A stretch of 52,765 nucleotides of DNA from a virus. Its lineage: Duplodnaviria; Caudoviricetes. Positions 1 to 52,765 of this stretch are shown here, piece after piece; position 1 is the first letter of the stretch, and every line of letters begins with the position of its first letter. Position numbers and translations under genes: made by a program. The stretch covers positions 1 to 52,765 of IMG/VR virus record IMGVR_UViG_3300009194_000002; one strand, given 5' to 3'. The notes under the pieces were generated by a model. It saw nothing but the letters and a program-made list of their open reading frames with translations. It did no database searches and was not told the DNA's origin.

Positions 1-31
1 ATATTATATATAGTATTATTAGTATTAGTAC
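1..31. repeat. Terminal direct overlap, identical to 52735..52765 (circular assembly junction)
   Basis: atattatatatagtattattagtattagtac is found at both ends of the window. Confidence 0.95.
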
Positions 32-200
32 TAGTAGTGATTGGTTTTGGTTGTTGGTTTAGTTTTAAAAGCTGGAAGAAAATAAAAAATATATAAAGTT
101 GCACTTCGGGGGGAGGGGGTTGTAAATTTTAGATTTTTATTTTTTAAAAAACTTCTTGTTAACCCCCCCTCCCTAAAATAATTATTATATATTTTTTCTA
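1..200. other. Origin-like element copy A, right part (continues across the junction from 52631..52765)
   Basis: AT-rich core, ttggttttggttgttggttt, then an imperfect inverted repeat AAAAAATATATAA..GGGGGGAGGGGGTT / AACCCCCCCTCCC..TTATATATTTTTT; near-identical to 27530..27833. Origin function is inferred. Confidence 0.55.
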
Positions 201-215
201 ATAAGTAAAGATTTC

Positions 216-244
216 TTGACTTCTTTATTTCTTTAGTGTATAAT
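216..244 (+). promoter_or_regulatory. SigA/sigma70-type early promoter P1
   Basis: TTGACT(216-221), 17 bp, TATAAT(239-244); nearly identical to the promoter at 1163..1191. Confidence 0.85.
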
Positions 245-268
245 TTAAGAGTAGAAAGGGTGACTAAA

Positions 269-823
269 ATGATACATAAAGAAATAGCTATTGCAGTAAA
301 GGACGATAATAACCTGGTAGTACATAGAATAAGTAAAAATACTTACTGGGTAGGTAGTACTTACGCGCTTGTAAAACTAGGGACTAAAGAATTCGAAGCT
401 TTTAAGGATCGTTACAATAATTATAAAAGTACGCCTAACATACCCGAGGATACAGAAATAGAACAGTCTGTAGGTTATGTTAACGGCGAATTTAAACCCG
501 AGGGACCTAATGTTAACTTAGTTATTCAAGAACCTAACCGCGCTGATGATCTGGAAGCTGTTAAAAGAACAAGCTTTAAATTCGGGGCCGAGGATAAAAA
601 CGTAACATTATATAGTATTAAAGGTACACTTGCAGGTTATAACTCAAAGTATGATCGGATCATAGAACAGTTTAATGAACACAAGGCTACGGATCAGTAT
701 AACCCGATCCGCTGTTATGAAGGATCAGACTTAAAAGCTGTAATAATGCCGGTCAGACTTTCCGCGCTTCCTATGGCCGCTGAATACGAAATACTGGCAC
801 AATCTAAACTACCAGGGAGGTAA
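269..823 (+). CDS. Hypothetical protein, possible beta-clamp-like fold
   Basis: ATG269 follows SD aaagggtg (the GTG236 of the ORF track lies inside the promoter); C-terminal AVIMPVRL resembles the DnaN C-terminus. Confidence 0.6.
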   Translation: MIHKEIAIAVKDDNNLVVHRISKNTYWVGSTYALVKLGTKEFEAFKDRYNNYKSTPNIPEDTEIEQSVGYVNGEFKPEGPNVNLVIQEPNRADDLEAVKRTSFKFGAEDKNVTLYSIKGTLAGYNSKYDRIIEQFNEHKATDQYNPIRCYEGSDLKAVIMPVRLSALPMAAEYEILAQSKLPGR

Positions 824-829
824 TTTAAA

Positions 830-895
830 ATGAAATGGTTAAAAGATTTTATTTTCAATTATTTAAAATATGGGGACAGTATAAAATGGAGGTAA
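830..895 (+). CDS. Small 21-aa ORF (MKWLKDFIFNYLKYGDSIKWR)
   Basis: SD gggagg upstream; fills the gap between two genes. Confidence 0.45.
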   Translation: MKWLKDFIFNYLKYGDSIKWR

Positions 896-901
896 ATTAA
901 T

Positions 902-1090
902 ATGATGAACTTAGAAACTTACAGTACTAAAGTAAGGCCTAGTACTAAGAAAAGAATTAAGGCTTTAACAGAAGCTAACGGCTACAGGGGACAGCGGGAA
1001 TTATTAGAGGATATGTTAAACGCTTATGAAGATCAAAACCCTACAGCGGCGAGTAAGGCCGATCAGTACGAAAATTTAATGGATCAGTAA
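902..1090 (+). CDS. Ribbon-helix-helix-like DNA-binding protein
   Basis: TYSTKVRPSTKKRIKAL..QRELLEDML, a strand-helix-helix pattern; SD ggaggt. Confidence 0.55.
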   Translation: MMNLETYSTKVRPSTKKRIKALTEANGYRGQRELLEDMLNAYEDQNPTAASKADQYENLMDQ

Positions 1091-1096
1091 AGATTT

Positions 1097-1124
1097 AAGG
1101 CCTGGAATTTACCAGGTCTTTTTT
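1097..1124 (+). terminator. Intrinsic terminator
   Basis: AAGGCCTGG-loop-CCAGGTCTT followed by a T-run. Confidence 0.8.
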
Positions 1125-1162
1125 CTTACTTAAATTAATTTTAAAATAAACTTAAAAACTTC

Positions 1163-1191
1163 TTGACTTCTTTACTTCTTTACTGTATAAT
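1163..1191 (+). promoter_or_regulatory. SigA/sigma70-type early promoter P2
   Basis: TTGACT(1163-1168), 17 bp, TATAAT(1186-1191). Confidence 0.85.
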
Positions 1192-1230
1192 TATTTATAG
1201 TAAGACATTACAAGAAAGGGCGGCGATAAA

Positions 1231-1452
1231 ATGATTAATGCTAAAACAGATAAAGAGAAGCAGAATTTATTAAAATCTAAAATTATAACTAAAATGATTT
1301 CTAAGGTAGAGTTTGAAGGGCGCGAGGATATGGAAGCAATTCAAAGCGAGGTAGCTAAGGAACTTAACGAACAGGCCGGCGTAGAACTAAAGAAAGCTAA
1401 TGAAGTAGTAAGGTTAGTAGTAGCCGAATTTATACAGAAGGGGGTAGCTTAA
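1231..1452 (+). CDS. Hypothetical protein
   Basis: ORF with SD aaagggcgg directly after P2. Confidence 0.7.
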   Translation: MINAKTDKEKQNLLKSKIITKMISKVEFEGREDMEAIQSEVAKELNEQAGVELKKANEVVRLVVAEFIQKGVA

Positions 1453-1635
1453 ATGTTAGAAATAGATAATACAGTAGCTTCAATAATTAGTGGCAGGGAA
1501 GGTAAAGTAGTTTTTAGAGGTTCTGGGACTTACAAAGGTCACGAAGTAGATCTAGAAGCCGACCAGGTAATCGTAGAATTTGAAGGATCAGAAAAACCGT
1601 TCCTATTTAAAGAATGTAACTTAATAAAGCTGTAG
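1453..1635 (+). CDS. Hypothetical protein, SH3/KOW-like small beta-barrel
   Basis: SD aagggggt; sequence GREGKVVF..QVIVEF..FLFKECNL. Confidence 0.6.
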   Translation: MLEIDNTVASIISGREGKVVFRGSGTYKGHEVDLEADQVIVEFEGSEKPFLFKECNLIKL

Positions 1636-1640
1636 GATAC

Positions 1641-1715
1641 AGGGCTAGGGAAGAAGGGCCGAGAAGTCCGGCCGGGATCCGGAAGGATCCTTCCGCTTAA
1701 CCTGTTACAGCAGGT
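1641..1715 (+). ncRNA. Candidate structured RNA / multi-hairpin element
   Basis: GC-rich intergenic island with hairpins GGCCG/CGGCC, GGGATCC-GGAA-GGATCCT and ACCTG/CAGGT. Confidence 0.35.
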
Positions 1716-1742
1716 ATACATTAGTAAGGGGGTGAATTTATA

Positions 1743-1940
1743 ATGGGTGACTTATACGATACTATTTCGCCGAGAAAGCGGGCCGGTATTGGTAAACAAT
1801 TCCTGGCAGATATTGAAACTGAAACGACCGACGTAGACATATTAATAGACGAGTATTGTAAAGTATATAATAATTTAGACCAGAAAATTTTAAGAAATTA
1901 TCTAAGTAATTTAGCTGATCTGGTTACTGATCCTAATTAG
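1743..1940 (+). CDS. Hypothetical protein
   Basis: ORF with SD aagggggtg. Confidence 0.7.
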   Translation: MGDLYDTISPRKRAGIGKQFLADIETETTDVDILIDEYCKVYNNLDQKILRNYLSNLADLVTDPN

Positions 1941-2033
1941 GGGTAGAAAATAGATAAAGCTAAAAAGGTTAGGTGGTTATAGAAAGAGAATTCTTAAGGC
2001 TATAGAACCTAACTAAATTAAGGGGGCGTAATT

Positions 2034-2333
2034 ATGATGAGTTTAATAAAAGGGGTACCAGACGACTTTATTAAAGACGGAAGACATAGTAGACAAGACT
2101 TCAAAAATGCAGTTAAGGCAGTAGAGAAATTCAGAGATCCTAGCTGGGAAGATCAAAGAGTAACAGGAATAGGTCCTAATGCAATTTGGCTTCGGGACGA
2201 AAAGTATAAGTACAGGTATAGTACTAATACAGGGCAGTTAAAAGGGGTAGAAATAGCAGTATCAGACAAAGCACTTGATAAGGAAATGGAAACCGGAAGG
2301 CACGTTCCAGTTACCTGGAAGAAACTAAATTAA
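2034..2333 (+). CDS. Hypothetical protein
   Basis: ORF with SD agggggcg. Confidence 0.7.
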   Translation: MMSLIKGVPDDFIKDGRHSRQDFKNAVKAVEKFRDPSWEDQRVTGIGPNAIWLRDEKYKYRYSTNTGQLKGVEIAVSDKALDKEMETGRHVPVTWKKLN

Positions 2334-2345
2334 GAGGTGTTATAA

Positions 2346-2489
2346 ATGTATACCATAATTATAGAAAGTCGACATAAAATAGCTGATTATCACGCTAAAG
2401 ACATAGACCAGGCCCTGGACCTTGTAAGTCAGATTAAAGGCGACCACGAAGATATAGACTACATTCATATAGATAAGAAAGAAGGTTAG
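2346..2489 (+). CDS. Small hypothetical protein (47 aa)
   Basis: SD gaggtg, ATG2346..TAG2489, fills the gap; below the ORF-track cutoff. Confidence 0.6.
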   Translation: MYTIIIESRHKIADYHAKDIDQALDLVSQIKGDHEDIDYIHIDKKEG

Positions 2490-2495
2490 CTTATT

Positions 2496-2777
2496 ATGAA
2501 GCTGGGTAATATAGAAACTAGAATTAAAGGCGGAAGTCGAAAGAACTTCCGCCGCTTAACTGAATGGAATGTAGAAAATAGGATCTTATACGGAATACTA
2601 TTTAGTATAGATCTTAAGCTTTCAGATTTTGCAGATAAAATAGGCGTTAGCAGTAGGACAGTAGAAGCCTGGGTATTTGAAGGTAGAGAACCAAACGACG
2701 AGAATAAAGAAAAGATCTGTAAGTTACTGGGCTACCCAGAAGAAATTTTATTTTATGATATAGAAAGGCGGGGATAG
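2496..2777 (+). CDS. XRE/Cro-C1-type helix-turn-helix regulator
   Basis: LSDFADKIGVSSRTVEAWVFEGREP..KICKLLGYPEEILF. Confidence 0.8.
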   Translation: MKLGNIETRIKGGSRKNFRRLTEWNVENRILYGILFSIDLKLSDFADKIGVSSRTVEAWVFEGREPNDENKEKICKLLGYPEEILFYDIERRG

Positions 2778-2778
2778 T

Positions 2779-2970
2779 ATGGAAGATCTTATTAAAAAGT
2801 ACGCGCAAATGAGTGACCCAGACGCCCAGGAAGCAGTAGAACTTTTACAGCTGTATAAGGACCGGCCAGCTGAACTACTTAACCACCTGGACCAGAACTT
2901 AAGCAGTAAAGTAGCAAGATCAGAAGTATTAGAACTTTTATATATGGATCTACTTACTTGTTTACAATAA
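2779..2970 (+). CDS. Hypothetical protein
   Basis: ORF coupled to the XRE gene, SD aggcgggg. Confidence 0.65.
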   Translation: MEDLIKKYAQMSDPDAQEAVELLQLYKDRPAELLNHLDQNLSSKVARSEVLELLYMDLLTCLQ

Positions 2971-3026
2971 GAAATTAGTCTGATCTATAGTTTTAACTAA
3001 TTAGCTGTGTAGAATAAGAAATTAGT
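2966..3026 (-). repeat. Inverted copy (~1.3 units) of the 47-bp repeat at 28942..29129
   Basis: Reverse complement matches 29012..29072 at 59/61 positions. Confidence 0.9.
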
Positions 3027-3136
3027 TTACATAGCTAATTAGTTTAGTTATATTTAGTATTAAAGAGTATACACAAGAAAACAAAAGTTAAAATAGGTTA
3101 ACAGTAATATATTACATTATTTAGGATAATTTTTGC

Positions 3137-3165
3137 TTGCTATTACAGAAATAAGGGTATATAAT
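3137..3165 (+). promoter_or_regulatory. SigA-type promoter of the replication operon (P3)
   Basis: TTGCTA(3137-3142), 17 bp, TATAAT(3160-3165). Confidence 0.7.
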
Positions 3166-3218
3166 ACTTAATAGTAAGATATAAGAGATAAAAACGAGAT
3201 TTAAAGGGGGTGTAGAAA

Positions 3219-3335
3219 ATGACAGCTTTAGTTATAAAAGGTAAACCAGCCGACATTGTTAGGCAGTTAGGAAGTATTGATCCGCAGGCCTGGGAAGATC
3301 ATAAGAAAAGACTACTTAAGATAAAGGGGGCGTAA
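3219..3335 (+). CDS. Small hypothetical protein (38 aa)
   Basis: SD aaagggggtg, ATG3219..TAA3335; first ORF after P3. Confidence 0.6.
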   Translation: MTALVIKGKPADIVRQLGSIDPQAWEDHKKRLLKIKGA

Positions 3336-3338
3336 TTA

Positions 3339-4925
3339 ATGGCTAATATCACTAAGGTAGAAGCCTTCGGCCTTTGGTCCCACTACGAAAGTACTTTTAA
3401 GTTTAGTCCAGGGCTTACAGTTATAACTGGACCGAACGACAGCGGGAAAAGTAGTCTTATAAGAATTATACGCTGGGTCTTTTTAGGCGAACCCCAGGGC
3501 GACGCTTTCTTATTTAAGATCAAGGACGAAAGCGGCGAAGTATCTAAAGAAACTGACGAGGGTAAAGCTGTTATATATTTAGATAACGGCGTTAAGATTA
3601 CTAAGATCCGCCGGGGAAAGAAGACCATTTATAAACATAGAGGCTTTAAGGAACCATTCGAAACTGCTACAGTACCCGAGGAAGTAAAGGACGCGTTAGG
3701 GATAAAGTATTATAGCTTCGGGGACTTTGAAGCGGCCCTTAATTTTGCCTTCCAGCTAGAACCGCCTTTTTTAATATCAGAAGCAGATAGCGCCGGCGCT
3801 AAAGTGCTGGGACAGCTGGCAGGTACAGAAGCGGTAGATCTAGCTATCGGGAAGGTAAGAAAAGATACTTACAAGGCCAGGCAAGAAAAACTACAGGCAG
3901 AAAAAGAAGTAGAAAAATGTAACTCTAAATTACTAGAGTACGAAAACTTAGATCAGCTTAAAGAACAGTTAGAAATCTGCGAAGATCTTATAGAAAGTAT
4001 AGATCAAGCGGCAGAACGTGCTGATAGGTTACAGGAATTAAATAAAAGGTTGGATAAGACAAGCTACAGACTAGAAACGTTAAATAAAGAACTGGACCGT
4101 CTGGCAGTTATCCCGACCTTAGAAAAGGACCTAAAAGATATAGAAACAGCTAACAGGCGTTACGAAACTCTTTTAGATCTTTATAAAAGGTTAGATCAAA
4201 GCCAGACTGAAATAGATCACTTAACTAAAGAACTAAAAGTCTATAAGGGTCTACCAGAAGCAAGTCAGATTGTTAATAACTTAGGTTTTATCCACAGAAA
4301 AGTAGAGTTATTAACAGACTTATCCACAGATTACGACAAAGTTATACGTAATATCCAGGAAGCCGATAAAGTATTAGAGAAAACTAAAGGTATTAATAAA
4401 GCGGCTAAGATCCTGGAAAACTTAGAAACTAACAGGAACAGACTAGAAAGATTGGAAGACATACGTTATGATTTTATAACTACTGACACTAATTTTAAGA
4501 ACTTAGAATTAGAATTATTAAGGCTTTCAGAGGTTGAAAAAGCGGATCAGATACTTAAAGACTTACTTAAGAAGCAGGAAAGATATAGTAAGCTATCCGG
4601 TCTTAAGGAAGCTTTCGGCGATACCGACGCTAACCTATTCGCGATTAATAGTAGCTTAGAAAGATTTACAAAGCTGGAAGAAGTCCAGGAAAGCGTTAAT
4701 AAGTTAGTTAGTGATTGGGATAAGCTAATGGATCTAAGAAGTCTTAAGACTAGATACAATTTAGATAAAAAGGAAGTAGACTTAATTACAGACTACTTAG
4801 AGGAAGCTAAAGAAAACGTCGAAGCCTGGGAAGAAGAACTTAATAAAGCCTGGGAAGAAACAGACGGGATCTGTCCTTTATGTGAAGAACCTATTAAAAA
4901 TATTAAAGATCATAACCACCATTAA
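3339..4925 (+). CDS. SbcC/Rad50-like ATPase, N-terminal half (Walker A, coiled coil, zinc hook)
   Basis: ITGPNDSGKSS Walker A, Q-loop-like FAFQLE, long heptad repeats, terminal CPLC. Confidence 0.85.
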   Translation: MANITKVEAFGLWSHYESTFKFSPGLTVITGPNDSGKSSLIRIIRWVFLGEPQGDAFLFKIKDESGEVSKETDEGKAVIYLDNGVKITKIRRGKKTIYKHRGFKEPFETATVPEEVKDALGIKYYSFGDFEAALNFAFQLEPPFLISEADSAGAKVLGQLAGTEAVDLAIGKVRKDTYKARQEKLQAEKEVEKCNSKLLEYENLDQLKEQLEICEDLIESIDQAAERADRLQELNKRLDKTSYRLETLNKELDRLAVIPTLEKDLKDIETANRRYETLLDLYKRLDQSQTEIDHLTKELKVYKGLPEASQIVNNLGFIHRKVELLTDLSTDYDKVIRNIQEADKVLEKTKGINKAAKILENLETNRNRLERLEDIRYDFITTDTNFKNLELELLRLSEVEKADQILKDLLKKQERYSKLSGLKEAFGDTDANLFAINSSLERFTKLEEVQESVNKLVSDWDKLMDLRSLKTRYNLDKKEVDLITDYLEEAKENVEAWEEELNKAWEETDGICPLCEEPIKNIKDHNHH

Positions 4926-4942
4926 AATGGGAGGGCGGCAAG

Positions 4943-5347
4943 TTGAAAAATAAATATAAGATACTAAAGGTACCTAATTTAGCTGTTATTTATTTACCTA
5001 AAAATGACGGCGGCAAAGCTATTACAGCGGTTGATATTGACGATCTAGTAGAAATAAATAAGTACCCGGGAAGCTGGCACTTATTCGAACACGGGCCTAC
5101 CGGTCATACTTATGTAAGGGGTTGGAACGGTTCAGATAAACCAGAACCCTTACTACATAGATATATTATGGAACCGGAAAGAGGGCAGAACACAAGCCAC
5201 GTAAATGGTAATGGCTTAGATAACAGACGTAAAAACCTGGCTAATGTGCCTATAGGTAAAACAGCCAGAGAAGAAAACAGCGTAAAGGATATACTAAGTA
5301 AGTTATCCTGGATCTACTTAAAATCATTAAATAGGGGGTTAAGTTAA
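4943..5347 (+). CDS. HNH endonuclease-like protein (possibly degenerate)
   Basis: LHRYIM..SHVNGNGLDNRRKNL matches the phage HNH motif, with S in place of the usual D. Confidence 0.75.
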   Translation: MKNKYKILKVPNLAVIYLPKNDGGKAITAVDIDDLVEINKYPGSWHLFEHGPTGHTYVRGWNGSDKPEPLLHRYIMEPERGQNTSHVNGNGLDNRRKNLANVPIGKTAREENSVKDILSKLSWIYLKSLNRGLS

Positions 5348-5583
5348 TGGAAAATGCAAAGCAGAGAATAGAAAAAGCTAAGGAAGGTCTTAAGAAGGCG
5401 GAAACAGAAAAGACCAGAAAGGAAACCGAGAAAGAGCAGGCTATTAAAAAGCGGGACGAACTGATCGAAAAAATGGAAGACGAAGGGGTAAGCCCGGAAA
5501 CTATAGGTGGCGAAATTTCAAAGCTGGAAAAAGAGATCCAGGAAGATTTAGAAAAAGTAGAAGATCTTATCCCGGAAGTTTAA
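5347..5583 (+). CDS. Small coiled-coil protein, probable part of the split SbcC complex
   Basis: Entirely heptad-like, E/K-rich; lies between the two SbcC halves. Confidence 0.65.
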   Translation: MENAKQRIEKAKEGLKKAETEKTRKETEKEQAIKKRDELIEKMEDEGVSPETIGGEISKLEKEIQEDLEKVEDLIPEV

Positions 5584-5596
5584 AGGGGGTTAATTA

Positions 5597-6334
5597 ATGC
5601 CTAGTCTTAAAGATATGTTTAAAAGCAATTCTGACAAGCAGAACCAGTCCGAAAATAGGACTAAAGGCCCTACAGGTAGTATTAGCTATAAAGGTAGCTA
5701 CCAGCTAAATAAGGCTAATCTGGACGTTAAGAAAGCCAGGGAAGAAATCAGTAAAAGAGAAGGTAAACGCGATCAGATCTTAGCTGATAAAAAAGAAGCC
5801 CTGGAAGCTAAAGAAGAAGCGCAAAAGGAACTAGCTATCTACGATAAGGCCCAGATCCTACTACAGAAAACCAGCGACTATGCTAGACAGCAGATAAAAA
5901 GTAAGATCGAAGAAATAGTAAGCCAGGCGCTTAATGTAGTTTACGGCGGAAATCACAGCTTTATAGTAGATTTAGACGTTAAAGGTAGCAGGCCGATAGC
6001 CGAATACTATTTAGACGACGGGACTACAATTACAAAGCTGGAAAAGCCAGACTACGATCGCGGCGGAGGTAAAGTAGATATTATAAGCCTGGCCTTAAGG
6101 TTAGCTGTTAACGAGATCAGAGGGGTTAAAGGTCCTATATTCTTAGACGAGGTAGGTAAACACGTAGACAATGAAGCTATAATAAACGTAGCTTACTTCT
6201 TAAAAGAATTCAGTAATAAGTTTGATAAGCAGATTATTTTAATAACCCACGAACAGGCCCTTGCAGAGATCGGCGAAGTAAGTATAGAAGTAGAAAAGAA
6301 AAACGGCGAAAGTCAAGTAGAACTGATAAGTTAA
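5597..6334 (+). CDS. SbcC/Rad50-like ATPase, C-terminal half
   Basis: Coiled coil, then RGGGK signature-like motif, IFLDE Walker B, ILITH H-loop. Confidence 0.85.
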   Translation: MPSLKDMFKSNSDKQNQSENRTKGPTGSISYKGSYQLNKANLDVKKAREEISKREGKRDQILADKKEALEAKEEAQKELAIYDKAQILLQKTSDYARQQIKSKIEEIVSQALNVVYGGNHSFIVDLDVKGSRPIAEYYLDDGTTITKLEKPDYDRGGGKVDIISLALRLAVNEIRGVKGPIFLDEVGKHVDNEAIINVAYFLKEFSNKFDKQIILITHEQALAEIGEVSIEVEKKNGESQVELIS

Positions 6335-6345
6335 GGGGTGGTTAA

Positions 6346-6579
6346 ATGATTAAAGTAGAAGATATAGACGACGTACAGATACTTAAAGTTAGTGAATTCG
6401 GCGGCGAAGAATACGCCCAGGTAGCGATAGCTTATAAAGATCTAACAGGCGAAATAGTATACCTTAACCTGGAAGCTATAAGAAAATTAGCTAACGCTTT
6501 AAGGGACTGGATCTTAGAAGTGACTACAGAAGTTATAGGTAGGTTAGCAAAAGCAGGGGACTTTATGCCGACTTCTTAA
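6346..6579 (+). CDS. Hypothetical protein
   Basis: ORF with SD aaggggtgg. Confidence 0.7.
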   Translation: MIKVEDIDDVQILKVSEFGGEEYAQVAIAYKDLTGEIVYLNLEAIRKLANALRDWILEVTTEVIGRLAKAGDFMPTS

Positions 6580-6594
6580 GAAAGGGGGTAGAAA

Positions 6595-7590
6595 ATGGTA
6601 AAGTTTTTATTCGCGGCAGATTTACACTTTAGGGGGACTAACCCCAGAAATAGAATAGATAATTATAAAGAAGCCGCTAAACTTAAACTTAAGGAAACTT
6701 TCCAGATAGCAGAGGAAAAAGCAGTAGACGCTATAATCTGGCCCGGTGACGTATTCGACAGCTTTAACGTTAGTATAGGGGTACTTTTAGAACTGGCAGA
6801 CTTTATTACCAGTAATAAACCTAAACATATACCTATATTGACTACATACGGTCAGCACGACGTCCAGGGTTATAATAAAGAAAGCCTGTATCGTACAAGC
6901 CTGGCCTTACTTGAAAGATTGATCCCGGAATTAAGATTATATACTGATCCCAGTCAGCGGGACATATTCGTAGATAATAACGGTACTAAAGTACAGCTGA
7001 CCTTTACGCCTTATAGTAGGCAAATGGACGTAGACGGCTACGGATACAGCCCAGAGGACGTGCAGGCGGGAACTTCTTATAGTATTCACGTAGCACACGG
7101 TACGTTATTAGATCACAAGCCGCCGTTTGATAAGTTTACCTTATTAAAAGACGTGCAGACAAAAGCTGATCTAGTACTTACTGGCGATTACCACCCAGGC
7201 TACGGGATCTTTAAGCGCGGCGACGGTAAAGTATTTTGTAACCCAGGAAGTCTTACCCGATTAAGCGCTACAGAAAACAGTATAAATCGTAAAATAAAGG
7301 TTGCACTTGTAGAGGTTCAAGGTTCGGAAGCTAATATAGAACTTATACAGCTGGAAAATCAAAGGCCCGGGGAAGAAGTACTGGACCGATCAAAGATAGA
7401 AGCTGAAAAAGAACGACAGTATAATATGGAAAATTTCGCGGCACTTATAGAAGCTAAGACCGGGGAAGCTGTCTTACTTGATGTAAACCAGATAGTAGAC
7501 GAAATAGCGGCCCAGGAAGGTACAGAAAAAGAAGTAGTACAGCTGGCTTTAGATAAGATCGACGAAGCCCGGGGGGAATTAAAACAATGA
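6595..7590 (+). CDS. sbcD: SbcD/Mre11-like metallophosphoesterase nuclease
   Basis: DLH, GDVFD, GQHD, AHG, GDYH and NPGS motifs. Confidence 0.9.
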   Translation: MVKFLFAADLHFRGTNPRNRIDNYKEAAKLKLKETFQIAEEKAVDAIIWPGDVFDSFNVSIGVLLELADFITSNKPKHIPILTTYGQHDVQGYNKESLYRTSLALLERLIPELRLYTDPSQRDIFVDNNGTKVQLTFTPYSRQMDVDGYGYSPEDVQAGTSYSIHVAHGTLLDHKPPFDKFTLLKDVQTKADLVLTGDYHPGYGIFKRGDGKVFCNPGSLTRLSATENSINRKIKVALVEVQGSEANIELIQLENQRPGEEVLDRSKIEAEKERQYNMENFAALIEAKTGEAVLLDVNQIVDEIAAQEGTEKEVVQLALDKIDEARGELKQ

Positions 7591-7889
7591 AAAGAGGTAA
7601 AATTCCGAACTTAGGTAAGGATAAGGTTAAAATTCCGATCATAGGGGCAAAACGTAAGAAACCGAAAAAGAAAAAGATTAAAGTCTGGACCTGCGGTAAT
7701 TGCGGGCATAAAGAGCAGATTAACCCAGACGGTCAGTTAAAAGAGTTAAACTTTAAAAAGTTTGATAATAGAACGAGTAAGATAACCTGCCCGAATTGCG
7801 GATCTTATACAATTCAGCGGCACGGTGGAAACTTTAAAGTAGGTCAGTTTTTAGTAGTTAAGGCGCACTTAAAGAAGGTGTGGTTATGA
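7587..7889 (+). CDS. Zinc-ribbon protein
   Basis: CGNCG and CPNCG pairs; basic N-terminus. Confidence 0.7.
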   Translation: MKRGKIPNLGKDKVKIPIIGAKRKKPKKKKIKVWTCGNCGHKEQINPDGQLKELNFKKFDNRTSKITCPNCGSYTIQRHGGNFKVGQFLVVKAHLKKVWL

Positions 7890-8206
7890 GTGATCTTAAG
7901 AATTCAGATAGAAAACTACAAGGTATAGTAAGTAAACCACAGTTTGATACTGACGTTTACTACCCTGGTAAGTGTATTAGTGTCAGTACTAAAGAAGAGT
8001 ATGTATACAGCGGACTTAGACATTTAGTTACAGAAGCTATTATAACAAAGTCTAACCCTTTAAAAATAGAAATACTCTATGTTTTTAAAGGTTCAAAGGA
8101 AAATTTAATAATTCCTATAGAATTTATAACTGATAAAAAGGTAGAAATCGAACCTTTAATCAGTAAGATTTTAGACGGTAATAAGAATAAAGGAGGATTT
8201 AATTAA
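7886..8206 (+). CDS. Hypothetical protein
   Basis: ATGA overlap with the upstream gene; SD aaggtgtgg. Confidence 0.7.
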   Translation: MSDLKNSDRKLQGIVSKPQFDTDVYYPGKCISVSTKEEYVYSGLRHLVTEAIITKSNPLKIEILYVFKGSKENLIIPIEFITDKKVEIEPLISKILDGNKNKGGFN

Positions 8207-8208
8207 TA

Positions 8209-8790
8209 ATGGAAAATGAAATGCAGAAACTTAAAGACGGTGTAGAAAAGTATATTAAAGTCCACGGTAAAAAGAAGGTAGCGGAAGCTATTAATCAGAT
8301 CTTAGATACTGGCGCCGCACCCAGGGAAAACCACCCAGTAGTTAGTGACAGCGAATTACAGCTTACTGTAAACCACCTGGACGGCGGTATTAGCGATATT
8401 ATAGAAGCGGGTGCAAAAAAGGAAGAATTGTATAATAATAAAGCTGATCTTCTAAAAGAGATCCGGGAACTGGAAACAGAAATAGAGTTAGCAGAAGCCG
8501 AAGCAATTATGGAAATACGCGGCGAAAGCAGTAGAAGTCAGTATATAATGCGCGACGGTGAAAAGGTAGCTATAGGTAACGACACCGCCCGCGAAGCTTT
8601 AATGAAAAATAATTCGGCTAAATACCGTAAAAAGCTGGCGGCTAAAGAAGCAGAACTAGCCCGTATAGATCAGAAGTTAAGCGAGGTTAACGACGAGAAA
8701 GGTACAGTTAAGGAAAGTAACGAAAGTATTAGGGCTAAGGCCAGACTGCAGGCGGCTTTACTTAACTACTTAGCTAACGGGGGTAATTAA
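8209..8790 (+). CDS. Coiled-coil hypothetical protein
   Basis: SD aaaggagg; long helical heptads. Confidence 0.75.
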   Translation: MENEMQKLKDGVEKYIKVHGKKKVAEAINQILDTGAAPRENHPVVSDSELQLTVNHLDGGISDIIEAGAKKEELYNNKADLLKEIRELETEIELAEAEAIMEIRGESSRSQYIMRDGEKVAIGNDTAREALMKNNSAKYRKKLAAKEAELARIDQKLSEVNDEKGTVKESNESIRAKARLQAALLNYLANGGN

Positions 8791-8817
8791 GTATGGGATT
8801 TTCTAGCGGACCTAAAA

Positions 8818-9315
8818 ATGACTAACAGATCAGCAGAACAGCAGAGGAAGCGACAGCGCGGCGAAGATTTCCAGGATCAGTTAAGGGAAAGCTGGCTTAA
8901 GGTCCCGAATATCTGGCGAATACATTTAAACGAAGCTTCGGGATCCAGGCCAGCTGACGATCTGATCCTTACAGAACCGATTAACATTTTACTGGAAGCA
9001 AAAAGAACCGAGGACGACGCCTTTAGGTTAAGCTTTTTAAGAGAAGGACAGATAACAGGCCTTTTAGACTTTGAAAAAGTAATGACCCGTAATTACGGTT
9101 TAGTATTTGTAAACTTCTTAAACACTAAAAAAGAGATCAACGAAACTTATACTTTTAAATTAGTAAAGGCGCTTAAATATATGAAAAGTAAGGACAGACT
9201 TAATATAAAGCTGGAAGAATTGCGGGCCGGTAAGGTTGATAGTATTTATATTCCAGCTTTAGAAAATAAACTATATGACGTCGAGGAAGTGTTAAAATGT
9301 TACAGGCGACTATAA
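8818..9315 (+). CDS. RecU-like Holliday junction resolvase (PD-(D/E)XK)
   Basis: RGEDFQ..PADD..LEAKRT..QI motif order typical of RecU-like enzymes. Confidence 0.75.
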   Translation: MTNRSAEQQRKRQRGEDFQDQLRESWLKVPNIWRIHLNEASGSRPADDLILTEPINILLEAKRTEDDAFRLSFLREGQITGLLDFEKVMTRNYGLVFVNFLNTKKEINETYTFKLVKALKYMKSKDRLNIKLEELRAGKVDSIYIPALENKLYDVEEVLKCYRRL

Positions 9316-10985
9316 CAAATAATATCAGAATTCGAACCCGTAACGTAAGGCTTAAGGCTCTAATAACTAAGCCGCTTACGATAGATAACCCAGAGTACTT
9401 AAAGCGAAAGCAAAGAGGAAAAAGGACCTACGGGATAGACAGAAAGCTAAAGATATACGCGATAGACCAGGGGGATATAATAGCACCCAGAGGTTTTGAA
9501 AGTAAGTTAATTGAGATCTTAAAAAACCAGGGTATAGATCCCGAGGAAGTAATAACAAAGGATCAGAACCCTGGTAATAAAGCAGACTTTGGTAACTGGA
9601 ATTCAGATTTTAAGCTTCGCGGCTTTCAATCCCCAGCTGTAGAAGCGATCACCGAAGAAAACGGGGTTTTAGTAGCGCCGGCAGGATCTGGTAAAACTAT
9701 AATGGCTATGAAGTACGTTTTTGAAAAAGGACGATCTACTTTATGGTTAACCCACACTAAAGATTTAATGTATCAGTCAAGAGATCGGGCCAGATCTACT
9801 TTAACTGATGTCGGTAAGATTGGAATTATAGGCGGCGGTAAAAGACAATGGGGTGACGGTAAGTTAATAATAGCTACGATCCAGACTTTAGCTGAAAACC
9901 CGGACCTTATTACAGCTTTAGACGATTTTATCGGTACGGTGGTAGTAGACGAAGCGCACCATATACCGGCCCCTATGTTTTTTGACGTAGTAGGGCAGTT
10001 TAAAGCAGAAAATATGCTAGGTGTGACGGCAACGCCGCAGAGAAAAGATAAGCTAGAAGACTTTATGTATCAGTCAGTAGGTCCGAAGCTTTACAGTATA
10101 ACCCGGGACGATCTTTATAAAGCAGGCTTTTTAATTAAGCCTACGATCAAATTCGTTTATACTGATTTTAGCGACGATCCGGCCAGTCAGCGAAATGATC
10201 TTAATAGTGTGGACGCTGGCGGGGAAGATCTTAATTATAATGAACTGATGAAACTTTTAATATCAGATAAGGACCGGGCCGAATTAATAGCAGAAACTAT
10301 CTTAGCTTACTGGAAAAAGCACAAGAAATTTAGTCTAGTTATTTCCGAAAGTATTCGCTACTGTTTTAAGATCCGGGACCTTGTAGCAAAAAAGGCCAGG
10401 GACTACCAGGTAAGCGCCCCAGTAATGGAAGTCGTACACGGTGGTATTAGCCAGTACAGCTGGCGGGTAGCTGGTACAGAAAGCGAAGCAGAATTAATGG
10501 TAGAAGCCGGGGAAGCCAGGCGGTATAAATACAGTAAACGCCGTAAGCGCTGGCTTGTAGAAGTGCCGCAGTATACTGACGAAGAATTTAACGACTGGCA
10601 GGTAACAAGTAAGGACCGACGGGAAATACTAGAAAAGGCAGAAAATAACAAGCTAGACATACTATTTGCTACTCAATTAGCCCGTGAAGGTTTAGACTAT
10701 CCCCACTTATACATAGGTCACGTAGTAACACCGAAAAGAGGGGACCAGGGCGGAAGAAAAGACGGCGCGGCAGTAGAACAGGAAATAGGACGTATTCAGC
10801 GGCCAGACCCTAAAAACCCAGATAAAAAAGCTTTCTGGATCGACTATGTAGATTATAACGTCGGCGTCTTTAAGTCACAGTATTACAGCCGTAGGAAAGT
10901 TTATAAGAGGTTAGGCCTTAAAGTACCTAATAAACCCCGATCAGAAAGTCAGCAGATAGAAAAGTACCTGGATAGGCTTTTTTAG
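9297..10985 (+). CDS. Superfamily 2 (DEAH-box) helicase
   Basis: LRGFQ, APAGSGKT, DEAHH, TATP, EGLD and QEIGRIQR motifs. Confidence 0.9.
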   Translation: MLQATITNNIRIRTRNVRLKALITKPLTIDNPEYLKRKQRGKRTYGIDRKLKIYAIDQGDIIAPRGFESKLIEILKNQGIDPEEVITKDQNPGNKADFGNWNSDFKLRGFQSPAVEAITEENGVLVAPAGSGKTIMAMKYVFEKGRSTLWLTHTKDLMYQSRDRARSTLTDVGKIGIIGGGKRQWGDGKLIIATIQTLAENPDLITALDDFIGTVVVDEAHHIPAPMFFDVVGQFKAENMLGVTATPQRKDKLEDFMYQSVGPKLYSITRDDLYKAGFLIKPTIKFVYTDFSDDPASQRNDLNSVDAGGEDLNYNELMKLLISDKDRAELIAETILAYWKKHKKFSLVISESIRYCFKIRDLVAKKARDYQVSAPVMEVVHGGISQYSWRVAGTESEAELMVEAGEARRYKYSKRRKRWLVEVPQYTDEEFNDWQVTSKDRREILEKAENNKLDILFATQLAREGLDYPHLYIGHVVTPKRGDQGGRKDGAAVEQEIGRIQRPDPKNPDKKAFWIDYVDYNVGVFKSQYYSRRKVYKRLGLKVPNKPRSESQQIEKYLDRLF

Positions 10986-10995
10986 GGGGTGTTAT

Positions 10996-11544
10996 ATGGT
11001 TAGATTATCAAAGAAAGAGGAAAGGAAACGCTTAAAGCTGTATAATCAAGGACTTAACGACGTAGAAATGGCCGCCGAACTTAATGTAGGGCGCCACGCG
11101 GTTAGGGGCTGGCGTAAACGCCGAGGTCTTCCTGCTAATGTAGGACCTGGGGAAACTGGAAGTATTCCGGAAGAAGAACATAAGGAAAGATTAAAATATT
11201 ATAATCAAGGTTTATCTGATCGGGAGATCGGAAAAAAGGTTCATTTATCAAAGACCGGTATAGCTTACTGGCGCGAAACCCACGGCTTACCGGCTAACAT
11301 ATCAAGGGACGCCGGCGGCGCCCACGGTAAGGGTGGCGCGGTTCTTACCGAAAAGGAACATAAAGCCAGGCTAAAGCTGTGGAAAGCAGGGCTTGACGAT
11401 AAAGAAATAGCCGAAAAAAGAGATATAGAAACCCAGACAGTCAGAAAATGGCGCCGTAAGTTTGGCTTAGACGACAGTCAAAGGCTTACTAAAGAACAGA
11501 AAAGGAAGTTTAAAGGCGCCCTGGGACTTGATAAACTATTTTAG
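10996..11544 (+). CDS. Protein with three tandem HTH repeats
   Basis: Three copies of RLKxxxxGLxDxExAxxxxxxxxxxxxWRxxxGL. Confidence 0.8.
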   Translation: MVRLSKKEERKRLKLYNQGLNDVEMAAELNVGRHAVRGWRKRRGLPANVGPGETGSIPEEEHKERLKYYNQGLSDREIGKKVHLSKTGIAYWRETHGLPANISRDAGGAHGKGGAVLTEKEHKARLKLWKAGLDDKEIAEKRDIETQTVRKWRRKFGLDDSQRLTKEQKRKFKGALGLDKLF

Positions 11545-11592
11545 GAATTAATAACCGCTGATAAGTAAAACTATTACAGCAGGAAGGGGGCT

Positions 11593-11835
11593 TTGAAAAT
11601 GACAGCAGAACTTAATAAAAGGCGCGCCGCCCTGGAACGTCAGTTTAAAGATTACGACGACAGTTTAGATATTGAAACGGTAGCCCAGATATTAAATGTT
11701 AGTAAAGATAAAGCTAGAGATCTAGTAATGCGAGGAATTATTAAATCTTTCGTAGTAGATCCTACGAAGGAAAGAAAGACTAGAAAAGTAACTAAGGCAG
11801 ACTTAATTTCGTTTATTCTAAGTAACAAAAACTAA
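11593..11835 (+). CDS. Excisionase/MerR-like (HTH_17-type) DNA-binding protein
   Basis: LDIETVAQILNVSKDKARDLVMRGII..RKVTKADLISFI; TTG start with SD aaggggg. Confidence 0.7.
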   Translation: MKMTAELNKRRAALERQFKDYDDSLDIETVAQILNVSKDKARDLVMRGIIKSFVVDPTKERKTRKVTKADLISFILSNKN

Positions 11836-11862
11836 AAATATCCTTAAGGGGGACAATTAAAA

Positions 11863-12630
11863 ATGACTAATGAAAACGTAAATAATCAAACAGAAGGTAC
11901 CGAGGAAGTAAAAGAGGAAAAGAACCAGGCTTTAGTAAATAAGGCAGAAGGAAGTATCCAGGAAGCGGCTAACGAAAGTTTTATAGTCGATATTTTAGAA
12001 AGTATTAAGGAAGACTTCCTAGCAGTAAACGCTGGCCTAGATTTAGATTTTGTTTATATAGGCGACTGGCTTAAGATCTCTAAAAAGGGGGACTTTGTAG
12101 AGCGCGATAACGAGGACGTAAACTACGGCGATAGTATAGACGTAGTTATCGCCCAGGGAGAAAAGCGCTGGACCCTCTTTGGTGAACAGGATAGCCCAGA
12201 GGACGGCCAGTTAATTGTAGCAGAGCAGGAACAAGAAGACGCCGAAGCCGCTTTAGGTGAATGGTTAATGGCAAACCCAGAAGCCGCGGAACGCTATAAC
12301 GCCGACGATCTGGAATTACGTTATGTAGCTTATGTAGTACCTGTAGAAAGCTTAGGCCAGGAATTCCCACAGGTTTACCTTATTAGCTTCCCTAAGTCTA
12401 CTACAATCGGTTTTGGTAAGTGGACTATGCAGGTATTTAAAGGTCGCTATGCAGACCAGGGCGTACCAGCAAGAACAGGAATTAATAAAATAGTAACTAG
12501 AATGACAACCAAAGAAATGAAAGGTAATAATTTCGAGTGGATCGGAATAGAATTCGACGCTGTAGGAATGTTTAGACCAGAGGAATACGGAATTAATACA
12601 GAAGACAATACAGAAAATACAGATCAGTAA
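11863..12630 (+). CDS. Putative single-stranded DNA-binding protein
   Basis: Acidic protein with an acidic C-terminal tail, directly before the primase-helicase and polymerase; function inferred from position. Confidence 0.5.
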   Translation: MTNENVNNQTEGTEEVKEEKNQALVNKAEGSIQEAANESFIVDILESIKEDFLAVNAGLDLDFVYIGDWLKISKKGDFVERDNEDVNYGDSIDVVIAQGEKRWTLFGEQDSPEDGQLIVAEQEQEDAEAALGEWLMANPEAAERYNADDLELRYVAYVVPVESLGQEFPQVYLISFPKSTTIGFGKWTMQVFKGRYADQGVPARTGINKIVTRMTTKEMKGNNFEWIGIEFDAVGMFRPEEYGINTEDNTENTDQ

Positions 12631-12654
12631 TTAATATTAGGGGGCAGGTCACTA

Positions 12655-15600
12655 ATGGCAACAAAGAAACCTAAAATATCAGATTATAAATACGTAGACG
12701 TCTGGTACAGCGATAAGGACGGTAAGTCCAGCCCCTGGAAACGGATCCCTATGGAAGAAGTCAAAGAATTTCAGCAGGAAGAAGCCTTAAATTTTAACTG
12801 CTTCGCGACTATTCAGCAGTTCGCGAATAAGTCGGGTGTTAAGGGCGAAGATTTCATAGCGCCCTTATACTTCGACTTAGATTATGAAGAAGATCCGGAA
12901 GTAGCTAGAAAAGAAGCGATCCAGTTAGTAGAGTTTTTTACTAAAGAACTGGATATAGAAAGATCAGATATTAAAACTTTCTTTTCCGGATCTAAAGGCT
13001 TCCATATACTGATAGAAGCTAAGGCTTTCGGGGTCAGACCCAGGAATGATTTACACAAAGTGTATAAACATATAGCCGGTTACTTACGCTACAGGTTGGG
13101 CGATATGATAGAAAATGAAGAAGGGGACGAAATAGAACCCCTAAAAAGTGTAGATCTTAAGGTTTATACTTCAAAAAGAATGTTAAGATTACCTAACAGT
13201 ATGCACCAAAAAACCCGGCTTTTTAAGACCAGGCTTACTATTAATGAACTAGAAAATAAGGATCTAAAACAAATAAAAGACTTAGCAAGTCAACCGCGGC
13301 GGGATATAGAATTTAATGATGAAGCAAAGACAAAAGAAAGAACCCAGGCGGTGAAATTTTACGACACTAAATTAGGCGAATATGAACAGGCTAAGGCGAC
13401 AGCTAATAATAATTACGACGATACCGAGTACATATTCGATAAAGAAGAACCGCCCGAGTGCGTTAAAGATATATTAAGCGGCGGCTGGAAAAAAGAAGGC
13501 GACAGAAACCAGGCTACAGTACAGCTTACCTGCTACTTTAAAGCGGCCGGCTGGACTAAAGAAGAAGCTTTAGAAAAGTTAGAACCCTGGGTGTTAGAAC
13601 ATACGAGCGCTAAAAGTAACTACCAGCGCCGGCAGAGGGTTAGTAATACCCGTAACGTAGTGGATAGCATTTATAATAATGACAGCGATTATAAATTCGG
13701 TTGCGCGTTTATTAGATCTTTACACGGTGAAAAAAGACCGAACCAGGACAGCTACGACAGGGTAGCTTGCGCTGGGGATATGTGCCCGGCCCTTAAAGAA
13801 AATAACGAGGAAAAAGAAGATCCTATAGCACTACATTTAGCTGAAACAGGCGACGCTGATTACACAGGTAAGTTAGTCAGTACTAAAGTAATGATAGCCG
13901 GAAAAAGGCACACGCCTTATATAGTACCGTCCAGGATAGAGTACAATTGCTGGGGTAGATCAAACTGTAAAAAGACAGGGTGTCCGCTTTATAACATACC
14001 TTCCGGGGTAGCTTATAGAGATTTAGGAACTAAAGATCGGGAATTAATACAAATGTGCGGTATCGGTGACGATAATATTAAAGGGATACTAAAACAGCTT
14101 TCGGGGGTTTATAACTGCCGTAAGTACGACGTCGAAAGGGTAGACACTACTAACGTCGAGGAAATTATGGCTATCCCTAAAGCAGAAGAAAACGCCGCTA
14201 TGATTGATTACAGAGATACTACAAAAGACGGAACTTATGTATTAAGGACCGTTTACGCTATCGGCGACATTAGTCACTTAGAAGAAAATAAATACTATAA
14301 TATTAAAGGTTATGTTTACCCGCACCCTAAAGATCAGCAGGCTACGATCTTAATTAAGGAAGCTGAACCGCTACAGGACGTAGTAGACAGCTTTGAAGTT
14401 ACAGAAGAACAGAAAGAGCGGCTTAAGATCTTCCAGCCGGAAAATTACACAGTAGAAGCAATTAACGAAAAGTTACAGGAAATTATGAACGATTTAACCT
14501 ATAATGTAACAAGAATTGTAGAACGTGACGAAACTTTATTAGCGGCACTATTAACCTATCATAGCGTACTAAGGTTTAAAGTACCCTGGGACAGTTTACC
14601 GATCCGGGGTTGGCTAGAACTAGCTGTAATAGGTGACACAGGAACGGGTAAATCTGCTTTAATGGAAAAACTACAGGCCTTTACCGGCTTAGGATCAAGA
14701 GTTAACGCGGAAAGTACAAGCCGTACAGGGCTAACCTATAAAATGGAACAGTCTGGATCCGGCGGTGCCTGGTATATAGTCTGGGGCGCCTGGCCTTTAG
14801 CTGATAAGGAAGCGATCTGGATTGATGAATGTACCGGAATAAGCCAGGAAGAATACGGACAAATGACTATGGCCCGATCAGAAGGTAAACTGGAAGTAAA
14901 AAGAGCTGTCACAGCTGAAACACCTTCCAGGGTCCGGGCGATATTAACCGGTAACGTGCCGTACGGTAAAAGATTATCTGATTACGGCCAGGGCGTGGAA
15001 GCACTTAAGGATATATTTAATAATGAAGATATACGCCGCTTTGATTTTAGCGTATTTATGAAGTCTACAGACGTGGACCCGGAACTTTATAATAAAGAGA
15101 TCCAGGACTACCCGCAGACCATTAAGGGCGAAGACCTTAAAAATAATATACTATTTGCCTGGTCCAGAAACTACGATCAAGTAAGCTTTAGCGCTGACGC
15201 TTTAGACGCGATCCTGGAAGGATCTACAGAACTATCTAAGATCTACGGTAATGCGAACGATATACCGCTGGTAAGTCCGTCGGATCAGCGTAACAAATTA
15301 TCCAGGCTTGCTACAGCTTTGGCGGCTTTAACTCACAGCGTAGACGAAAGCGGGGAACGTATCCAGGTTTGGCCCGGACACGTAGAATATATTATAAATT
15401 TCCTTAAGGCTATTTATAACGCGCCAGGGGCAGGGCTTAATTATTACGCCAGGCTTTCAGTTAAGGAAGAAGAATTAGACGAACAAAAGTATAATAAAAT
15501 AACTGACTACCTTAAAAGTTTAGACACGCTAAAAAGTACCCAGAAGTTTTACGAGTTTATAAGTTTATTTAGTACTCAAAAGTACTTAAGGCTGGGGAAT

Positions 15601-15780
15601 GTAGAAGCTATGTTAAGTATCGACAAAGAGGAAGCTAAGGCTATAGTTAACTTACTTGCTAAGTTAAGAATGGTAGTAATGACTTCCGGGGGCTACAGGA
15701 AAACGGCCCGCTTTAATAGTTACATATCGAAATGTTTTGAAGAAGGCGTATTCGATAACGTAGAATTTGATCTTATTTAG
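12655..15780 (+). CDS. AEP-family primase fused to an MCM-like AAA+ helicase
   Basis: LYFDLD, SGSKGFH and RMLRLP (AEP); Cys clusters; GDTGTGKS, STSRTGLT and IWIDE (MCM-like). Confidence 0.85.
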   Translation: MATKKPKISDYKYVDVWYSDKDGKSSPWKRIPMEEVKEFQQEEALNFNCFATIQQFANKSGVKGEDFIAPLYFDLDYEEDPEVARKEAIQLVEFFTKELDIERSDIKTFFSGSKGFHILIEAKAFGVRPRNDLHKVYKHIAGYLRYRLGDMIENEEGDEIEPLKSVDLKVYTSKRMLRLPNSMHQKTRLFKTRLTINELENKDLKQIKDLASQPRRDIEFNDEAKTKERTQAVKFYDTKLGEYEQAKATANNNYDDTEYIFDKEEPPECVKDILSGGWKKEGDRNQATVQLTCYFKAAGWTKEEALEKLEPWVLEHTSAKSNYQRRQRVSNTRNVVDSIYNNDSDYKFGCAFIRSLHGEKRPNQDSYDRVACAGDMCPALKENNEEKEDPIALHLAETGDADYTGKLVSTKVMIAGKRHTPYIVPSRIEYNCWGRSNCKKTGCPLYNIPSGVAYRDLGTKDRELIQMCGIGDDNIKGILKQLSGVYNCRKYDVERVDTTNVEEIMAIPKAEENAAMIDYRDTTKDGTYVLRTVYAIGDISHLEENKYYNIKGYVYPHPKDQQATILIKEAEPLQDVVDSFEVTEEQKERLKIFQPENYTVEAINEKLQEIMNDLTYNVTRIVERDETLLAALLTYHSVLRFKVPWDSLPIRGWLELAVIGDTGTGKSALMEKLQAFTGLGSRVNAESTSRTGLTYKMEQSGSGGAWYIVWGAWPLADKEAIWIDECTGISQEEYGQMTMARSEGKLEVKRAVTAETPSRVRAILTGNVPYGKRLSDYGQGVEALKDIFNNEDIRRFDFSVFMKSTDVDPELYNKEIQDYPQTIKGEDLKNNILFAWSRNYDQVSFSADALDAILEGSTELSKIYGNANDIPLVSPSDQRNKLSRLATALAALTHSVDESGERIQVWPGHVEYIINFLKAIYNAPGAGLNYYARLSVKEEELDEQKYNKITDYLKSLDTLKSTQKFYEFISLFSTQKYLRLGNVEAMLSIDKEEAKAIVNLLAKLRMVVMTSGGYRKTARFNSYISKCFEEGVFDNVEFDLI

Positions 15781-15793
15781 AAAGGGTGGAATA

Positions 15794-18259
15794 ATGAAGC
15801 TTAACAGTTTATTTCCGAGTACTAAAGGAAGGTCCAGACCTTCGAAAACTAAAGACAGTAAGAAAAGCGGTAAAGAGTTAATAGCAGAAGCAAAGAAAAA
15901 AGCCCGGGCAAGTAGAATAATCCCGGGTAACGGGGTCTTTAATATTGACTGGCCCGATTTATGGGAACAAAAACCTAAAGATTATAAAGTAGTTACTGAT
16001 ATTGAAGAATTTAAAGAATATTTAAGAAAATGTAAAAAGACAGGCCTAGCTGGTTTTGACTGGGAAACAGCACCCAGTAAAGAAGAACGTAAACGGTTCG
16101 CCAGATATGAAAGAGATTTTAAAGCTAGAATGGCCGCCGCTAAAGCCGACGATAATAAAAGTCTAATTAAGACACTAAACGGCGAATATGAAGAACGGAA
16201 AGAAGAATTTTTAAAGTCGCCGCTAGATCCCTGGAAAGGCGAAATCTGTACTTTATCCATATCAGCAAAGCCGCACGAAGCGCGGGTAGTATTTATAAGC
16301 CACAAAAACGGCGAAAGAAACTTTATGTCGGATCTACCTAGAAATGTAGCCCGGGATCTGTTACTTGATACCCTGGAAGCTATGATCCTAGAACAGAAAA
16401 GTATAGTTAAAGTAGCCTATAATCTATCTTTTGAAACTAAATACGCGCTTAAGTACGGTAAGTACATACTGGAACCAGTAGCAGATCCTATGGTTATGTT
16501 AGTAAGGTGTCAGCAGGTTGTAGATCCTAAAAAGATCAAGTCTGAAAGAAGGCCCGCCACAGGTAAAGGCCTTAAAAGTCAGACTAAAGAATTATTCGGG
16601 GTTGAAATGGGTAACTTTAGGGAACTATTAGACGACCGCGGCGTGGAATTCTTCGACGAGGTAAACACCGACGATCCTACAGCTGTAAGATACAGCGCCG
16701 AAGATAGCGACTACGCCCTACAGCACTACCTTTACTGGGAGAAAGTAGCCGCCCAGATCCCTAATAAAAACGAATTATACCCTACTTACTTAGACTGGCT
16801 TAACGGGATAGAAATGCCTTTCCAGCGAGTTATAGGTCAAATGGAATACTGGGGAATGAAAGCGAACGAACAAAGGTTTATGGAACAGCGCCGGGAAGCA
16901 CACGACAAGCAGGAAGAAGCCCAGGAAATAATTAAGGATATTGCCCGGGAAAATTTCGATATTGAAGTAGATCCCGGTAAATCTGGGAAGACTGGCGACG
17001 TTAAAGATCTAATGTATAAGAAAATGGAACTACCGATAGCCCAGAGGACTGATAAGGGTAATATATCATTAAATAAGTACGCTATCGAAGATACTATCTT
17101 TATGTTAGAAAATAAGCTTGAAGACTTAGACGAGGAAGAATATTTAGGGGCAGAACTTCCAGACGACTGGGAAGATAGGGACCCGGAAACCGATAAGAAT
17201 TTAACTACAGAGCAAAGAAAGCTGATAAGAATTAAAAAACGTCCAGATCACCCGTACAAAGAAGCCGGTATTAAGTTAATGGAAACCTTGCAGAAGATAC
17301 AAAAATACAGTACTTTATTAAGCAGTCATATCAAAGGCAGGGAAAAGTACATAAACCCGGTAAGCGGTCGAATTCACGCTAGATACACAGCCTGGACGCG
17401 GACCAGCAGGCTAAATAGCAGTAAACCGAATGGGCAGAATATTCCCAGACCGGAAAATGACGAGTTTGGTATTAGATCATTATACCAGGCCGAAGAAGGT
17501 AAAGTATTAATATTCGCTGACTTTAGCGGCTTCGAACTTAGGATAATGGCCTGGCAGTCCGGCGACGAAACTATGACGGAATTGTTTTTAAATAACGGCG
17601 ATATGCACAGGAAAACAGCTTCTACTTTAACTAATAAACCAGAAGAAGAAGTAAATAAAGAGGAAAGAACTCACGCTAAACCTGGCAACTTTAGCATATC
17701 TTACGGTGGTACAGAACACGCGGTACAAAATAACTTTAGAGAATATGGGATCAGAAAGTCACTTCCAGAGTGTAAGAAGGTATTTGACGCGGTACACGCT
17801 ACTTACCCTAAAATAGCTAAATATCAGCAGGATATGATTACTATAGCCCGCGACCAGGGTTATGTAGAAACTATCTATGGTTATAAGCGGGTCCTTAAAA
17901 ATATAAACAGCACTAATAAGTATAACAGACAGTCTGATGAAAGACGGGCCAGTAATACACCGATCCAGGGTAGCGCTTCTGATATTATGAAAAAAGCGCA
18001 AAACGAAGTTTACGAAAAAGTAGGGACAGCTGGTTGGCACGGAACTGTAGATCAAGTAGCGCAGATACATGACGAAGTAGTTTTAGAGGTAGACGACGAT
18101 AAGGAATTAATAAAAGAGGTTGTAGAACCCTGGTTAAAAGAAACTATGGAAAAAGAACCTTTACCAGACTTCCCACTACCTATCTTAGTAGACGTCGAAG
18201 GTGGCTACGACTACGGAAATAAAAAGGATCTGGACGAGTTTTTAGAAGTTAGGAACTAA
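15794..18259 (+). CDS. Family A DNA polymerase with 3'-5' exonuclease domain
   Basis: Exo motifs FDWET, YNLSFE, YSAED; polymerase motifs DFSGFELR, KPGNFSISYG, QIHDE; ATG15794 follows SD aaagggtgg. Confidence 0.95.
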   Translation: MKLNSLFPSTKGRSRPSKTKDSKKSGKELIAEAKKKARASRIIPGNGVFNIDWPDLWEQKPKDYKVVTDIEEFKEYLRKCKKTGLAGFDWETAPSKEERKRFARYERDFKARMAAAKADDNKSLIKTLNGEYEERKEEFLKSPLDPWKGEICTLSISAKPHEARVVFISHKNGERNFMSDLPRNVARDLLLDTLEAMILEQKSIVKVAYNLSFETKYALKYGKYILEPVADPMVMLVRCQQVVDPKKIKSERRPATGKGLKSQTKELFGVEMGNFRELLDDRGVEFFDEVNTDDPTAVRYSAEDSDYALQHYLYWEKVAAQIPNKNELYPTYLDWLNGIEMPFQRVIGQMEYWGMKANEQRFMEQRREAHDKQEEAQEIIKDIARENFDIEVDPGKSGKTGDVKDLMYKKMELPIAQRTDKGNISLNKYAIEDTIFMLENKLEDLDEEEYLGAELPDDWEDRDPETDKNLTTEQRKLIRIKKRPDHPYKEAGIKLMETLQKIQKYSTLLSSHIKGREKYINPVSGRIHARYTAWTRTSRLNSSKPNGQNIPRPENDEFGIRSLYQAEEGKVLIFADFSGFELRIMAWQSGDETMTELFLNNGDMHRKTASTLTNKPEEEVNKEERTHAKPGNFSISYGGTEHAVQNNFREYGIRKSLPECKKVFDAVHATYPKIAKYQQDMITIARDQGYVETIYGYKRVLKNINSTNKYNRQSDERRASNTPIQGSASDIMKKAQNEVYEKVGTAGWHGTVDQVAQIHDEVVLEVDDDKELIKEVVEPWLKETMEKEPLPDFPLPILVDVEGGYDYGNKKDLDEFLEVRN

Positions 18260-18272
18260 GGAGGTGTAATTA

Positions 18273-18458
18273 ATGGCTAAGTTTAAATTTTCCACGGGTG
18301 TAAATAAAGCCTACGAAAATACTGTAGAAATTCCAGACGAAGAACTAAACAGCTGTGAGACAGAAGAAGATAAAGAAGAATTTATAGATAAGTGGTTTGA
18401 TGAGTGGGTCTGGCAACAGATCGAGGGTCACACTTATTGGAAAGAATTAAAAGATTAG
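18273..18458 (+). CDS. Small acidic hypothetical protein
   Basis: SD aaggaggtg. Confidence 0.75.
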   Translation: MAKFKFSTGVNKAYENTVEIPDEELNSCETEEDKEEFIDKWFDEWVWQQIEGHTYWKELKD

Positions 18459-18469
18459 AGGTGTAAATA

Positions 18470-18721
18470 ATGGCTTTAAGTAATTATAAGATAAGTCAAA
18501 TCCACGTAGGTAAGGCGGCTATAACCGACAGGATCTACGCTGGTTTTCTAGACAGTTCTGGAAAAGATTTCAATAAAAAGAAAGATGTAACCGCAGAATT
18601 CACGCAGGCTTTAGTCGATAAATACTGCGGTTATATTAGCACTTTTTACCTTAACGGTAGAAAATATAAGGTAGAAGTGACTGACATTACAGACAATGAA
18701 GGAGGAAGGGATCTTGAGTAA
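18470..18721 (+). CDS. Hypothetical protein
   Basis: SD gaggtg. Confidence 0.7.
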   Translation: MALSNYKISQIHVGKAAITDRIYAGFLDSSGKDFNKKKDVTAEFTQALVDKYCGYISTFYLNGRKYKVEVTDITDNEGGRDLE

Positions 18722-18977
18722 AATACACTTTAAAATAAGTAAAAAAGCTGGAATAGCACACCACAACGAAACCGGGGAACCTGCCCCAGCTTATTCAGAA
18801 ATTAATTTACCTGGTACTTTTGTAGAGGACGAGGAAGCTTTTAGAAACTTCGCTAAGGCTACCATATCTAATATGTTAAGTATCAAGGAAGAATATTTAG
18901 AAATCATTACAGAGGAAGAATTTAACGCGATAGAAGGTAGCTACGACTACGGAAATAAAAAGGACCTAGAAAAATGA
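18714..18977 (+). CDS. Hypothetical protein ending in a copy of the polymerase C-terminus
   Basis: TTG18714 after ggaggaaggg; ends EGSYDYGNKKDLEK. Confidence 0.65.
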   Translation: MSKIHFKISKKAGIAHHNETGEPAPAYSEINLPGTFVEDEEAFRNFAKATISNMLSIKEEYLEIITEEEFNAIEGSYDYGNKKDLEK

Positions 18978-19348
18978 CTAGAAACCAGAAAGGCAGGCAA
19001 ATAATGAAAACAGTAAGCTGGGAAGAATGGAAGGCCGAAGGCGTAAAGTTATTCGGTAAGGATATTACAGACTGGCGCTTTAAATGCCCCGGCTGTAATA
19101 ATACCCAGACAATGAAGGAATTTATTAACCTGGGAATGGATAAAGCCGAAGCAGCTACCCGCTTTTATTACAGCTGTATAGGCCGCTGGGATAAGTCCCA
19201 GGGTTGCGACTATACAAGCGGCGGGCTTATAAATATAGCACCGATTAAAGTTATAAGGGGCGACGAAGAATTCCACGTATTCGAATTCGCAGAAGAAGAA
19301 AACAAAGTCGAACCTGGTAAATTCATAAAAGGAAAGGAAGGCGAATAA
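18974..19348 (+). CDS. Cys-containing phage protein, VVA0879-family-like
   Basis: EWKAEGVKLFG..WRFKCPGC..CIGR..GCDYTSGGL; family recalled from memory. Confidence 0.65.
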   Translation: MTRNQKGRQIMKTVSWEEWKAEGVKLFGKDITDWRFKCPGCNNTQTMKEFINLGMDKAEAATRFYYSCIGRWDKSQGCDYTSGGLINIAPIKVIRGDEEFHVFEFAEEENKVEPGKFIKGKEGE

Positions 19349-19987
19349 ATGGAATTAGCTACAGTCGCAGGATATGAAGGAATATTAAACGATCGACAAA
19401 TAGCCTATTTATGTAAACAGTACGGCTTTATTAAACCTTTTACTGCCGAGAATATAAAGGAACGGGTAAGTAAGGACTGGGCCGGCGAAACCAGTTATAA
19501 GGTATTAAGCTACGGCGTAGGATCTTACGGCTACGACTTCACTTTAGCCGACGAATTATACCTAAAAGAAAATAAGACCGGCGAAGTTATTAATGTTAAA
19601 AACTTTAAGATTGACGACCACTTCGAACTTATGAAAGTAGAACAGGATAGCTACGGTCAGTATGTTATTCTACCGCCCCACAGCTTCGTACTGGGCCGCA
19701 CTACAGAAAAAGTTAAAATGCCGCCGGACGTTATGGCTATCTGTTTTGATAAATCTACTTACGCCAGGGTAGGCGGCGTACAGACTAATATAACGCCGCT
19801 AGAGCCTGGTTGGGAAGGGACTATAACCTTAGAGATCAGAAACACTTTACCAGATTATACTAGATTATATGTTAATGAAGGTATAATACAGGCAGTCTTT
19901 TTTAAAGGGTTAAAGCCGAAGGTAAATTATAAGGATAAGGCCGGTAAGTATATGGGACAATCTAAGGTAACAGGTCCGAAGGTATGA
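19349..19987 (+). CDS. dcd: dCTP deaminase (trimeric dUTPase fold)
   Basis: SYGYD, KSTYAR, TPLEPGWEGTITLE and C-terminal YKDKAGKYMGQ. Confidence 0.9.
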   Translation: MELATVAGYEGILNDRQIAYLCKQYGFIKPFTAENIKERVSKDWAGETSYKVLSYGVGSYGYDFTLADELYLKENKTGEVINVKNFKIDDHFELMKVEQDSYGQYVILPPHSFVLGRTTEKVKMPPDVMAICFDKSTYARVGGVQTNITPLEPGWEGTITLEIRNTLPDYTRLYVNEGIIQAVFFKGLKPKVNYKDKAGKYMGQSKVTGPKV

Positions 19988-20093
19988 TAAGCTTAAAGGA
20001 AATAGAAAAATAGCAAAAGACAGCGGAAAAAGTAAAACAGCTGTAATAGCTTTAGGTAAGTTTTTATCTGGGGAAGACCTTAAAATTAAAGAG

Positions 20094-20402
20094 GTGGTTA
20101 CTATAGAAAAACTAAGAGGTCATAAAATAGAGCGTTTAAATGGTAAGTTTGTCTATTCAGATACTAAGGAACCTACTAAAAAAGGTTATTTTAAAAGGCC
20201 TTGTGGTAACTGTGGTAAGGACAGAACTAAAGAAGGTCACGACGGCTGTTTAGGTACCTTGCCAGGTGTAATGAACGCCTGCTGTGGCCATGGCGAAATA
20301 GACGAGTGTTATATACAATTTTTAGACGGTTCGGCGATTTATGGTAAAGAAGCTAAAATAGTTCAAGATATACTTAAGGACAGTAAAAGTTTAAGGCCTT
20401 AG
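20094..20402 (+). CDS. Cys/His-rich hypothetical protein (may extend upstream to 19984 via a frameshift)
   Basis: CGNCG..HDGCLGTLPGVMNACCGHG. Confidence 0.7.
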   Translation: MVTIEKLRGHKIERLNGKFVYSDTKEPTKKGYFKRPCGNCGKDRTKEGHDGCLGTLPGVMNACCGHGEIDECYIQFLDGSAIYGKEAKIVQDILKDSKSLRP

Positions 20403-20416
20403 AATGGAGGTTAATT

Positions 20417-20815
20417 ATGGAAGCTAAAGAAGATTACGCTTTTTTATGCCCTAATTGCTTTACAGATCACGACTTATATGAAGAAAATATTAATACTTTA
20501 AATAGACAAGACAGAGAAAATCCGTGGGTTTGTCATAACTGCGGCTGGGAAGGTAAGAAGGTAGAACTTTTAAAAGTAGATAAACAGTTAAGGATACTAG
20601 AAAAATTAGCTAAAAAGAGTATTACAGGTCTAGACAGAGATATAGAAAACTTAAGCAAGGTTTTAGATCTTTTAAATACCTACGTACTAAAAAGATCTGA
20701 AAGTTACAAAAATAATCTTGATTGTATAAAAGATTTTCGAGACCGACTAGATACTCTTATAGATAAGACTGACGATATTATTAACACAGCAAGAATAACA
20801 GGCGAAAAATATTAA
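20417..20815 (+). CDS. Zinc-ribbon plus coiled-coil protein
   Basis: CPNC and CHNCG; SD ggaggt. Confidence 0.7.
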   Translation: MEAKEDYAFLCPNCFTDHDLYEENINTLNRQDRENPWVCHNCGWEGKKVELLKVDKQLRILEKLAKKSITGLDRDIENLSKVLDLLNTYVLKRSESYKNNLDCIKDFRDRLDTLIDKTDDIINTARITGEKY

Positions 20816-20826
20816 AGGGTGGTATT

Positions 20827-21111
20827 ATGGTTAATTTCGACGTTCAATACTGGGACGAAAAAGTAAAGGATCAAGCAATTAAGGCTAAGGGTTTATGCAC
20901 AGAAGGTTATACTAAACATTATATAGGTCAAATGATATTTAATGTAGATCACGCTATAATGCACGGTAATTTAGCTAAGGCTTATTTACAGTCCCGGGCT
21001 GTAGCTGATGTATTAAATAAGGATCATTTTTATAAGGAAGTTTACGGGTCAATTGAAACAGAGGAAATTAAAGAACTTAAAAAATTAGGTAAAATGTTAG
21101 CTGATTTATAA
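20827..21111 (+). CDS. Hypothetical protein
   Basis: SD aaagggtgg. Confidence 0.7.
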   Translation: MVNFDVQYWDEKVKDQAIKAKGLCTEGYTKHYIGQMIFNVDHAIMHGNLAKAYLQSRAVADVLNKDHFYKEVYGSIETEEIKELKKLGKMLADL

Positions 21112-21129
21112 ACATTAAGGGGCGATATT

Positions 21130-21498
21130 ATGGATCCAAAAACTAAATTATTCGGGACTAAAGACCAGGTAAAAGACTATACGGGCGTCAGCGATTTTAC
21201 AGCTTTTTTCCTGTGGGAATGTCTTAAGAACGGATCTATGACAGATCAAGATATTATTAAGGCTGTAGAAAAAGATCCGACTACTGACGTCAGATTATGT
21301 TACGAAGCCTTACAGGATAAAAGAACAGACGCGGCTAAAATAGCAAAAGAGGAAACCAGGAAGGCTTATAAAAAGAGTAAAAGCTTAAGACGCCCTGGTA
21401 ACGGCAGTAAACCTTTTAAAGATAAAAGATACCCTAATTTATGTGAAAAAGTACCGGATCATTATAATAAAATATTTAATGGGAGGGGCAGACCATGA
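21130..21498 (+). CDS. Hypothetical protein
   Basis: SD aagggggcg. Confidence 0.7.
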   Translation: MDPKTKLFGTKDQVKDYTGVSDFTAFFLWECLKNGSMTDQDIIKAVEKDPTTDVRLCYEALQDKRTDAAKIAKEETRKAYKKSKSLRRPGNGSKPFKDKRYPNLCEKVPDHYNKIFNGRGRP

Positions 21499-22127
21499 AA
21501 AACTATCTAAATAAACACGAAAAGAACCAGGTTTTGACTATAGCTTCTTTTGTATCATTCTTTAACGACCTGGCCGATGAGTGGGAAAAATTAGACAGGG
21601 ACAGTAAACCTATAGGGAATATGAGAAGGGCCAGAACCCGCGCCCAGCGTGTATTAGATTACTTATTCGAAGAAATAGACGGGGAACAGAAAAAGAAGAT
21701 GGCCGAACAATTATCTAAAATGGAACTTGTAGTAAGATATAAGGATCAAGCGGCCAGGGAATACAAGAAAATGCAAAAGCTAGAGGACGTAACACCGGTA
21801 GATACTGATGATTTATTCGACATAGCTAACACGGCGCTTAACTACTGTATTAAAAAGTGTACTAACACCGGTAAAGAAGTCGAAAACTGTGTTAATAGGA
21901 AGCTATTTTTAAAATATGATATACCGGTCCTAGACGATAAAGCAAAAGCTGGAAAATGTCCGTACCAGTTTAAGAGTTTAAATAAGATCCGCGAGGAAAA
22001 CCAGAAAACAGATCTTATGATTAAGGAAATTACAGGTAAAACTGATCTAGATAAAAGAGAAGCTAAAAAGCTTCTAAAAAGGCTTAATTCAATTAGCGAG
22101 GTTAACGGGAAAATAAAAGAAGTATAA
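21495..22127 (+). CDS. Hypothetical phage protein (DUF5651-like)
   Basis: MKNYLNKHEK start and C-x3-C-x9-C..CPY cluster; family recalled from memory. Confidence 0.6.
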   Translation: MKNYLNKHEKNQVLTIASFVSFFNDLADEWEKLDRDSKPIGNMRRARTRAQRVLDYLFEEIDGEQKKKMAEQLSKMELVVRYKDQAAREYKKMQKLEDVTPVDTDDLFDIANTALNYCIKKCTNTGKEVENCVNRKLFLKYDIPVLDDKAKAGKCPYQFKSLNKIREENQKTDLMIKEITGKTDLDKREAKKLLKRLNSISEVNGKIKEV

Positions 22128-22138
22128 GGCGGGATAAA

Positions 22139-22258
22139 ATGCTACAGCGTTTTAAAGATAAATGCAGGGAGATTTACGACACTTATAATATAGAATTTAT
22201 AATAGCTATGTTAGTTTTAATAGCTTTCTGGGTAGGCTTCTTTTCTGCGATATTGTAA
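22139..22258 (+). CDS. Small membrane protein (39 aa)
   Basis: SD aaggcggg; hydrophobic FIIAMLVLIAFWVGFFSAIL. Confidence 0.6.
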   Translation: MLQRFKDKCREIYDTYNIEFIIAMLVLIAFWVGFFSAIL

Positions 22259-22321
22259 TACTTACTACCCCTATTATACACTAAATTACGGCAAAAATCT
22301 ATAATCGGAGGTTAATTAATA

Positions 22322-22966
22322 ATGAAAAATAATACCAGATTACAAAAAGCGGCTAACAAGTTTATGGATATAGCGGAGGAATTTAAAGTCGATATACTGC
22401 CTATGTCTTTAGGTAAAACCGGCGACGGACGGGACAGGGTAGGTTTAGGGATTGCTGACAGAGAAGGTGAAGGCGAAATTATACCTTTCCAGGATATTAA
22501 AAGAGATCCAGAATATAGAAGCGACCTTCCACCGGAAAACTGGGAAGAATTCTTAGAGATCCAGACAGAAGAATTTATTAGAAAAGATACTGATTACCGA
22601 CACAAATATACCCGAGGTTTATTAAAGCACGGTAAAATTATCTGGGAATGGGAAGTAGAAAAGAAATTAGATAGGATCAGAACCTGGATAGATCGCGGCG
22701 AGTTAACGGTAAAAGGCGAGGGTCTTAATAATGCAGTAGGTGACCTTTTTAACTATACTGTACTATACGAAATGTATAAGGACGCCGAGGACCGAGAAGA
22801 AGCCTTAGAAATGCTAAATAAAGCTACTTTTAAATGGTACGCTAACGCCTTTGAACCGGCAGAATGGGTAGATATGTTAGTTAAGGCTGGGCTTATTGAT
22901 CCAGACGAAACAATGGTAAAGGGTGTTATCTTTAAATTTATGGGCGTAGCTGATCTAAAAGCTTAA
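22322..22966 (+). CDS. Protein with a DUF1599/Nmad1-like all-alpha (MazG-like) domain
   Basis: FIRKDTDY..KKLDRI..DLFNY pattern. Confidence 0.5.
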   Translation: MKNNTRLQKAANKFMDIAEEFKVDILPMSLGKTGDGRDRVGLGIADREGEGEIIPFQDIKRDPEYRSDLPPENWEEFLEIQTEEFIRKDTDYRHKYTRGLLKHGKIIWEWEVEKKLDRIRTWIDRGELTVKGEGLNNAVGDLFNYTVLYEMYKDAEDREEALEMLNKATFKWYANAFEPAEWVDMLVKAGLIDPDETMVKGVIFKFMGVADLKA

Positions 22967-22986
22967 AACAGACTGGGGGCGACAGT

Positions 22987-23736
22987 ATGAATAAGCACAA
23001 AAAGGCTGAAATTTACTTTATAGCGGCCCTGGTAGTTACTTGTATATGTATTTATACACTAACGACTATTCTATGGCAAAGGGGGCCTAATTATGGGGCG
23101 ACAGGTACACAAAAGCTAGGACAGACAGAAAAAGGGCAGAGCAAAGGACAGACGGAAGCAGTTTTTAAGGAAGGAAAAGAAGTCAAAGGGGGTCGATCAA
23201 GTGGGCGTGGAAGAACTATCAAAACAGCTGGACCAGGTTTACAACAAGAACTTAAGTTTGAAGGCAGAGAACAAACAGCTGAAAAAGGAAAAGGAACGCT
23301 ACAAAAAAGCCTGGAAAGCGGAAAAGAGGTTAACAAAGGCGGAAGCAAAGAAAGTAGACACCTGGCGCCAGGAAGTAATAGCGCACCGGTTAGCGACGTC
23401 AATATTAACGATAATCGCGCTTTTATGGGTCTTTTTAAGATAACAGCTTACACAGCTGGGCCAGAAAGCACCGGAAAACGGCCCGGGGACCCTGCTTATG
23501 GTATTACAGCTTCTGGGGCTAAGGTTAGGCCAGAACACACTATAGCGGCCGACTGGGACGTACTACCGCCAGGAACTAAAGTCTATATCGAAGGTGTGGG
23601 CGAAAGAACAGTAACGGATAAAGGCGGGGCGGTAAAAGAAAAACATATAGATTTATACATACCGGAATTAGAGGACGCCCTTAACTGGGGCGTAAGACAC
23701 CGGGAAGTTTGGATAATTAAAAAGGGGGCTAATTAA
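22987..23736 (+). CDS. Membrane-anchored 3D-domain (MltA-like) peptidoglycan enzyme
   Basis: N-terminal TM helix; ITAYT..GITASG..IAAD..DKGG..IDLY. Confidence 0.85.
   Translation: MNKHKKAEIYFIAALVVTCICIYTLTTILWQRGPNYGATGTQKLGQTEKGQSKGQTEAVFKEGKEVKGGRSSGRGRTIKTAGPGLQQELKFEGREQTAEKGKGTLQKSLESGKEVNKGGSKESRHLAPGSNSAPVSDVNINDNRAFMGLFKITAYTAGPESTGKRPGDPAYGITASGAKVRPEHTIAADWDVLPPGTKVYIEGVGERTVTDKGGAVKEKHIDLYIPELEDALNWGVRHREVWIIKKGAN
23201..23443 (+). CDS. Overprinted coiled-coil protein with C-terminal TM helix, nested in the 3D gene
   Basis: GTG23201 preceded by the genome-typical SD aaagggggt; heptads followed by ILTIIALLWVFL. Confidence 0.55.
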   Translation: MGVEELSKQLDQVYNKNLSLKAENKQLKKEKERYKKAWKAEKRLTKAEAKKVDTWRQEVIAHRLATSILTIIALLWVFLR

Positions 23737-23739
23737 TTA

Positions 23740-24375
23740 ATGATGTATGTAGTTTATGGGATTACAGTAATAGCGGCAGTATTATTTGCAGGTTATCTGG
23801 GCGGCTTAAGGGCGGCCCAGATCTTAGAGGATCATAAGCAAAAGGAACATAAAAAGAAAGGTAGAAGCGGGCCTAAGTTACCGAACCACGTAAATTGCAG
23901 GTCTAAGCTACCGCCGGAATTTTACACAGTACTATTTGACAATAACTACAGCAAGGAAGATCTAGAAAAACTAGATAAAAAGTTAGAGGCAGGTCAATTT
24001 ATTATAACAGTACCTATTGATAAGAATGATCTTAAAGCTAGAATTGAAAACTTGGAGGATCGGCTGGAAGCTCATAAGATCGAAGCCAAAGGTAATTATG
24101 ACAGGCTCTTTAAATATGTAGACCATAATTTAGATAAAACAGAAACCCTTGTAAATAAGATTAATTCGGGACTAGATTTTGAAACTTTAAGTAAGATAGA
24201 AGAATTTACAGAACAGCTGATCGAGGAAAAGCCGCCGATCTGCAAACATAAGTACAAACAGCTGATTTTAGATTTTTACGGCGAAGAAGAATATAAAGAA
24301 GCCTGTATTTATGAAGTGCTTAAGGAAGGTAAGCTGGATATGGAGGAAGGGGCGCTTTGTTATGATGAAAGCTAA
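23740..24375 (+). CDS. Membrane-anchored hypothetical protein
   Basis: N-terminal TM helix; SD aagggggc. Confidence 0.7.
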   Translation: MMYVVYGITVIAAVLFAGYLGGLRAAQILEDHKQKEHKKKGRSGPKLPNHVNCRSKLPPEFYTVLFDNNYSKEDLEKLDKKLEAGQFIITVPIDKNDLKARIENLEDRLEAHKIEAKGNYDRLFKYVDHNLDKTETLVNKINSGLDFETLSKIEEFTEQLIEEKPPICKHKYKQLILDFYGEEEYKEACIYEVLKEGKLDMEEGALCYDES

Positions 24376-24994
24376 GTTACTTACTAACATAGGACCTTTA
24401 GAGTATAACTTCCCGGAAATGAAAACCCGGGAGGACGTCAGAACATATGTTAATAAAAAATTAAAAGGTGATAGGTTATTTCAATTTACAGACGGTAAGT
24501 TACTGGAAATATACGAGGATATGGAAATATTCGGCCTTGAAGTCTGGGAAGAAATCGAGGAAAATACTACAGCTGGGGAAGATCCTTTTAAGCCGCCGGC
24601 GCCTGGGCTGGATCTTAAAAAAGAGGAAAAATTCTTCCGCCGCGAAGGTAAAACTACTTATTTAGGTCACGATATAATTATTAAATTCCAGGGTTGTGTA
24701 GGACAGTATAAAATTTATTATCTGCCTGTATTTATTGAAACTGACAGAAATAAGGTAGAAGTTCGCCAGGATCTGGCCTTAAGTCCAGATAACCTAAAAT
24801 CAACCTTAAAAGACTGGGCCACAAGAAACTTAAAAGGCGAAACAGAAGAAATAGTAATCCCACCCGGCGAATTAGGCGGCTGGGAAGAAGCTAAGGAATA
24901 CTTAAAAGATTATGTAGAAACTGTAGAAGAAAGGATAGTCCCGGAGGAAAATAAAAACGCTAAAGCAGTCTACGGGCTAAGATCTAAGGAATAA
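24362..24994 (+). CDS. Hypothetical protein
   Basis: ATG24362/24365 after ggaggaagggg. Confidence 0.7.
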   Translation: MMKAKLLTNIGPLEYNFPEMKTREDVRTYVNKKLKGDRLFQFTDGKLLEIYEDMEIFGLEVWEEIEENTTAGEDPFKPPAPGLDLKKEEKFFRREGKTTYLGHDIIIKFQGCVGQYKIYYLPVFIETDRNKVEVRQDLALSPDNLKSTLKDWATRNLKGETEEIVIPPGELGGWEEAKEYLKDYVETVEERIVPEENKNAKAVYGLRSKE

Positions 24995-25007
24995 AGGCGG
25001 TGAAATT

Positions 25008-25427
25008 ATGAAAAGTTACGAGTTTAAAATTACAATAACTTATAGCGGCAACTTGCAATCTGAGAGTGAAAAAGAAGCTATAAGTAAGTTAAGTAAAGAT
25101 AACAGCAAAGACTTAAATTTTACAGATACTGACCGAAAAATAACGGTAAATAGAGTACTCACAGGCAAAGAAAAGCTGGAAAAGCAGTTATATCCTGGGA
25201 AAATACCCGAGGGTACAAGCAAAGAAGCTTTTATAGAGTTTGCAGTTAAGAACTTTAGTGAATTCGAGGTAGCTGACGCCCTGGATCTCACAGAATTAGC
25301 GATCAGAGGTTCCAGGCAAAGCTTATACACAGCTGAACAGTTTGGTAAAATACTTAAACACGCTCTTAAATCAGGGTTTAAACCAGAAGAAATTAGACAG
25401 GATATTTACAACGAGTATTTAAGATAA
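25008..25427 (+). CDS. Hypothetical protein
   Basis: SD aaggcggtg. Confidence 0.7.
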   Translation: MKSYEFKITITYSGNLQSESEKEAISKLSKDNSKDLNFTDTDRKITVNRVLTGKEKLEKQLYPGKIPEGTSKEAFIEFAVKNFSEFEVADALDLTELAIRGSRQSLYTAEQFGKILKHALKSGFKPEEIRQDIYNEYLR

Positions 25428-25457
25428 TTAACTAAATAACTTAAAAGGTGTGATTAT

Positions 25458-26048
25458 ATGGAAACTATAAAGATTAATAATATAGACTATAAGATCGAAG
25501 ATAGGGACTACTGGTTAAATAACGGCGATAATGTAAGCGCTATCCATATTAACAGGGGTTTACTATCTGTTTTAAGTGAACTGCCCGTACAGCGCTATAA
25601 TCGCTATTTAATGGAACTTGTAAGCAGGATCTTAATTTATGAAACTTTCTGGCCCGAAGATCCCGGGATAGATCACCAGCAGTTCGGTAATACGCTTTAC
25701 AGTTTTATGAGGTCTAATGAAGTTAGATCCTGGCTTCTAGAAGAAGATAACATACCTAATAGGGTAGTTATCAGAGATTTAGTTTACGATGTTATTATCA
25801 GCGAAAAGGGCGACCAGTTCCTGGACGCTACCGACTGTACAGGCCAGATCAAGCAAGGCCAGCTTAAGATCTTCATATTAAGCGGGATCCCAGAGCAGAG
25901 GAAAAAGGCTGTATTATTACACGAAATAACCCACGGCTTGCTACACGAAGCAGGGTTAGAGGATCACGACGACGATAAGATAGTAAGGCCGCTTACTAAT
26001 ATGCTTCATAACTTCTTTTTAGATAATGACTTTAGCTTTTTAAGGTAG
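25458..26048 (+). CDS. Zincin-like (HExxH) metallopeptidase-fold protein with an internal duplication
   Basis: LLHEITH in the second of two similar ~95-aa halves. Confidence 0.65.
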   Translation: METIKINNIDYKIEDRDYWLNNGDNVSAIHINRGLLSVLSELPVQRYNRYLMELVSRILIYETFWPEDPGIDHQQFGNTLYSFMRSNEVRSWLLEEDNIPNRVVIRDLVYDVIISEKGDQFLDATDCTGQIKQGQLKIFILSGIPEQRKKAVLLHEITHGLLHEAGLEDHDDDKIVRPLTNMLHNFFLDNDFSFLR

Positions 26049-26055
26049 GTGTAAA

Positions 26056-26208
26056 ATGGAAAATTCTGTAATAAGTAAGGAAGAAGCTTTAGAATTAATT
26101 AAAGAAAATAAGGTTAGATTAGTTAGTAAAATAGATCACGAAAAAGACGGCCAGGTAGATATTAAGTTTAGGATATATAAGCCAGAAAAGAAAGAAGGTA
26201 AACAATGA
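26056..26208 (+). CDS. Small hypothetical protein (50 aa)
   Basis: SD aaggtaggtg; ATGA overlap with the next gene. Confidence 0.6.
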   Translation: MENSVISKEEALELIKENKVRLVSKIDHEKDGQVDIKFRIYKPEKKEGKQ

Positions 26209-26393
26209 AAACTATAATTGCTGAATGTCCGGTAACTAAACTACCAGAAGGGAAAACTACTATAAGCTTAGATCCAGGTATAGAAAAGTTAGAGGGTAAG
26301 GACTGGCAGGATAGATATAAGATTAGCGGCACCAATGTTTTAGAAATAGACGACACCGCGTTAGTAAGGGTTAGTTTAGAGGAGGTAAGTTAA
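26205..26393 (+). CDS. Hypothetical protein
   Basis: Translationally coupled ORF. Confidence 0.65.
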   Translation: MKTIIAECPVTKLPEGKTTISLDPGIEKLEGKDWQDRYKISGTNVLEIDDTALVRVSLEEVS

Positions 26394-26914
26394 TGGATCA
26401 TATAAGACCTAAAGGTATGACAGAATTAATAAGGTTTGACTATACTTGTCTGTGTGGTAAAACATTCCCTACCGCAATAACAGGCGAAGGTATAAGCGTA
26501 GGTGATACAGGCGGGACAGTCTGCCCCAGCTGTGAAAGAGAACAAGTACTAGAAAAAGAGGAAATTAAATATATTATTAGATCAGTTAGTAAAGGTAAAC
26601 GTAAAAAAGAGCCAGAGGAAGCGTTTAGGTTCAATAATACAGCTTTGTTAGATAATAAGGTGTTTAAGTACGCTGATGTAACAGATTTACAGATTAAAGG
26701 TATAAAAGACGACCTGCGAATAAATTTATTTGCAGATATAGCAGAAACTTTAGAAGGATTAGACCAAGGTTACCCAGAAGATAAAAAGTATAAGAAGGAA
26801 ATGTATTTTATTAAGGTACAGCTGGAAGAACTCTACGATCACAGGGTCCAAAGCCACAGGAACGGGGCAGAATTTAATATCAACGCTAAACTAGAAACTT
26901 ACAGTATAAAGTAG
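26393..26914 (+). CDS. Zinc-ribbon-containing hypothetical protein
   Basis: CLCG and CPSC; SD gaggaggt. Confidence 0.7.
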   Translation: MDHIRPKGMTELIRFDYTCLCGKTFPTAITGEGISVGDTGGTVCPSCEREQVLEKEEIKYIIRSVSKGKRKKEPEEAFRFNNTALLDNKVFKYADVTDLQIKGIKDDLRINLFADIAETLEGLDQGYPEDKKYKKEMYFIKVQLEELYDHRVQSHRNGAEFNINAKLETYSIK

Positions 26915-26925
26915 AGGTGGTGTTT

Positions 26926-27447
26926 ATGGAAGCTACAGCCTATCAAGGTATGAGTATAGGCGGGAAAAGCGTTAATGAACGGATCAAGGAAGAAGTCTTA
27001 GATAAACAGCCCAGTATTGACGAAATGTTAGCCGCCGCTAATGATGATTTAGACGACTACGGTTCTAAGCTGGATAGACAGTATTTAAACGATAACGGAT
27101 ACTGGGAATACTTGCTGTGGCGGTATGAGAAGTCGGGAAGGTCATTAAGCTGGCGTGAAAAACTATTAAGTGAAGCGGTTAAATGGGGCCTATATTTATT
27201 AGGACTGAAAGGGGGTGATATTATGGCAGGTACAAATAAGGACGTTTTTACAGATAATCAGATTACTAAGTTAGCGCTGATCGGTGTTAATGAGATTATG
27301 GAAAACACAGACTTAGACGATAGAATGTATAAGGCTATGGCTAATTACGCTAAAAGAGAAATTCCAGGCCACGAGTTAGAACCTATCGTCGGTAAAATGT
27401 TTGTGGGTCTGGGGACTGAATTACAGAAACCAGAAACTACAGGCTAG
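26926..27447 (+). CDS. Hypothetical protein, with a probable second in-frame start at 27223
   Basis: SD gaggtgg before ATG26926; internal aaagggggtgatattATG. Confidence 0.65.
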   Translation: MEATAYQGMSIGGKSVNERIKEEVLDKQPSIDEMLAAANDDLDDYGSKLDRQYLNDNGYWEYLLWRYEKSGRSLSWREKLLSEAVKWGLYLLGLKGGDIMAGTNKDVFTDNQITKLALIGVNEIMENTDLDDRMYKAMANYAKREIPGHELEPIVGKMFVGLGTELQKPETTG

Positions 27448-27471
27448 AAAACTAAATAACTGGAACATAGT

Positions 27472-27516
27472 AAGTCGGGATCCCTGGAAAGATTAAAGCC
27501 AGGACCCGGCTTTTTT
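27472..27516 (+). terminator. Intrinsic terminator ending the early half
   Basis: AAGTCGGGATCCCTGG..CCAGGACCCGGC followed by TTTTTT. Confidence 0.8.
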
Positions 27517-27529
27517 AATTCCCTAAATC

Positions 27530-27833
27530 TTCCAGTTTTGAAATTCTTAAAATCAAGGTCTATAAGTACTAGTACTATTAACTATTAGTTATACTACTAC
27601 TATACTATAACTATTATTATATTATTATATTATATATAGTATTATTAGTATTAGTAGTAATTGGTTTTGGTTGTTGGTTTGTTTTTAAAAGCTGGGGAAG
27701 TAAAAGAAAAATAAAATAAAAAATATATAAGGTTGTGTCTAGGGGGGAGGGGGTTGTAATTTTTTAAAAAATAATTTCAGAAAAACTTTAGGTTAACCCC
27801 CCCTCCCTAAAATAATTATTATATATTTTTTCT
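27530..27833. other. Origin-like element copy B (direct repeat of 52631..52765 + 1..200)
   Basis: Same AT-rich core, ttggttttggttgttggttt and GGGGGGAGGGGGTT/AACCCCCCCTCCC inverted repeat as copy A. Confidence 0.55.
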
Positions 27834-27921
27834 GAAAACCCCTTTAGAGCGTAAATATATGGAAAATTCGAACAGTTTAAAGGGTTATTGCGGTTATTTG
27901 CTGTAAATTATTGAAATTTAT

Positions 27922-27930
27922 TGATATAAT
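27922..27930 (+). promoter_or_regulatory. Extended -10 promoter upstream of the packaging genes
   Basis: TGaTATAAT with no good -35 at 17 bp. Confidence 0.5.
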
Positions 27931-28146
27931 GGTAAATGAAGAAGTCTAGTTAGAAGTTTTACAGTTTTCTTTAATTCTTTATTTACAGTAAAGAAATCTG
28001 TAACTAATTACATATTTTTACATAATTTATTTAAAGAAGTAAAGAAGTTTTTATGAAATTCGCAAAACGTCCGTTCATATTTTTTGAATTGCGAATGTCC
28101 GAAAGGAAAATCATAGACTGCTAAGAAAGGGGGTCGCTACTCAAAT

Positions 28147-28899
28147 ATGGCAACATTTCCAAAAATTGACCTACCAAAAAATTACGATCCTCATGATCCA
28201 GAGTTAAAAAAGAAGCTGCACCCTAAAGCAGACGAGAAGAATTTAATCTTAGAAAGAAGTTACGGCCCTATCTTAGCTTGTGGGTCTAAAAAGAATAATG
28301 GCTGTAGAAATGTAGCTGGGAAAGGGACCGATCATTTAGGTTATGGTCGCTGTAAGTATCACGGTGGGAATAATACAGGCCCTAAAACTAAGAAGGGTAA
28401 AGCTAAATCTAGCCAGAACGCTAGGAAGCACGGCTTTTATTCTGACGCTTTACACGACGAGGAAGCCGAACTTTATAATGAGCTTTTAGAGAAAAAGGAC
28501 GAGATCCTAAGTTTACAGCACGAAATAACAGCGCTTAGGGCTAAGATAGTACTCTATCTAAAGAAATGGAAAGATAAATATAACCGACGCTATGAAGAAC
28601 AGCTTAAAGAAACTGGGGACGAAAAACAGGCCAGGGCTTACGCTGAACTTAAGACTAGAGTTAAATTTCAGCAGAAATCAGACGGGGGTTACAGTTATTA
28701 TACAGCTGGAACAATCGAGGATAACGCCTTAGATCGGGCCTTAAACACGTTAGCCCGGCTTATTGAAAAGCACGCCAGACTTACAGAGGATACGCCAGAC
28801 GATCTAGTTGGTAGAATTAATAGCGAATTAAGAGCCGCTAGCCAGGGCGAAGTTAATGTAAGCTGGGGATCTGGGCCACAAAAAAGGCAAGACAAGTAA
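28147..28899 (+). CDS. Terminase small subunit (HGGxSTG-type)
   Basis: CGSK..CRN..RCKYHGGNNTGPKT..NARKHGFYS; upstream of terL. Confidence 0.75.
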   Translation: MATFPKIDLPKNYDPHDPELKKKLHPKADEKNLILERSYGPILACGSKKNNGCRNVAGKGTDHLGYGRCKYHGGNNTGPKTKKGKAKSSQNARKHGFYSDALHDEEAELYNELLEKKDEILSLQHEITALRAKIVLYLKKWKDKYNRRYEEQLKETGDEKQARAYAELKTRVKFQQKSDGGYSYYTAGTIEDNALDRALNTLARLIEKHARLTEDTPDDLVGRINSELRAASQGEVNVSWGSGPQKRQDK

Positions 28900-28901
28900 A
28901 A

Positions 28902-28929
28902 ACTTCGTAAAATAAACGGTTTGCGAATA
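28902..28929. other. dif/Xer-like 11-6-11 imperfect palindrome
   Basis: ACTTCGTAAAA-TAAACG-GTTTGCGAATA. Confidence 0.3.
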
Positions 28930-28941
28930 TTTACATAAGAA

Positions 28942-29129
28942 AATTAGATAGAACTATAGATCAGATTAATTTCTTGTTTTACACAGTTAATTAGATAGAA
29001 CTATAGATCAGATTAATTTCTTATTCTACACAGCTAATTAGTTAAAACTATAGATCAGACTATTTTCTTATTCTACACAGCTAATTAGTTAAAACTATAG
29101 ATCAGACTATTTTCTTGTTTTACATAGGA
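28942..29129 (+). repeat. Four tandem copies of a 47-bp unit
   Basis: Units start at 28942, 28989, 29036 and 29083; consensus AATTAGwTArAACTATAGATCAGAyTAwTTTCTTrTTyTACAyAG. Confidence 0.95.
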
Positions 29130-29155
29130 AAATAGTTACGACTGGGGGCGATCTT

Positions 29156-29286
29156 ATGGCAGATCAGCAAAACCGACACTTAAAGAGGTTAAAGAGGCAC
29201 TAAAACGGGCTGGGCTAAACCCTGTAGATTATAAGCATTTACCTTATAAAAAGTTACTGCATTTAGCTGGGTATAATACAGAATGA
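29156..29286 (+). pseudogene. Small ORF interrupted by an apparent 1-nt frameshift
   Basis: SD gggggcg + ATG29156 stops at 29203; the -1 frame reads KPTLKEVKEALKRAGLNPVDY.. to TGA29286, overlapping the next ATG. Confidence 0.45.
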
Positions 29287-29459
29287 CCCGCAAGAATAAA
29301 GATCCTTGCCGTGGTTGTGTTTGCTACAGCTGTAGAAAGTCCAGCCGCCACGGGGTAATACAAGCTTGCCCCCGCTGTAATGAGTGTAACGGTATTAAAC
29401 TACAGATTTGTAGGAAGTCGGCCCCTACAGAAGAAAAGGGGGTACCTTTCGAATGGTAG
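29283..29459 (+). CDS. Small Cys-rich protein (58 aa, 8 Cys)
   Basis: CRGCVCYSC..CPRCNEC..C; overlaps the terL start. Confidence 0.6.
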   Translation: MTRKNKDPCRGCVCYSCRKSSRHGVIQACPRCNECNGIKLQICRKSAPTEEKGVPFEW

Positions 29460-31147
29460 ATACTGACGGAAACCTGGCCTATAAGACAGACTTTGATTAT
29501 AAAGAGGATATAGACCCGATTAGTGGGGCGCCTAAATTGGTGGCCGTCCCGAAAACAGCTAAAGCGGCCAGGGAAGGTGTGCCTTATAATACTATTAATG
29601 ATTTAGGTGATCTTTTTAAGCGTGAAAACTTAAGGGAAGCCTGGCGCGTATTCCGGAAGAATGATCCGTTTGATTACCAGGTAGAAATAGCTGACGCTAT
29701 TATATACAGCTGTGTACAGGGCTTAGGCTGGCAGTTTGTGGTATTAATGACCCGCCAGGCAGGAAAGAACGAAACTTCTGCCTTTATACAGCAGTACTTA
29801 TTATTATACGGCTGGTACTTTGGGGAACAGGTAAGCGGCGTTAAGTTTGCGCCGGTACATAAACCACAGGTACAGGCTTCTATGGATCGCCTGGAAGGTG
29901 CGCCTACTAAAGATAGCGGCGGCCTGGCCGGATCAGTAGTTACACGGCAGTTATGGTCTAAGTCTGACGGCTTTAAGTACCATATCGGACCGCCGCGGGA
30001 CAGTAACAAATGGACCTTTTTATCTATTAACCCGACTGCTAACGTAGCTTCCCAGACTGCTTTTACGCTTTTAGAAGGTGACGAAGCCCAGGACATAGAC
30101 CGGGATAAGTGGGAACGCGACGCCCAGCCTATGGCTTCTTTCAATAATGCGACTACCGTATTCTGGGGCGTAGCCTGGACGAAAGACTGTTTTATCTATG
30201 AAGCGATCCAGCAGTCCTACGATATGGAAGAAAGGCTAGCTAAAAAACTGGATATAGGAAGGCCGAAGCTTGTTTTTAAGGTAGACGCTGACCGAGTTAA
30301 GCAGGTTAATGATAATTACCGGAAGGCTTACGAAAACCAGGTAGCGCGTTTAGGTGAAGATCATATCGCTATACAGACACAGTATAAATTAAACTTTGTT
30401 GACAGTATAGGTCGCTTTTTTAGTGACGAGAACGTGGCCCGAATGTATGCTAATAACTATCGTATGCGGGTAGGTCCGGAAAAAGGAAAGACTTACATAT
30501 TCAGTACTGATGTAGCGGGCCAGGAAGAAAACCCGACTGATCTAAAAGATTTTACAGCTGGAAAAGACAAGCGAGATAGTACGGCTTTAATTATCGGGGA
30601 ATTACAGAATGACGGGACAGTAGTTCCGGTTTGCTTGTATCATTGGACCGGGGAAAAGCACACAAGGCAAAGAGAAACTATAAAAAAGATTTTAAAACAT
30701 TGGAACGTAATAGGCGGCGTCTGTGACGCTACAGGGATCGGGGAACCCTTGGCTTATTACCTAATAGAAGAATTCCCGAGATTGGATATTATACCGTACA
30801 AGTTTAAGGCTAACGGGGACGAGAATAAATCAAAGCTGGGATATTTAGCTTATAATTATAACAGCCTTGATCTTATTAAGATCCCGGGACAGCCTACAGG
30901 GGAAGGTAACAAAAGGGCCGCGGAATTATGGAAAGAGCTTCGCTGGCAGATTAAGCACTTAATTAGAGAAGCGAAGAAAAAACAGCAGATTAACTGGCAC
31001 GTGCCGCAAAACGCGACGCCGAGATATGAAGGCCACGTACCACACGACGACTTAGTTACAGCACTATTTTTATTATTGCACGGCGCCTTTAATATTAAGG
31101 GCGGCCAGTACGGTGTAAGTATCCCAGACAGACGAGATCTTATTTAG
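29453..31147 (+). CDS. Terminase large subunit
   Basis: YQ motif, TRQAGKN Walker A, EGDEAQ Walker B, STDVAG, DATGIG and HDD nuclease motifs. Confidence 0.9.
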   Translation: MVDTDGNLAYKTDFDYKEDIDPISGAPKLVAVPKTAKAAREGVPYNTINDLGDLFKRENLREAWRVFRKNDPFDYQVEIADAIIYSCVQGLGWQFVVLMTRQAGKNETSAFIQQYLLLYGWYFGEQVSGVKFAPVHKPQVQASMDRLEGAPTKDSGGLAGSVVTRQLWSKSDGFKYHIGPPRDSNKWTFLSINPTANVASQTAFTLLEGDEAQDIDRDKWERDAQPMASFNNATTVFWGVAWTKDCFIYEAIQQSYDMEERLAKKLDIGRPKLVFKVDADRVKQVNDNYRKAYENQVARLGEDHIAIQTQYKLNFVDSIGRFFSDENVARMYANNYRMRVGPEKGKTYIFSTDVAGQEENPTDLKDFTAGKDKRDSTALIIGELQNDGTVVPVCLYHWTGEKHTRQRETIKKILKHWNVIGGVCDATGIGEPLAYYLIEEFPRLDIIPYKFKANGDENKSKLGYLAYNYNSLDLIKIPGQPTGEGNKRAAELWKELRWQIKHLIREAKKKQQINWHVPQNATPRYEGHVPHDDLVTALFLLLHGAFNIKGGQYGVSIPDRRDLI

Positions 31148-31161
31148 AAAGGGGCTAACGT

Positions 31162-32754
31162 ATGGCAGTAACGACATCAGTACCGATTTTATTGTCAGAT
31201 CTACCAGAGGATACGGGACTAGAACAAGAAGTAGCAGAAGCCTGGGGCCAGAAGAACGGCCGCTGGATCGGAAAAATTTTAGATCAGCACGACGCCTGGC
31301 TTAGAGAAAATAACATAGAAGAATACCAGAAAGCTTATGACGGTTACATAGAAGAAATAGAAAAACGCGACAAAGATCGCGGCGACGGTATTAATAATAA
31401 ACTGATAGCTAATTACGCCCAGCTTATTGTAGATACGGTTGTCGATTATATGATAGCCCAGGCTCCAACATTTAAAGTAGAGGACCCGGTCCAGGTAGAA
31501 GATCCGGAAGCTGACGAAGCGGATATAGTAAAAGAATACCGGCAGGTTATTAAAGATTACTTAGGAACAACTAAAGCGCACCGAATACTCAAAGAACAGC
31601 TTACACAGGGTTCTTTAGCCGCCTACAGCTGTATAATTCATTGGATCGAGCCGGACGGGACCATAGATTTTGAAGAATATCCGGTCCAGGAAGTAATACC
31701 AGTCTATAATACTAAGAATAGACGGGCTTTAGTGCTTAGGGCTTACGATATAGAAGTCCCGGTAGATAGTGAAGCCGGTATTAAGCTAGAAACCCGTAAA
31801 AGGGTCGAAGTTTACGACGATAAATACGTAACCTGGTACATATCCGATAAAACAGGTAAGAAATTCGAACTTGAAGACGTGGAGGAAGGTAAAAACAACC
31901 CTTTCCCACACTACGCCGGCAGGATCCCGGTAAGTATCTTCAATAACGGAAAACCTGCTAATTATAAGGACAGGCTTAAGAATGTAGGAAAGTCTGATCT
32001 TTCAAACGGTGCTTACAGCCTTATTAAAGACATATCACACAAGTTAAGTGATAAATCTAACCTGGCCGAGTACTTAATGGATCAGTATTTACTGCTTAAG
32101 GGTGTAGATACCGACGAAGAAGAAGTACAGAAAATGAGAAAAGCCAGAGCCTTAGCTTTAAAGAATTCCGATAGTGACGCGGCGTTTATTAGCCAGGACC
32201 AGGACGACACGACCACTAAAAACTATATGGATCGTCTTGTTAACACCTTACACGATACAACCTTCACACCTAATTTAAGTAACTTAGAGGGTAAGACGGC
32301 CTACGAAATTAAAATGAAGTTCGCTAACCTGGATATTAAAGCAGGTAAAAAAGAGATCTATTTCATAGAAGCTATTATGGAAACTGTGGCTATAATCACG
32401 GATCTACTTAACGCTGACAAGTTAAAAGAAGCTGGAATAGCCGAAGAAGAAATACACAGTATCCTAGCCGGGAAAACTGAAACAGAAGTAGAGTTATATA
32501 AGTCAGAATGGGTAAGCCCTAGTCTGACCCGGAATATCCCGCAGGACTATCAAGCAGTATCTACTATAGTAGCAACGCTGGCTGGAAAAGTACCAGATAA
32601 ATACTTATATGAGCTGTTATGGTTTGTAGACGATCCTAAAAAAGCCCTGGCTGAAATGAAAGAACAGCGTAAAGAAAAGCTAGAGGAAAATATGGGCGCT
32701 ATGGGCTTCGGTAATGAGTTTACAGACTTAGAAGGTCAGAATACGGAAGAATAG
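31162..32754 (+). CDS. Portal protein, SPP1 gp6-like
   Basis: NNKLIANYAQLIVDTVVDY; 530 aa; follows terL. Confidence 0.9.
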   Translation: MAVTTSVPILLSDLPEDTGLEQEVAEAWGQKNGRWIGKILDQHDAWLRENNIEEYQKAYDGYIEEIEKRDKDRGDGINNKLIANYAQLIVDTVVDYMIAQAPTFKVEDPVQVEDPEADEADIVKEYRQVIKDYLGTTKAHRILKEQLTQGSLAAYSCIIHWIEPDGTIDFEEYPVQEVIPVYNTKNRRALVLRAYDIEVPVDSEAGIKLETRKRVEVYDDKYVTWYISDKTGKKFELEDVEEGKNNPFPHYAGRIPVSIFNNGKPANYKDRLKNVGKSDLSNGAYSLIKDISHKLSDKSNLAEYLMDQYLLLKGVDTDEEEVQKMRKARALALKNSDSDAAFISQDQDDTTTKNYMDRLVNTLHDTTFTPNLSNLEGKTAYEIKMKFANLDIKAGKKEIYFIEAIMETVAIITDLLNADKLKEAGIAEEEIHSILAGKTETEVELYKSEWVSPSLTRNIPQDYQAVSTIVATLAGKVPDKYLYELLWFVDDPKKALAEMKEQRKEKLEENMGAMGFGNEFTDLEGQNTEE

Positions 32755-32765
32755 GGGGCTAAGAT

Positions 32766-34643
32766 ATGGCGGATATAAGCGATCGGGTCCTTAAACGTCG
32801 GCAGAAAGATCTGTCGGACTTCGTAGAGAAATACCAGGACCAGTTAGATAAGTCCGCCGGTCAATATGCTAAAGAAATGGTCCCGATCTGGAAAAGGCTT
32901 AAAGACAGAGCAAAAAGTAAAACAAAGTCTATATATAAACAGGTTGGCGCTTTAGACGATCCGAAAAAGATAACTAACCTAATGCGGCAGGGCGATAGAA
33001 TGGACGCCCTGGCTAATAGTCTAGCCGCTGATATTAAGCGCGTAGAAAATAAGCTACAGCCTTATTACAGCGCTAATATAGGTTATGAGTTCGAGAAAAG
33101 CTACTATAGTCATTTATTCGGAATGGAACAAGCGGCTAAGATTAGCGTAAATACGCCTATGTTATCTATGGAACGTATTTTAGGCGTACTTGCTAACCCC
33201 TGGCTTGATGACGGGGGTAATTATTCGGATAGATTACGGGCTAATACAGCTTTATTAGCTAGTAAAATGAAAGATACTATTAACGATATGGTAGTAGAAG
33301 GTTGGGGCTGGAATGAAGCGGCCCGAAGGCTGGGACAGATAACTGATGAAGGCTATTTTAATGCGGTACGGCTTATAAGAACCGAAGCTAACAGAGCCGC
33401 GGCTTTAGGAGCTAGTTATTCATATATGGAAAACGCCGACGTATTAGACGGGAAACGCTGGAACGCTACCTTAGACGCCAGAACAGCGCCGAAGGACGCT
33501 AAAAACGACGGCAAGCTTTACGATTTAGACTATGATACGCCCGAAAATGCTGGAATAGCAGGTCAGCGGATCCCGAACCACCCGAATTGCCGCTGTAAAT
33601 GGTCGCCTGTTTTATCTGCCCTGGGTGTAAGTGAAAAAGAACGTATAGCCAGGGGTAACGGTGACGGTCCGGATCAATTCGGGGAAAGAACATATACTAA
33701 AGCCCGTACATATGAAGAATATGCGAAAGAACGCGGCTTACCTAGTTTAGATAAAAGGTTAGAGGTCGATAACCCGAAAAGTTACTTAAGACCGGGGGAA
33801 ACTATAGCAGATCTTAATAAAAAAGTAGGTAGATATACAGTAAATGGTAAAAGTATTGTAATATCTAAGAACGCTTTTAATAAACTTGCAGAAGAAACCG
33901 CAGAAGCTTCTACAGCCGGTACTTTTACGCCGGCCAGCACTTTAGCGGAAGCTAAAAGAGAAGCACGTAAAACTTTTAAAAAAGTGGATCTAAACGGGGT
34001 AACTTTAGATCAGCTTAATGAGATTAACAGAGGTATAGCCGCAGGTAGAAACGGTTTGCCGCTTGAAATAGATAACCTTGACTGGATACCTGCTAATAAA
34101 AATCGAGGGACTTCTGGTCTTGTAACTCATTCAAAAAAAGACCCTACAAAAATGCCTAGAATGAGTTTTAGAAAGTTGCATATTAGAAACCCAGAAAATT
34201 ATATTAAAAAACAGCAAAGAAATTATAAGTATAGTCGTAGAAAGGTACTTGAAAAGCTGGAAAAACAAGCTAATGATAGCCGGCGTCCTGATTGGTTGTT
34301 AGAACAGAATAGAGAAAAGCTGGCTAAAGCTAAAGAAGTAGTCCGCTGGTCTACTCATACAGATGTAGAAGCTGATGATTTTATTTATACTTTAACCACT
34401 CACGAAACAGGACATGGTATATATAATTATAACGGCCTTGCTGATACCTGGGAAGACGCCTTAGAGAAATTTGCAGTAAAGGAAGTAGATAGACTTAAGC
34501 TTTCTGAATACGGGGCCAGCAGTAGTTCAGAATTATTTGCAGAAACTAACGCTATGGTAGCGCTTGATCGTAAGGCTGACGTACCAGAAACTATTTTAAA
34601 AGCCTACGAGGAAACCATTAACAGCGTTAAGGGAGGTACATAA
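32766..34643 (+). CDS. MuF/SPP1 gp7-like minor head protein with a C-terminal HExxH metallopeptidase-like (toxin) domain
   Basis: RLIRTE, WNATLDART and HPNCRC (MuF); THETGH..LSEYG..SELFAE in the extension. Confidence 0.85.
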   Translation: MADISDRVLKRRQKDLSDFVEKYQDQLDKSAGQYAKEMVPIWKRLKDRAKSKTKSIYKQVGALDDPKKITNLMRQGDRMDALANSLAADIKRVENKLQPYYSANIGYEFEKSYYSHLFGMEQAAKISVNTPMLSMERILGVLANPWLDDGGNYSDRLRANTALLASKMKDTINDMVVEGWGWNEAARRLGQITDEGYFNAVRLIRTEANRAAALGASYSYMENADVLDGKRWNATLDARTAPKDAKNDGKLYDLDYDTPENAGIAGQRIPNHPNCRCKWSPVLSALGVSEKERIARGNGDGPDQFGERTYTKARTYEEYAKERGLPSLDKRLEVDNPKSYLRPGETIADLNKKVGRYTVNGKSIVISKNAFNKLAEETAEASTAGTFTPASTLAEAKREARKTFKKVDLNGVTLDQLNEINRGIAAGRNGLPLEIDNLDWIPANKNRGTSGLVTHSKKDPTKMPRMSFRKLHIRNPENYIKKQQRNYKYSRRKVLEKLEKQANDSRRPDWLLEQNREKLAKAKEVVRWSTHTDVEADDFIYTLTTHETGHGIYNYNGLADTWEDALEKFAVKEVDRLKLSEYGASSSSELFAETNAMVALDRKADVPETILKAYEETINSVKGGT

Positions 34644-34810
34644 TGGAAACTGTTTATTGTATGACCTGTAAACATTATAACGGACTACAGACTTGTGACG
34701 CTTTTAAAGATAAAATACCACAGGACATATTTACGGGCCTTAGAAATCACGAAGAACCTGTAGAGGGTGATAACGGTATTACTTACGAACCTATAGAAAC
34801 AAGCGGCTAG
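34643..34810 (+). CDS. Small Cys/His protein (55 aa), candidate immunity/partner of the MuF toxin
   Basis: TAATG overlap with muF, SD gggaggt; CMTCKH..CDAF..IP..H..P..GDNGITYEP. Confidence 0.7.
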   Translation: METVYCMTCKHYNGLQTCDAFKDKIPQDIFTGLRNHEEPVEGDNGITYEPIETSG

Positions 34811-34842
34811 TTATTACCTGGCCGCCTTAATATAGATTTATG

Positions 34843-34946
34843 GCCGACGGGCCTTTATAAACGGTCAATCATAAAATTATTAAATATTATTTTACGGTAC
34901 GGGGACCGGATAACCCCGGAATAATGAGCCGACGGGCCAAAAACGG
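34843..34946 (+). promoter_or_regulatory. Duplicated leader motif upstream of the scaffold gene
   Basis: GCCGACGGGCC-N(2-5)-AAACGG at 34843..34864 and 34928..34946. Confidence 0.55.
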
Positions 34947-34963
34947 AAAGGGGATATAATAAA

Positions 34964-35710
34964 ATGGAAGAACTTAAATTGCTTAAAGCTAAGTACGAAA
35001 ACGGAAAGATCAAAAGGGAAGAATACTTAAAACAGCTGGATCAGCTACTAAATGACGAAAATATATCGCAGGAGGAACACGACGAAGCTAAAGAATACGA
35101 CCCGGAACAAGGCGAAACTTTAATTTACAGTCAAAGCGATGTAAATAGGATCGTTAAGGGGCGCGCCCTTCGCGAAATCAGAAAGTATTTACGTAATGCC
35201 GGGGTAGAAGACGTAGACGATTTAGCAGACGGCGAAATAGAAGATAAAGTAGTCGAACTTGTTACAGTTGGGGCAGAAGCCGGCGAAGTAACACCGGACG
35301 ATAAGGAACTTAAAAGGCTGAAAGATAAGGCCGCTAAAGCAGATCAGCTGGAAGCTACTATAGATAGACTTAGTGTAGAAAATGGGGTCTATAAAGTGGC
35401 TAGTAAGTACAAACCTTATGATACTAAGCAAGTAGTACGCGCCTTAACTACTGATTATTCTGATCTCTTAGAATATGAAGACGGTAACCTGGTAGAAGGT
35501 TCCGTCGAAAAAGCAGTGGAAAGGGTAGTTAAAGCAGAACCTAACCTATTCCCAGACGAAGAAGGTAGCGGAAAGGACGACGACACCGGCGACGATAAAA
35601 AGTTTAAAAGCGGCGGACCCGGTGGGGGCGGCGGCAAAGGTAACGATAATGACCGCAAAAAGAAAGTAAATAGTGCCTTAGAGAAAATGGGTTTTAAAAA
35701 AGACGAGTAA
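34964..35710 (+). CDS. Capsid scaffolding protein
   Basis: Acidic coiled coil, EPNLF motif, Gly-rich linker; position before the capsid genes. Confidence 0.75.
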   Translation: MEELKLLKAKYENGKIKREEYLKQLDQLLNDENISQEEHDEAKEYDPEQGETLIYSQSDVNRIVKGRALREIRKYLRNAGVEDVDDLADGEIEDKVVELVTVGAEAGEVTPDDKELKRLKDKAAKADQLEATIDRLSVENGVYKVASKYKPYDTKQVVRALTTDYSDLLEYEDGNLVEGSVEKAVERVVKAEPNLFPDEEGSGKDDDTGDDKKFKSGGPGGGGGKGNDNDRKKKVNSALEKMGFKKDE

Positions 35711-35739
35711 AGTAAGATCAATTTAAGGGGGAATAAATA

Positions 35740-36129
35740 ATGGCAGATTATCAAGTTAGACATTCCAGCGCTAACGCACCGAAAGAAATTAAGGCTTCGG
35801 CGCATTACGCGTATATTGACGGAGGTATCACTTTAGATGGTTCTACTTTTTCAGCAGAAGAATTAGTAGAAGCTGGTACTTGTGTAGCTAGAAACGTAAA
35901 TACTGGAAAGTATGAAGCTTACACAGAAACCACACCCGACACATTCGAACCAGACTATGATAGACCGCTTATTTTAGACGAAAGCGTTAAGTTTAAGCTT
36001 GACGACGACGGAAATAACGCGGACCAGGTAGTCGGTGAAGTATTAGTACACGGTGCAGTTTATGAAGGTATGCTAACCGGTGTAACTGACGCTTTCAAAG
36101 CTAAAACTAAAATGATCGACTATAGATAA
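35740..36129 (+). CDS. Head decoration/stabilising protein
   Basis: GGITLD..AGT..VLVHGAV; between scaffold and major capsid genes. Confidence 0.65.
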   Translation: MADYQVRHSSANAPKEIKASAHYAYIDGGITLDGSTFSAEELVEAGTCVARNVNTGKYEAYTETTPDTFEPDYDRPLILDESVKFKLDDDGNNADQVVGEVLVHGAVYEGMLTGVTDAFKAKTKMIDYR

Positions 36130-36184
36130 TAGATACCGGTATTAAAATTTCACAGCCGGGAAATAACTTAAGGGGGAATAAATA

Positions 36185-37207
36185 ATGGCAGGATTAGCAC
36201 AATATAGCGAGTATTTTGAAAACCCGCTATTTACAGAAACTATACAGGAAATTCCTGTAGACGAGAACTACATTTCTAGTCGTTTTCTTCCCAGGGTAGA
36301 AACTTTTGACCTTGATTGGAACGAAACAGTACTAGAAAGACAAGCTGATATGGCAGACATTGTAGACGCTGGAGCAGAACTTCCTATGACTGACAGGGAC
36401 CCAGTAAGACGCGTAAGCGGTGAAATTGCAGACATAGGACAATCTTACATAGTCAGTAAGAAAGAGTTAAGAGGTCTTATGAGCAATAACGAAGCTGAAC
36501 GCGAGCTTATGGAAGCCCAGTTACTTAATAAAGCGGCCAGAGTACGCGGTAATATTGACGCCCGTATCGAGTGGATGAACTGGCAGGCGCTGGGTAACGG
36601 TATGTTAAGCTACAATAAAAACGGGGTTATGTTAGGTATTGACTTCGGGGTACCGTCAGATCATAAGAAAACAGCCGCTGTTAAATGGGACGACGGCGCC
36701 GGTGGACCAGATATTATTAGCGATTACGAAACCTGGGTACAGGACTACGTAGACGCGAACGGTCAAGCACCGGACGTATTCGTAACTTCAATTAAAGCGA
36801 TCCGTACAGTATTAAAAGATAGTACGATCGTAGAATCTGTAACAGGTAACACTACTTCCCAGCGAATTACTCTACCACAGCTTAACGAGTGGTTACAGGG
36901 ACTAGAACTTCCACCTATGGAAGCTTTCGACAGTAAAGTTACCTATAGGGACGTTCAGAGCGGTGGAAGTCGTGTTACTCAAAGATTATTACCAGAATAC
37001 CGCGGCGTATTCTTACTAGAGGGCGGAGAAATTGGAAACAGTTTATTAGGCCCTACAGTAGAAAACGATATGAACCCGGGTATCTTTGGTAGATCTTTTA
37101 CAATGGAAAGACCTAAGCGTGAAATCGTAGAGGTAGTTACTGCTTCAATGCCTAAAGTAACTAACCCGGAACTGATTATGTACGCGGATATTTTACTTAA
37201 CGCGTAA
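36185..37207 (+). CDS. Major capsid protein (lambda gpE-like)
   Basis: 340 aa; RIEWM..QAL..IDFGVP..W pattern. Confidence 0.85.
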   Translation: MAGLAQYSEYFENPLFTETIQEIPVDENYISSRFLPRVETFDLDWNETVLERQADMADIVDAGAELPMTDRDPVRRVSGEIADIGQSYIVSKKELRGLMSNNEAERELMEAQLLNKAARVRGNIDARIEWMNWQALGNGMLSYNKNGVMLGIDFGVPSDHKKTAAVKWDDGAGGPDIISDYETWVQDYVDANGQAPDVFVTSIKAIRTVLKDSTIVESVTGNTTSQRITLPQLNEWLQGLELPPMEAFDSKVTYRDVQSGGSRVTQRLLPEYRGVFLLEGGEIGNSLLGPTVENDMNPGIFGRSFTMERPKREIVEVVTASMPKVTNPELIMYADILLNA

Positions 37208-37224
37208 ACTAATTAACTAATGTA

Positions 37225-37250
37225 ACCAGGGTCTAATTATAGGCCCTGGT
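37225..37250 (+). terminator. Hairpin after the major capsid gene (attenuator or stability element)
   Basis: ACCAGGGTCTA-loop-TAGGCCCTGGT, no T-run. Confidence 0.5.
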
Positions 37251-37274
37251 AAATCACAAGGAGGTATTAGCTAA

Positions 37275-37658
37275 ATGGCAGACGTACAGGAAAGAAAGTA
37301 TAAAATTCTTAAGGGCGGTAAGGTTACTTTAAGGGGTGTAGATCTTAAAAAGGATCAAGTAGTAGAACTTCCGGTAAGTGCCGGCGAACACCTAGTAAAA
37401 GAAAAGGTCGCAAAAGCTGTGGTAATGGAAGTTAAGAATGAAGATACTTCCCAGGACGACAGTAAGCAAACCGAAGAAGAACTGCAAGCGGCTTATGAAA
37501 AAGAATTTAAAACTTTAGATAAGAAAACAAGGGATAATCTTTACGAAGTAGCTAAGGAAATTATCGAAATTCCTTACGATATTAATAAAGATCCTCTAAT
37601 TGAAGCTATTATCGAAGCCGATAAGACTAAAGCCGTACTTAAAAAATTAGAAGAATAA
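37275..37658 (+). CDS. Hypothetical head-associated protein with a C-terminal HeH/Rho-N-like motif
   Basis: LDKKTRDNLYEVAKE..NKDPLIEAI; typical post-capsid position. Confidence 0.6.
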   Translation: MADVQERKYKILKGGKVTLRGVDLKKDQVVELPVSAGEHLVKEKVAKAVVMEVKNEDTSQDDSKQTEEELQAAYEKEFKTLDKKTRDNLYEVAKEIIEIPYDINKDPLIEAIIEADKTKAVLKKLEE

Positions 37659-37670
37659 GGGGGTTAAGTT

Positions 37671-38060
37671 ATGGCCTATCTTACAGCTAGTGAACTAAAC
37701 GACTACTACCCGGACGCTGAAAATATGAGTACTAACGACGTAACTAAGTTTTTAGGTCGTGCTAATGGCTTTGCGGCAGGTGTTATAGGTGGACCGCTAA
37801 CCGAAGATCAAATAACTAGCGCTGGAATGGATCCAGAGAACATTAAAAGTGCTATAGGTATGGCTTTCGAGATACTAAGCGAGGGCGAAACGGGCCAGGT
37901 CAACCTTGATAACGGTAACGTAACAGAAGCCGCACCGACCGGCCACTTTGTTAAAAAGAAAGACCCGCTTAAGGACGTCGTAACAATGCTACAGCCTTAC
38001 GCTGAATTGCACGACAGAATTAACGCGGAAAAGTCAGATCGCGGGATCAGTTTTTTATAA
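37671..38060 (+). CDS. Head-tail adaptor
   Basis: MAYLTASEL..FLGRA..; position and size. Confidence 0.6.
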   Translation: MAYLTASELNDYYPDAENMSTNDVTKFLGRANGFAAGVIGGPLTEDQITSAGMDPENIKSAIGMAFEILSEGETGQVNLDNGNVTEAAPTGHFVKKKDPLKDVVTMLQPYAELHDRINAEKSDRGISFL

Positions 38061-38557
38061 TGGCCCGCCGCGACGATAATTTAGAGATCGAAAACTTAGA
38101 AGACTGGATAAAGTGGTTAGACGGTTTAGACGACGAACATATCGAACGCTTTAAATCCCGGGTGTTAAGATCAGCAGGCCTTCGCGGTTTAGAATACACC
38201 CAGGACCTTACGCCCGTAAGATCTGGAACTTTGGCTGATAGCTATAGCTTCGGTGATAAAAATAATGTATTTGAACTTAAAGCAGGTAAGACAAGTTACG
38301 TAGTCTGGGGAACTACAGTTAAGTACGCCAGACACGTAGAGGAAGGCTTCGAGCAACAAGCTGGAAGATTTGTCCCTGGCTTCTGGAAAAACGGAACCTT
38401 TCATTACCGGGAAGATTACGACACCGGAATGGTTCTTACCGGAAAAGTTATTCCTGGCGCACACCAAATGGCTAAAGGTATAGAATACTTAGATGACGAT
38501 TTAAGCGACATTGTAGACTTTGAATTTCAGCGCCTTTACGCTGAATTAAATAACTAA
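38060..38557 (+). CDS. HK97 gp10-like neck/tail completion protein
   Basis: TPVRSGTLADS..YARHVEEG. Confidence 0.85.
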   Translation: MARRDDNLEIENLEDWIKWLDGLDDEHIERFKSRVLRSAGLRGLEYTQDLTPVRSGTLADSYSFGDKNNVFELKAGKTSYVVWGTTVKYARHVEEGFEQQAGRFVPGFWKNGTFHYREDYDTGMVLTGKVIPGAHQMAKGIEYLDDDLSDIVDFEFQRLYAELNN

Positions 38558-38571
38558 AGGGGGCCTGGTTA

Positions 38572-39054
38572 ATGGGTAACTATAAACTAGAATTAAACAC
38601 GATCCAGACCTGGATAAAGCAGGCGGCAGACGTGAATTCTATCCGCTTAAACAGCGGTAAAACTAAAGCTTCCAGGCCTATAATCTTATTTGAACCGCCG
38701 GGCAGGGGTAAAGATCGGGAACTAACCCGGTATAAATACGTGAACGGAATAACCCAGTATTGTAGGTTATTTGCTAATAACTTAGACGAAGCCCTGGAAA
38801 TACAGGAAGCTTTAATATCTGATATAGAAGATCGGGACAGTTATTTAGATATTAAAGACGGAAACGGTGTTAAAGTAGGAAGGCTTAAGAATATAGAAGT
38901 TGAGTTCACAGACAGTGACGGCCTGGATATTAGCTTTGTTATTAGGTACGAAGTAACTTACAGCCGCCCAGTACCAGAAGCGCCGCCTAGTCCTACTTTT
39001 GTAGGTAATAGACTGATAATAAATGAAAATCGCGGCGAAGTTAAAGACTACTAA
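38572..39054 (+). CDS. Tail terminator protein
   Basis: Position between the gp10-like gene and the sheath; size. Confidence 0.6.
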   Translation: MGNYKLELNTIQTWIKQAADVNSIRLNSGKTKASRPIILFEPPGRGKDRELTRYKYVNGITQYCRLFANNLDEALEIQEALISDIEDRDSYLDIKDGNGVKVGRLKNIEVEFTDSDGLDISFVIRYEVTYSRPVPEAPPSPTFVGNRLIINENRGEVKDY

Positions 39055-39068
39055 AGGGGGTTTATTAA

Positions 39069-39287
39069 ATGGCTAAAAGTAAGAAAGAGGACACAAAAAA
39101 GACCACTACGAACACAGAAAATAAAGCCACGTACACAAAGGAAGAACTAATAAATGCGGCAGAAACTGCTTTTAACGTTAGACCGCACCTTTTAGCTGGC
39201 GCCCTTCGTAACTTAGAAGGGGAAATCACGAAAGAAGAAGCAAAAAAGAAACTTGACGCGTATAAAGCGCGCAAGGTAAAAAGATAA
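39069..39287 (+). CDS. Small YqzN/YkzM-like tail-region protein
   Basis: YTKEELI..F..LAGAL..ITKEEAKKKL; pre-sheath position as in PBSX-like phages. Confidence 0.6.
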   Translation: MAKSKKEDTKKTTTNTENKATYTKEELINAAETAFNVRPHLLAGALRNLEGEITKEEAKKKLDAYKARKVKR

Positions 39288-39307
39288 TCGAAGGGGGATT
39301 ATAAATT

Positions 39308-40735
39308 ATGGCAGGTACTTATATAGAAGGATCCAGTAAAGTACTATCCGGTGTTTATACGCTGATACAGTCTGTAATAACTGGTATCCCGTTAGGCGAT
39401 CGCGGTATAGTAGCTTATCCGTTTACCGCTGACTGGGGACCGGCTAACAAGCTGGAACAGGTATTATTCGGCGGGGAATTTGATAAGAAGTACAACGCTT
39501 CTGCAAATGAAAGCTTATCCGCTAATTTAATCTATGATAACGCCTGGAAAGGTAAGCCACAGCGAGTATTAACTTATCGTATGGCAGACCCAGACGCCGC
39601 AAAGGGTACAGTAAGCTTGCAAGATAGCGGCACGACTGAAAGTATAGCTATGGAAACTAAGTACCCCAGCGACAGGGCTTTTGAAGTAACAGTTAAAGAT
39701 AGCCTGGCTACTGACGGGAATAAAGTTATCCAGATTATAGAAAATGGCTATAAGCTAGCAGAAGTAGACGCCGGAACCGTAGCAGAGCTGGAAGAAAAGC
39801 TGAACGCTACAGGCTACGTGAATGTAACAAGTACTGGCGACAACCTACCAGCTAATATTGTAGGTGAGCCTTTCGCCGGTGGTAATAACGGCGCGGCCGC
39901 TATTACTTCGACCGAGTATTCAAACTTCCTGGACGCTATAGAAGCTAACGGCAAGCCGCAGGCTTTCAGTCTTGACGGTGTAGACGACGAAGCTATTATA
40001 GCAGAGATGGAAGCTTGGACTAAAAGAGTAAGGGACCAGGGCTTATATATCACTTTTGCAAGTGGTGGACCGTCTACCTGGGATACAGACGTCGACGCGG
40101 CTAATACAGCCAGTAAGAACTTTAACCACAGAGGTATAGTTAACGTCGGAAACGGTGTTGACGGTTACACAGCGGCAGAAATGGCAGTATTCGTAGCGGC
40201 CAGGGTCGCAAGTATTCCGTTAAATAGAACTGTGACTGATGTAGTTATCGACTACGACAGCGTTAATGAAGAATTACTACCAGGGGATCGTGTAAAAGCA
40301 AAAGAAGCTGGTACTTTAGTATTTACTACTGATGATAAAGGTATGGTAGTTATCGACGAAGGGGTTAATACTTTAACAGCGCCTTCCGGTGGCGAACATA
40401 TCTATATGGGTAAGATCAGAGTAAATAACGCGCTTGATTTTATCAGTAGAGATCTGGAAGCTTTCGGTAATGAGTATAAGAAAACTAAATCTAATACCCA
40501 GGAAGCTAGACAGACCTACGCTAGTTTAGTACAGGATACATACTTTAGAGCGCTGGCGGCTATGGAAGTAGTTAAAGACGAACCAGGTTTTAGGTACTCT
40601 TATATCGAAGATCCGGAATATCACGGCAAAGACGCGGTATATAGCCCGGCTTTAGACGAAGCTTACTTTATCGCTGAATTTACACCCGTTGATAGTATGG
40701 AACGGATCTACCAGAAATTCCAACTTAGATTTTAA
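39308..40735 (+). CDS. Contractile tail sheath protein (XkdK-like)
   Basis: GVY..RGIVA..WGP, GVNTL, KIRV and DSMERIY motifs. Confidence 0.9.
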   Translation: MAGTYIEGSSKVLSGVYTLIQSVITGIPLGDRGIVAYPFTADWGPANKLEQVLFGGEFDKKYNASANESLSANLIYDNAWKGKPQRVLTYRMADPDAAKGTVSLQDSGTTESIAMETKYPSDRAFEVTVKDSLATDGNKVIQIIENGYKLAEVDAGTVAELEEKLNATGYVNVTSTGDNLPANIVGEPFAGGNNGAAAITSTEYSNFLDAIEANGKPQAFSLDGVDDEAIIAEMEAWTKRVRDQGLYITFASGGPSTWDTDVDAANTASKNFNHRGIVNVGNGVDGYTAAEMAVFVAARVASIPLNRTVTDVVIDYDSVNEELLPGDRVKAKEAGTLVFTTDDKGMVVIDEGVNTLTAPSGGEHIYMGKIRVNNALDFISRDLEAFGNEYKKTKSNTQEARQTYASLVQDTYFRALAAMEVVKDEPGFRYSYIEDPEYHGKDAVYSPALDEAYFIAEFTPVDSMERIYQKFQLRF

Positions 40736-40753
40736 TAGAGGGGGTATTAATAT

Positions 40754-41176
40754 ATGGGCTTCGACACTAACGAAGTTATTAACGGTAAATATGGCTTTTT
40801 ATACGACGAGGACGGCCGCCAGTTAACTACTACCCAGGAATTTGAAGCTGTAGTAGATCTTAACAAAGAGGAAATAGAAATGGCCGGCGAATTTATGTCC
40901 GGACATAAAGTTATGGGCGGATCCGGTTCTGGATCAGTAACTTATTTAAAACTTACTTCTGCCCTGGTTAAAAAGATCAGCGAGGAACCTACAGCTAAGT
41001 TTAACTATTTAGGGAAGCTGGCAGATCCTACTGCAAAAGGGGAAGAAGCAGTCCTTTATAAGCGACTATCTTTCGATCAGATACCCTTACAGAACTATTC
41101 ATTAGGGGATATTGTAGAAGTAGAACTGGACTTTACTTTCGAAGATTTCGAATATAAGGCCAGTATAGACGAATAA
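40754..41176 (+). CDS. Tail tube protein (XkdM-like)
   Basis: VINGKYG..KLADP..DFTFEDFE. Confidence 0.9.
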   Translation: MGFDTNEVINGKYGFLYDEDGRQLTTTQEFEAVVDLNKEEIEMAGEFMSGHKVMGGSGSGSVTYLKLTSALVKKISEEPTAKFNYLGKLADPTAKGEEAVLYKRLSFDQIPLQNYSLGDIVEVELDFTFEDFEYKASIDE

Positions 41177-41182
41177 TTCAAT

Positions 41183-41220
41183 AGTTAGGGGTTAACGCCG
41201 TAAAGGCTTAACCCCTGGCT
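41183..41220 (+). terminator. Hairpin after the tube gene
   Basis: AGTTAGGGGTTAA..TTAACCCCTGGCT. Confidence 0.5.
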
Positions 41221-41244
41221 AATATTAGAAAGGGGTTTTAATTT

Positions 41245-41682
41245 ATGTCAAACAATTTTACTAGTTTAGATATGATCTTAACAAAGGATACAGAAGAACT
41301 TACAAGTCTTAAGACCGGGGAATTTGAAAGCGAGAAACTGGGTTTAATTCCTTATACTGCTATAGATCACCCAGAGTATAAGAGAAATAAGCGCGACTGT
41401 GTTAAGTTGATACCGGACGGATCGGGTGGAAGAAAACCCGACGTAGACGACGATAAACTAATGGTTCGCTTAGTTATCGACGCGGTAGATAAGGATAATC
41501 GAAGCGACTTTACTTTTGCTAATAAAAAACTGCTGGAAAAGCTTAACGTAGTCAGCGCTGAAAAAGCGGTAAGTAAGTTACTACAGCCGGGGGAAATTTA
41601 CGAGTTCGCTATGGATATACAAGATCTTTCCGGTTTTGGTAAAAGAGCGCGTAAAAAGCAGGAGGAAGAAGTAAAAAACTAA
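41245..41682 (+). CDS. Tail assembly chaperone (XkdN-like)
   Basis: LLQPGE..LSGF..EEVKN ending; between tube and tape measure genes. Confidence 0.85.
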   Translation: MSNNFTSLDMILTKDTEELTSLKTGEFESEKLGLIPYTAIDHPEYKRNKRDCVKLIPDGSGGRKPDVDDDKLMVRLVIDAVDKDNRSDFTFANKKLLEKLNVVSAEKAVSKLLQPGEIYEFAMDIQDLSGFGKRARKKQEEEVKN

Positions 41683-41840
41683 TAAAGCAGGACGGCGAAG
41701 CTAGGTTATTAGCTTATATATGGAATAACTATAAAAAGCTTCCGTCCGAAATTTACAACCTACCGCCTGGCGAAAAAACTTTTATTTACCAGGCTACGCT
41801 TGAACGGATCAAAGCAGAAAATAAAAGATCTCGCAAGTAA
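41673..41840 (+). CDS. -1 frameshift extension of the tail chaperone (gpGT-like)
   Basis: Slippery A AAA AAC at 41673-41679; -1 frame open as LIKQDGEARLLAYIWNNYKKLPSEIYNLPPGEKTFI.. to TAA41840. Confidence 0.85.
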   Translation, partial: KKLIKQDGEARLLAYIWNNYKKLPSEIYNLPPGEKTFIYQATLERIKAENKRSRK

Positions 41841-41862
41841 TGAGTAGAAAGGGGGTAAATTA

Positions 41863-44310
41863 ATGGCTAGAGAATTTGTAATGGGCGCTAAAATGACCTT
41901 GAAAGATAGATTTAGTAAGCAATTAAAGGACGTAAAACGCGCTACCGATATGTTTAGTAACTCTATAGAAGGCGCTAACAGCGAAACCGCAGAAATGGTA
42001 AATAGGCAGTTAAGAGCGCGGGACAGTATGGACGATTTTAGCCGCGACACCCAGAGGGCTACTAATAACTTAAAAGAACAGCGGACTGCTACAAATAGAT
42101 TAGGTTCTGGAATGAGAATGTTAAGAGGTTTATTAGTCGGTGTAGCTTCGAGTATGGCCCTGGTAGGCGGTAAAAAATGGCTTGTAGATAGTAACGCTAA
42201 TATGGAAACTTACCAGAATACGCTAGAGGTTATAATGGGTTCACAGGAAGAAGCTATTAAACAGCTAGAATGGGCCGAAAAATTCGCCGGCGGAACACCC
42301 TTTCAGATCGGCGATATAGTAGAAGCTACTACCCGTCTAGAAAGTTACGGCTTGCAGTCAGAAAAAGTATTAGGTATTACTGGCGATATGGCTTCTGTAA
42401 TGGGTAAAGATCTTATGCAAGCAGTAGAAGCTGTAGCAGACGCCCAGACCGGAGAAGTAGAAAGACTTAAAGAATTCGGTATAACTAAGGATATGATCGA
42501 GGAACAGGCCGAAATGCTAGGCACTAACCCGATTAACAATAAGGGACAAATAACGGATATGAAAGCTTTTAACGCCGCTTTATTTTCTCTTATGGAAGAA
42601 CGCTTCGAGGGCGGAATGGCTATGCAAATGGAAACCTGGGACGGTATGATGTCAAATGCTAAAGATTTCTGGTCCCGGTTAGGTAGAACTTTAGGCGAAC
42701 CGATCTTCGAGGAAGCTAAATTACAGCTTGAAGGTCTTTTAGAGTACCTAAGCTTTTTAGAGGACAGCGGCGCTATAGATCGCTGGGCTACAAATGTAGA
42801 AAATAGTTTAACAGCTGTAAAAAACGGAATTAATAATTACATAAAACCGGGCGTCTTTTTTATGATCGGTGCCGCACAAGCTATCCGCAATAACTGGGAC
42901 TGGATCGGGCCTTTTGTAGAAGGCTTAGTCGTAACCCTGGGTAGTTACTTAATGATTACTAAAGGTATAGCTTTTTACCAGACCGTAGCCGCTGGTATAC
43001 AATGGGCTTATAATGCCGCTATTACAGCTTATCAGACATTAGGTCTTATAGCGATCGGTATAACCGAAGGTTGGGCCGGCGTCCAAACAGCGCTCAATAT
43101 CGCTTTAAACGCTAACCCTATAGGCCTGGTAGTAGCTTCGATAGCTTTATTAGTCGGAGGTTTAATATTAGCCTATAGGAAGTCAGAAACCTTTAGAAAC
43201 ATTGTTAACAGCGTATGGGATACAATCTGGACTAAGGTTAAACCTATAGTAGATAGTTTACGGAATTCTATAGTTAACGCTTTTAGTGCAGTACTTAACT
43301 GGGTTAATACTTACTGGCCTAAGATCGAGCAGATAATATCTTTTGTTTGGGCTTTTTTAGGGCCTTTTGTAATGGCTAAGATTAACATAATTAAGACAGC
43401 AGTAATTAATGGCTTTAGTTTAATATTTGATACCGTACGCCGTGTTATGGGTATGGTAGGCGCAATAGTTCGTATAAGCTGGTCTATAATATCCGGAATA
43501 TTCGGTGTAGGTTTAAGCCTACTTACCGGTGACTGGGAAGGTGCCTGGGAAGCTATGTTAAGTATGCTATCTGGTATCTGGACTGGTATAGAACAGTTCT
43601 TTACAGAGTTAGGTGGTCTATTTTTAGACGCCGGGGGTACTATTATAAATACCTTAGTTACAGGAATTCAAACCGCGGCTATGGCCCCAGTAGAAGCTGT
43701 AAAGAATGTATTTGAAAAGGTAAGAAACTTACTGCCGTTTAGTGACGCTAAGGACGGACCTTTTAGTAATTTAACAGGTAGCGGCCAGGCTATTATAACT
43801 ACTATAATAGACGGTATAGAAAATAAAGCTACTAAGATCTACGATACTGTTACTAATGTATTTGAAAAAGTAAAAGATTTTGCGCTGACACCGATTAACG
43901 GGATTTTAAACGCCGTAGATAATGTATTCAGCGGGGTTAGAAACAGCGTTTTAGATATTTATAATAAGGTAGTAGGGATAATTGATAAGATCCCGAAAGC
44001 TTTTTTACCTAAAAACTTAGAAAATCTAAAACCTATAGAACTTAAGGCCAGCGCTTCTGGGGATCAATTTAAAGATAGCCCTACAACAGGTAACAGTCAG
44101 AAAATAAACCCAGCTGGAACAGTTAACACGAATAATACAAGTAAAAGCGTAGCTATTCAGAACTTAATAGGTACTTTAGAACTTAAGGACGTAGGTAATA
44201 GAAATGTAGAAGATCTGGTAGACGAGATTATAGCTAGTCTATATAACAGATTATCGGACGCTGACGAAGTATTAAGCACCGGTGAAATGGAGGTATTACT
44301 CAATGGGTAG
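41863..44310 (+). CDS. Tape measure protein
   Basis: 815 aa; TPF motif, ANPIG, periodic W/F repeats, LLPFSDAKDGP. Confidence 0.9.
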   Translation: MAREFVMGAKMTLKDRFSKQLKDVKRATDMFSNSIEGANSETAEMVNRQLRARDSMDDFSRDTQRATNNLKEQRTATNRLGSGMRMLRGLLVGVASSMALVGGKKWLVDSNANMETYQNTLEVIMGSQEEAIKQLEWAEKFAGGTPFQIGDIVEATTRLESYGLQSEKVLGITGDMASVMGKDLMQAVEAVADAQTGEVERLKEFGITKDMIEEQAEMLGTNPINNKGQITDMKAFNAALFSLMEERFEGGMAMQMETWDGMMSNAKDFWSRLGRTLGEPIFEEAKLQLEGLLEYLSFLEDSGAIDRWATNVENSLTAVKNGINNYIKPGVFFMIGAAQAIRNNWDWIGPFVEGLVVTLGSYLMITKGIAFYQTVAAGIQWAYNAAITAYQTLGLIAIGITEGWAGVQTALNIALNANPIGLVVASIALLVGGLILAYRKSETFRNIVNSVWDTIWTKVKPIVDSLRNSIVNAFSAVLNWVNTYWPKIEQIISFVWAFLGPFVMAKINIIKTAVINGFSLIFDTVRRVMGMVGAIVRISWSIISGIFGVGLSLLTGDWEGAWEAMLSMLSGIWTGIEQFFTELGGLFLDAGGTIINTLVTGIQTAAMAPVEAVKNVFEKVRNLLPFSDAKDGPFSNLTGSGQAIITTIIDGIENKATKIYDTVTNVFEKVKDFALTPINGILNAVDNVFSGVRNSVLDIYNKVVGIIDKIPKAFLPKNLENLKPIELKASASGDQFKDSPTTGNSQKINPAGTVNTNNTSKSVAIQNLIGTLELKDVGNRNVEDLVDEIIASLYNRLSDADEVLSTGEMEVLLNG

Positions 44311-44971
44311 TCTAAAGGTAAAGATAACCATAAGGGATAATAAAACAGGCGAATACGTACGTATTCCAGTAATACCGCCCAGGCTTCAATACCAGGAGGG
44401 CGCGGCTATGGTAGATACTGTTAAGATCCTTAATGTAGGTAATATTGATTTCCACAGCGGGGTGGAACTTGACAGTATGGGCTGGTCCTCTTTTTTCCCG
44501 GCAAGATACGACGGCGGTTATGTTAATATCGCCGGGGATCTTCTAAAAGAACCGCTGGAATATAAGGAAATATTTAAAGAATGGAAAGATACAGGTAGGC
44601 CTTTACAGCTTATTATACCTGTAATAGATCTTAACGTACCTATGTATTTAGCTTCCTTTAACTGGGATCTTAGAGGACACGAAAAAGATATTTATTACAG
44701 CTGTAACTTTAAGCGCGATAAAGACGTAAGACCCAGACAGTATAATACAGACACCGGGACGATCGAAGAAGTGACACAGCAAACGGCAGAGGACAGGGCG
44801 CCAGTACCGGAAGAAACACCACCCAGTAGCTACGTAGTTAAGGAAGGGGATAACTTAACTACTATAGCAAAAAGAACGGGGAATGACTGGGAAACTATTT
44901 ACGCTGATAACAGGGAAGCAATCGGGGACGATCCGAACACAATACAACCAGGAACGGAATTAATGGTATGA
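44303..44971 (+). CDS. LysM-containing tube initiator/baseplate protein (XkdP-like)
   Basis: SSFFP; C-terminal LysM YVVKEGDNLTTIAK..IQPGTEL; ATG44303 after ggaggt. Confidence 0.85.
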   Translation: MGSLKVKITIRDNKTGEYVRIPVIPPRLQYQEGAAMVDTVKILNVGNIDFHSGVELDSMGWSSFFPARYDGGYVNIAGDLLKEPLEYKEIFKEWKDTGRPLQLIIPVIDLNVPMYLASFNWDLRGHEKDIYYSCNFKRDKDVRPRQYNTDTGTIEEVTQQTAEDRAPVPEETPPSSYVVKEGDNLTTIAKRTGNDWETIYADNREAIGDDPNTIQPGTELMV

Positions 44972-46047
44972 TCCAGGTAGAAGTTAACGGCCAGGACATT
45001 AGACCATTACTAGCCAGTCCGCCCCGAATACAGGATAATATAAACGCCACGTGTAGGACTTTATCCCTTAAGCCTTATAAAAGTCGTGATCTGGAAAACT
45101 ATTTAGGTCAGCCAGTTAAGCTTCGTTATAGTAACGAGATCTGGTTCTATGGTTTTTTAAGATCACGGCGCTATAACTCAAACGGACAGGCAGAGTATAC
45201 CGCGGCGGATCCTCTAATATTTATGAAAAATAACCCCGGTGATTATTACTTTAAGAATATAACAGCTAACCAGGGAATGAAGCAGTTAGCAGAAAAGACA
45301 GGCGTAAAGATCGGCCAGCTGGAAAATACCGGCGCCGTACTATCCCAGCTTTTTTACGAGAATAAGGACCCGGATAAAATAGCTATCGACTTACTGGCCC
45401 GAACTTACAGAGAAAACAGTAAAAAGTACTGGTTTAGATACGATCCAGAAAAAGGTCTGATCCTATTTGAAAGAAAAACACCTAAAAAGGTCTGGGCCTT
45501 CCAAGTCGGTGTTAACCTAGAACAGGCAGAATACAAGGATAGTATCGAAAAAACAGTAACTATAGTAAAGCTTGTTAACAGAGAAACAGGGAAGGTAGTT
45601 ACTAAAGGCGATAGTCAAAGTATTAAACAGTACGGGCCTTATACACACTTTGAAGAAGTAGACAAACAGGCGGCTAAAATAATGGATCAATTAGCTAATG
45701 ATCTATTAAAACAGAAAGGTAAAGTCGAAAAATCACAGAGTATTAAGGGAATAAATCCGGGGACTATGCCGCAGTTTTACAGCGGGGACGTGATTTATGT
45801 AGAGGAAGAAAAAACTAAACTAATCGGTGCCTATCATATTAAAAACGCGGTACAGACTTTTAAGAGTGATAACCTTATAGAACTTAAGTTCGATATACAG
45901 GAAGCGCCGGACGTACCTATTATAGAATATGAAAACGCCAGTCAACCGCCGCCGTCTGATGAAGAAACAGAAAAAGGCGTACAGCAGGAATACAGCGACG
46001 AACTTAAAAAGCTGATGGATAAATACGGAATAGATCCGGAAGGTTAG
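44968..46047 (+). CDS. Baseplate hub protein (XkdQ-like)
   Basis: Position after the LysM gene; 359 aa; SIKQYG motif. Confidence 0.75.
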   Translation: MIQVEVNGQDIRPLLASPPRIQDNINATCRTLSLKPYKSRDLENYLGQPVKLRYSNEIWFYGFLRSRRYNSNGQAEYTAADPLIFMKNNPGDYYFKNITANQGMKQLAEKTGVKIGQLENTGAVLSQLFYENKDPDKIAIDLLARTYRENSKKYWFRYDPEKGLILFERKTPKKVWAFQVGVNLEQAEYKDSIEKTVTIVKLVNRETGKVVTKGDSQSIKQYGPYTHFEEVDKQAAKIMDQLANDLLKQKGKVEKSQSIKGINPGTMPQFYSGDVIYVEEEKTKLIGAYHIKNAVQTFKSDNLIELKFDIQEAPDVPIIEYENASQPPPSDEETEKGVQQEYSDELKKLMDKYGIDPEG

Positions 46048-46058
46048 GGGGTTAATTA

Positions 46059-46811
46059 ATGGCAGATAAAGAAGTAGACTTACTTAAACTATTAAGAAAA
46101 GAAAATGATAACCAACCCCCAGGCCTTAGAGTAGCCAGGGTAAATAGTACTGAACCGGGAACGGAAACCTTTATTTTAGAGGGTTCAGAACTTGTATTAG
46201 ATATAGATTTATTCGAAGTACCGCCGGAAATGTACCCTTTAAGGGTTAACGATCTTTATTTAGCTTACCCGCTTGTCGGTGGGGATAATAACCACCGCTG
46301 GGCCTTAATAGAAAAGATCAGCGGAGGAATACCGATCTTAGAAGCTGTAACACCCGGCCCGGACCCTACTTTTAAGTTTGAAAAAAGCGGACAGTTAGTA
46401 GATCCTGTTTACACGGCAGACCGCTTCGAAATTCCGGTAGATATGAACCCTGTTAGACAGACGGATCGCTTTTTAGTACGTCCGATCGACGGCGATAACT
46501 ACAGCGCTAACCCACGCTGGGTATTAACCGAGAAACTGACCGGCGGGGTAGTACAGGCTACTATGGCCGGAGGTACTAGCTGTAATGTAGAAAATTACGG
46601 GACTATTTCCGGTTTGATTGTACCTAGCTGGGTAGTACATAATCATATACAAACACAGTATTTTGACACACACGATAAACCTAGCGATATGTATTTACGA
46701 GGTGATAACTTAGTAGTCGACAGCCTTAAAGGCGGCGACAGCGTAATAATAGAGCCTACAGGGACACCGGAAAACGTGCAATATGTAGTTACTCAATTCT
46801 TAAGTCGATAG
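46059..46811 (+). CDS. Baseplate spike-position protein (XkdR position) with internal repeats
   Basis: Between hub and wedge genes; two repeats ending RWxLxEKxxGG. Confidence 0.5.
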   Translation: MADKEVDLLKLLRKENDNQPPGLRVARVNSTEPGTETFILEGSELVLDIDLFEVPPEMYPLRVNDLYLAYPLVGGDNNHRWALIEKISGGIPILEAVTPGPDPTFKFEKSGQLVDPVYTADRFEIPVDMNPVRQTDRFLVRPIDGDNYSANPRWVLTEKLTGGVVQATMAGGTSCNVENYGTISGLIVPSWVVHNHIQTQYFDTHDKPSDMYLRGDNLVVDSLKGGDSVIIEPTGTPENVQYVVTQFLSR

Positions 46812-46821
46812 GGGTGATATT

Positions 46822-47265
46822 ATGGCAGGAAAAAAGACCCCTGTATTTGACTGGTCGAAAATGGAATTTAAAAGAGATTTAAACGGATCAGTAAAAACAG
46901 GGACCGGTAACGTAGCAGTAGAAGAATTATTCTTTAAAGCCCAGCAGACCAGAAGAGGGGTTTATTTGATATATGCTAACCAGGACGATCCGGATCAGCA
47001 CCATAAATATGGTAATGATCTACTTAATGTAATAAGATCTAATCTTACCGGAGGGGTTAAGGAAAGCGAAATAAAAAGAGCTGTGAAAGAAGCTGGTATA
47101 TATTTAGACGGTGTAAAGGACGTCTTTAACATTGAAGTAATTAAAAATGAGTTTAATGGTCGCAAAATAGATTTAGACGAGGTTTATATTAAAGCGGTGA
47201 TTACTACAATTTACGACGACAAGCTACCTATAGAAGGTATTATTACACTAACTGAAAGGGGGTAA
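46822..47265 (+). CDS. Baseplate wedge / sheath initiator (XkdS, gp25-like)
   Basis: FDW..YG..SEIKRAVKEA..TIY. Confidence 0.7.
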   Translation: MAGKKTPVFDWSKMEFKRDLNGSVKTGTGNVAVEELFFKAQQTRRGVYLIYANQDDPDQHHKYGNDLLNVIRSNLTGGVKESEIKRAVKEAGIYLDGVKDVFNIEVIKNEFNGRKIDLDEVYIKAVITTIYDDKLPIEGIITLTERG

Positions 47266-47271
47266 ATATTT

Positions 47272-48831
47272 ATGGCAGATAGACCAGAATTTAAATCTGT
47301 TTATGAAGAACAGGAAGCAGATATAAGAGATAGAATGTTAAGCAGAATAAGCGACGACTGGCGTAAAAAACCCGGCGATTTTGTTTATGATACTGTAGCT
47401 ACTTCGCCACTTGAAGTAAAACAGTTACAGATCGGACTAGATCAGATATTAAAAAACGCTTTTGCTCAATACGCGGAAGGTAGCTTTTTAGATTACTTAA
47501 TGAACGACATAGGAATGACCCGGAAAGGATCTACCCCGAACCAGAGAACTTTAAACGTAACAGCAGACAGTGGGGTAGTTATTCCAGCTGGGCAGTTACT
47601 TAATACTGTTATACTAGATAATGAAGGGGATCCTTTAGAATACACGGTCGACGAAAAGGTAGAATTCACCGCTAATGAAACAAAAGCTGTAAAAGTTACC
47701 TGTAATACTGACGGGACGGTCGGAAATATAGCTACAGGATCAGACTTTATTTTTCAACCTTCAATCGGTGGTATTAAACAGATAATAGACCAGGGTTCAG
47801 ATATTTTAGGTACTGATACCGAGGACGATCCGGAAGCTTACGATCGCTACGAGTTTAAGGTAAATCACCCGGACACCGGAGGAAATAGAAATGATTATAT
47901 TCGCTGGATCCAGGAAATACCAGCGGTCGGCGATCAGCGAATTCTGCCTTTATGGCGCGGCAACGGGACCGTAAAAGCGGTTATAATAGATACTGAATAC
48001 CAGCCAGCTACTGAAACTTTAGTAGACGAGGTACAGGAATATTTAGATCCTAAACTAGATACTACAAAAGAAGCTGAAACTATGTTAACCGACGGCTACG
48101 GGGTTACAGTTAACGCTGATAATGCAGAACTAGCTTACGATAGCCAGGGGGACGGGATCTTATACTACGATCAATTCGGCGGTTTAGAAGATCTTTTAGA
48201 AACCCAGAACCATTTTAAGGCCAGGGTCCAGGTAAAAGTAGATAGTAATTCCGGAACTAATGATCTACTAAAGATCGAAGTAAGGGACCGCGGCACTTTA
48301 ACCCCGGTTTATGAAACCGACGCGGAAAACAATCAAGCTGTAAAAACCCTTACCGCCGCAGACTTAAGCACAAGCTACGGTTATGTAGAACTTCCTTTTT
48401 ACTGGGACGGTCTACAGCCTATAGAAATAGCAGTAACCAGGCTTACTACAGACACTACAACCTTAGTTACTGTAGATAATGTTAACTTTATAAGCTTATA
48501 CGGCCAGGCTTTAGGGGAAGGAAAAGCGCCAGCAGGGGCTATGGTTTACGTTATATCAGCTATAGATCTACCGATAGATATTACAGCTGTAGTAGACTAT
48601 TCCGAAGGTTACGACCAGGCGGAGGTAGAAGCTGACTTTAAAGATAAGGTAGAAAATTACCTTGTAGACCTAGCTTTTTCAGATAAGCCGGTAGTTTATA
48701 ATAAGATCGGATCCCTACTTATTGAAACTACAGGGGTTAGTAACTATTCTGATCTTACAATAAACGGCGGAACTACTGATATAATGCCCGGTAAGGAAGA
48801 AGTAGCAACCCTGGGGACGGTGACGATCTAA
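47272..48831 (+). CDS. Baseplate J-like protein (XkdT-like) with an inserted beta-sandwich domain
   Basis: AEGSFLD, GTDTEDD, GGNRNDY, PLWRGNGTV and GEGKAPAGA motifs. Confidence 0.9.
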   Translation: MADRPEFKSVYEEQEADIRDRMLSRISDDWRKKPGDFVYDTVATSPLEVKQLQIGLDQILKNAFAQYAEGSFLDYLMNDIGMTRKGSTPNQRTLNVTADSGVVIPAGQLLNTVILDNEGDPLEYTVDEKVEFTANETKAVKVTCNTDGTVGNIATGSDFIFQPSIGGIKQIIDQGSDILGTDTEDDPEAYDRYEFKVNHPDTGGNRNDYIRWIQEIPAVGDQRILPLWRGNGTVKAVIIDTEYQPATETLVDEVQEYLDPKLDTTKEAETMLTDGYGVTVNADNAELAYDSQGDGILYYDQFGGLEDLLETQNHFKARVQVKVDSNSGTNDLLKIEVRDRGTLTPVYETDAENNQAVKTLTAADLSTSYGYVELPFYWDGLQPIEIAVTRLTTDTTTLVTVDNVNFISLYGQALGEGKAPAGAMVYVISAIDLPIDITAVVDYSEGYDQAEVEADFKDKVENYLVDLAFSDKPVVYNKIGSLLIETTGVSNYSDLTINGGTTDIMPGKEEVATLGTVTI

Positions 48832-48832
48832 T

Positions 48833-49402
48833 ATGACTTTAAGAACTGATCGAATGTTAAACCAGGCACCTTATTATTATAAATTCTCTAACCTATATAA
48901 CCAGATCCAGGCGGCGCAAGCTAGCGAATACGATAGCATAGAGGAAGCCCGGGAAGATTTAAGAAAGCAATTTTATATTACTACAGCTACCTGGGGGCTT
49001 AAATACTGGGAAGAACTGCTTAATATACCTACTAACGAAAGTGACAGCTACGATGTAAGGCGGTCCAGGGTATTAAGCCGCTGGCGGGCTGTAGGTAACT
49101 TTTCCGAAGATTTGATTAAATCAGTCTGTGAAAGTTTTTTAAACGGGGAAGTAGACGTAAAGATTAGACCGGCCCAGTATGAAGTAATTATTAAATTCGT
49201 AGGTAAAAGAGGGATCCCGCCGAACTTAGAAGATCTTAAAGCAATAGTTAACGGTTTGATCCACGCCCACTACGGTGTAAGTTACGAATTTACTTATTTA
49301 ATATGGGACGAAGTGGATAAAGAAAATATGACTTTTGATGAATTAGACGCGGCAAATTATACTTTTGACGAATTAGAAGTAGCTAGACCGCCGCTAACAT
49401 AA
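48833..49402 (+). CDS. Baseplate wedge protein (XkdU/YmfQ-like)
   Basis: TATWGLKYWEELL..RRSRV..IHAH. Confidence 0.8.
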   Translation: MTLRTDRMLNQAPYYYKFSNLYNQIQAAQASEYDSIEEAREDLRKQFYITTATWGLKYWEELLNIPTNESDSYDVRRSRVLSRWRAVGNFSEDLIKSVCESFLNGEVDVKIRPAQYEVIIKFVGKRGIPPNLEDLKAIVNGLIHAHYGVSYEFTYLIWDEVDKENMTFDELDAANYTFDELEVARPPLT

Positions 49403-49414
49403 AGGAGGTTAAAA

Positions 49415-50395
49415 ATGAGCAGTCAATATAAAACACCGCAGTTAAAGCTTAATGACTGGGTAGGTATCGACCGTGTAGAACGTAAAGATTGGGTAAATGA
49501 TAATAAGATATTAGAAAAAGTAATAAGTACAGGTTTTATAGATTTTGAACCTGTAAGCTATGTATCAAGTAACCAGTTTACTGTACCAGAAGACCAAACT
49601 AGTATTTTTATAACTAACAGAAGAATAAAAGCTGAAATAAACGCTAATTTTTTGTATTCTTCTGTAGAAAACGTAGTTTATAATTCTACTGACGACCTAA
49701 CTACTGTAACGATTAAAGATAATATCCTAACTTCTGACTTAAATAGTATAGGTTACGGGAATATAATACCTGGAAATAGCGGCAATTTACCGTTAGAGGC
49801 CTTACAAGATACTGTAAGTAACCTTATATCAGCTGGAAATAATATCGATTTGAATTATGATGATGTAAATAACCAATTAATTATAAGTGTTAACGGTACA
49901 GCCCTTAATGCAGATACTTTAGATGGTAAGCATTTATCTGAAATAATCAGCACTGCTGTTCCACCAGGAACAGTAATATGGAGAGCAGTTAATAATATTC
50001 CTAATGGGTATTTAGAATGTAACGGGGCTGAACTATCAAGGACTACTTATTCTGATTTATTTGGTGAAATTGGAACTGTTTTTGGATCAGGTGATGGGAG
50101 CACAACTTTTAATTTGCCTGATCTTCGCGGTGAATTTGTTAGAGGATTTGATAATGGTCGGGGTGTTGATAGTGGTAGAGATTTTGGAAGTTGGCAAGAT
50201 TTTGGTTTAAAACTACCTTTCCCTATAAGGCAGCCGCCTGATGGATTTACTACAGATGGTACGCTAAATAATGTCCCTTTAAGTTTTACTGTTAGTGATG
50301 ACATACCGAATCCACATTTAAAAGAAGATTGGGAAAATTTAGTAGATGAAATAAGATCAAGGAATGTTGCTTTACTACCATTAATTAAATATTAA
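49415..50395 (+). CDS. Tail fibre protein with tail-collar domain
   Basis: NADTLDG; PPGTV..GYLECNG..YSDLF..FNLPDLRGEFVRG..RSRNVALLPLIKY. Confidence 0.9.
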   Translation: MSSQYKTPQLKLNDWVGIDRVERKDWVNDNKILEKVISTGFIDFEPVSYVSSNQFTVPEDQTSIFITNRRIKAEINANFLYSSVENVVYNSTDDLTTVTIKDNILTSDLNSIGYGNIIPGNSGNLPLEALQDTVSNLISAGNNIDLNYDDVNNQLIISVNGTALNADTLDGKHLSEIISTAVPPGTVIWRAVNNIPNGYLECNGAELSRTTYSDLFGEIGTVFGSGDGSTTFNLPDLRGEFVRGFDNGRGVDSGRDFGSWQDFGLKLPFPIRQPPDGFTTDGTLNNVPLSFTVSDDIPNPHLKEDWENLVDEIRSRNVALLPLIKY

Positions 50396-50407
50396 GGAGG
50401 TTAATTA

Positions 50408-50923
50408 ATGAAGATATATCATTACAGTCGAGATAAGTATGAGTTTTTGACAGAAGGTGAAGCAAGAGAAAATCCTTTGGAAAAAGCAAAGCATCTTATC
50501 CCAGCTTTTGCTACTGATATTGAACCACCTTCATTAAGTGAAAATGAAGTAGCAATATTTAATGAAAGTACAGAAAGTTGGGAAGTGAAAGCTGATTATA
50601 GAGGGGAAAACTTTTATTATAAAGATACTGGTAAAAAAATAGAAATCGAACAAATAGGCGAAGTAGGAAATGAATTAACTGATATCACCCCTCCTCAAAC
50701 TTCGGTAAATGAAAGAGCTATATTTAATCACGATATAAATGAGTGGGAAATTAAAGTTGATTATGTTGGTAGAAAATATTTTAATGAAAATGGAGTTGAA
50801 GTTGAAATTACAGAAATAGGAGTTGAGCCAGACCCGTCTTGGTTTAATACTTATGAAGAATATAGAATAGCTGAGCTAGAAAATGCTTTAGCAGATATAA
50901 TAGGTGGTGGTACAAGTGCTTAA
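50408..50923 (+). CDS. Tail fibre assembly-like protein
   Basis: LIPAFATDIEPP..WEVKADYRG repeated; follows the fibre gene. Confidence 0.75.
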   Translation: MKIYHYSRDKYEFLTEGEARENPLEKAKHLIPAFATDIEPPSLSENEVAIFNESTESWEVKADYRGENFYYKDTGKKIEIEQIGEVGNELTDITPPQTSVNERAIFNHDINEWEIKVDYVGRKYFNENGVEVEITEIGVEPDPSWFNTYEEYRIAELENALADIIGGGTSA

Positions 50924-51062
50924 ACCATTTCAAATTAATATATTTGTAAGAGTTGTTAAAAGAAAAGTTGAGACAGAAGGTAGAACTGCGGCTGATATTT
51001 TAGATAATGATTATCCTGCATTAACAGATACTGACAAGAATAACATTCTTTCAAAAATATAG
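50916..51062 (+). CDS. Small hypothetical protein (48 aa)
   Basis: GTG50916 after aggtggtgg, to TAG51062; typical post-fibre small gene. Confidence 0.55.
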   Translation: MLKPFQINIFVRVVKRKVETEGRTAADILDNDYPALTDTDKNNILSKI

Positions 51063-51092
51063 AAACTTATATAATTATAGGGGGCGTAGTTA

Positions 51093-51458
51093 ATGGGCGA
51101 CACTAATAACAGCAGAAATAGTAATAACGGGGATTGTAACCAACCCTGCGCAGATTTACAGAGGTTAAAGGAAAAGTTTAACGGTTACGGGGAAAGGCTT
51201 AGTAAAGTAGAATACGCTACAGATAAAAACGAAGAAAATATAAGCAGTCTACAGATGGCCCAGGCAGAAATTAAAACATATATAGAAGGGTTCGGAACTA
51301 AGCTTGATAATTTAGAAAGTAGGCTTTTTACATACCTGGAAGGGATAAGTAAAACTAACCGCCAGGACAACGAGGACTGGCGGGAATATACACTTAAAGT
51401 AATCAAGTGGACGATAGCCGCACTTATTGGTTACTTTGTAGCAAAGGGAGGTTTTTAA
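51093..51458 (+). CDS. XhlA-like lysis-associated membrane protein
   Basis: Coiled coil plus C-terminal TM helix; precedes the endolysin. Confidence 0.6.
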   Translation: MGDTNNSRNSNNGDCNQPCADLQRLKEKFNGYGERLSKVEYATDKNEENISSLQMAQAEIKTYIEGFGTKLDNLESRLFTYLEGISKTNRQDNEDWREYTLKVIKWTIAALIGYFVAKGGF

Positions 51459-51461
51459 GAT

Positions 51462-52199
51462 ATGAAGCCAGAAAATATCACGATCTTTATTGACGACGGT
51501 CACGGTATAGAAACGCCAGGGAAGCGGACCCCTGGCGGGACCCGTGAAAACGAGTTCAACCGACCTACAGCTGTAAAACTTAGGACCCTGGCCGAGAATT
51601 TAGGTTTTAATGTTACAATGGTAGCGCCAGAGTTAGAGGACGTGTCCCTGGAAAAGCGCGTAAATAGGGCTAATACAGCTTTTAAGTCTTTAGGGTCTAA
51701 TCATAAGGCGATTTACGTAAGTATTCATTTTAACGCCGCAGGTGAAGGCTGGTCCGGTGCAGAGGGTATAGAAACCTTTCACTACCCAGGATCGGCAGAA
51801 GGTAGAAAACTAGCCGCGGCAGTACAGCAGGAATTAATTAAGGGAACGCCGCAGAGGAACAGAGGTATTAAAGAAGGTAACTTTTATGTATTAAAGGAAA
51901 CTTTACCGCCGGCTATCTTAGTCGAGGGCGGGTTTATGACTAATAAGGACGAAGCTTCTTTAATACTAGACACGGAATTCCAGAATGAAACAGCCAAAGA
52001 GATCTTAGACGGGATCTGTAAGTATTTTAAGATTACTAAAAATAAAAAGGAAGATCTACAGCTACAGCTTGACAGGGAATACAGCCGCCGGGTGGTAGCA
52101 GAAAGAGAAGTAGAGGACCTTAAAAAAGAGACCAAAGAGTATGAAAACTTCTTTAATAACTTCCAGAAGTTTTTAAATAAAGCTAAGGGGGCTAAATAA
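51462..52199 (+). CDS. Endolysin, N-acetylmuramoyl-L-alanine amidase (Amidase_3)
   Basis: IDDGHG, E, SIHFNA and LVEGGFMTN motifs. Confidence 0.92.
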   Translation: MKPENITIFIDDGHGIETPGKRTPGGTRENEFNRPTAVKLRTLAENLGFNVTMVAPELEDVSLEKRVNRANTAFKSLGSNHKAIYVSIHFNAAGEGWSGAEGIETFHYPGSAEGRKLAAAVQQELIKGTPQRNRGIKEGNFYVLKETLPPAILVEGGFMTNKDEASLILDTEFQNETAKEILDGICKYFKITKNKKEDLQLQLDREYSRRVVAEREVEDLKKETKEYENFFNNFQKFLNKAKGAK

Positions 52200-52573
52200 T
52201 GGATATTAATTGGCAGTTAGTTTTAAACGTAGCTTTAGGTTTAATACCGGCTATTTCTATACTGATCGGAATTTTACTTAAAGTGCGGCCAGAACTTAAG
52301 GTTTTTGTAGCTAAGGGTTACAGGTGGCTTAACATTGTAAGTAAGGTTTTAGATCAGATCGAGGATAATTTCGAAAACCTACCTTACATAAACACAGTCG
52401 ATGACGTAGTAGAACAGATTATATCAGAGCTGGAACAGGCAGGTTTTAAACCCACATATAAGGATAAGAAGGAAATTAAGAAGCTAGCGGAAAATAATTT
52501 CAAGAAAAAAGAAGGCTGGAAATTAGACTTAAATAATGAAGCGGTTAAAATAAATTACATACATAAAGAATGA
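52199..52573 (+). CDS. Putative holin
   Basis: N-terminal TM helix, charged C-terminus, coupled to the endolysin. Confidence 0.55.
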   Translation: MDINWQLVLNVALGLIPAISILIGILLKVRPELKVFVAKGYRWLNIVSKVLDQIEDNFENLPYINTVDDVVEQIISELEQAGFKPTYKDKKEIKKLAENNFKKKEGWKLDLNNEAVKINYIHKE

Positions 52574-52593
52574 CAGCAAAGTAAGCAAACCCC

Positions 52594-52626
52594 AGAGATC
52601 CCGGACTAAAAACCCGGGATCTTTTT
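52594..52626 (+). terminator. Intrinsic terminator ending the late half
   Basis: AGAGATCCCGG..CCGGGATC followed by TTTTT. Confidence 0.85.
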
Positions 52627-52630
52627 AATT

Positions 52631-52765
52631 TTCCAGCTTTTTAAATCAAGACCGTTAAACCCTAAGATCTTATAGTACTATTAACTATTAATAATACTAC
52701 TACTATACTATAACTATTATTATATTATTATATTATATTATATATAGTATTATTAGTATTAGTAC
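52631..52765. other. Origin-like element copy A, left part
   Basis: agtactattaactatta..tactactactatactataactattattatattatt.. matches 27571 onward. Confidence 0.55.

Follow-up and report, generated by a model that had tools for sequence, protein, structure and literature searches.

At the T4 origins oriF and oriG, a promoter fires into a downstream DNA-unwinding element and an R-loop primes the leading strand. Satellite phage P4 relies on two regions, ori and crr, together with the alpha protein, a primase-helicase that carries an origin-binding domain at its C-terminus. The SPP1 genome contains a pair of similar origins, each described as repeats for an origin-binding protein plus an AT-rich unwinding element (PMC6316719); its second origin copy has been proposed to stall forks and thereby switch replication to recombination-dependent concatemer synthesis with a resolvase and an exonuclease (PMC6316719; PMC3485210). 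Archaeal origins combine an AT-rich unwinding stretch with inverted, G-run-bearing recognition elements and serve the MCM helicase (PMC4010727). In AEP-helicase fusions, C-terminal winged-helix (WH) domains have been proposed to recognise origins (PMC5862659). BcMCM, encoded by prophage phBC6A51, is a biochemically studied bacterial-virus MCM (helicase, primase, polymerase); it is described as having no MCM N-terminal domain, and double hexamers were not seen (PMC3273815).

Here we analyze a DNA element that occurs twice in the genome of a Bacillus-type phage, in a stretch of 52,765 nt (IMG/VR record IMGVR_UViG_3300009194_000002; this whole stretch is hereafter called the window), which encodes a relative of BcMCM. 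No origin is named in the passages covered of the two BcMCM papers (including PMC3273815), the main text of the vB_BboS-125 genome paper (PMC6375668) contains neither "origin" nor "palindrom", and literature on MCM, the Bacillus cereus prophage, primase and replication origin held no such element by title or abstract. Within these searches, which covered main-text passages, titles and abstracts, the twin element is undescribed. We consider the chances about even that the AEP-MCM/PolA replisome of these phages uses both elements as paired replication origins, or one as an origin and the other as an additional site bound by the initiator.

Anatomy of the twin element

The window ends share an exact 31-nt overlap (52735-52765 repeats 1-31), so the sequence closes into a circle of 52,734 bp. 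Its ORFs of any length all lie on the plus strand and GC skew is positive throughout; cumulative GC skew over the whole window is monotonic, with no turning point or inflection, and is uninformative on origins because all genes are on one strand. In the first half (~0.2-27.5 kb) lie, besides small early genes, those for a split SbcC-like ATPase and an SbcD-like nuclease, for a Holliday-junction resolvase and a UvsW-type helicase, and for the 1041-aa AEP-primase/MCM fusion and a family-A polymerase; a dCTP deaminase is also encoded there. Both terS and terL are in the second half (27.8-52.6 kb), together with the virion genes and the gene for an amidase endolysin. A scan of 40 of the 74 window ORFs showed no integrase, and a search of the whole window on both strands with Rfam curated covariance models gave no matches at the gathering score. 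The features used below are as follows.

3339..18259, plus strand: replication/recombination module (split SbcC, SbcD, resolvase, UvsW-like helicase, gp32-like protein, AEP-MCM, PolA)
12655..15780, plus strand: AEP primase-MCM helicase fusion, 1041 aa (Pfam DNA_primase_S, DNA_primase_lrg, MCM; phrog_18685)
51462-52199, plus strand: endolysin gene (Amidase_3), followed by ORF 52199-52573, upstream of copy A
52596..52627, plus strand: terminator-like hairpin and T-run closing the lysis/late operon, after 52199-52573 and directly upstream of copy A
52631..52765, no strand: copy A left, TTCCAGC arm (52631-52637) and left two thirds of the A/T core
1..84, no strand: copy A middle, right third of the A/T core, G/T-rich 20-mer (41-60) and AAAAGCTGG arm (67-75)
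85..196, no strand: copy A 112-bp module (long inverted repeat) with two diverging half-sites
Parts of the copy A module: ...ATATATAA, spacer, G-run 108-119, 43-nt variable spacer, C-run 163-173, spacer, TTATATATTTTTT 185-197
216..244, plus strand: sigma-70-type early promoter after copy A (TTGACT, 17 nt, TATAAT; 11/12 matches)
26917-27447, plus strand: last early/middle ORF before copy B
27495..27520, plus strand: terminator-like hairpin and T-run upstream of copy B, after ORF 26917-27447
27530..27718, no strand: copy B left, TTCCAG arm (27530-27535) and A/T core (about 27561-27660)
Within 27530..27718, no strand: copy B middle, G/T-rich 20-mer (27662-27681) and AAAAGCTGG arm (27687-27695)
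27719..27833, no strand: copy B 112-bp module (inverted repeat 27719-27830) with two diverging half-sites
Parts of the copy B module: G-run 27742-27753, variable spacer, C-run 27797-27807, TTATATATTTTTT 27819-27831
2950-3044 and 28942-29135: 47-bp tandem repeats, iteron-like (repeat finder)

The preliminary description of this DNA had reported a twin non-coding element in direct orientation, and both copies, each of ~270 bp, were found where it placed them. Repeat finder and self-BLAST give start-to-start spacings of 27,620-27,634 and 25,103-25,108 nt around the circle, and the shared blocks of copies A and B are 79-97% identical. Copy A crosses the assembly junction; once the two window ends are joined, copies A and B are colinear throughout, terminator to final T-run. 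Every part that had been listed from the terminator through the long inverted repeat is present, in the proposed order, in both copies. The observation that loops differ while arms and core are kept is borne out by the spacer between G-run and C-run, which differs between the copies. Some details need correction. A promoter had been placed after both copies: the one after copy A is clear (216-244, 11/12), whereas behind copy B nothing exceeds 9/12, which is chance level. The core had been described as C-containing on the left and G-containing on the right, a pattern that reflects a weak palindrome (77% identity to its own reverse complement). The copy A promoter precedes the first early ORF (236-823), and a near copy of it lies at 1163-1191.

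The arm word CTTCCAGC, from the TTCCAGC arm, occurs 10 times in the window vs ~1 expected, mostly within genes, and was rejected as an element-specific signal. A host DnaA-dependent origin was likewise rejected: neither element contains a DnaA box at up to one mismatch, and the genome-wide count of 12, vs 9.5 by chance, is not above expectation (standard box letters).

The 47-bp tandem repeats offer a different location for the origin, with the twin element having no part in replication and being a repeat of selfish or structural nature (MITE-like, or bound by a nucleoid protein). Their iteron-like units are found next to the replication genes and again, in inverted orientation, next to terL, and might constitute the real origin, which counts against the paired-origin reading; phage origins are often in or next to replication genes, as in SPP1, where oriL is inside gene 38 (PMC6316719). 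However, self-BLAST of five relatives revealed no equivalent 47-bp repeat pair at those places, and a related strain in other runs appears to have a single 47-bp unit (loose ends 29017, 29079). The twin element, on the other hand, is conserved in place and structure across the clade, as a recently mobile repeat would not be. We regard an origin elsewhere as very improbable.

Conservation across AEP-MCM-carrying phages

Relatives were located through AEP-MCM: a single protein query gave no matches, and a 3-sequence alignment gave 27 IMG/VR loci. Among Bacillus phages, phBC6A51, PHBA67-T and vB_BboS-125 carry AEP-MCM relatives at ~64% identity, and identity in relatives ranges over 59-66%. Eight genomes were analyzed in full, namely the window, five whole IMG/VR records, vB_BboS-125 (50 of 58.5 kb) and prophage phBC6A51, and all eight contain two copies of the element. 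The half-site pattern described below is also present in 20 of 21 further IMG/VR relatives, the lone miss being a 36%-complete fragment, and a reversed control pattern gave 0 matches in all 21. Among those records at least 90% complete, 13 of 15 show two half-site clusters 25-33 kb apart.

We also searched all of IMG/VR with a strict pattern of the whole module, independently of any protein. It matched 17 stretches, of which 4 belong to relatives already known and 13 to contigs new to the set. AEP-MCM was looked for in five of the latter: both of those at least 90% complete encode it at 62% identity, and it was not found in the three that are 45-62% complete. Other probes returned less. A blastn search with copy B against 50,697 phage records had no match, the divergence between elements being too great for searching with DNA; with the G/T-rich 20-mer there were 5 matches in IMG/VR, all in contigs unrelated by blastn and tblastx, and the exact right-arm 38-mer had none.

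An assembly artefact would have been one explanation of the duplication. It is excluded, since the same pair is present in the RefSeq prophage and in vB_BboS-125, a clonal isolate sequenced with PacBio (PMC6375668); the duplication is thus not a product of metagenome assembly. The pair is a hallmark of the AEP-MCM-carrying phage clade. The selection on the element suggested earlier from the two copies now has comparative evidence behind it, and conservation of the pair throughout the clade supports its interpretation as a DNA site that acts in cis and is under selection.

Comparison of the copies refines the plan of the element. The A/T core of ~100-130 bp is followed outward by the inner half-site, then by some 40-55 nt of spacer, T-rich beside the G-run, and finally by the outer half-site. 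Starting at the spacer and reading 5' to 3' outward, each half-site consists of a TACCCCCC-like run, ~16 variable bases and then TTATATAT, 32 bp in all, and the two diverge. The distance from C-run to TATATAT is essentially invariant across phages of 40-55% G+C, and the module spans 109-122 bp between its two outer ends (15 copies). The inner half-site has an A-tract upstream and usually ATACC ahead of the box, and the outer half-site has a T-run at its end. Across the eight genomes, half-site matches number 1-5 per genome, vs 0-0.15 expected, and nearly all lie inside the elements; those outside are one stray match in one IMG/VR genome (G001) and a weak one in phBC6A51, which is the ribosome-binding site of a gene. 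In another genome (G003), the boxes of one copy have decayed and the C-runs are retained.

The cores stand out in duplex stability, which we calculated from nearest-neighbour energies for all 100-bp windows of each genome. In all eight genomes the two cores rank first and second for lowest stability, at -86 to -94 kcal/mol vs genome means of -127 to -147 and third ranks of -99 to -119. In the window, the copy A core is the least stable 100-bp segment of the circle (rotated coordinate 4936, or 52670 in the window) and the copy B core the second least stable (rotated 32561, window 27561). By these calculated energies, the stability profile is what a DNA-unwinding element looks like, and the cores being the two easiest-to-melt stretches of every genome agrees with the earlier proposal that the core is such an element.

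The cores are also imperfect palindromes. Single-strand folding compared with shuffled sequence gave z of -2 or lower for the core in 9 of 16 copies and for the module in 11 of 16. Both cores of the window have a z of ~0, and a hairpin or cruciform was rejected as the main feature there. Among isolated C/G pentamers in the cores, TACTA/TAGTA makes up 40% (58/146), vs 14% for the same flanks around A/T, a modest difference.

The two copies occupy defined places. The packaging-side copy is always just upstream of the packaging genes, either 0.6-0.9 kb ahead of terS or immediately in front of a small ArpU-like gene, and the early-side copy occupies the gap between the lysis genes and the early genes; in temperate phBC6A51, a serine-recombinase gene follows it after 110 nt. 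The larger arc between copies amounts to 50-58% of the genome in the 7 measurable genomes, which are related and thus not independent, in agreement with the near-antipodal spacing first noted in the window. The early-side copy has the same orientation in all eight genomes: core, then module, then genes. For the packaging-side copy the orientation varies, with 3 of the eight genomes having it direct and 5 having it inverted, while gene order stays colinear. Such free orientation fits a bidirectional site that would act at the level of DNA. The ArpU-like gene found downstream of this copy in relatives is absent from the window (tblastn). No terminator precedes the packaging-side copy in G001, so this copy may be transcribed through.

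Origin, promoter or recombination site

Three features that the element has in common with replication origins in general speak for the paired-origin reading: repeated recognition sites beside a putative unwinding element (diverging 32-bp half-sites at fixed spacing), an A/T stretch of exceptionally low stability in 8/8 genomes, and co-inheritance with cognate replication proteins (phBC6A51 and two near-complete records found by the motif). Co-inheritance is clearest in phBC6A51, which shares with the window only ORFs 3339-18259 (SbcCD to AEP-MCM to PolA), one regulator and a tape-measure match at 27%. At E 1e-5 or better, the two have no terS, terL, portal, capsid or tail gene in common, and phBC6A51 keeps both element copies despite its different virion module. 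This comparison supports the view that the pair was inherited with the AEP-MCM replication module and not with the virion module.

Only ten phage proteins are common to all eight genomes, all of them for replication or recombination; a phage reader of the half-sites, if any, is therefore one of these ten. The C-terminal ~100 residues of AEP-MCM are modelled as three helices and a beta-hairpin, a winged-helix-like arrangement whose best fold matches are winged-helix DNA binders, weak at E 0.09-0.4 with none at or below 0.001. From this model, AEP-MCM is the best candidate binder of the half-sites, presumably via its C-terminal winged-helix-like domain. Other proteins of the module were considered as initiators. 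A double-HTH protein (10996-11544) was rejected, being not conserved in relatives, and so was a 255-aa protein (11863-12630) that is conserved and adjoins AEP-MCM; it resembles a gp32-type SSB instead, with weak matches (E 0.02-0.08). A 193-aa protein (8209-8790) gave a weak UvsY-like lead (score 0.85).

The paired-origin reading would work as follows. The ~100-130-bp A/T core would be the DNA-unwinding element, and a protein of the replication module, AEP-MCM being the best candidate, would bind the two diverging sites symmetrically, each a TACCCCCC-like run, a fixed ~16-nt spacer and TTATATAT. Binding at the half-sites would melt the adjoining core, and the melted core would let the helicase-primase load. 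RNA from the inner half-site, with its promoter-like geometry and upstream A-tract, may run into the core and aid opening or priming, as at T4 origins. We infer binding, melting, loading, priming and the firing of both copies from anatomy, conservation, melting propensity and co-inheritance. One feature of the element that speaks against paired origins is the position of the recognition module, on one side of the core only. Another is that half-sites with -35/-10-like geometry, with a gene 10-40 nt downstream, might have a purely transcriptional role. The weakness of the winged-helix fold matches, the ordinary hairpin stability of the cores of the window and the missing terminator ahead of the packaging-side copy in G001 count against paired origins too.

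According to such a transcriptional reading, a serious rival that we nonetheless judge unlikely, the elements are a transcription-control module at two operon starts and the diverging half-sites are phage-specific promoters or operators. Host RNA polymerase would act with a phage factor at the C-run, in the -35 position, the core would be an upstream or insulating sequence, and the two copies would time early and late expression. The placement of the elements agrees with this: both copies lie between operons, one before the packaging genes and the other before the early genes or the phBC6A51 recombinase gene. In relatives, the first downstream gene (the small ArpU-like one) starts 10-40 nt beyond the element in either of its orientations, so that, barring read-through, the element must supply the promoter of this gene. 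Yet the window has no ArpU-like gene and retains both copies, the early-side copy is already followed by a canonical sigma-70-type promoter, and the motif is confined to the two elements, being absent before other operons.

The half-sites themselves are equivocal as promoters. Spacing between C-run and TATATAT is fixed and close to -35/-10 geometry, with an A-tract just upstream of the inner half-site, and a simple promoter scan scores the outer half-site at 9/12 in both copies. When the half-site is compared with a sigma-70 promoter, the -10-like box and the spacing are conserved; the C-run stands in place of the -35 hexamer and is far from the sigma-A version of it, and 9/12 is the chance level in these scans. 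The inner half-site faces non-coding DNA, against the direction of all genes. No transcription factor is common to the eight genomes, and a transcriptional role leaves unexplained why the two most meltable sites of each genome are the cores. Control of transcription is also compatible with a promoter-primed origin.

It is improbable, in our estimate, that the elements are primarily recombination sites, i.e. hot spots processed by the SbcCD-like nuclease, resolvase and helicase to start recombination-dependent replication, and further joints for swapping genome halves between phages, with half-genome circles in members with direct copies. Such proteins are indeed encoded by the phage (SbcC- and SbcD-like ones, a resolvase, a UvsW-like helicase). 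Similarity is also higher between the two copies in one genome than between copies from different genomes (core identity 0.74 vs 0.58, module 0.80 vs 0.69), which points to gene conversion between them. The palindromic character of the cores, with the fold z of -2 or lower in 9/16 copies, also speaks for this reading, but the cores of the window itself fold at z ~0. Strictly spaced half-sites are not required for recombination, and the scan of 40 of the 74 window ORFs turned up no site-specific recombinase.

Orientation bears on what such joints could do. Resolution of the genome into two sub-circles, one of the functions initially suggested, cannot be the conserved one because copies are inverted in 5/8 genomes; moreover, no relative has an inverted half. 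The suggestion that phages swap whole halves fares better in part. It fits the mosaic seen between phBC6A51 and the window, which share one half only and both keep elements at the module borders, but exchange is more likely a consequence than the purpose of the sites, and the swap boundary between phBC6A51 and vB_BboS-125 is beyond the shared ArpU-like gene, not exactly at the element. The four sequencing runs compared consisted of contigs, in which a hybrid junction is invisible if the repeat exceeds the word size in length. No joints were reported in run X1, and its single loose contig end at 27833 reads into the copy A flank, as expected from a shared 37-mer.

A broader form of the paired-origin reading is that these phages use origins in the style of eukaryotic viruses or archaea: AEP-MCM alone, with its putative C-terminal winged helix, would recognise the symmetric G-run/TATATAT pair, melt the A/T element, load and prime at two near-antipodal copies that gene conversion keeps alike, and the pair would also be a joint for exchange of replication and virion halves, with direct-copy members able to shed half-genome circles. 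We hold this whole combination to be unlikely. In one sequencing run, contig depth appears to differ between the two genome halves, an observation compatible with this combination.

Comparison with described origins

With the paired-origin reading in mind, the element offers a sharply defined candidate origin (core plus 112-bp module), which makes the targeting of AEP-MCM to DNA testable with existing proteins and phages. The pair is also a clean case of two near-antipodal, concertedly evolving cis elements whose relative orientation flips between relatives, and its location at borders of exchanged genome modules bears on how phage mosaicism arises. In metagenomes, the half-site pattern is a specific marker for the clade, the strict form marking the 17 IMG/VR stretches.

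T4 origins resemble the element in having a promoter-like site with an unusual -35 region that points into an A/T-rich unwinding stretch, and in being several per genome; the phage here also carries UvsW-like, gp46/47-like, gp32-like and resolvase functions. They differ in that no MotA/AsiA-type factor was identified here, the replisome proteins belong to other families and the half-site promoters are putative. P4 is similar in using one multifunctional primase-helicase with two separate cis regions that bear the same recognition repeats. Its alpha protein is, however, of another primase/helicase type, and ori and crr are a few kb apart and have no large A/T palindromic core.

Archaeal origins likewise combine an AT-rich stretch with inverted G-run elements and an MCM-family helicase. 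In the archaeal ORB-DUE-ORB arrangement, ORBs flank the unwinding element on both sides, with an orc1/cdc6 gene next to it, and herpesvirus origins also have recognition sites on both sides of the core, whereas the phage recognition pair lies on one side. Since both half-sites are on one side and a scan of 40 of the 74 window ORFs gave no Orc1/Cdc6-like hit, we do not assign the element to the archaeal type; any likeness of the phage motifs to ORB letters is putative.

The layout is closest to that of oriL/oriR in SPP1, likewise a lytic siphovirus of Bacillus, whose genes all share one strand and whose two origins resemble each other, one of them in an intergenic gap of the late region. SPP1 replicates with gp38, a DnaB-type helicase and host polymerases, whereas the clade here has an AEP-MCM fusion and its own PolA. 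SPP1 oriL is inside gene 38 and its origins are ~13 kb apart, whereas both copies here are intergenic and near-antipodal; its sites are direct repeats, in contrast to a diverging pair of bipartite half-sites, so that the likeness is one of layout and we claim no sequence similarity. With AEP-MCM, a UvsW-like helicase and PolA in the module and both copies intergenic, the pair does not belong to the SPP1 type either. By analogy, the element may work like the origins of SPP1 and of archaea, as a member of neither family.

The two genome halves among runs and strains

Run X1, a sequencing run that is a possible source of the window's record and whose Logan contigs were compared with the window, yielded separate contigs for window ~3197-27603 and 30766-~52717. 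The mean word depth is 67.5 for the first and 110.7 for the second, each being one figure per contig and not a copy number. Depths of 100.2 for the piece 27804-28971, 148.1 for the piece 29087-30795 and 7.3 for a 149-nt unitig specific to copy B, the origin-like element preceding the packaging genes, are likewise per-contig figures and not copy numbers. Possible explanations for the difference between the halves include strain mixtures with a common virion half, a gradient arising from packaging or from replication, composition bias, and half-genome molecules.

A related phage, found in the other subsurface metagenome runs X2-X4, is 90-99% alike in pieces when compared over window 18000-37900. 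Several stretches of its early region, each about the size of a gene, are replaced relative to the window, and the early half is therefore mosaic between close strains. Skips in this phage versus the window are as follows:

18278-18608
18938-19499
20812-21116
25027-26361

The region before terS and a word shared with early promoters

In vB_BboS-125, phBC6A51 and five IMG/VR genomes (G001-G005), a gene of ~128 aa starts immediately 3' of the packaging-side copy of the element:

40346-40735, vB_BboS-125, ~128-aa ArpU-like gene
28714-29094, phBC6A51, ~128-aa ArpU-like gene

By its position this gene looks ArpU-like, and the C-terminal half of the product resembles an HTH or sigma-region-4 domain. 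It was not found in the window by tblastn; in its place, a non-coding stretch of ~310 nt lies before terS there.

A conserved word, ...GAAGTAAAGAA / TTCTTTACTTC..., overlaps the -35 region of early promoters and is found again, inverted, directly 5' of the terS genes of the window and of vB_BboS-125. It may be an operator for a common regulator.

Window: 206-245; 1153-1192; 28009-28053 (inverted)
vB_BboS-125: 9790-9826; 16643-16679; 40885-40921

Tandem repeats and the split SbcC-like gene

A 47-bp unit is repeated at two places in the window, and a promoter-like TTTACA, 17-18 nt, TATAGA lies within every unit:

28942-29135, + strand, ~4.5 tandem copies between terS and a small ORF/terL
2950-3044, - strand, ~2 copies in inverted orientation, directly 3' of an XRE-type HTH gene (2496-2777)

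Self-BLAST revealed no such pair of repeats in five relatives. The repeats may act as operators or iterons, or they may belong to a pac site. Those at 2950-3044 sit upstream of promoter-like sites (3026-3054 and 3137-3165) and of an sbcC-like gene, which is split by two small ORFs:

3339-4925, N-terminal part of SbcC-like ATPase, 528 aa
5597-6334, C-terminal part of SbcC-like ATPase, 245 aa

Two perfect DnaA-box-like 9-mers (4288-4296 and 4320-4328) lie 32 nt apart within this gene; over the whole window genome, the count of DnaA-box-like 9-mers is not above chance. The split SbcC-like arrangement is also present in the annotations of phBC6A51 and vB_BboS-125.
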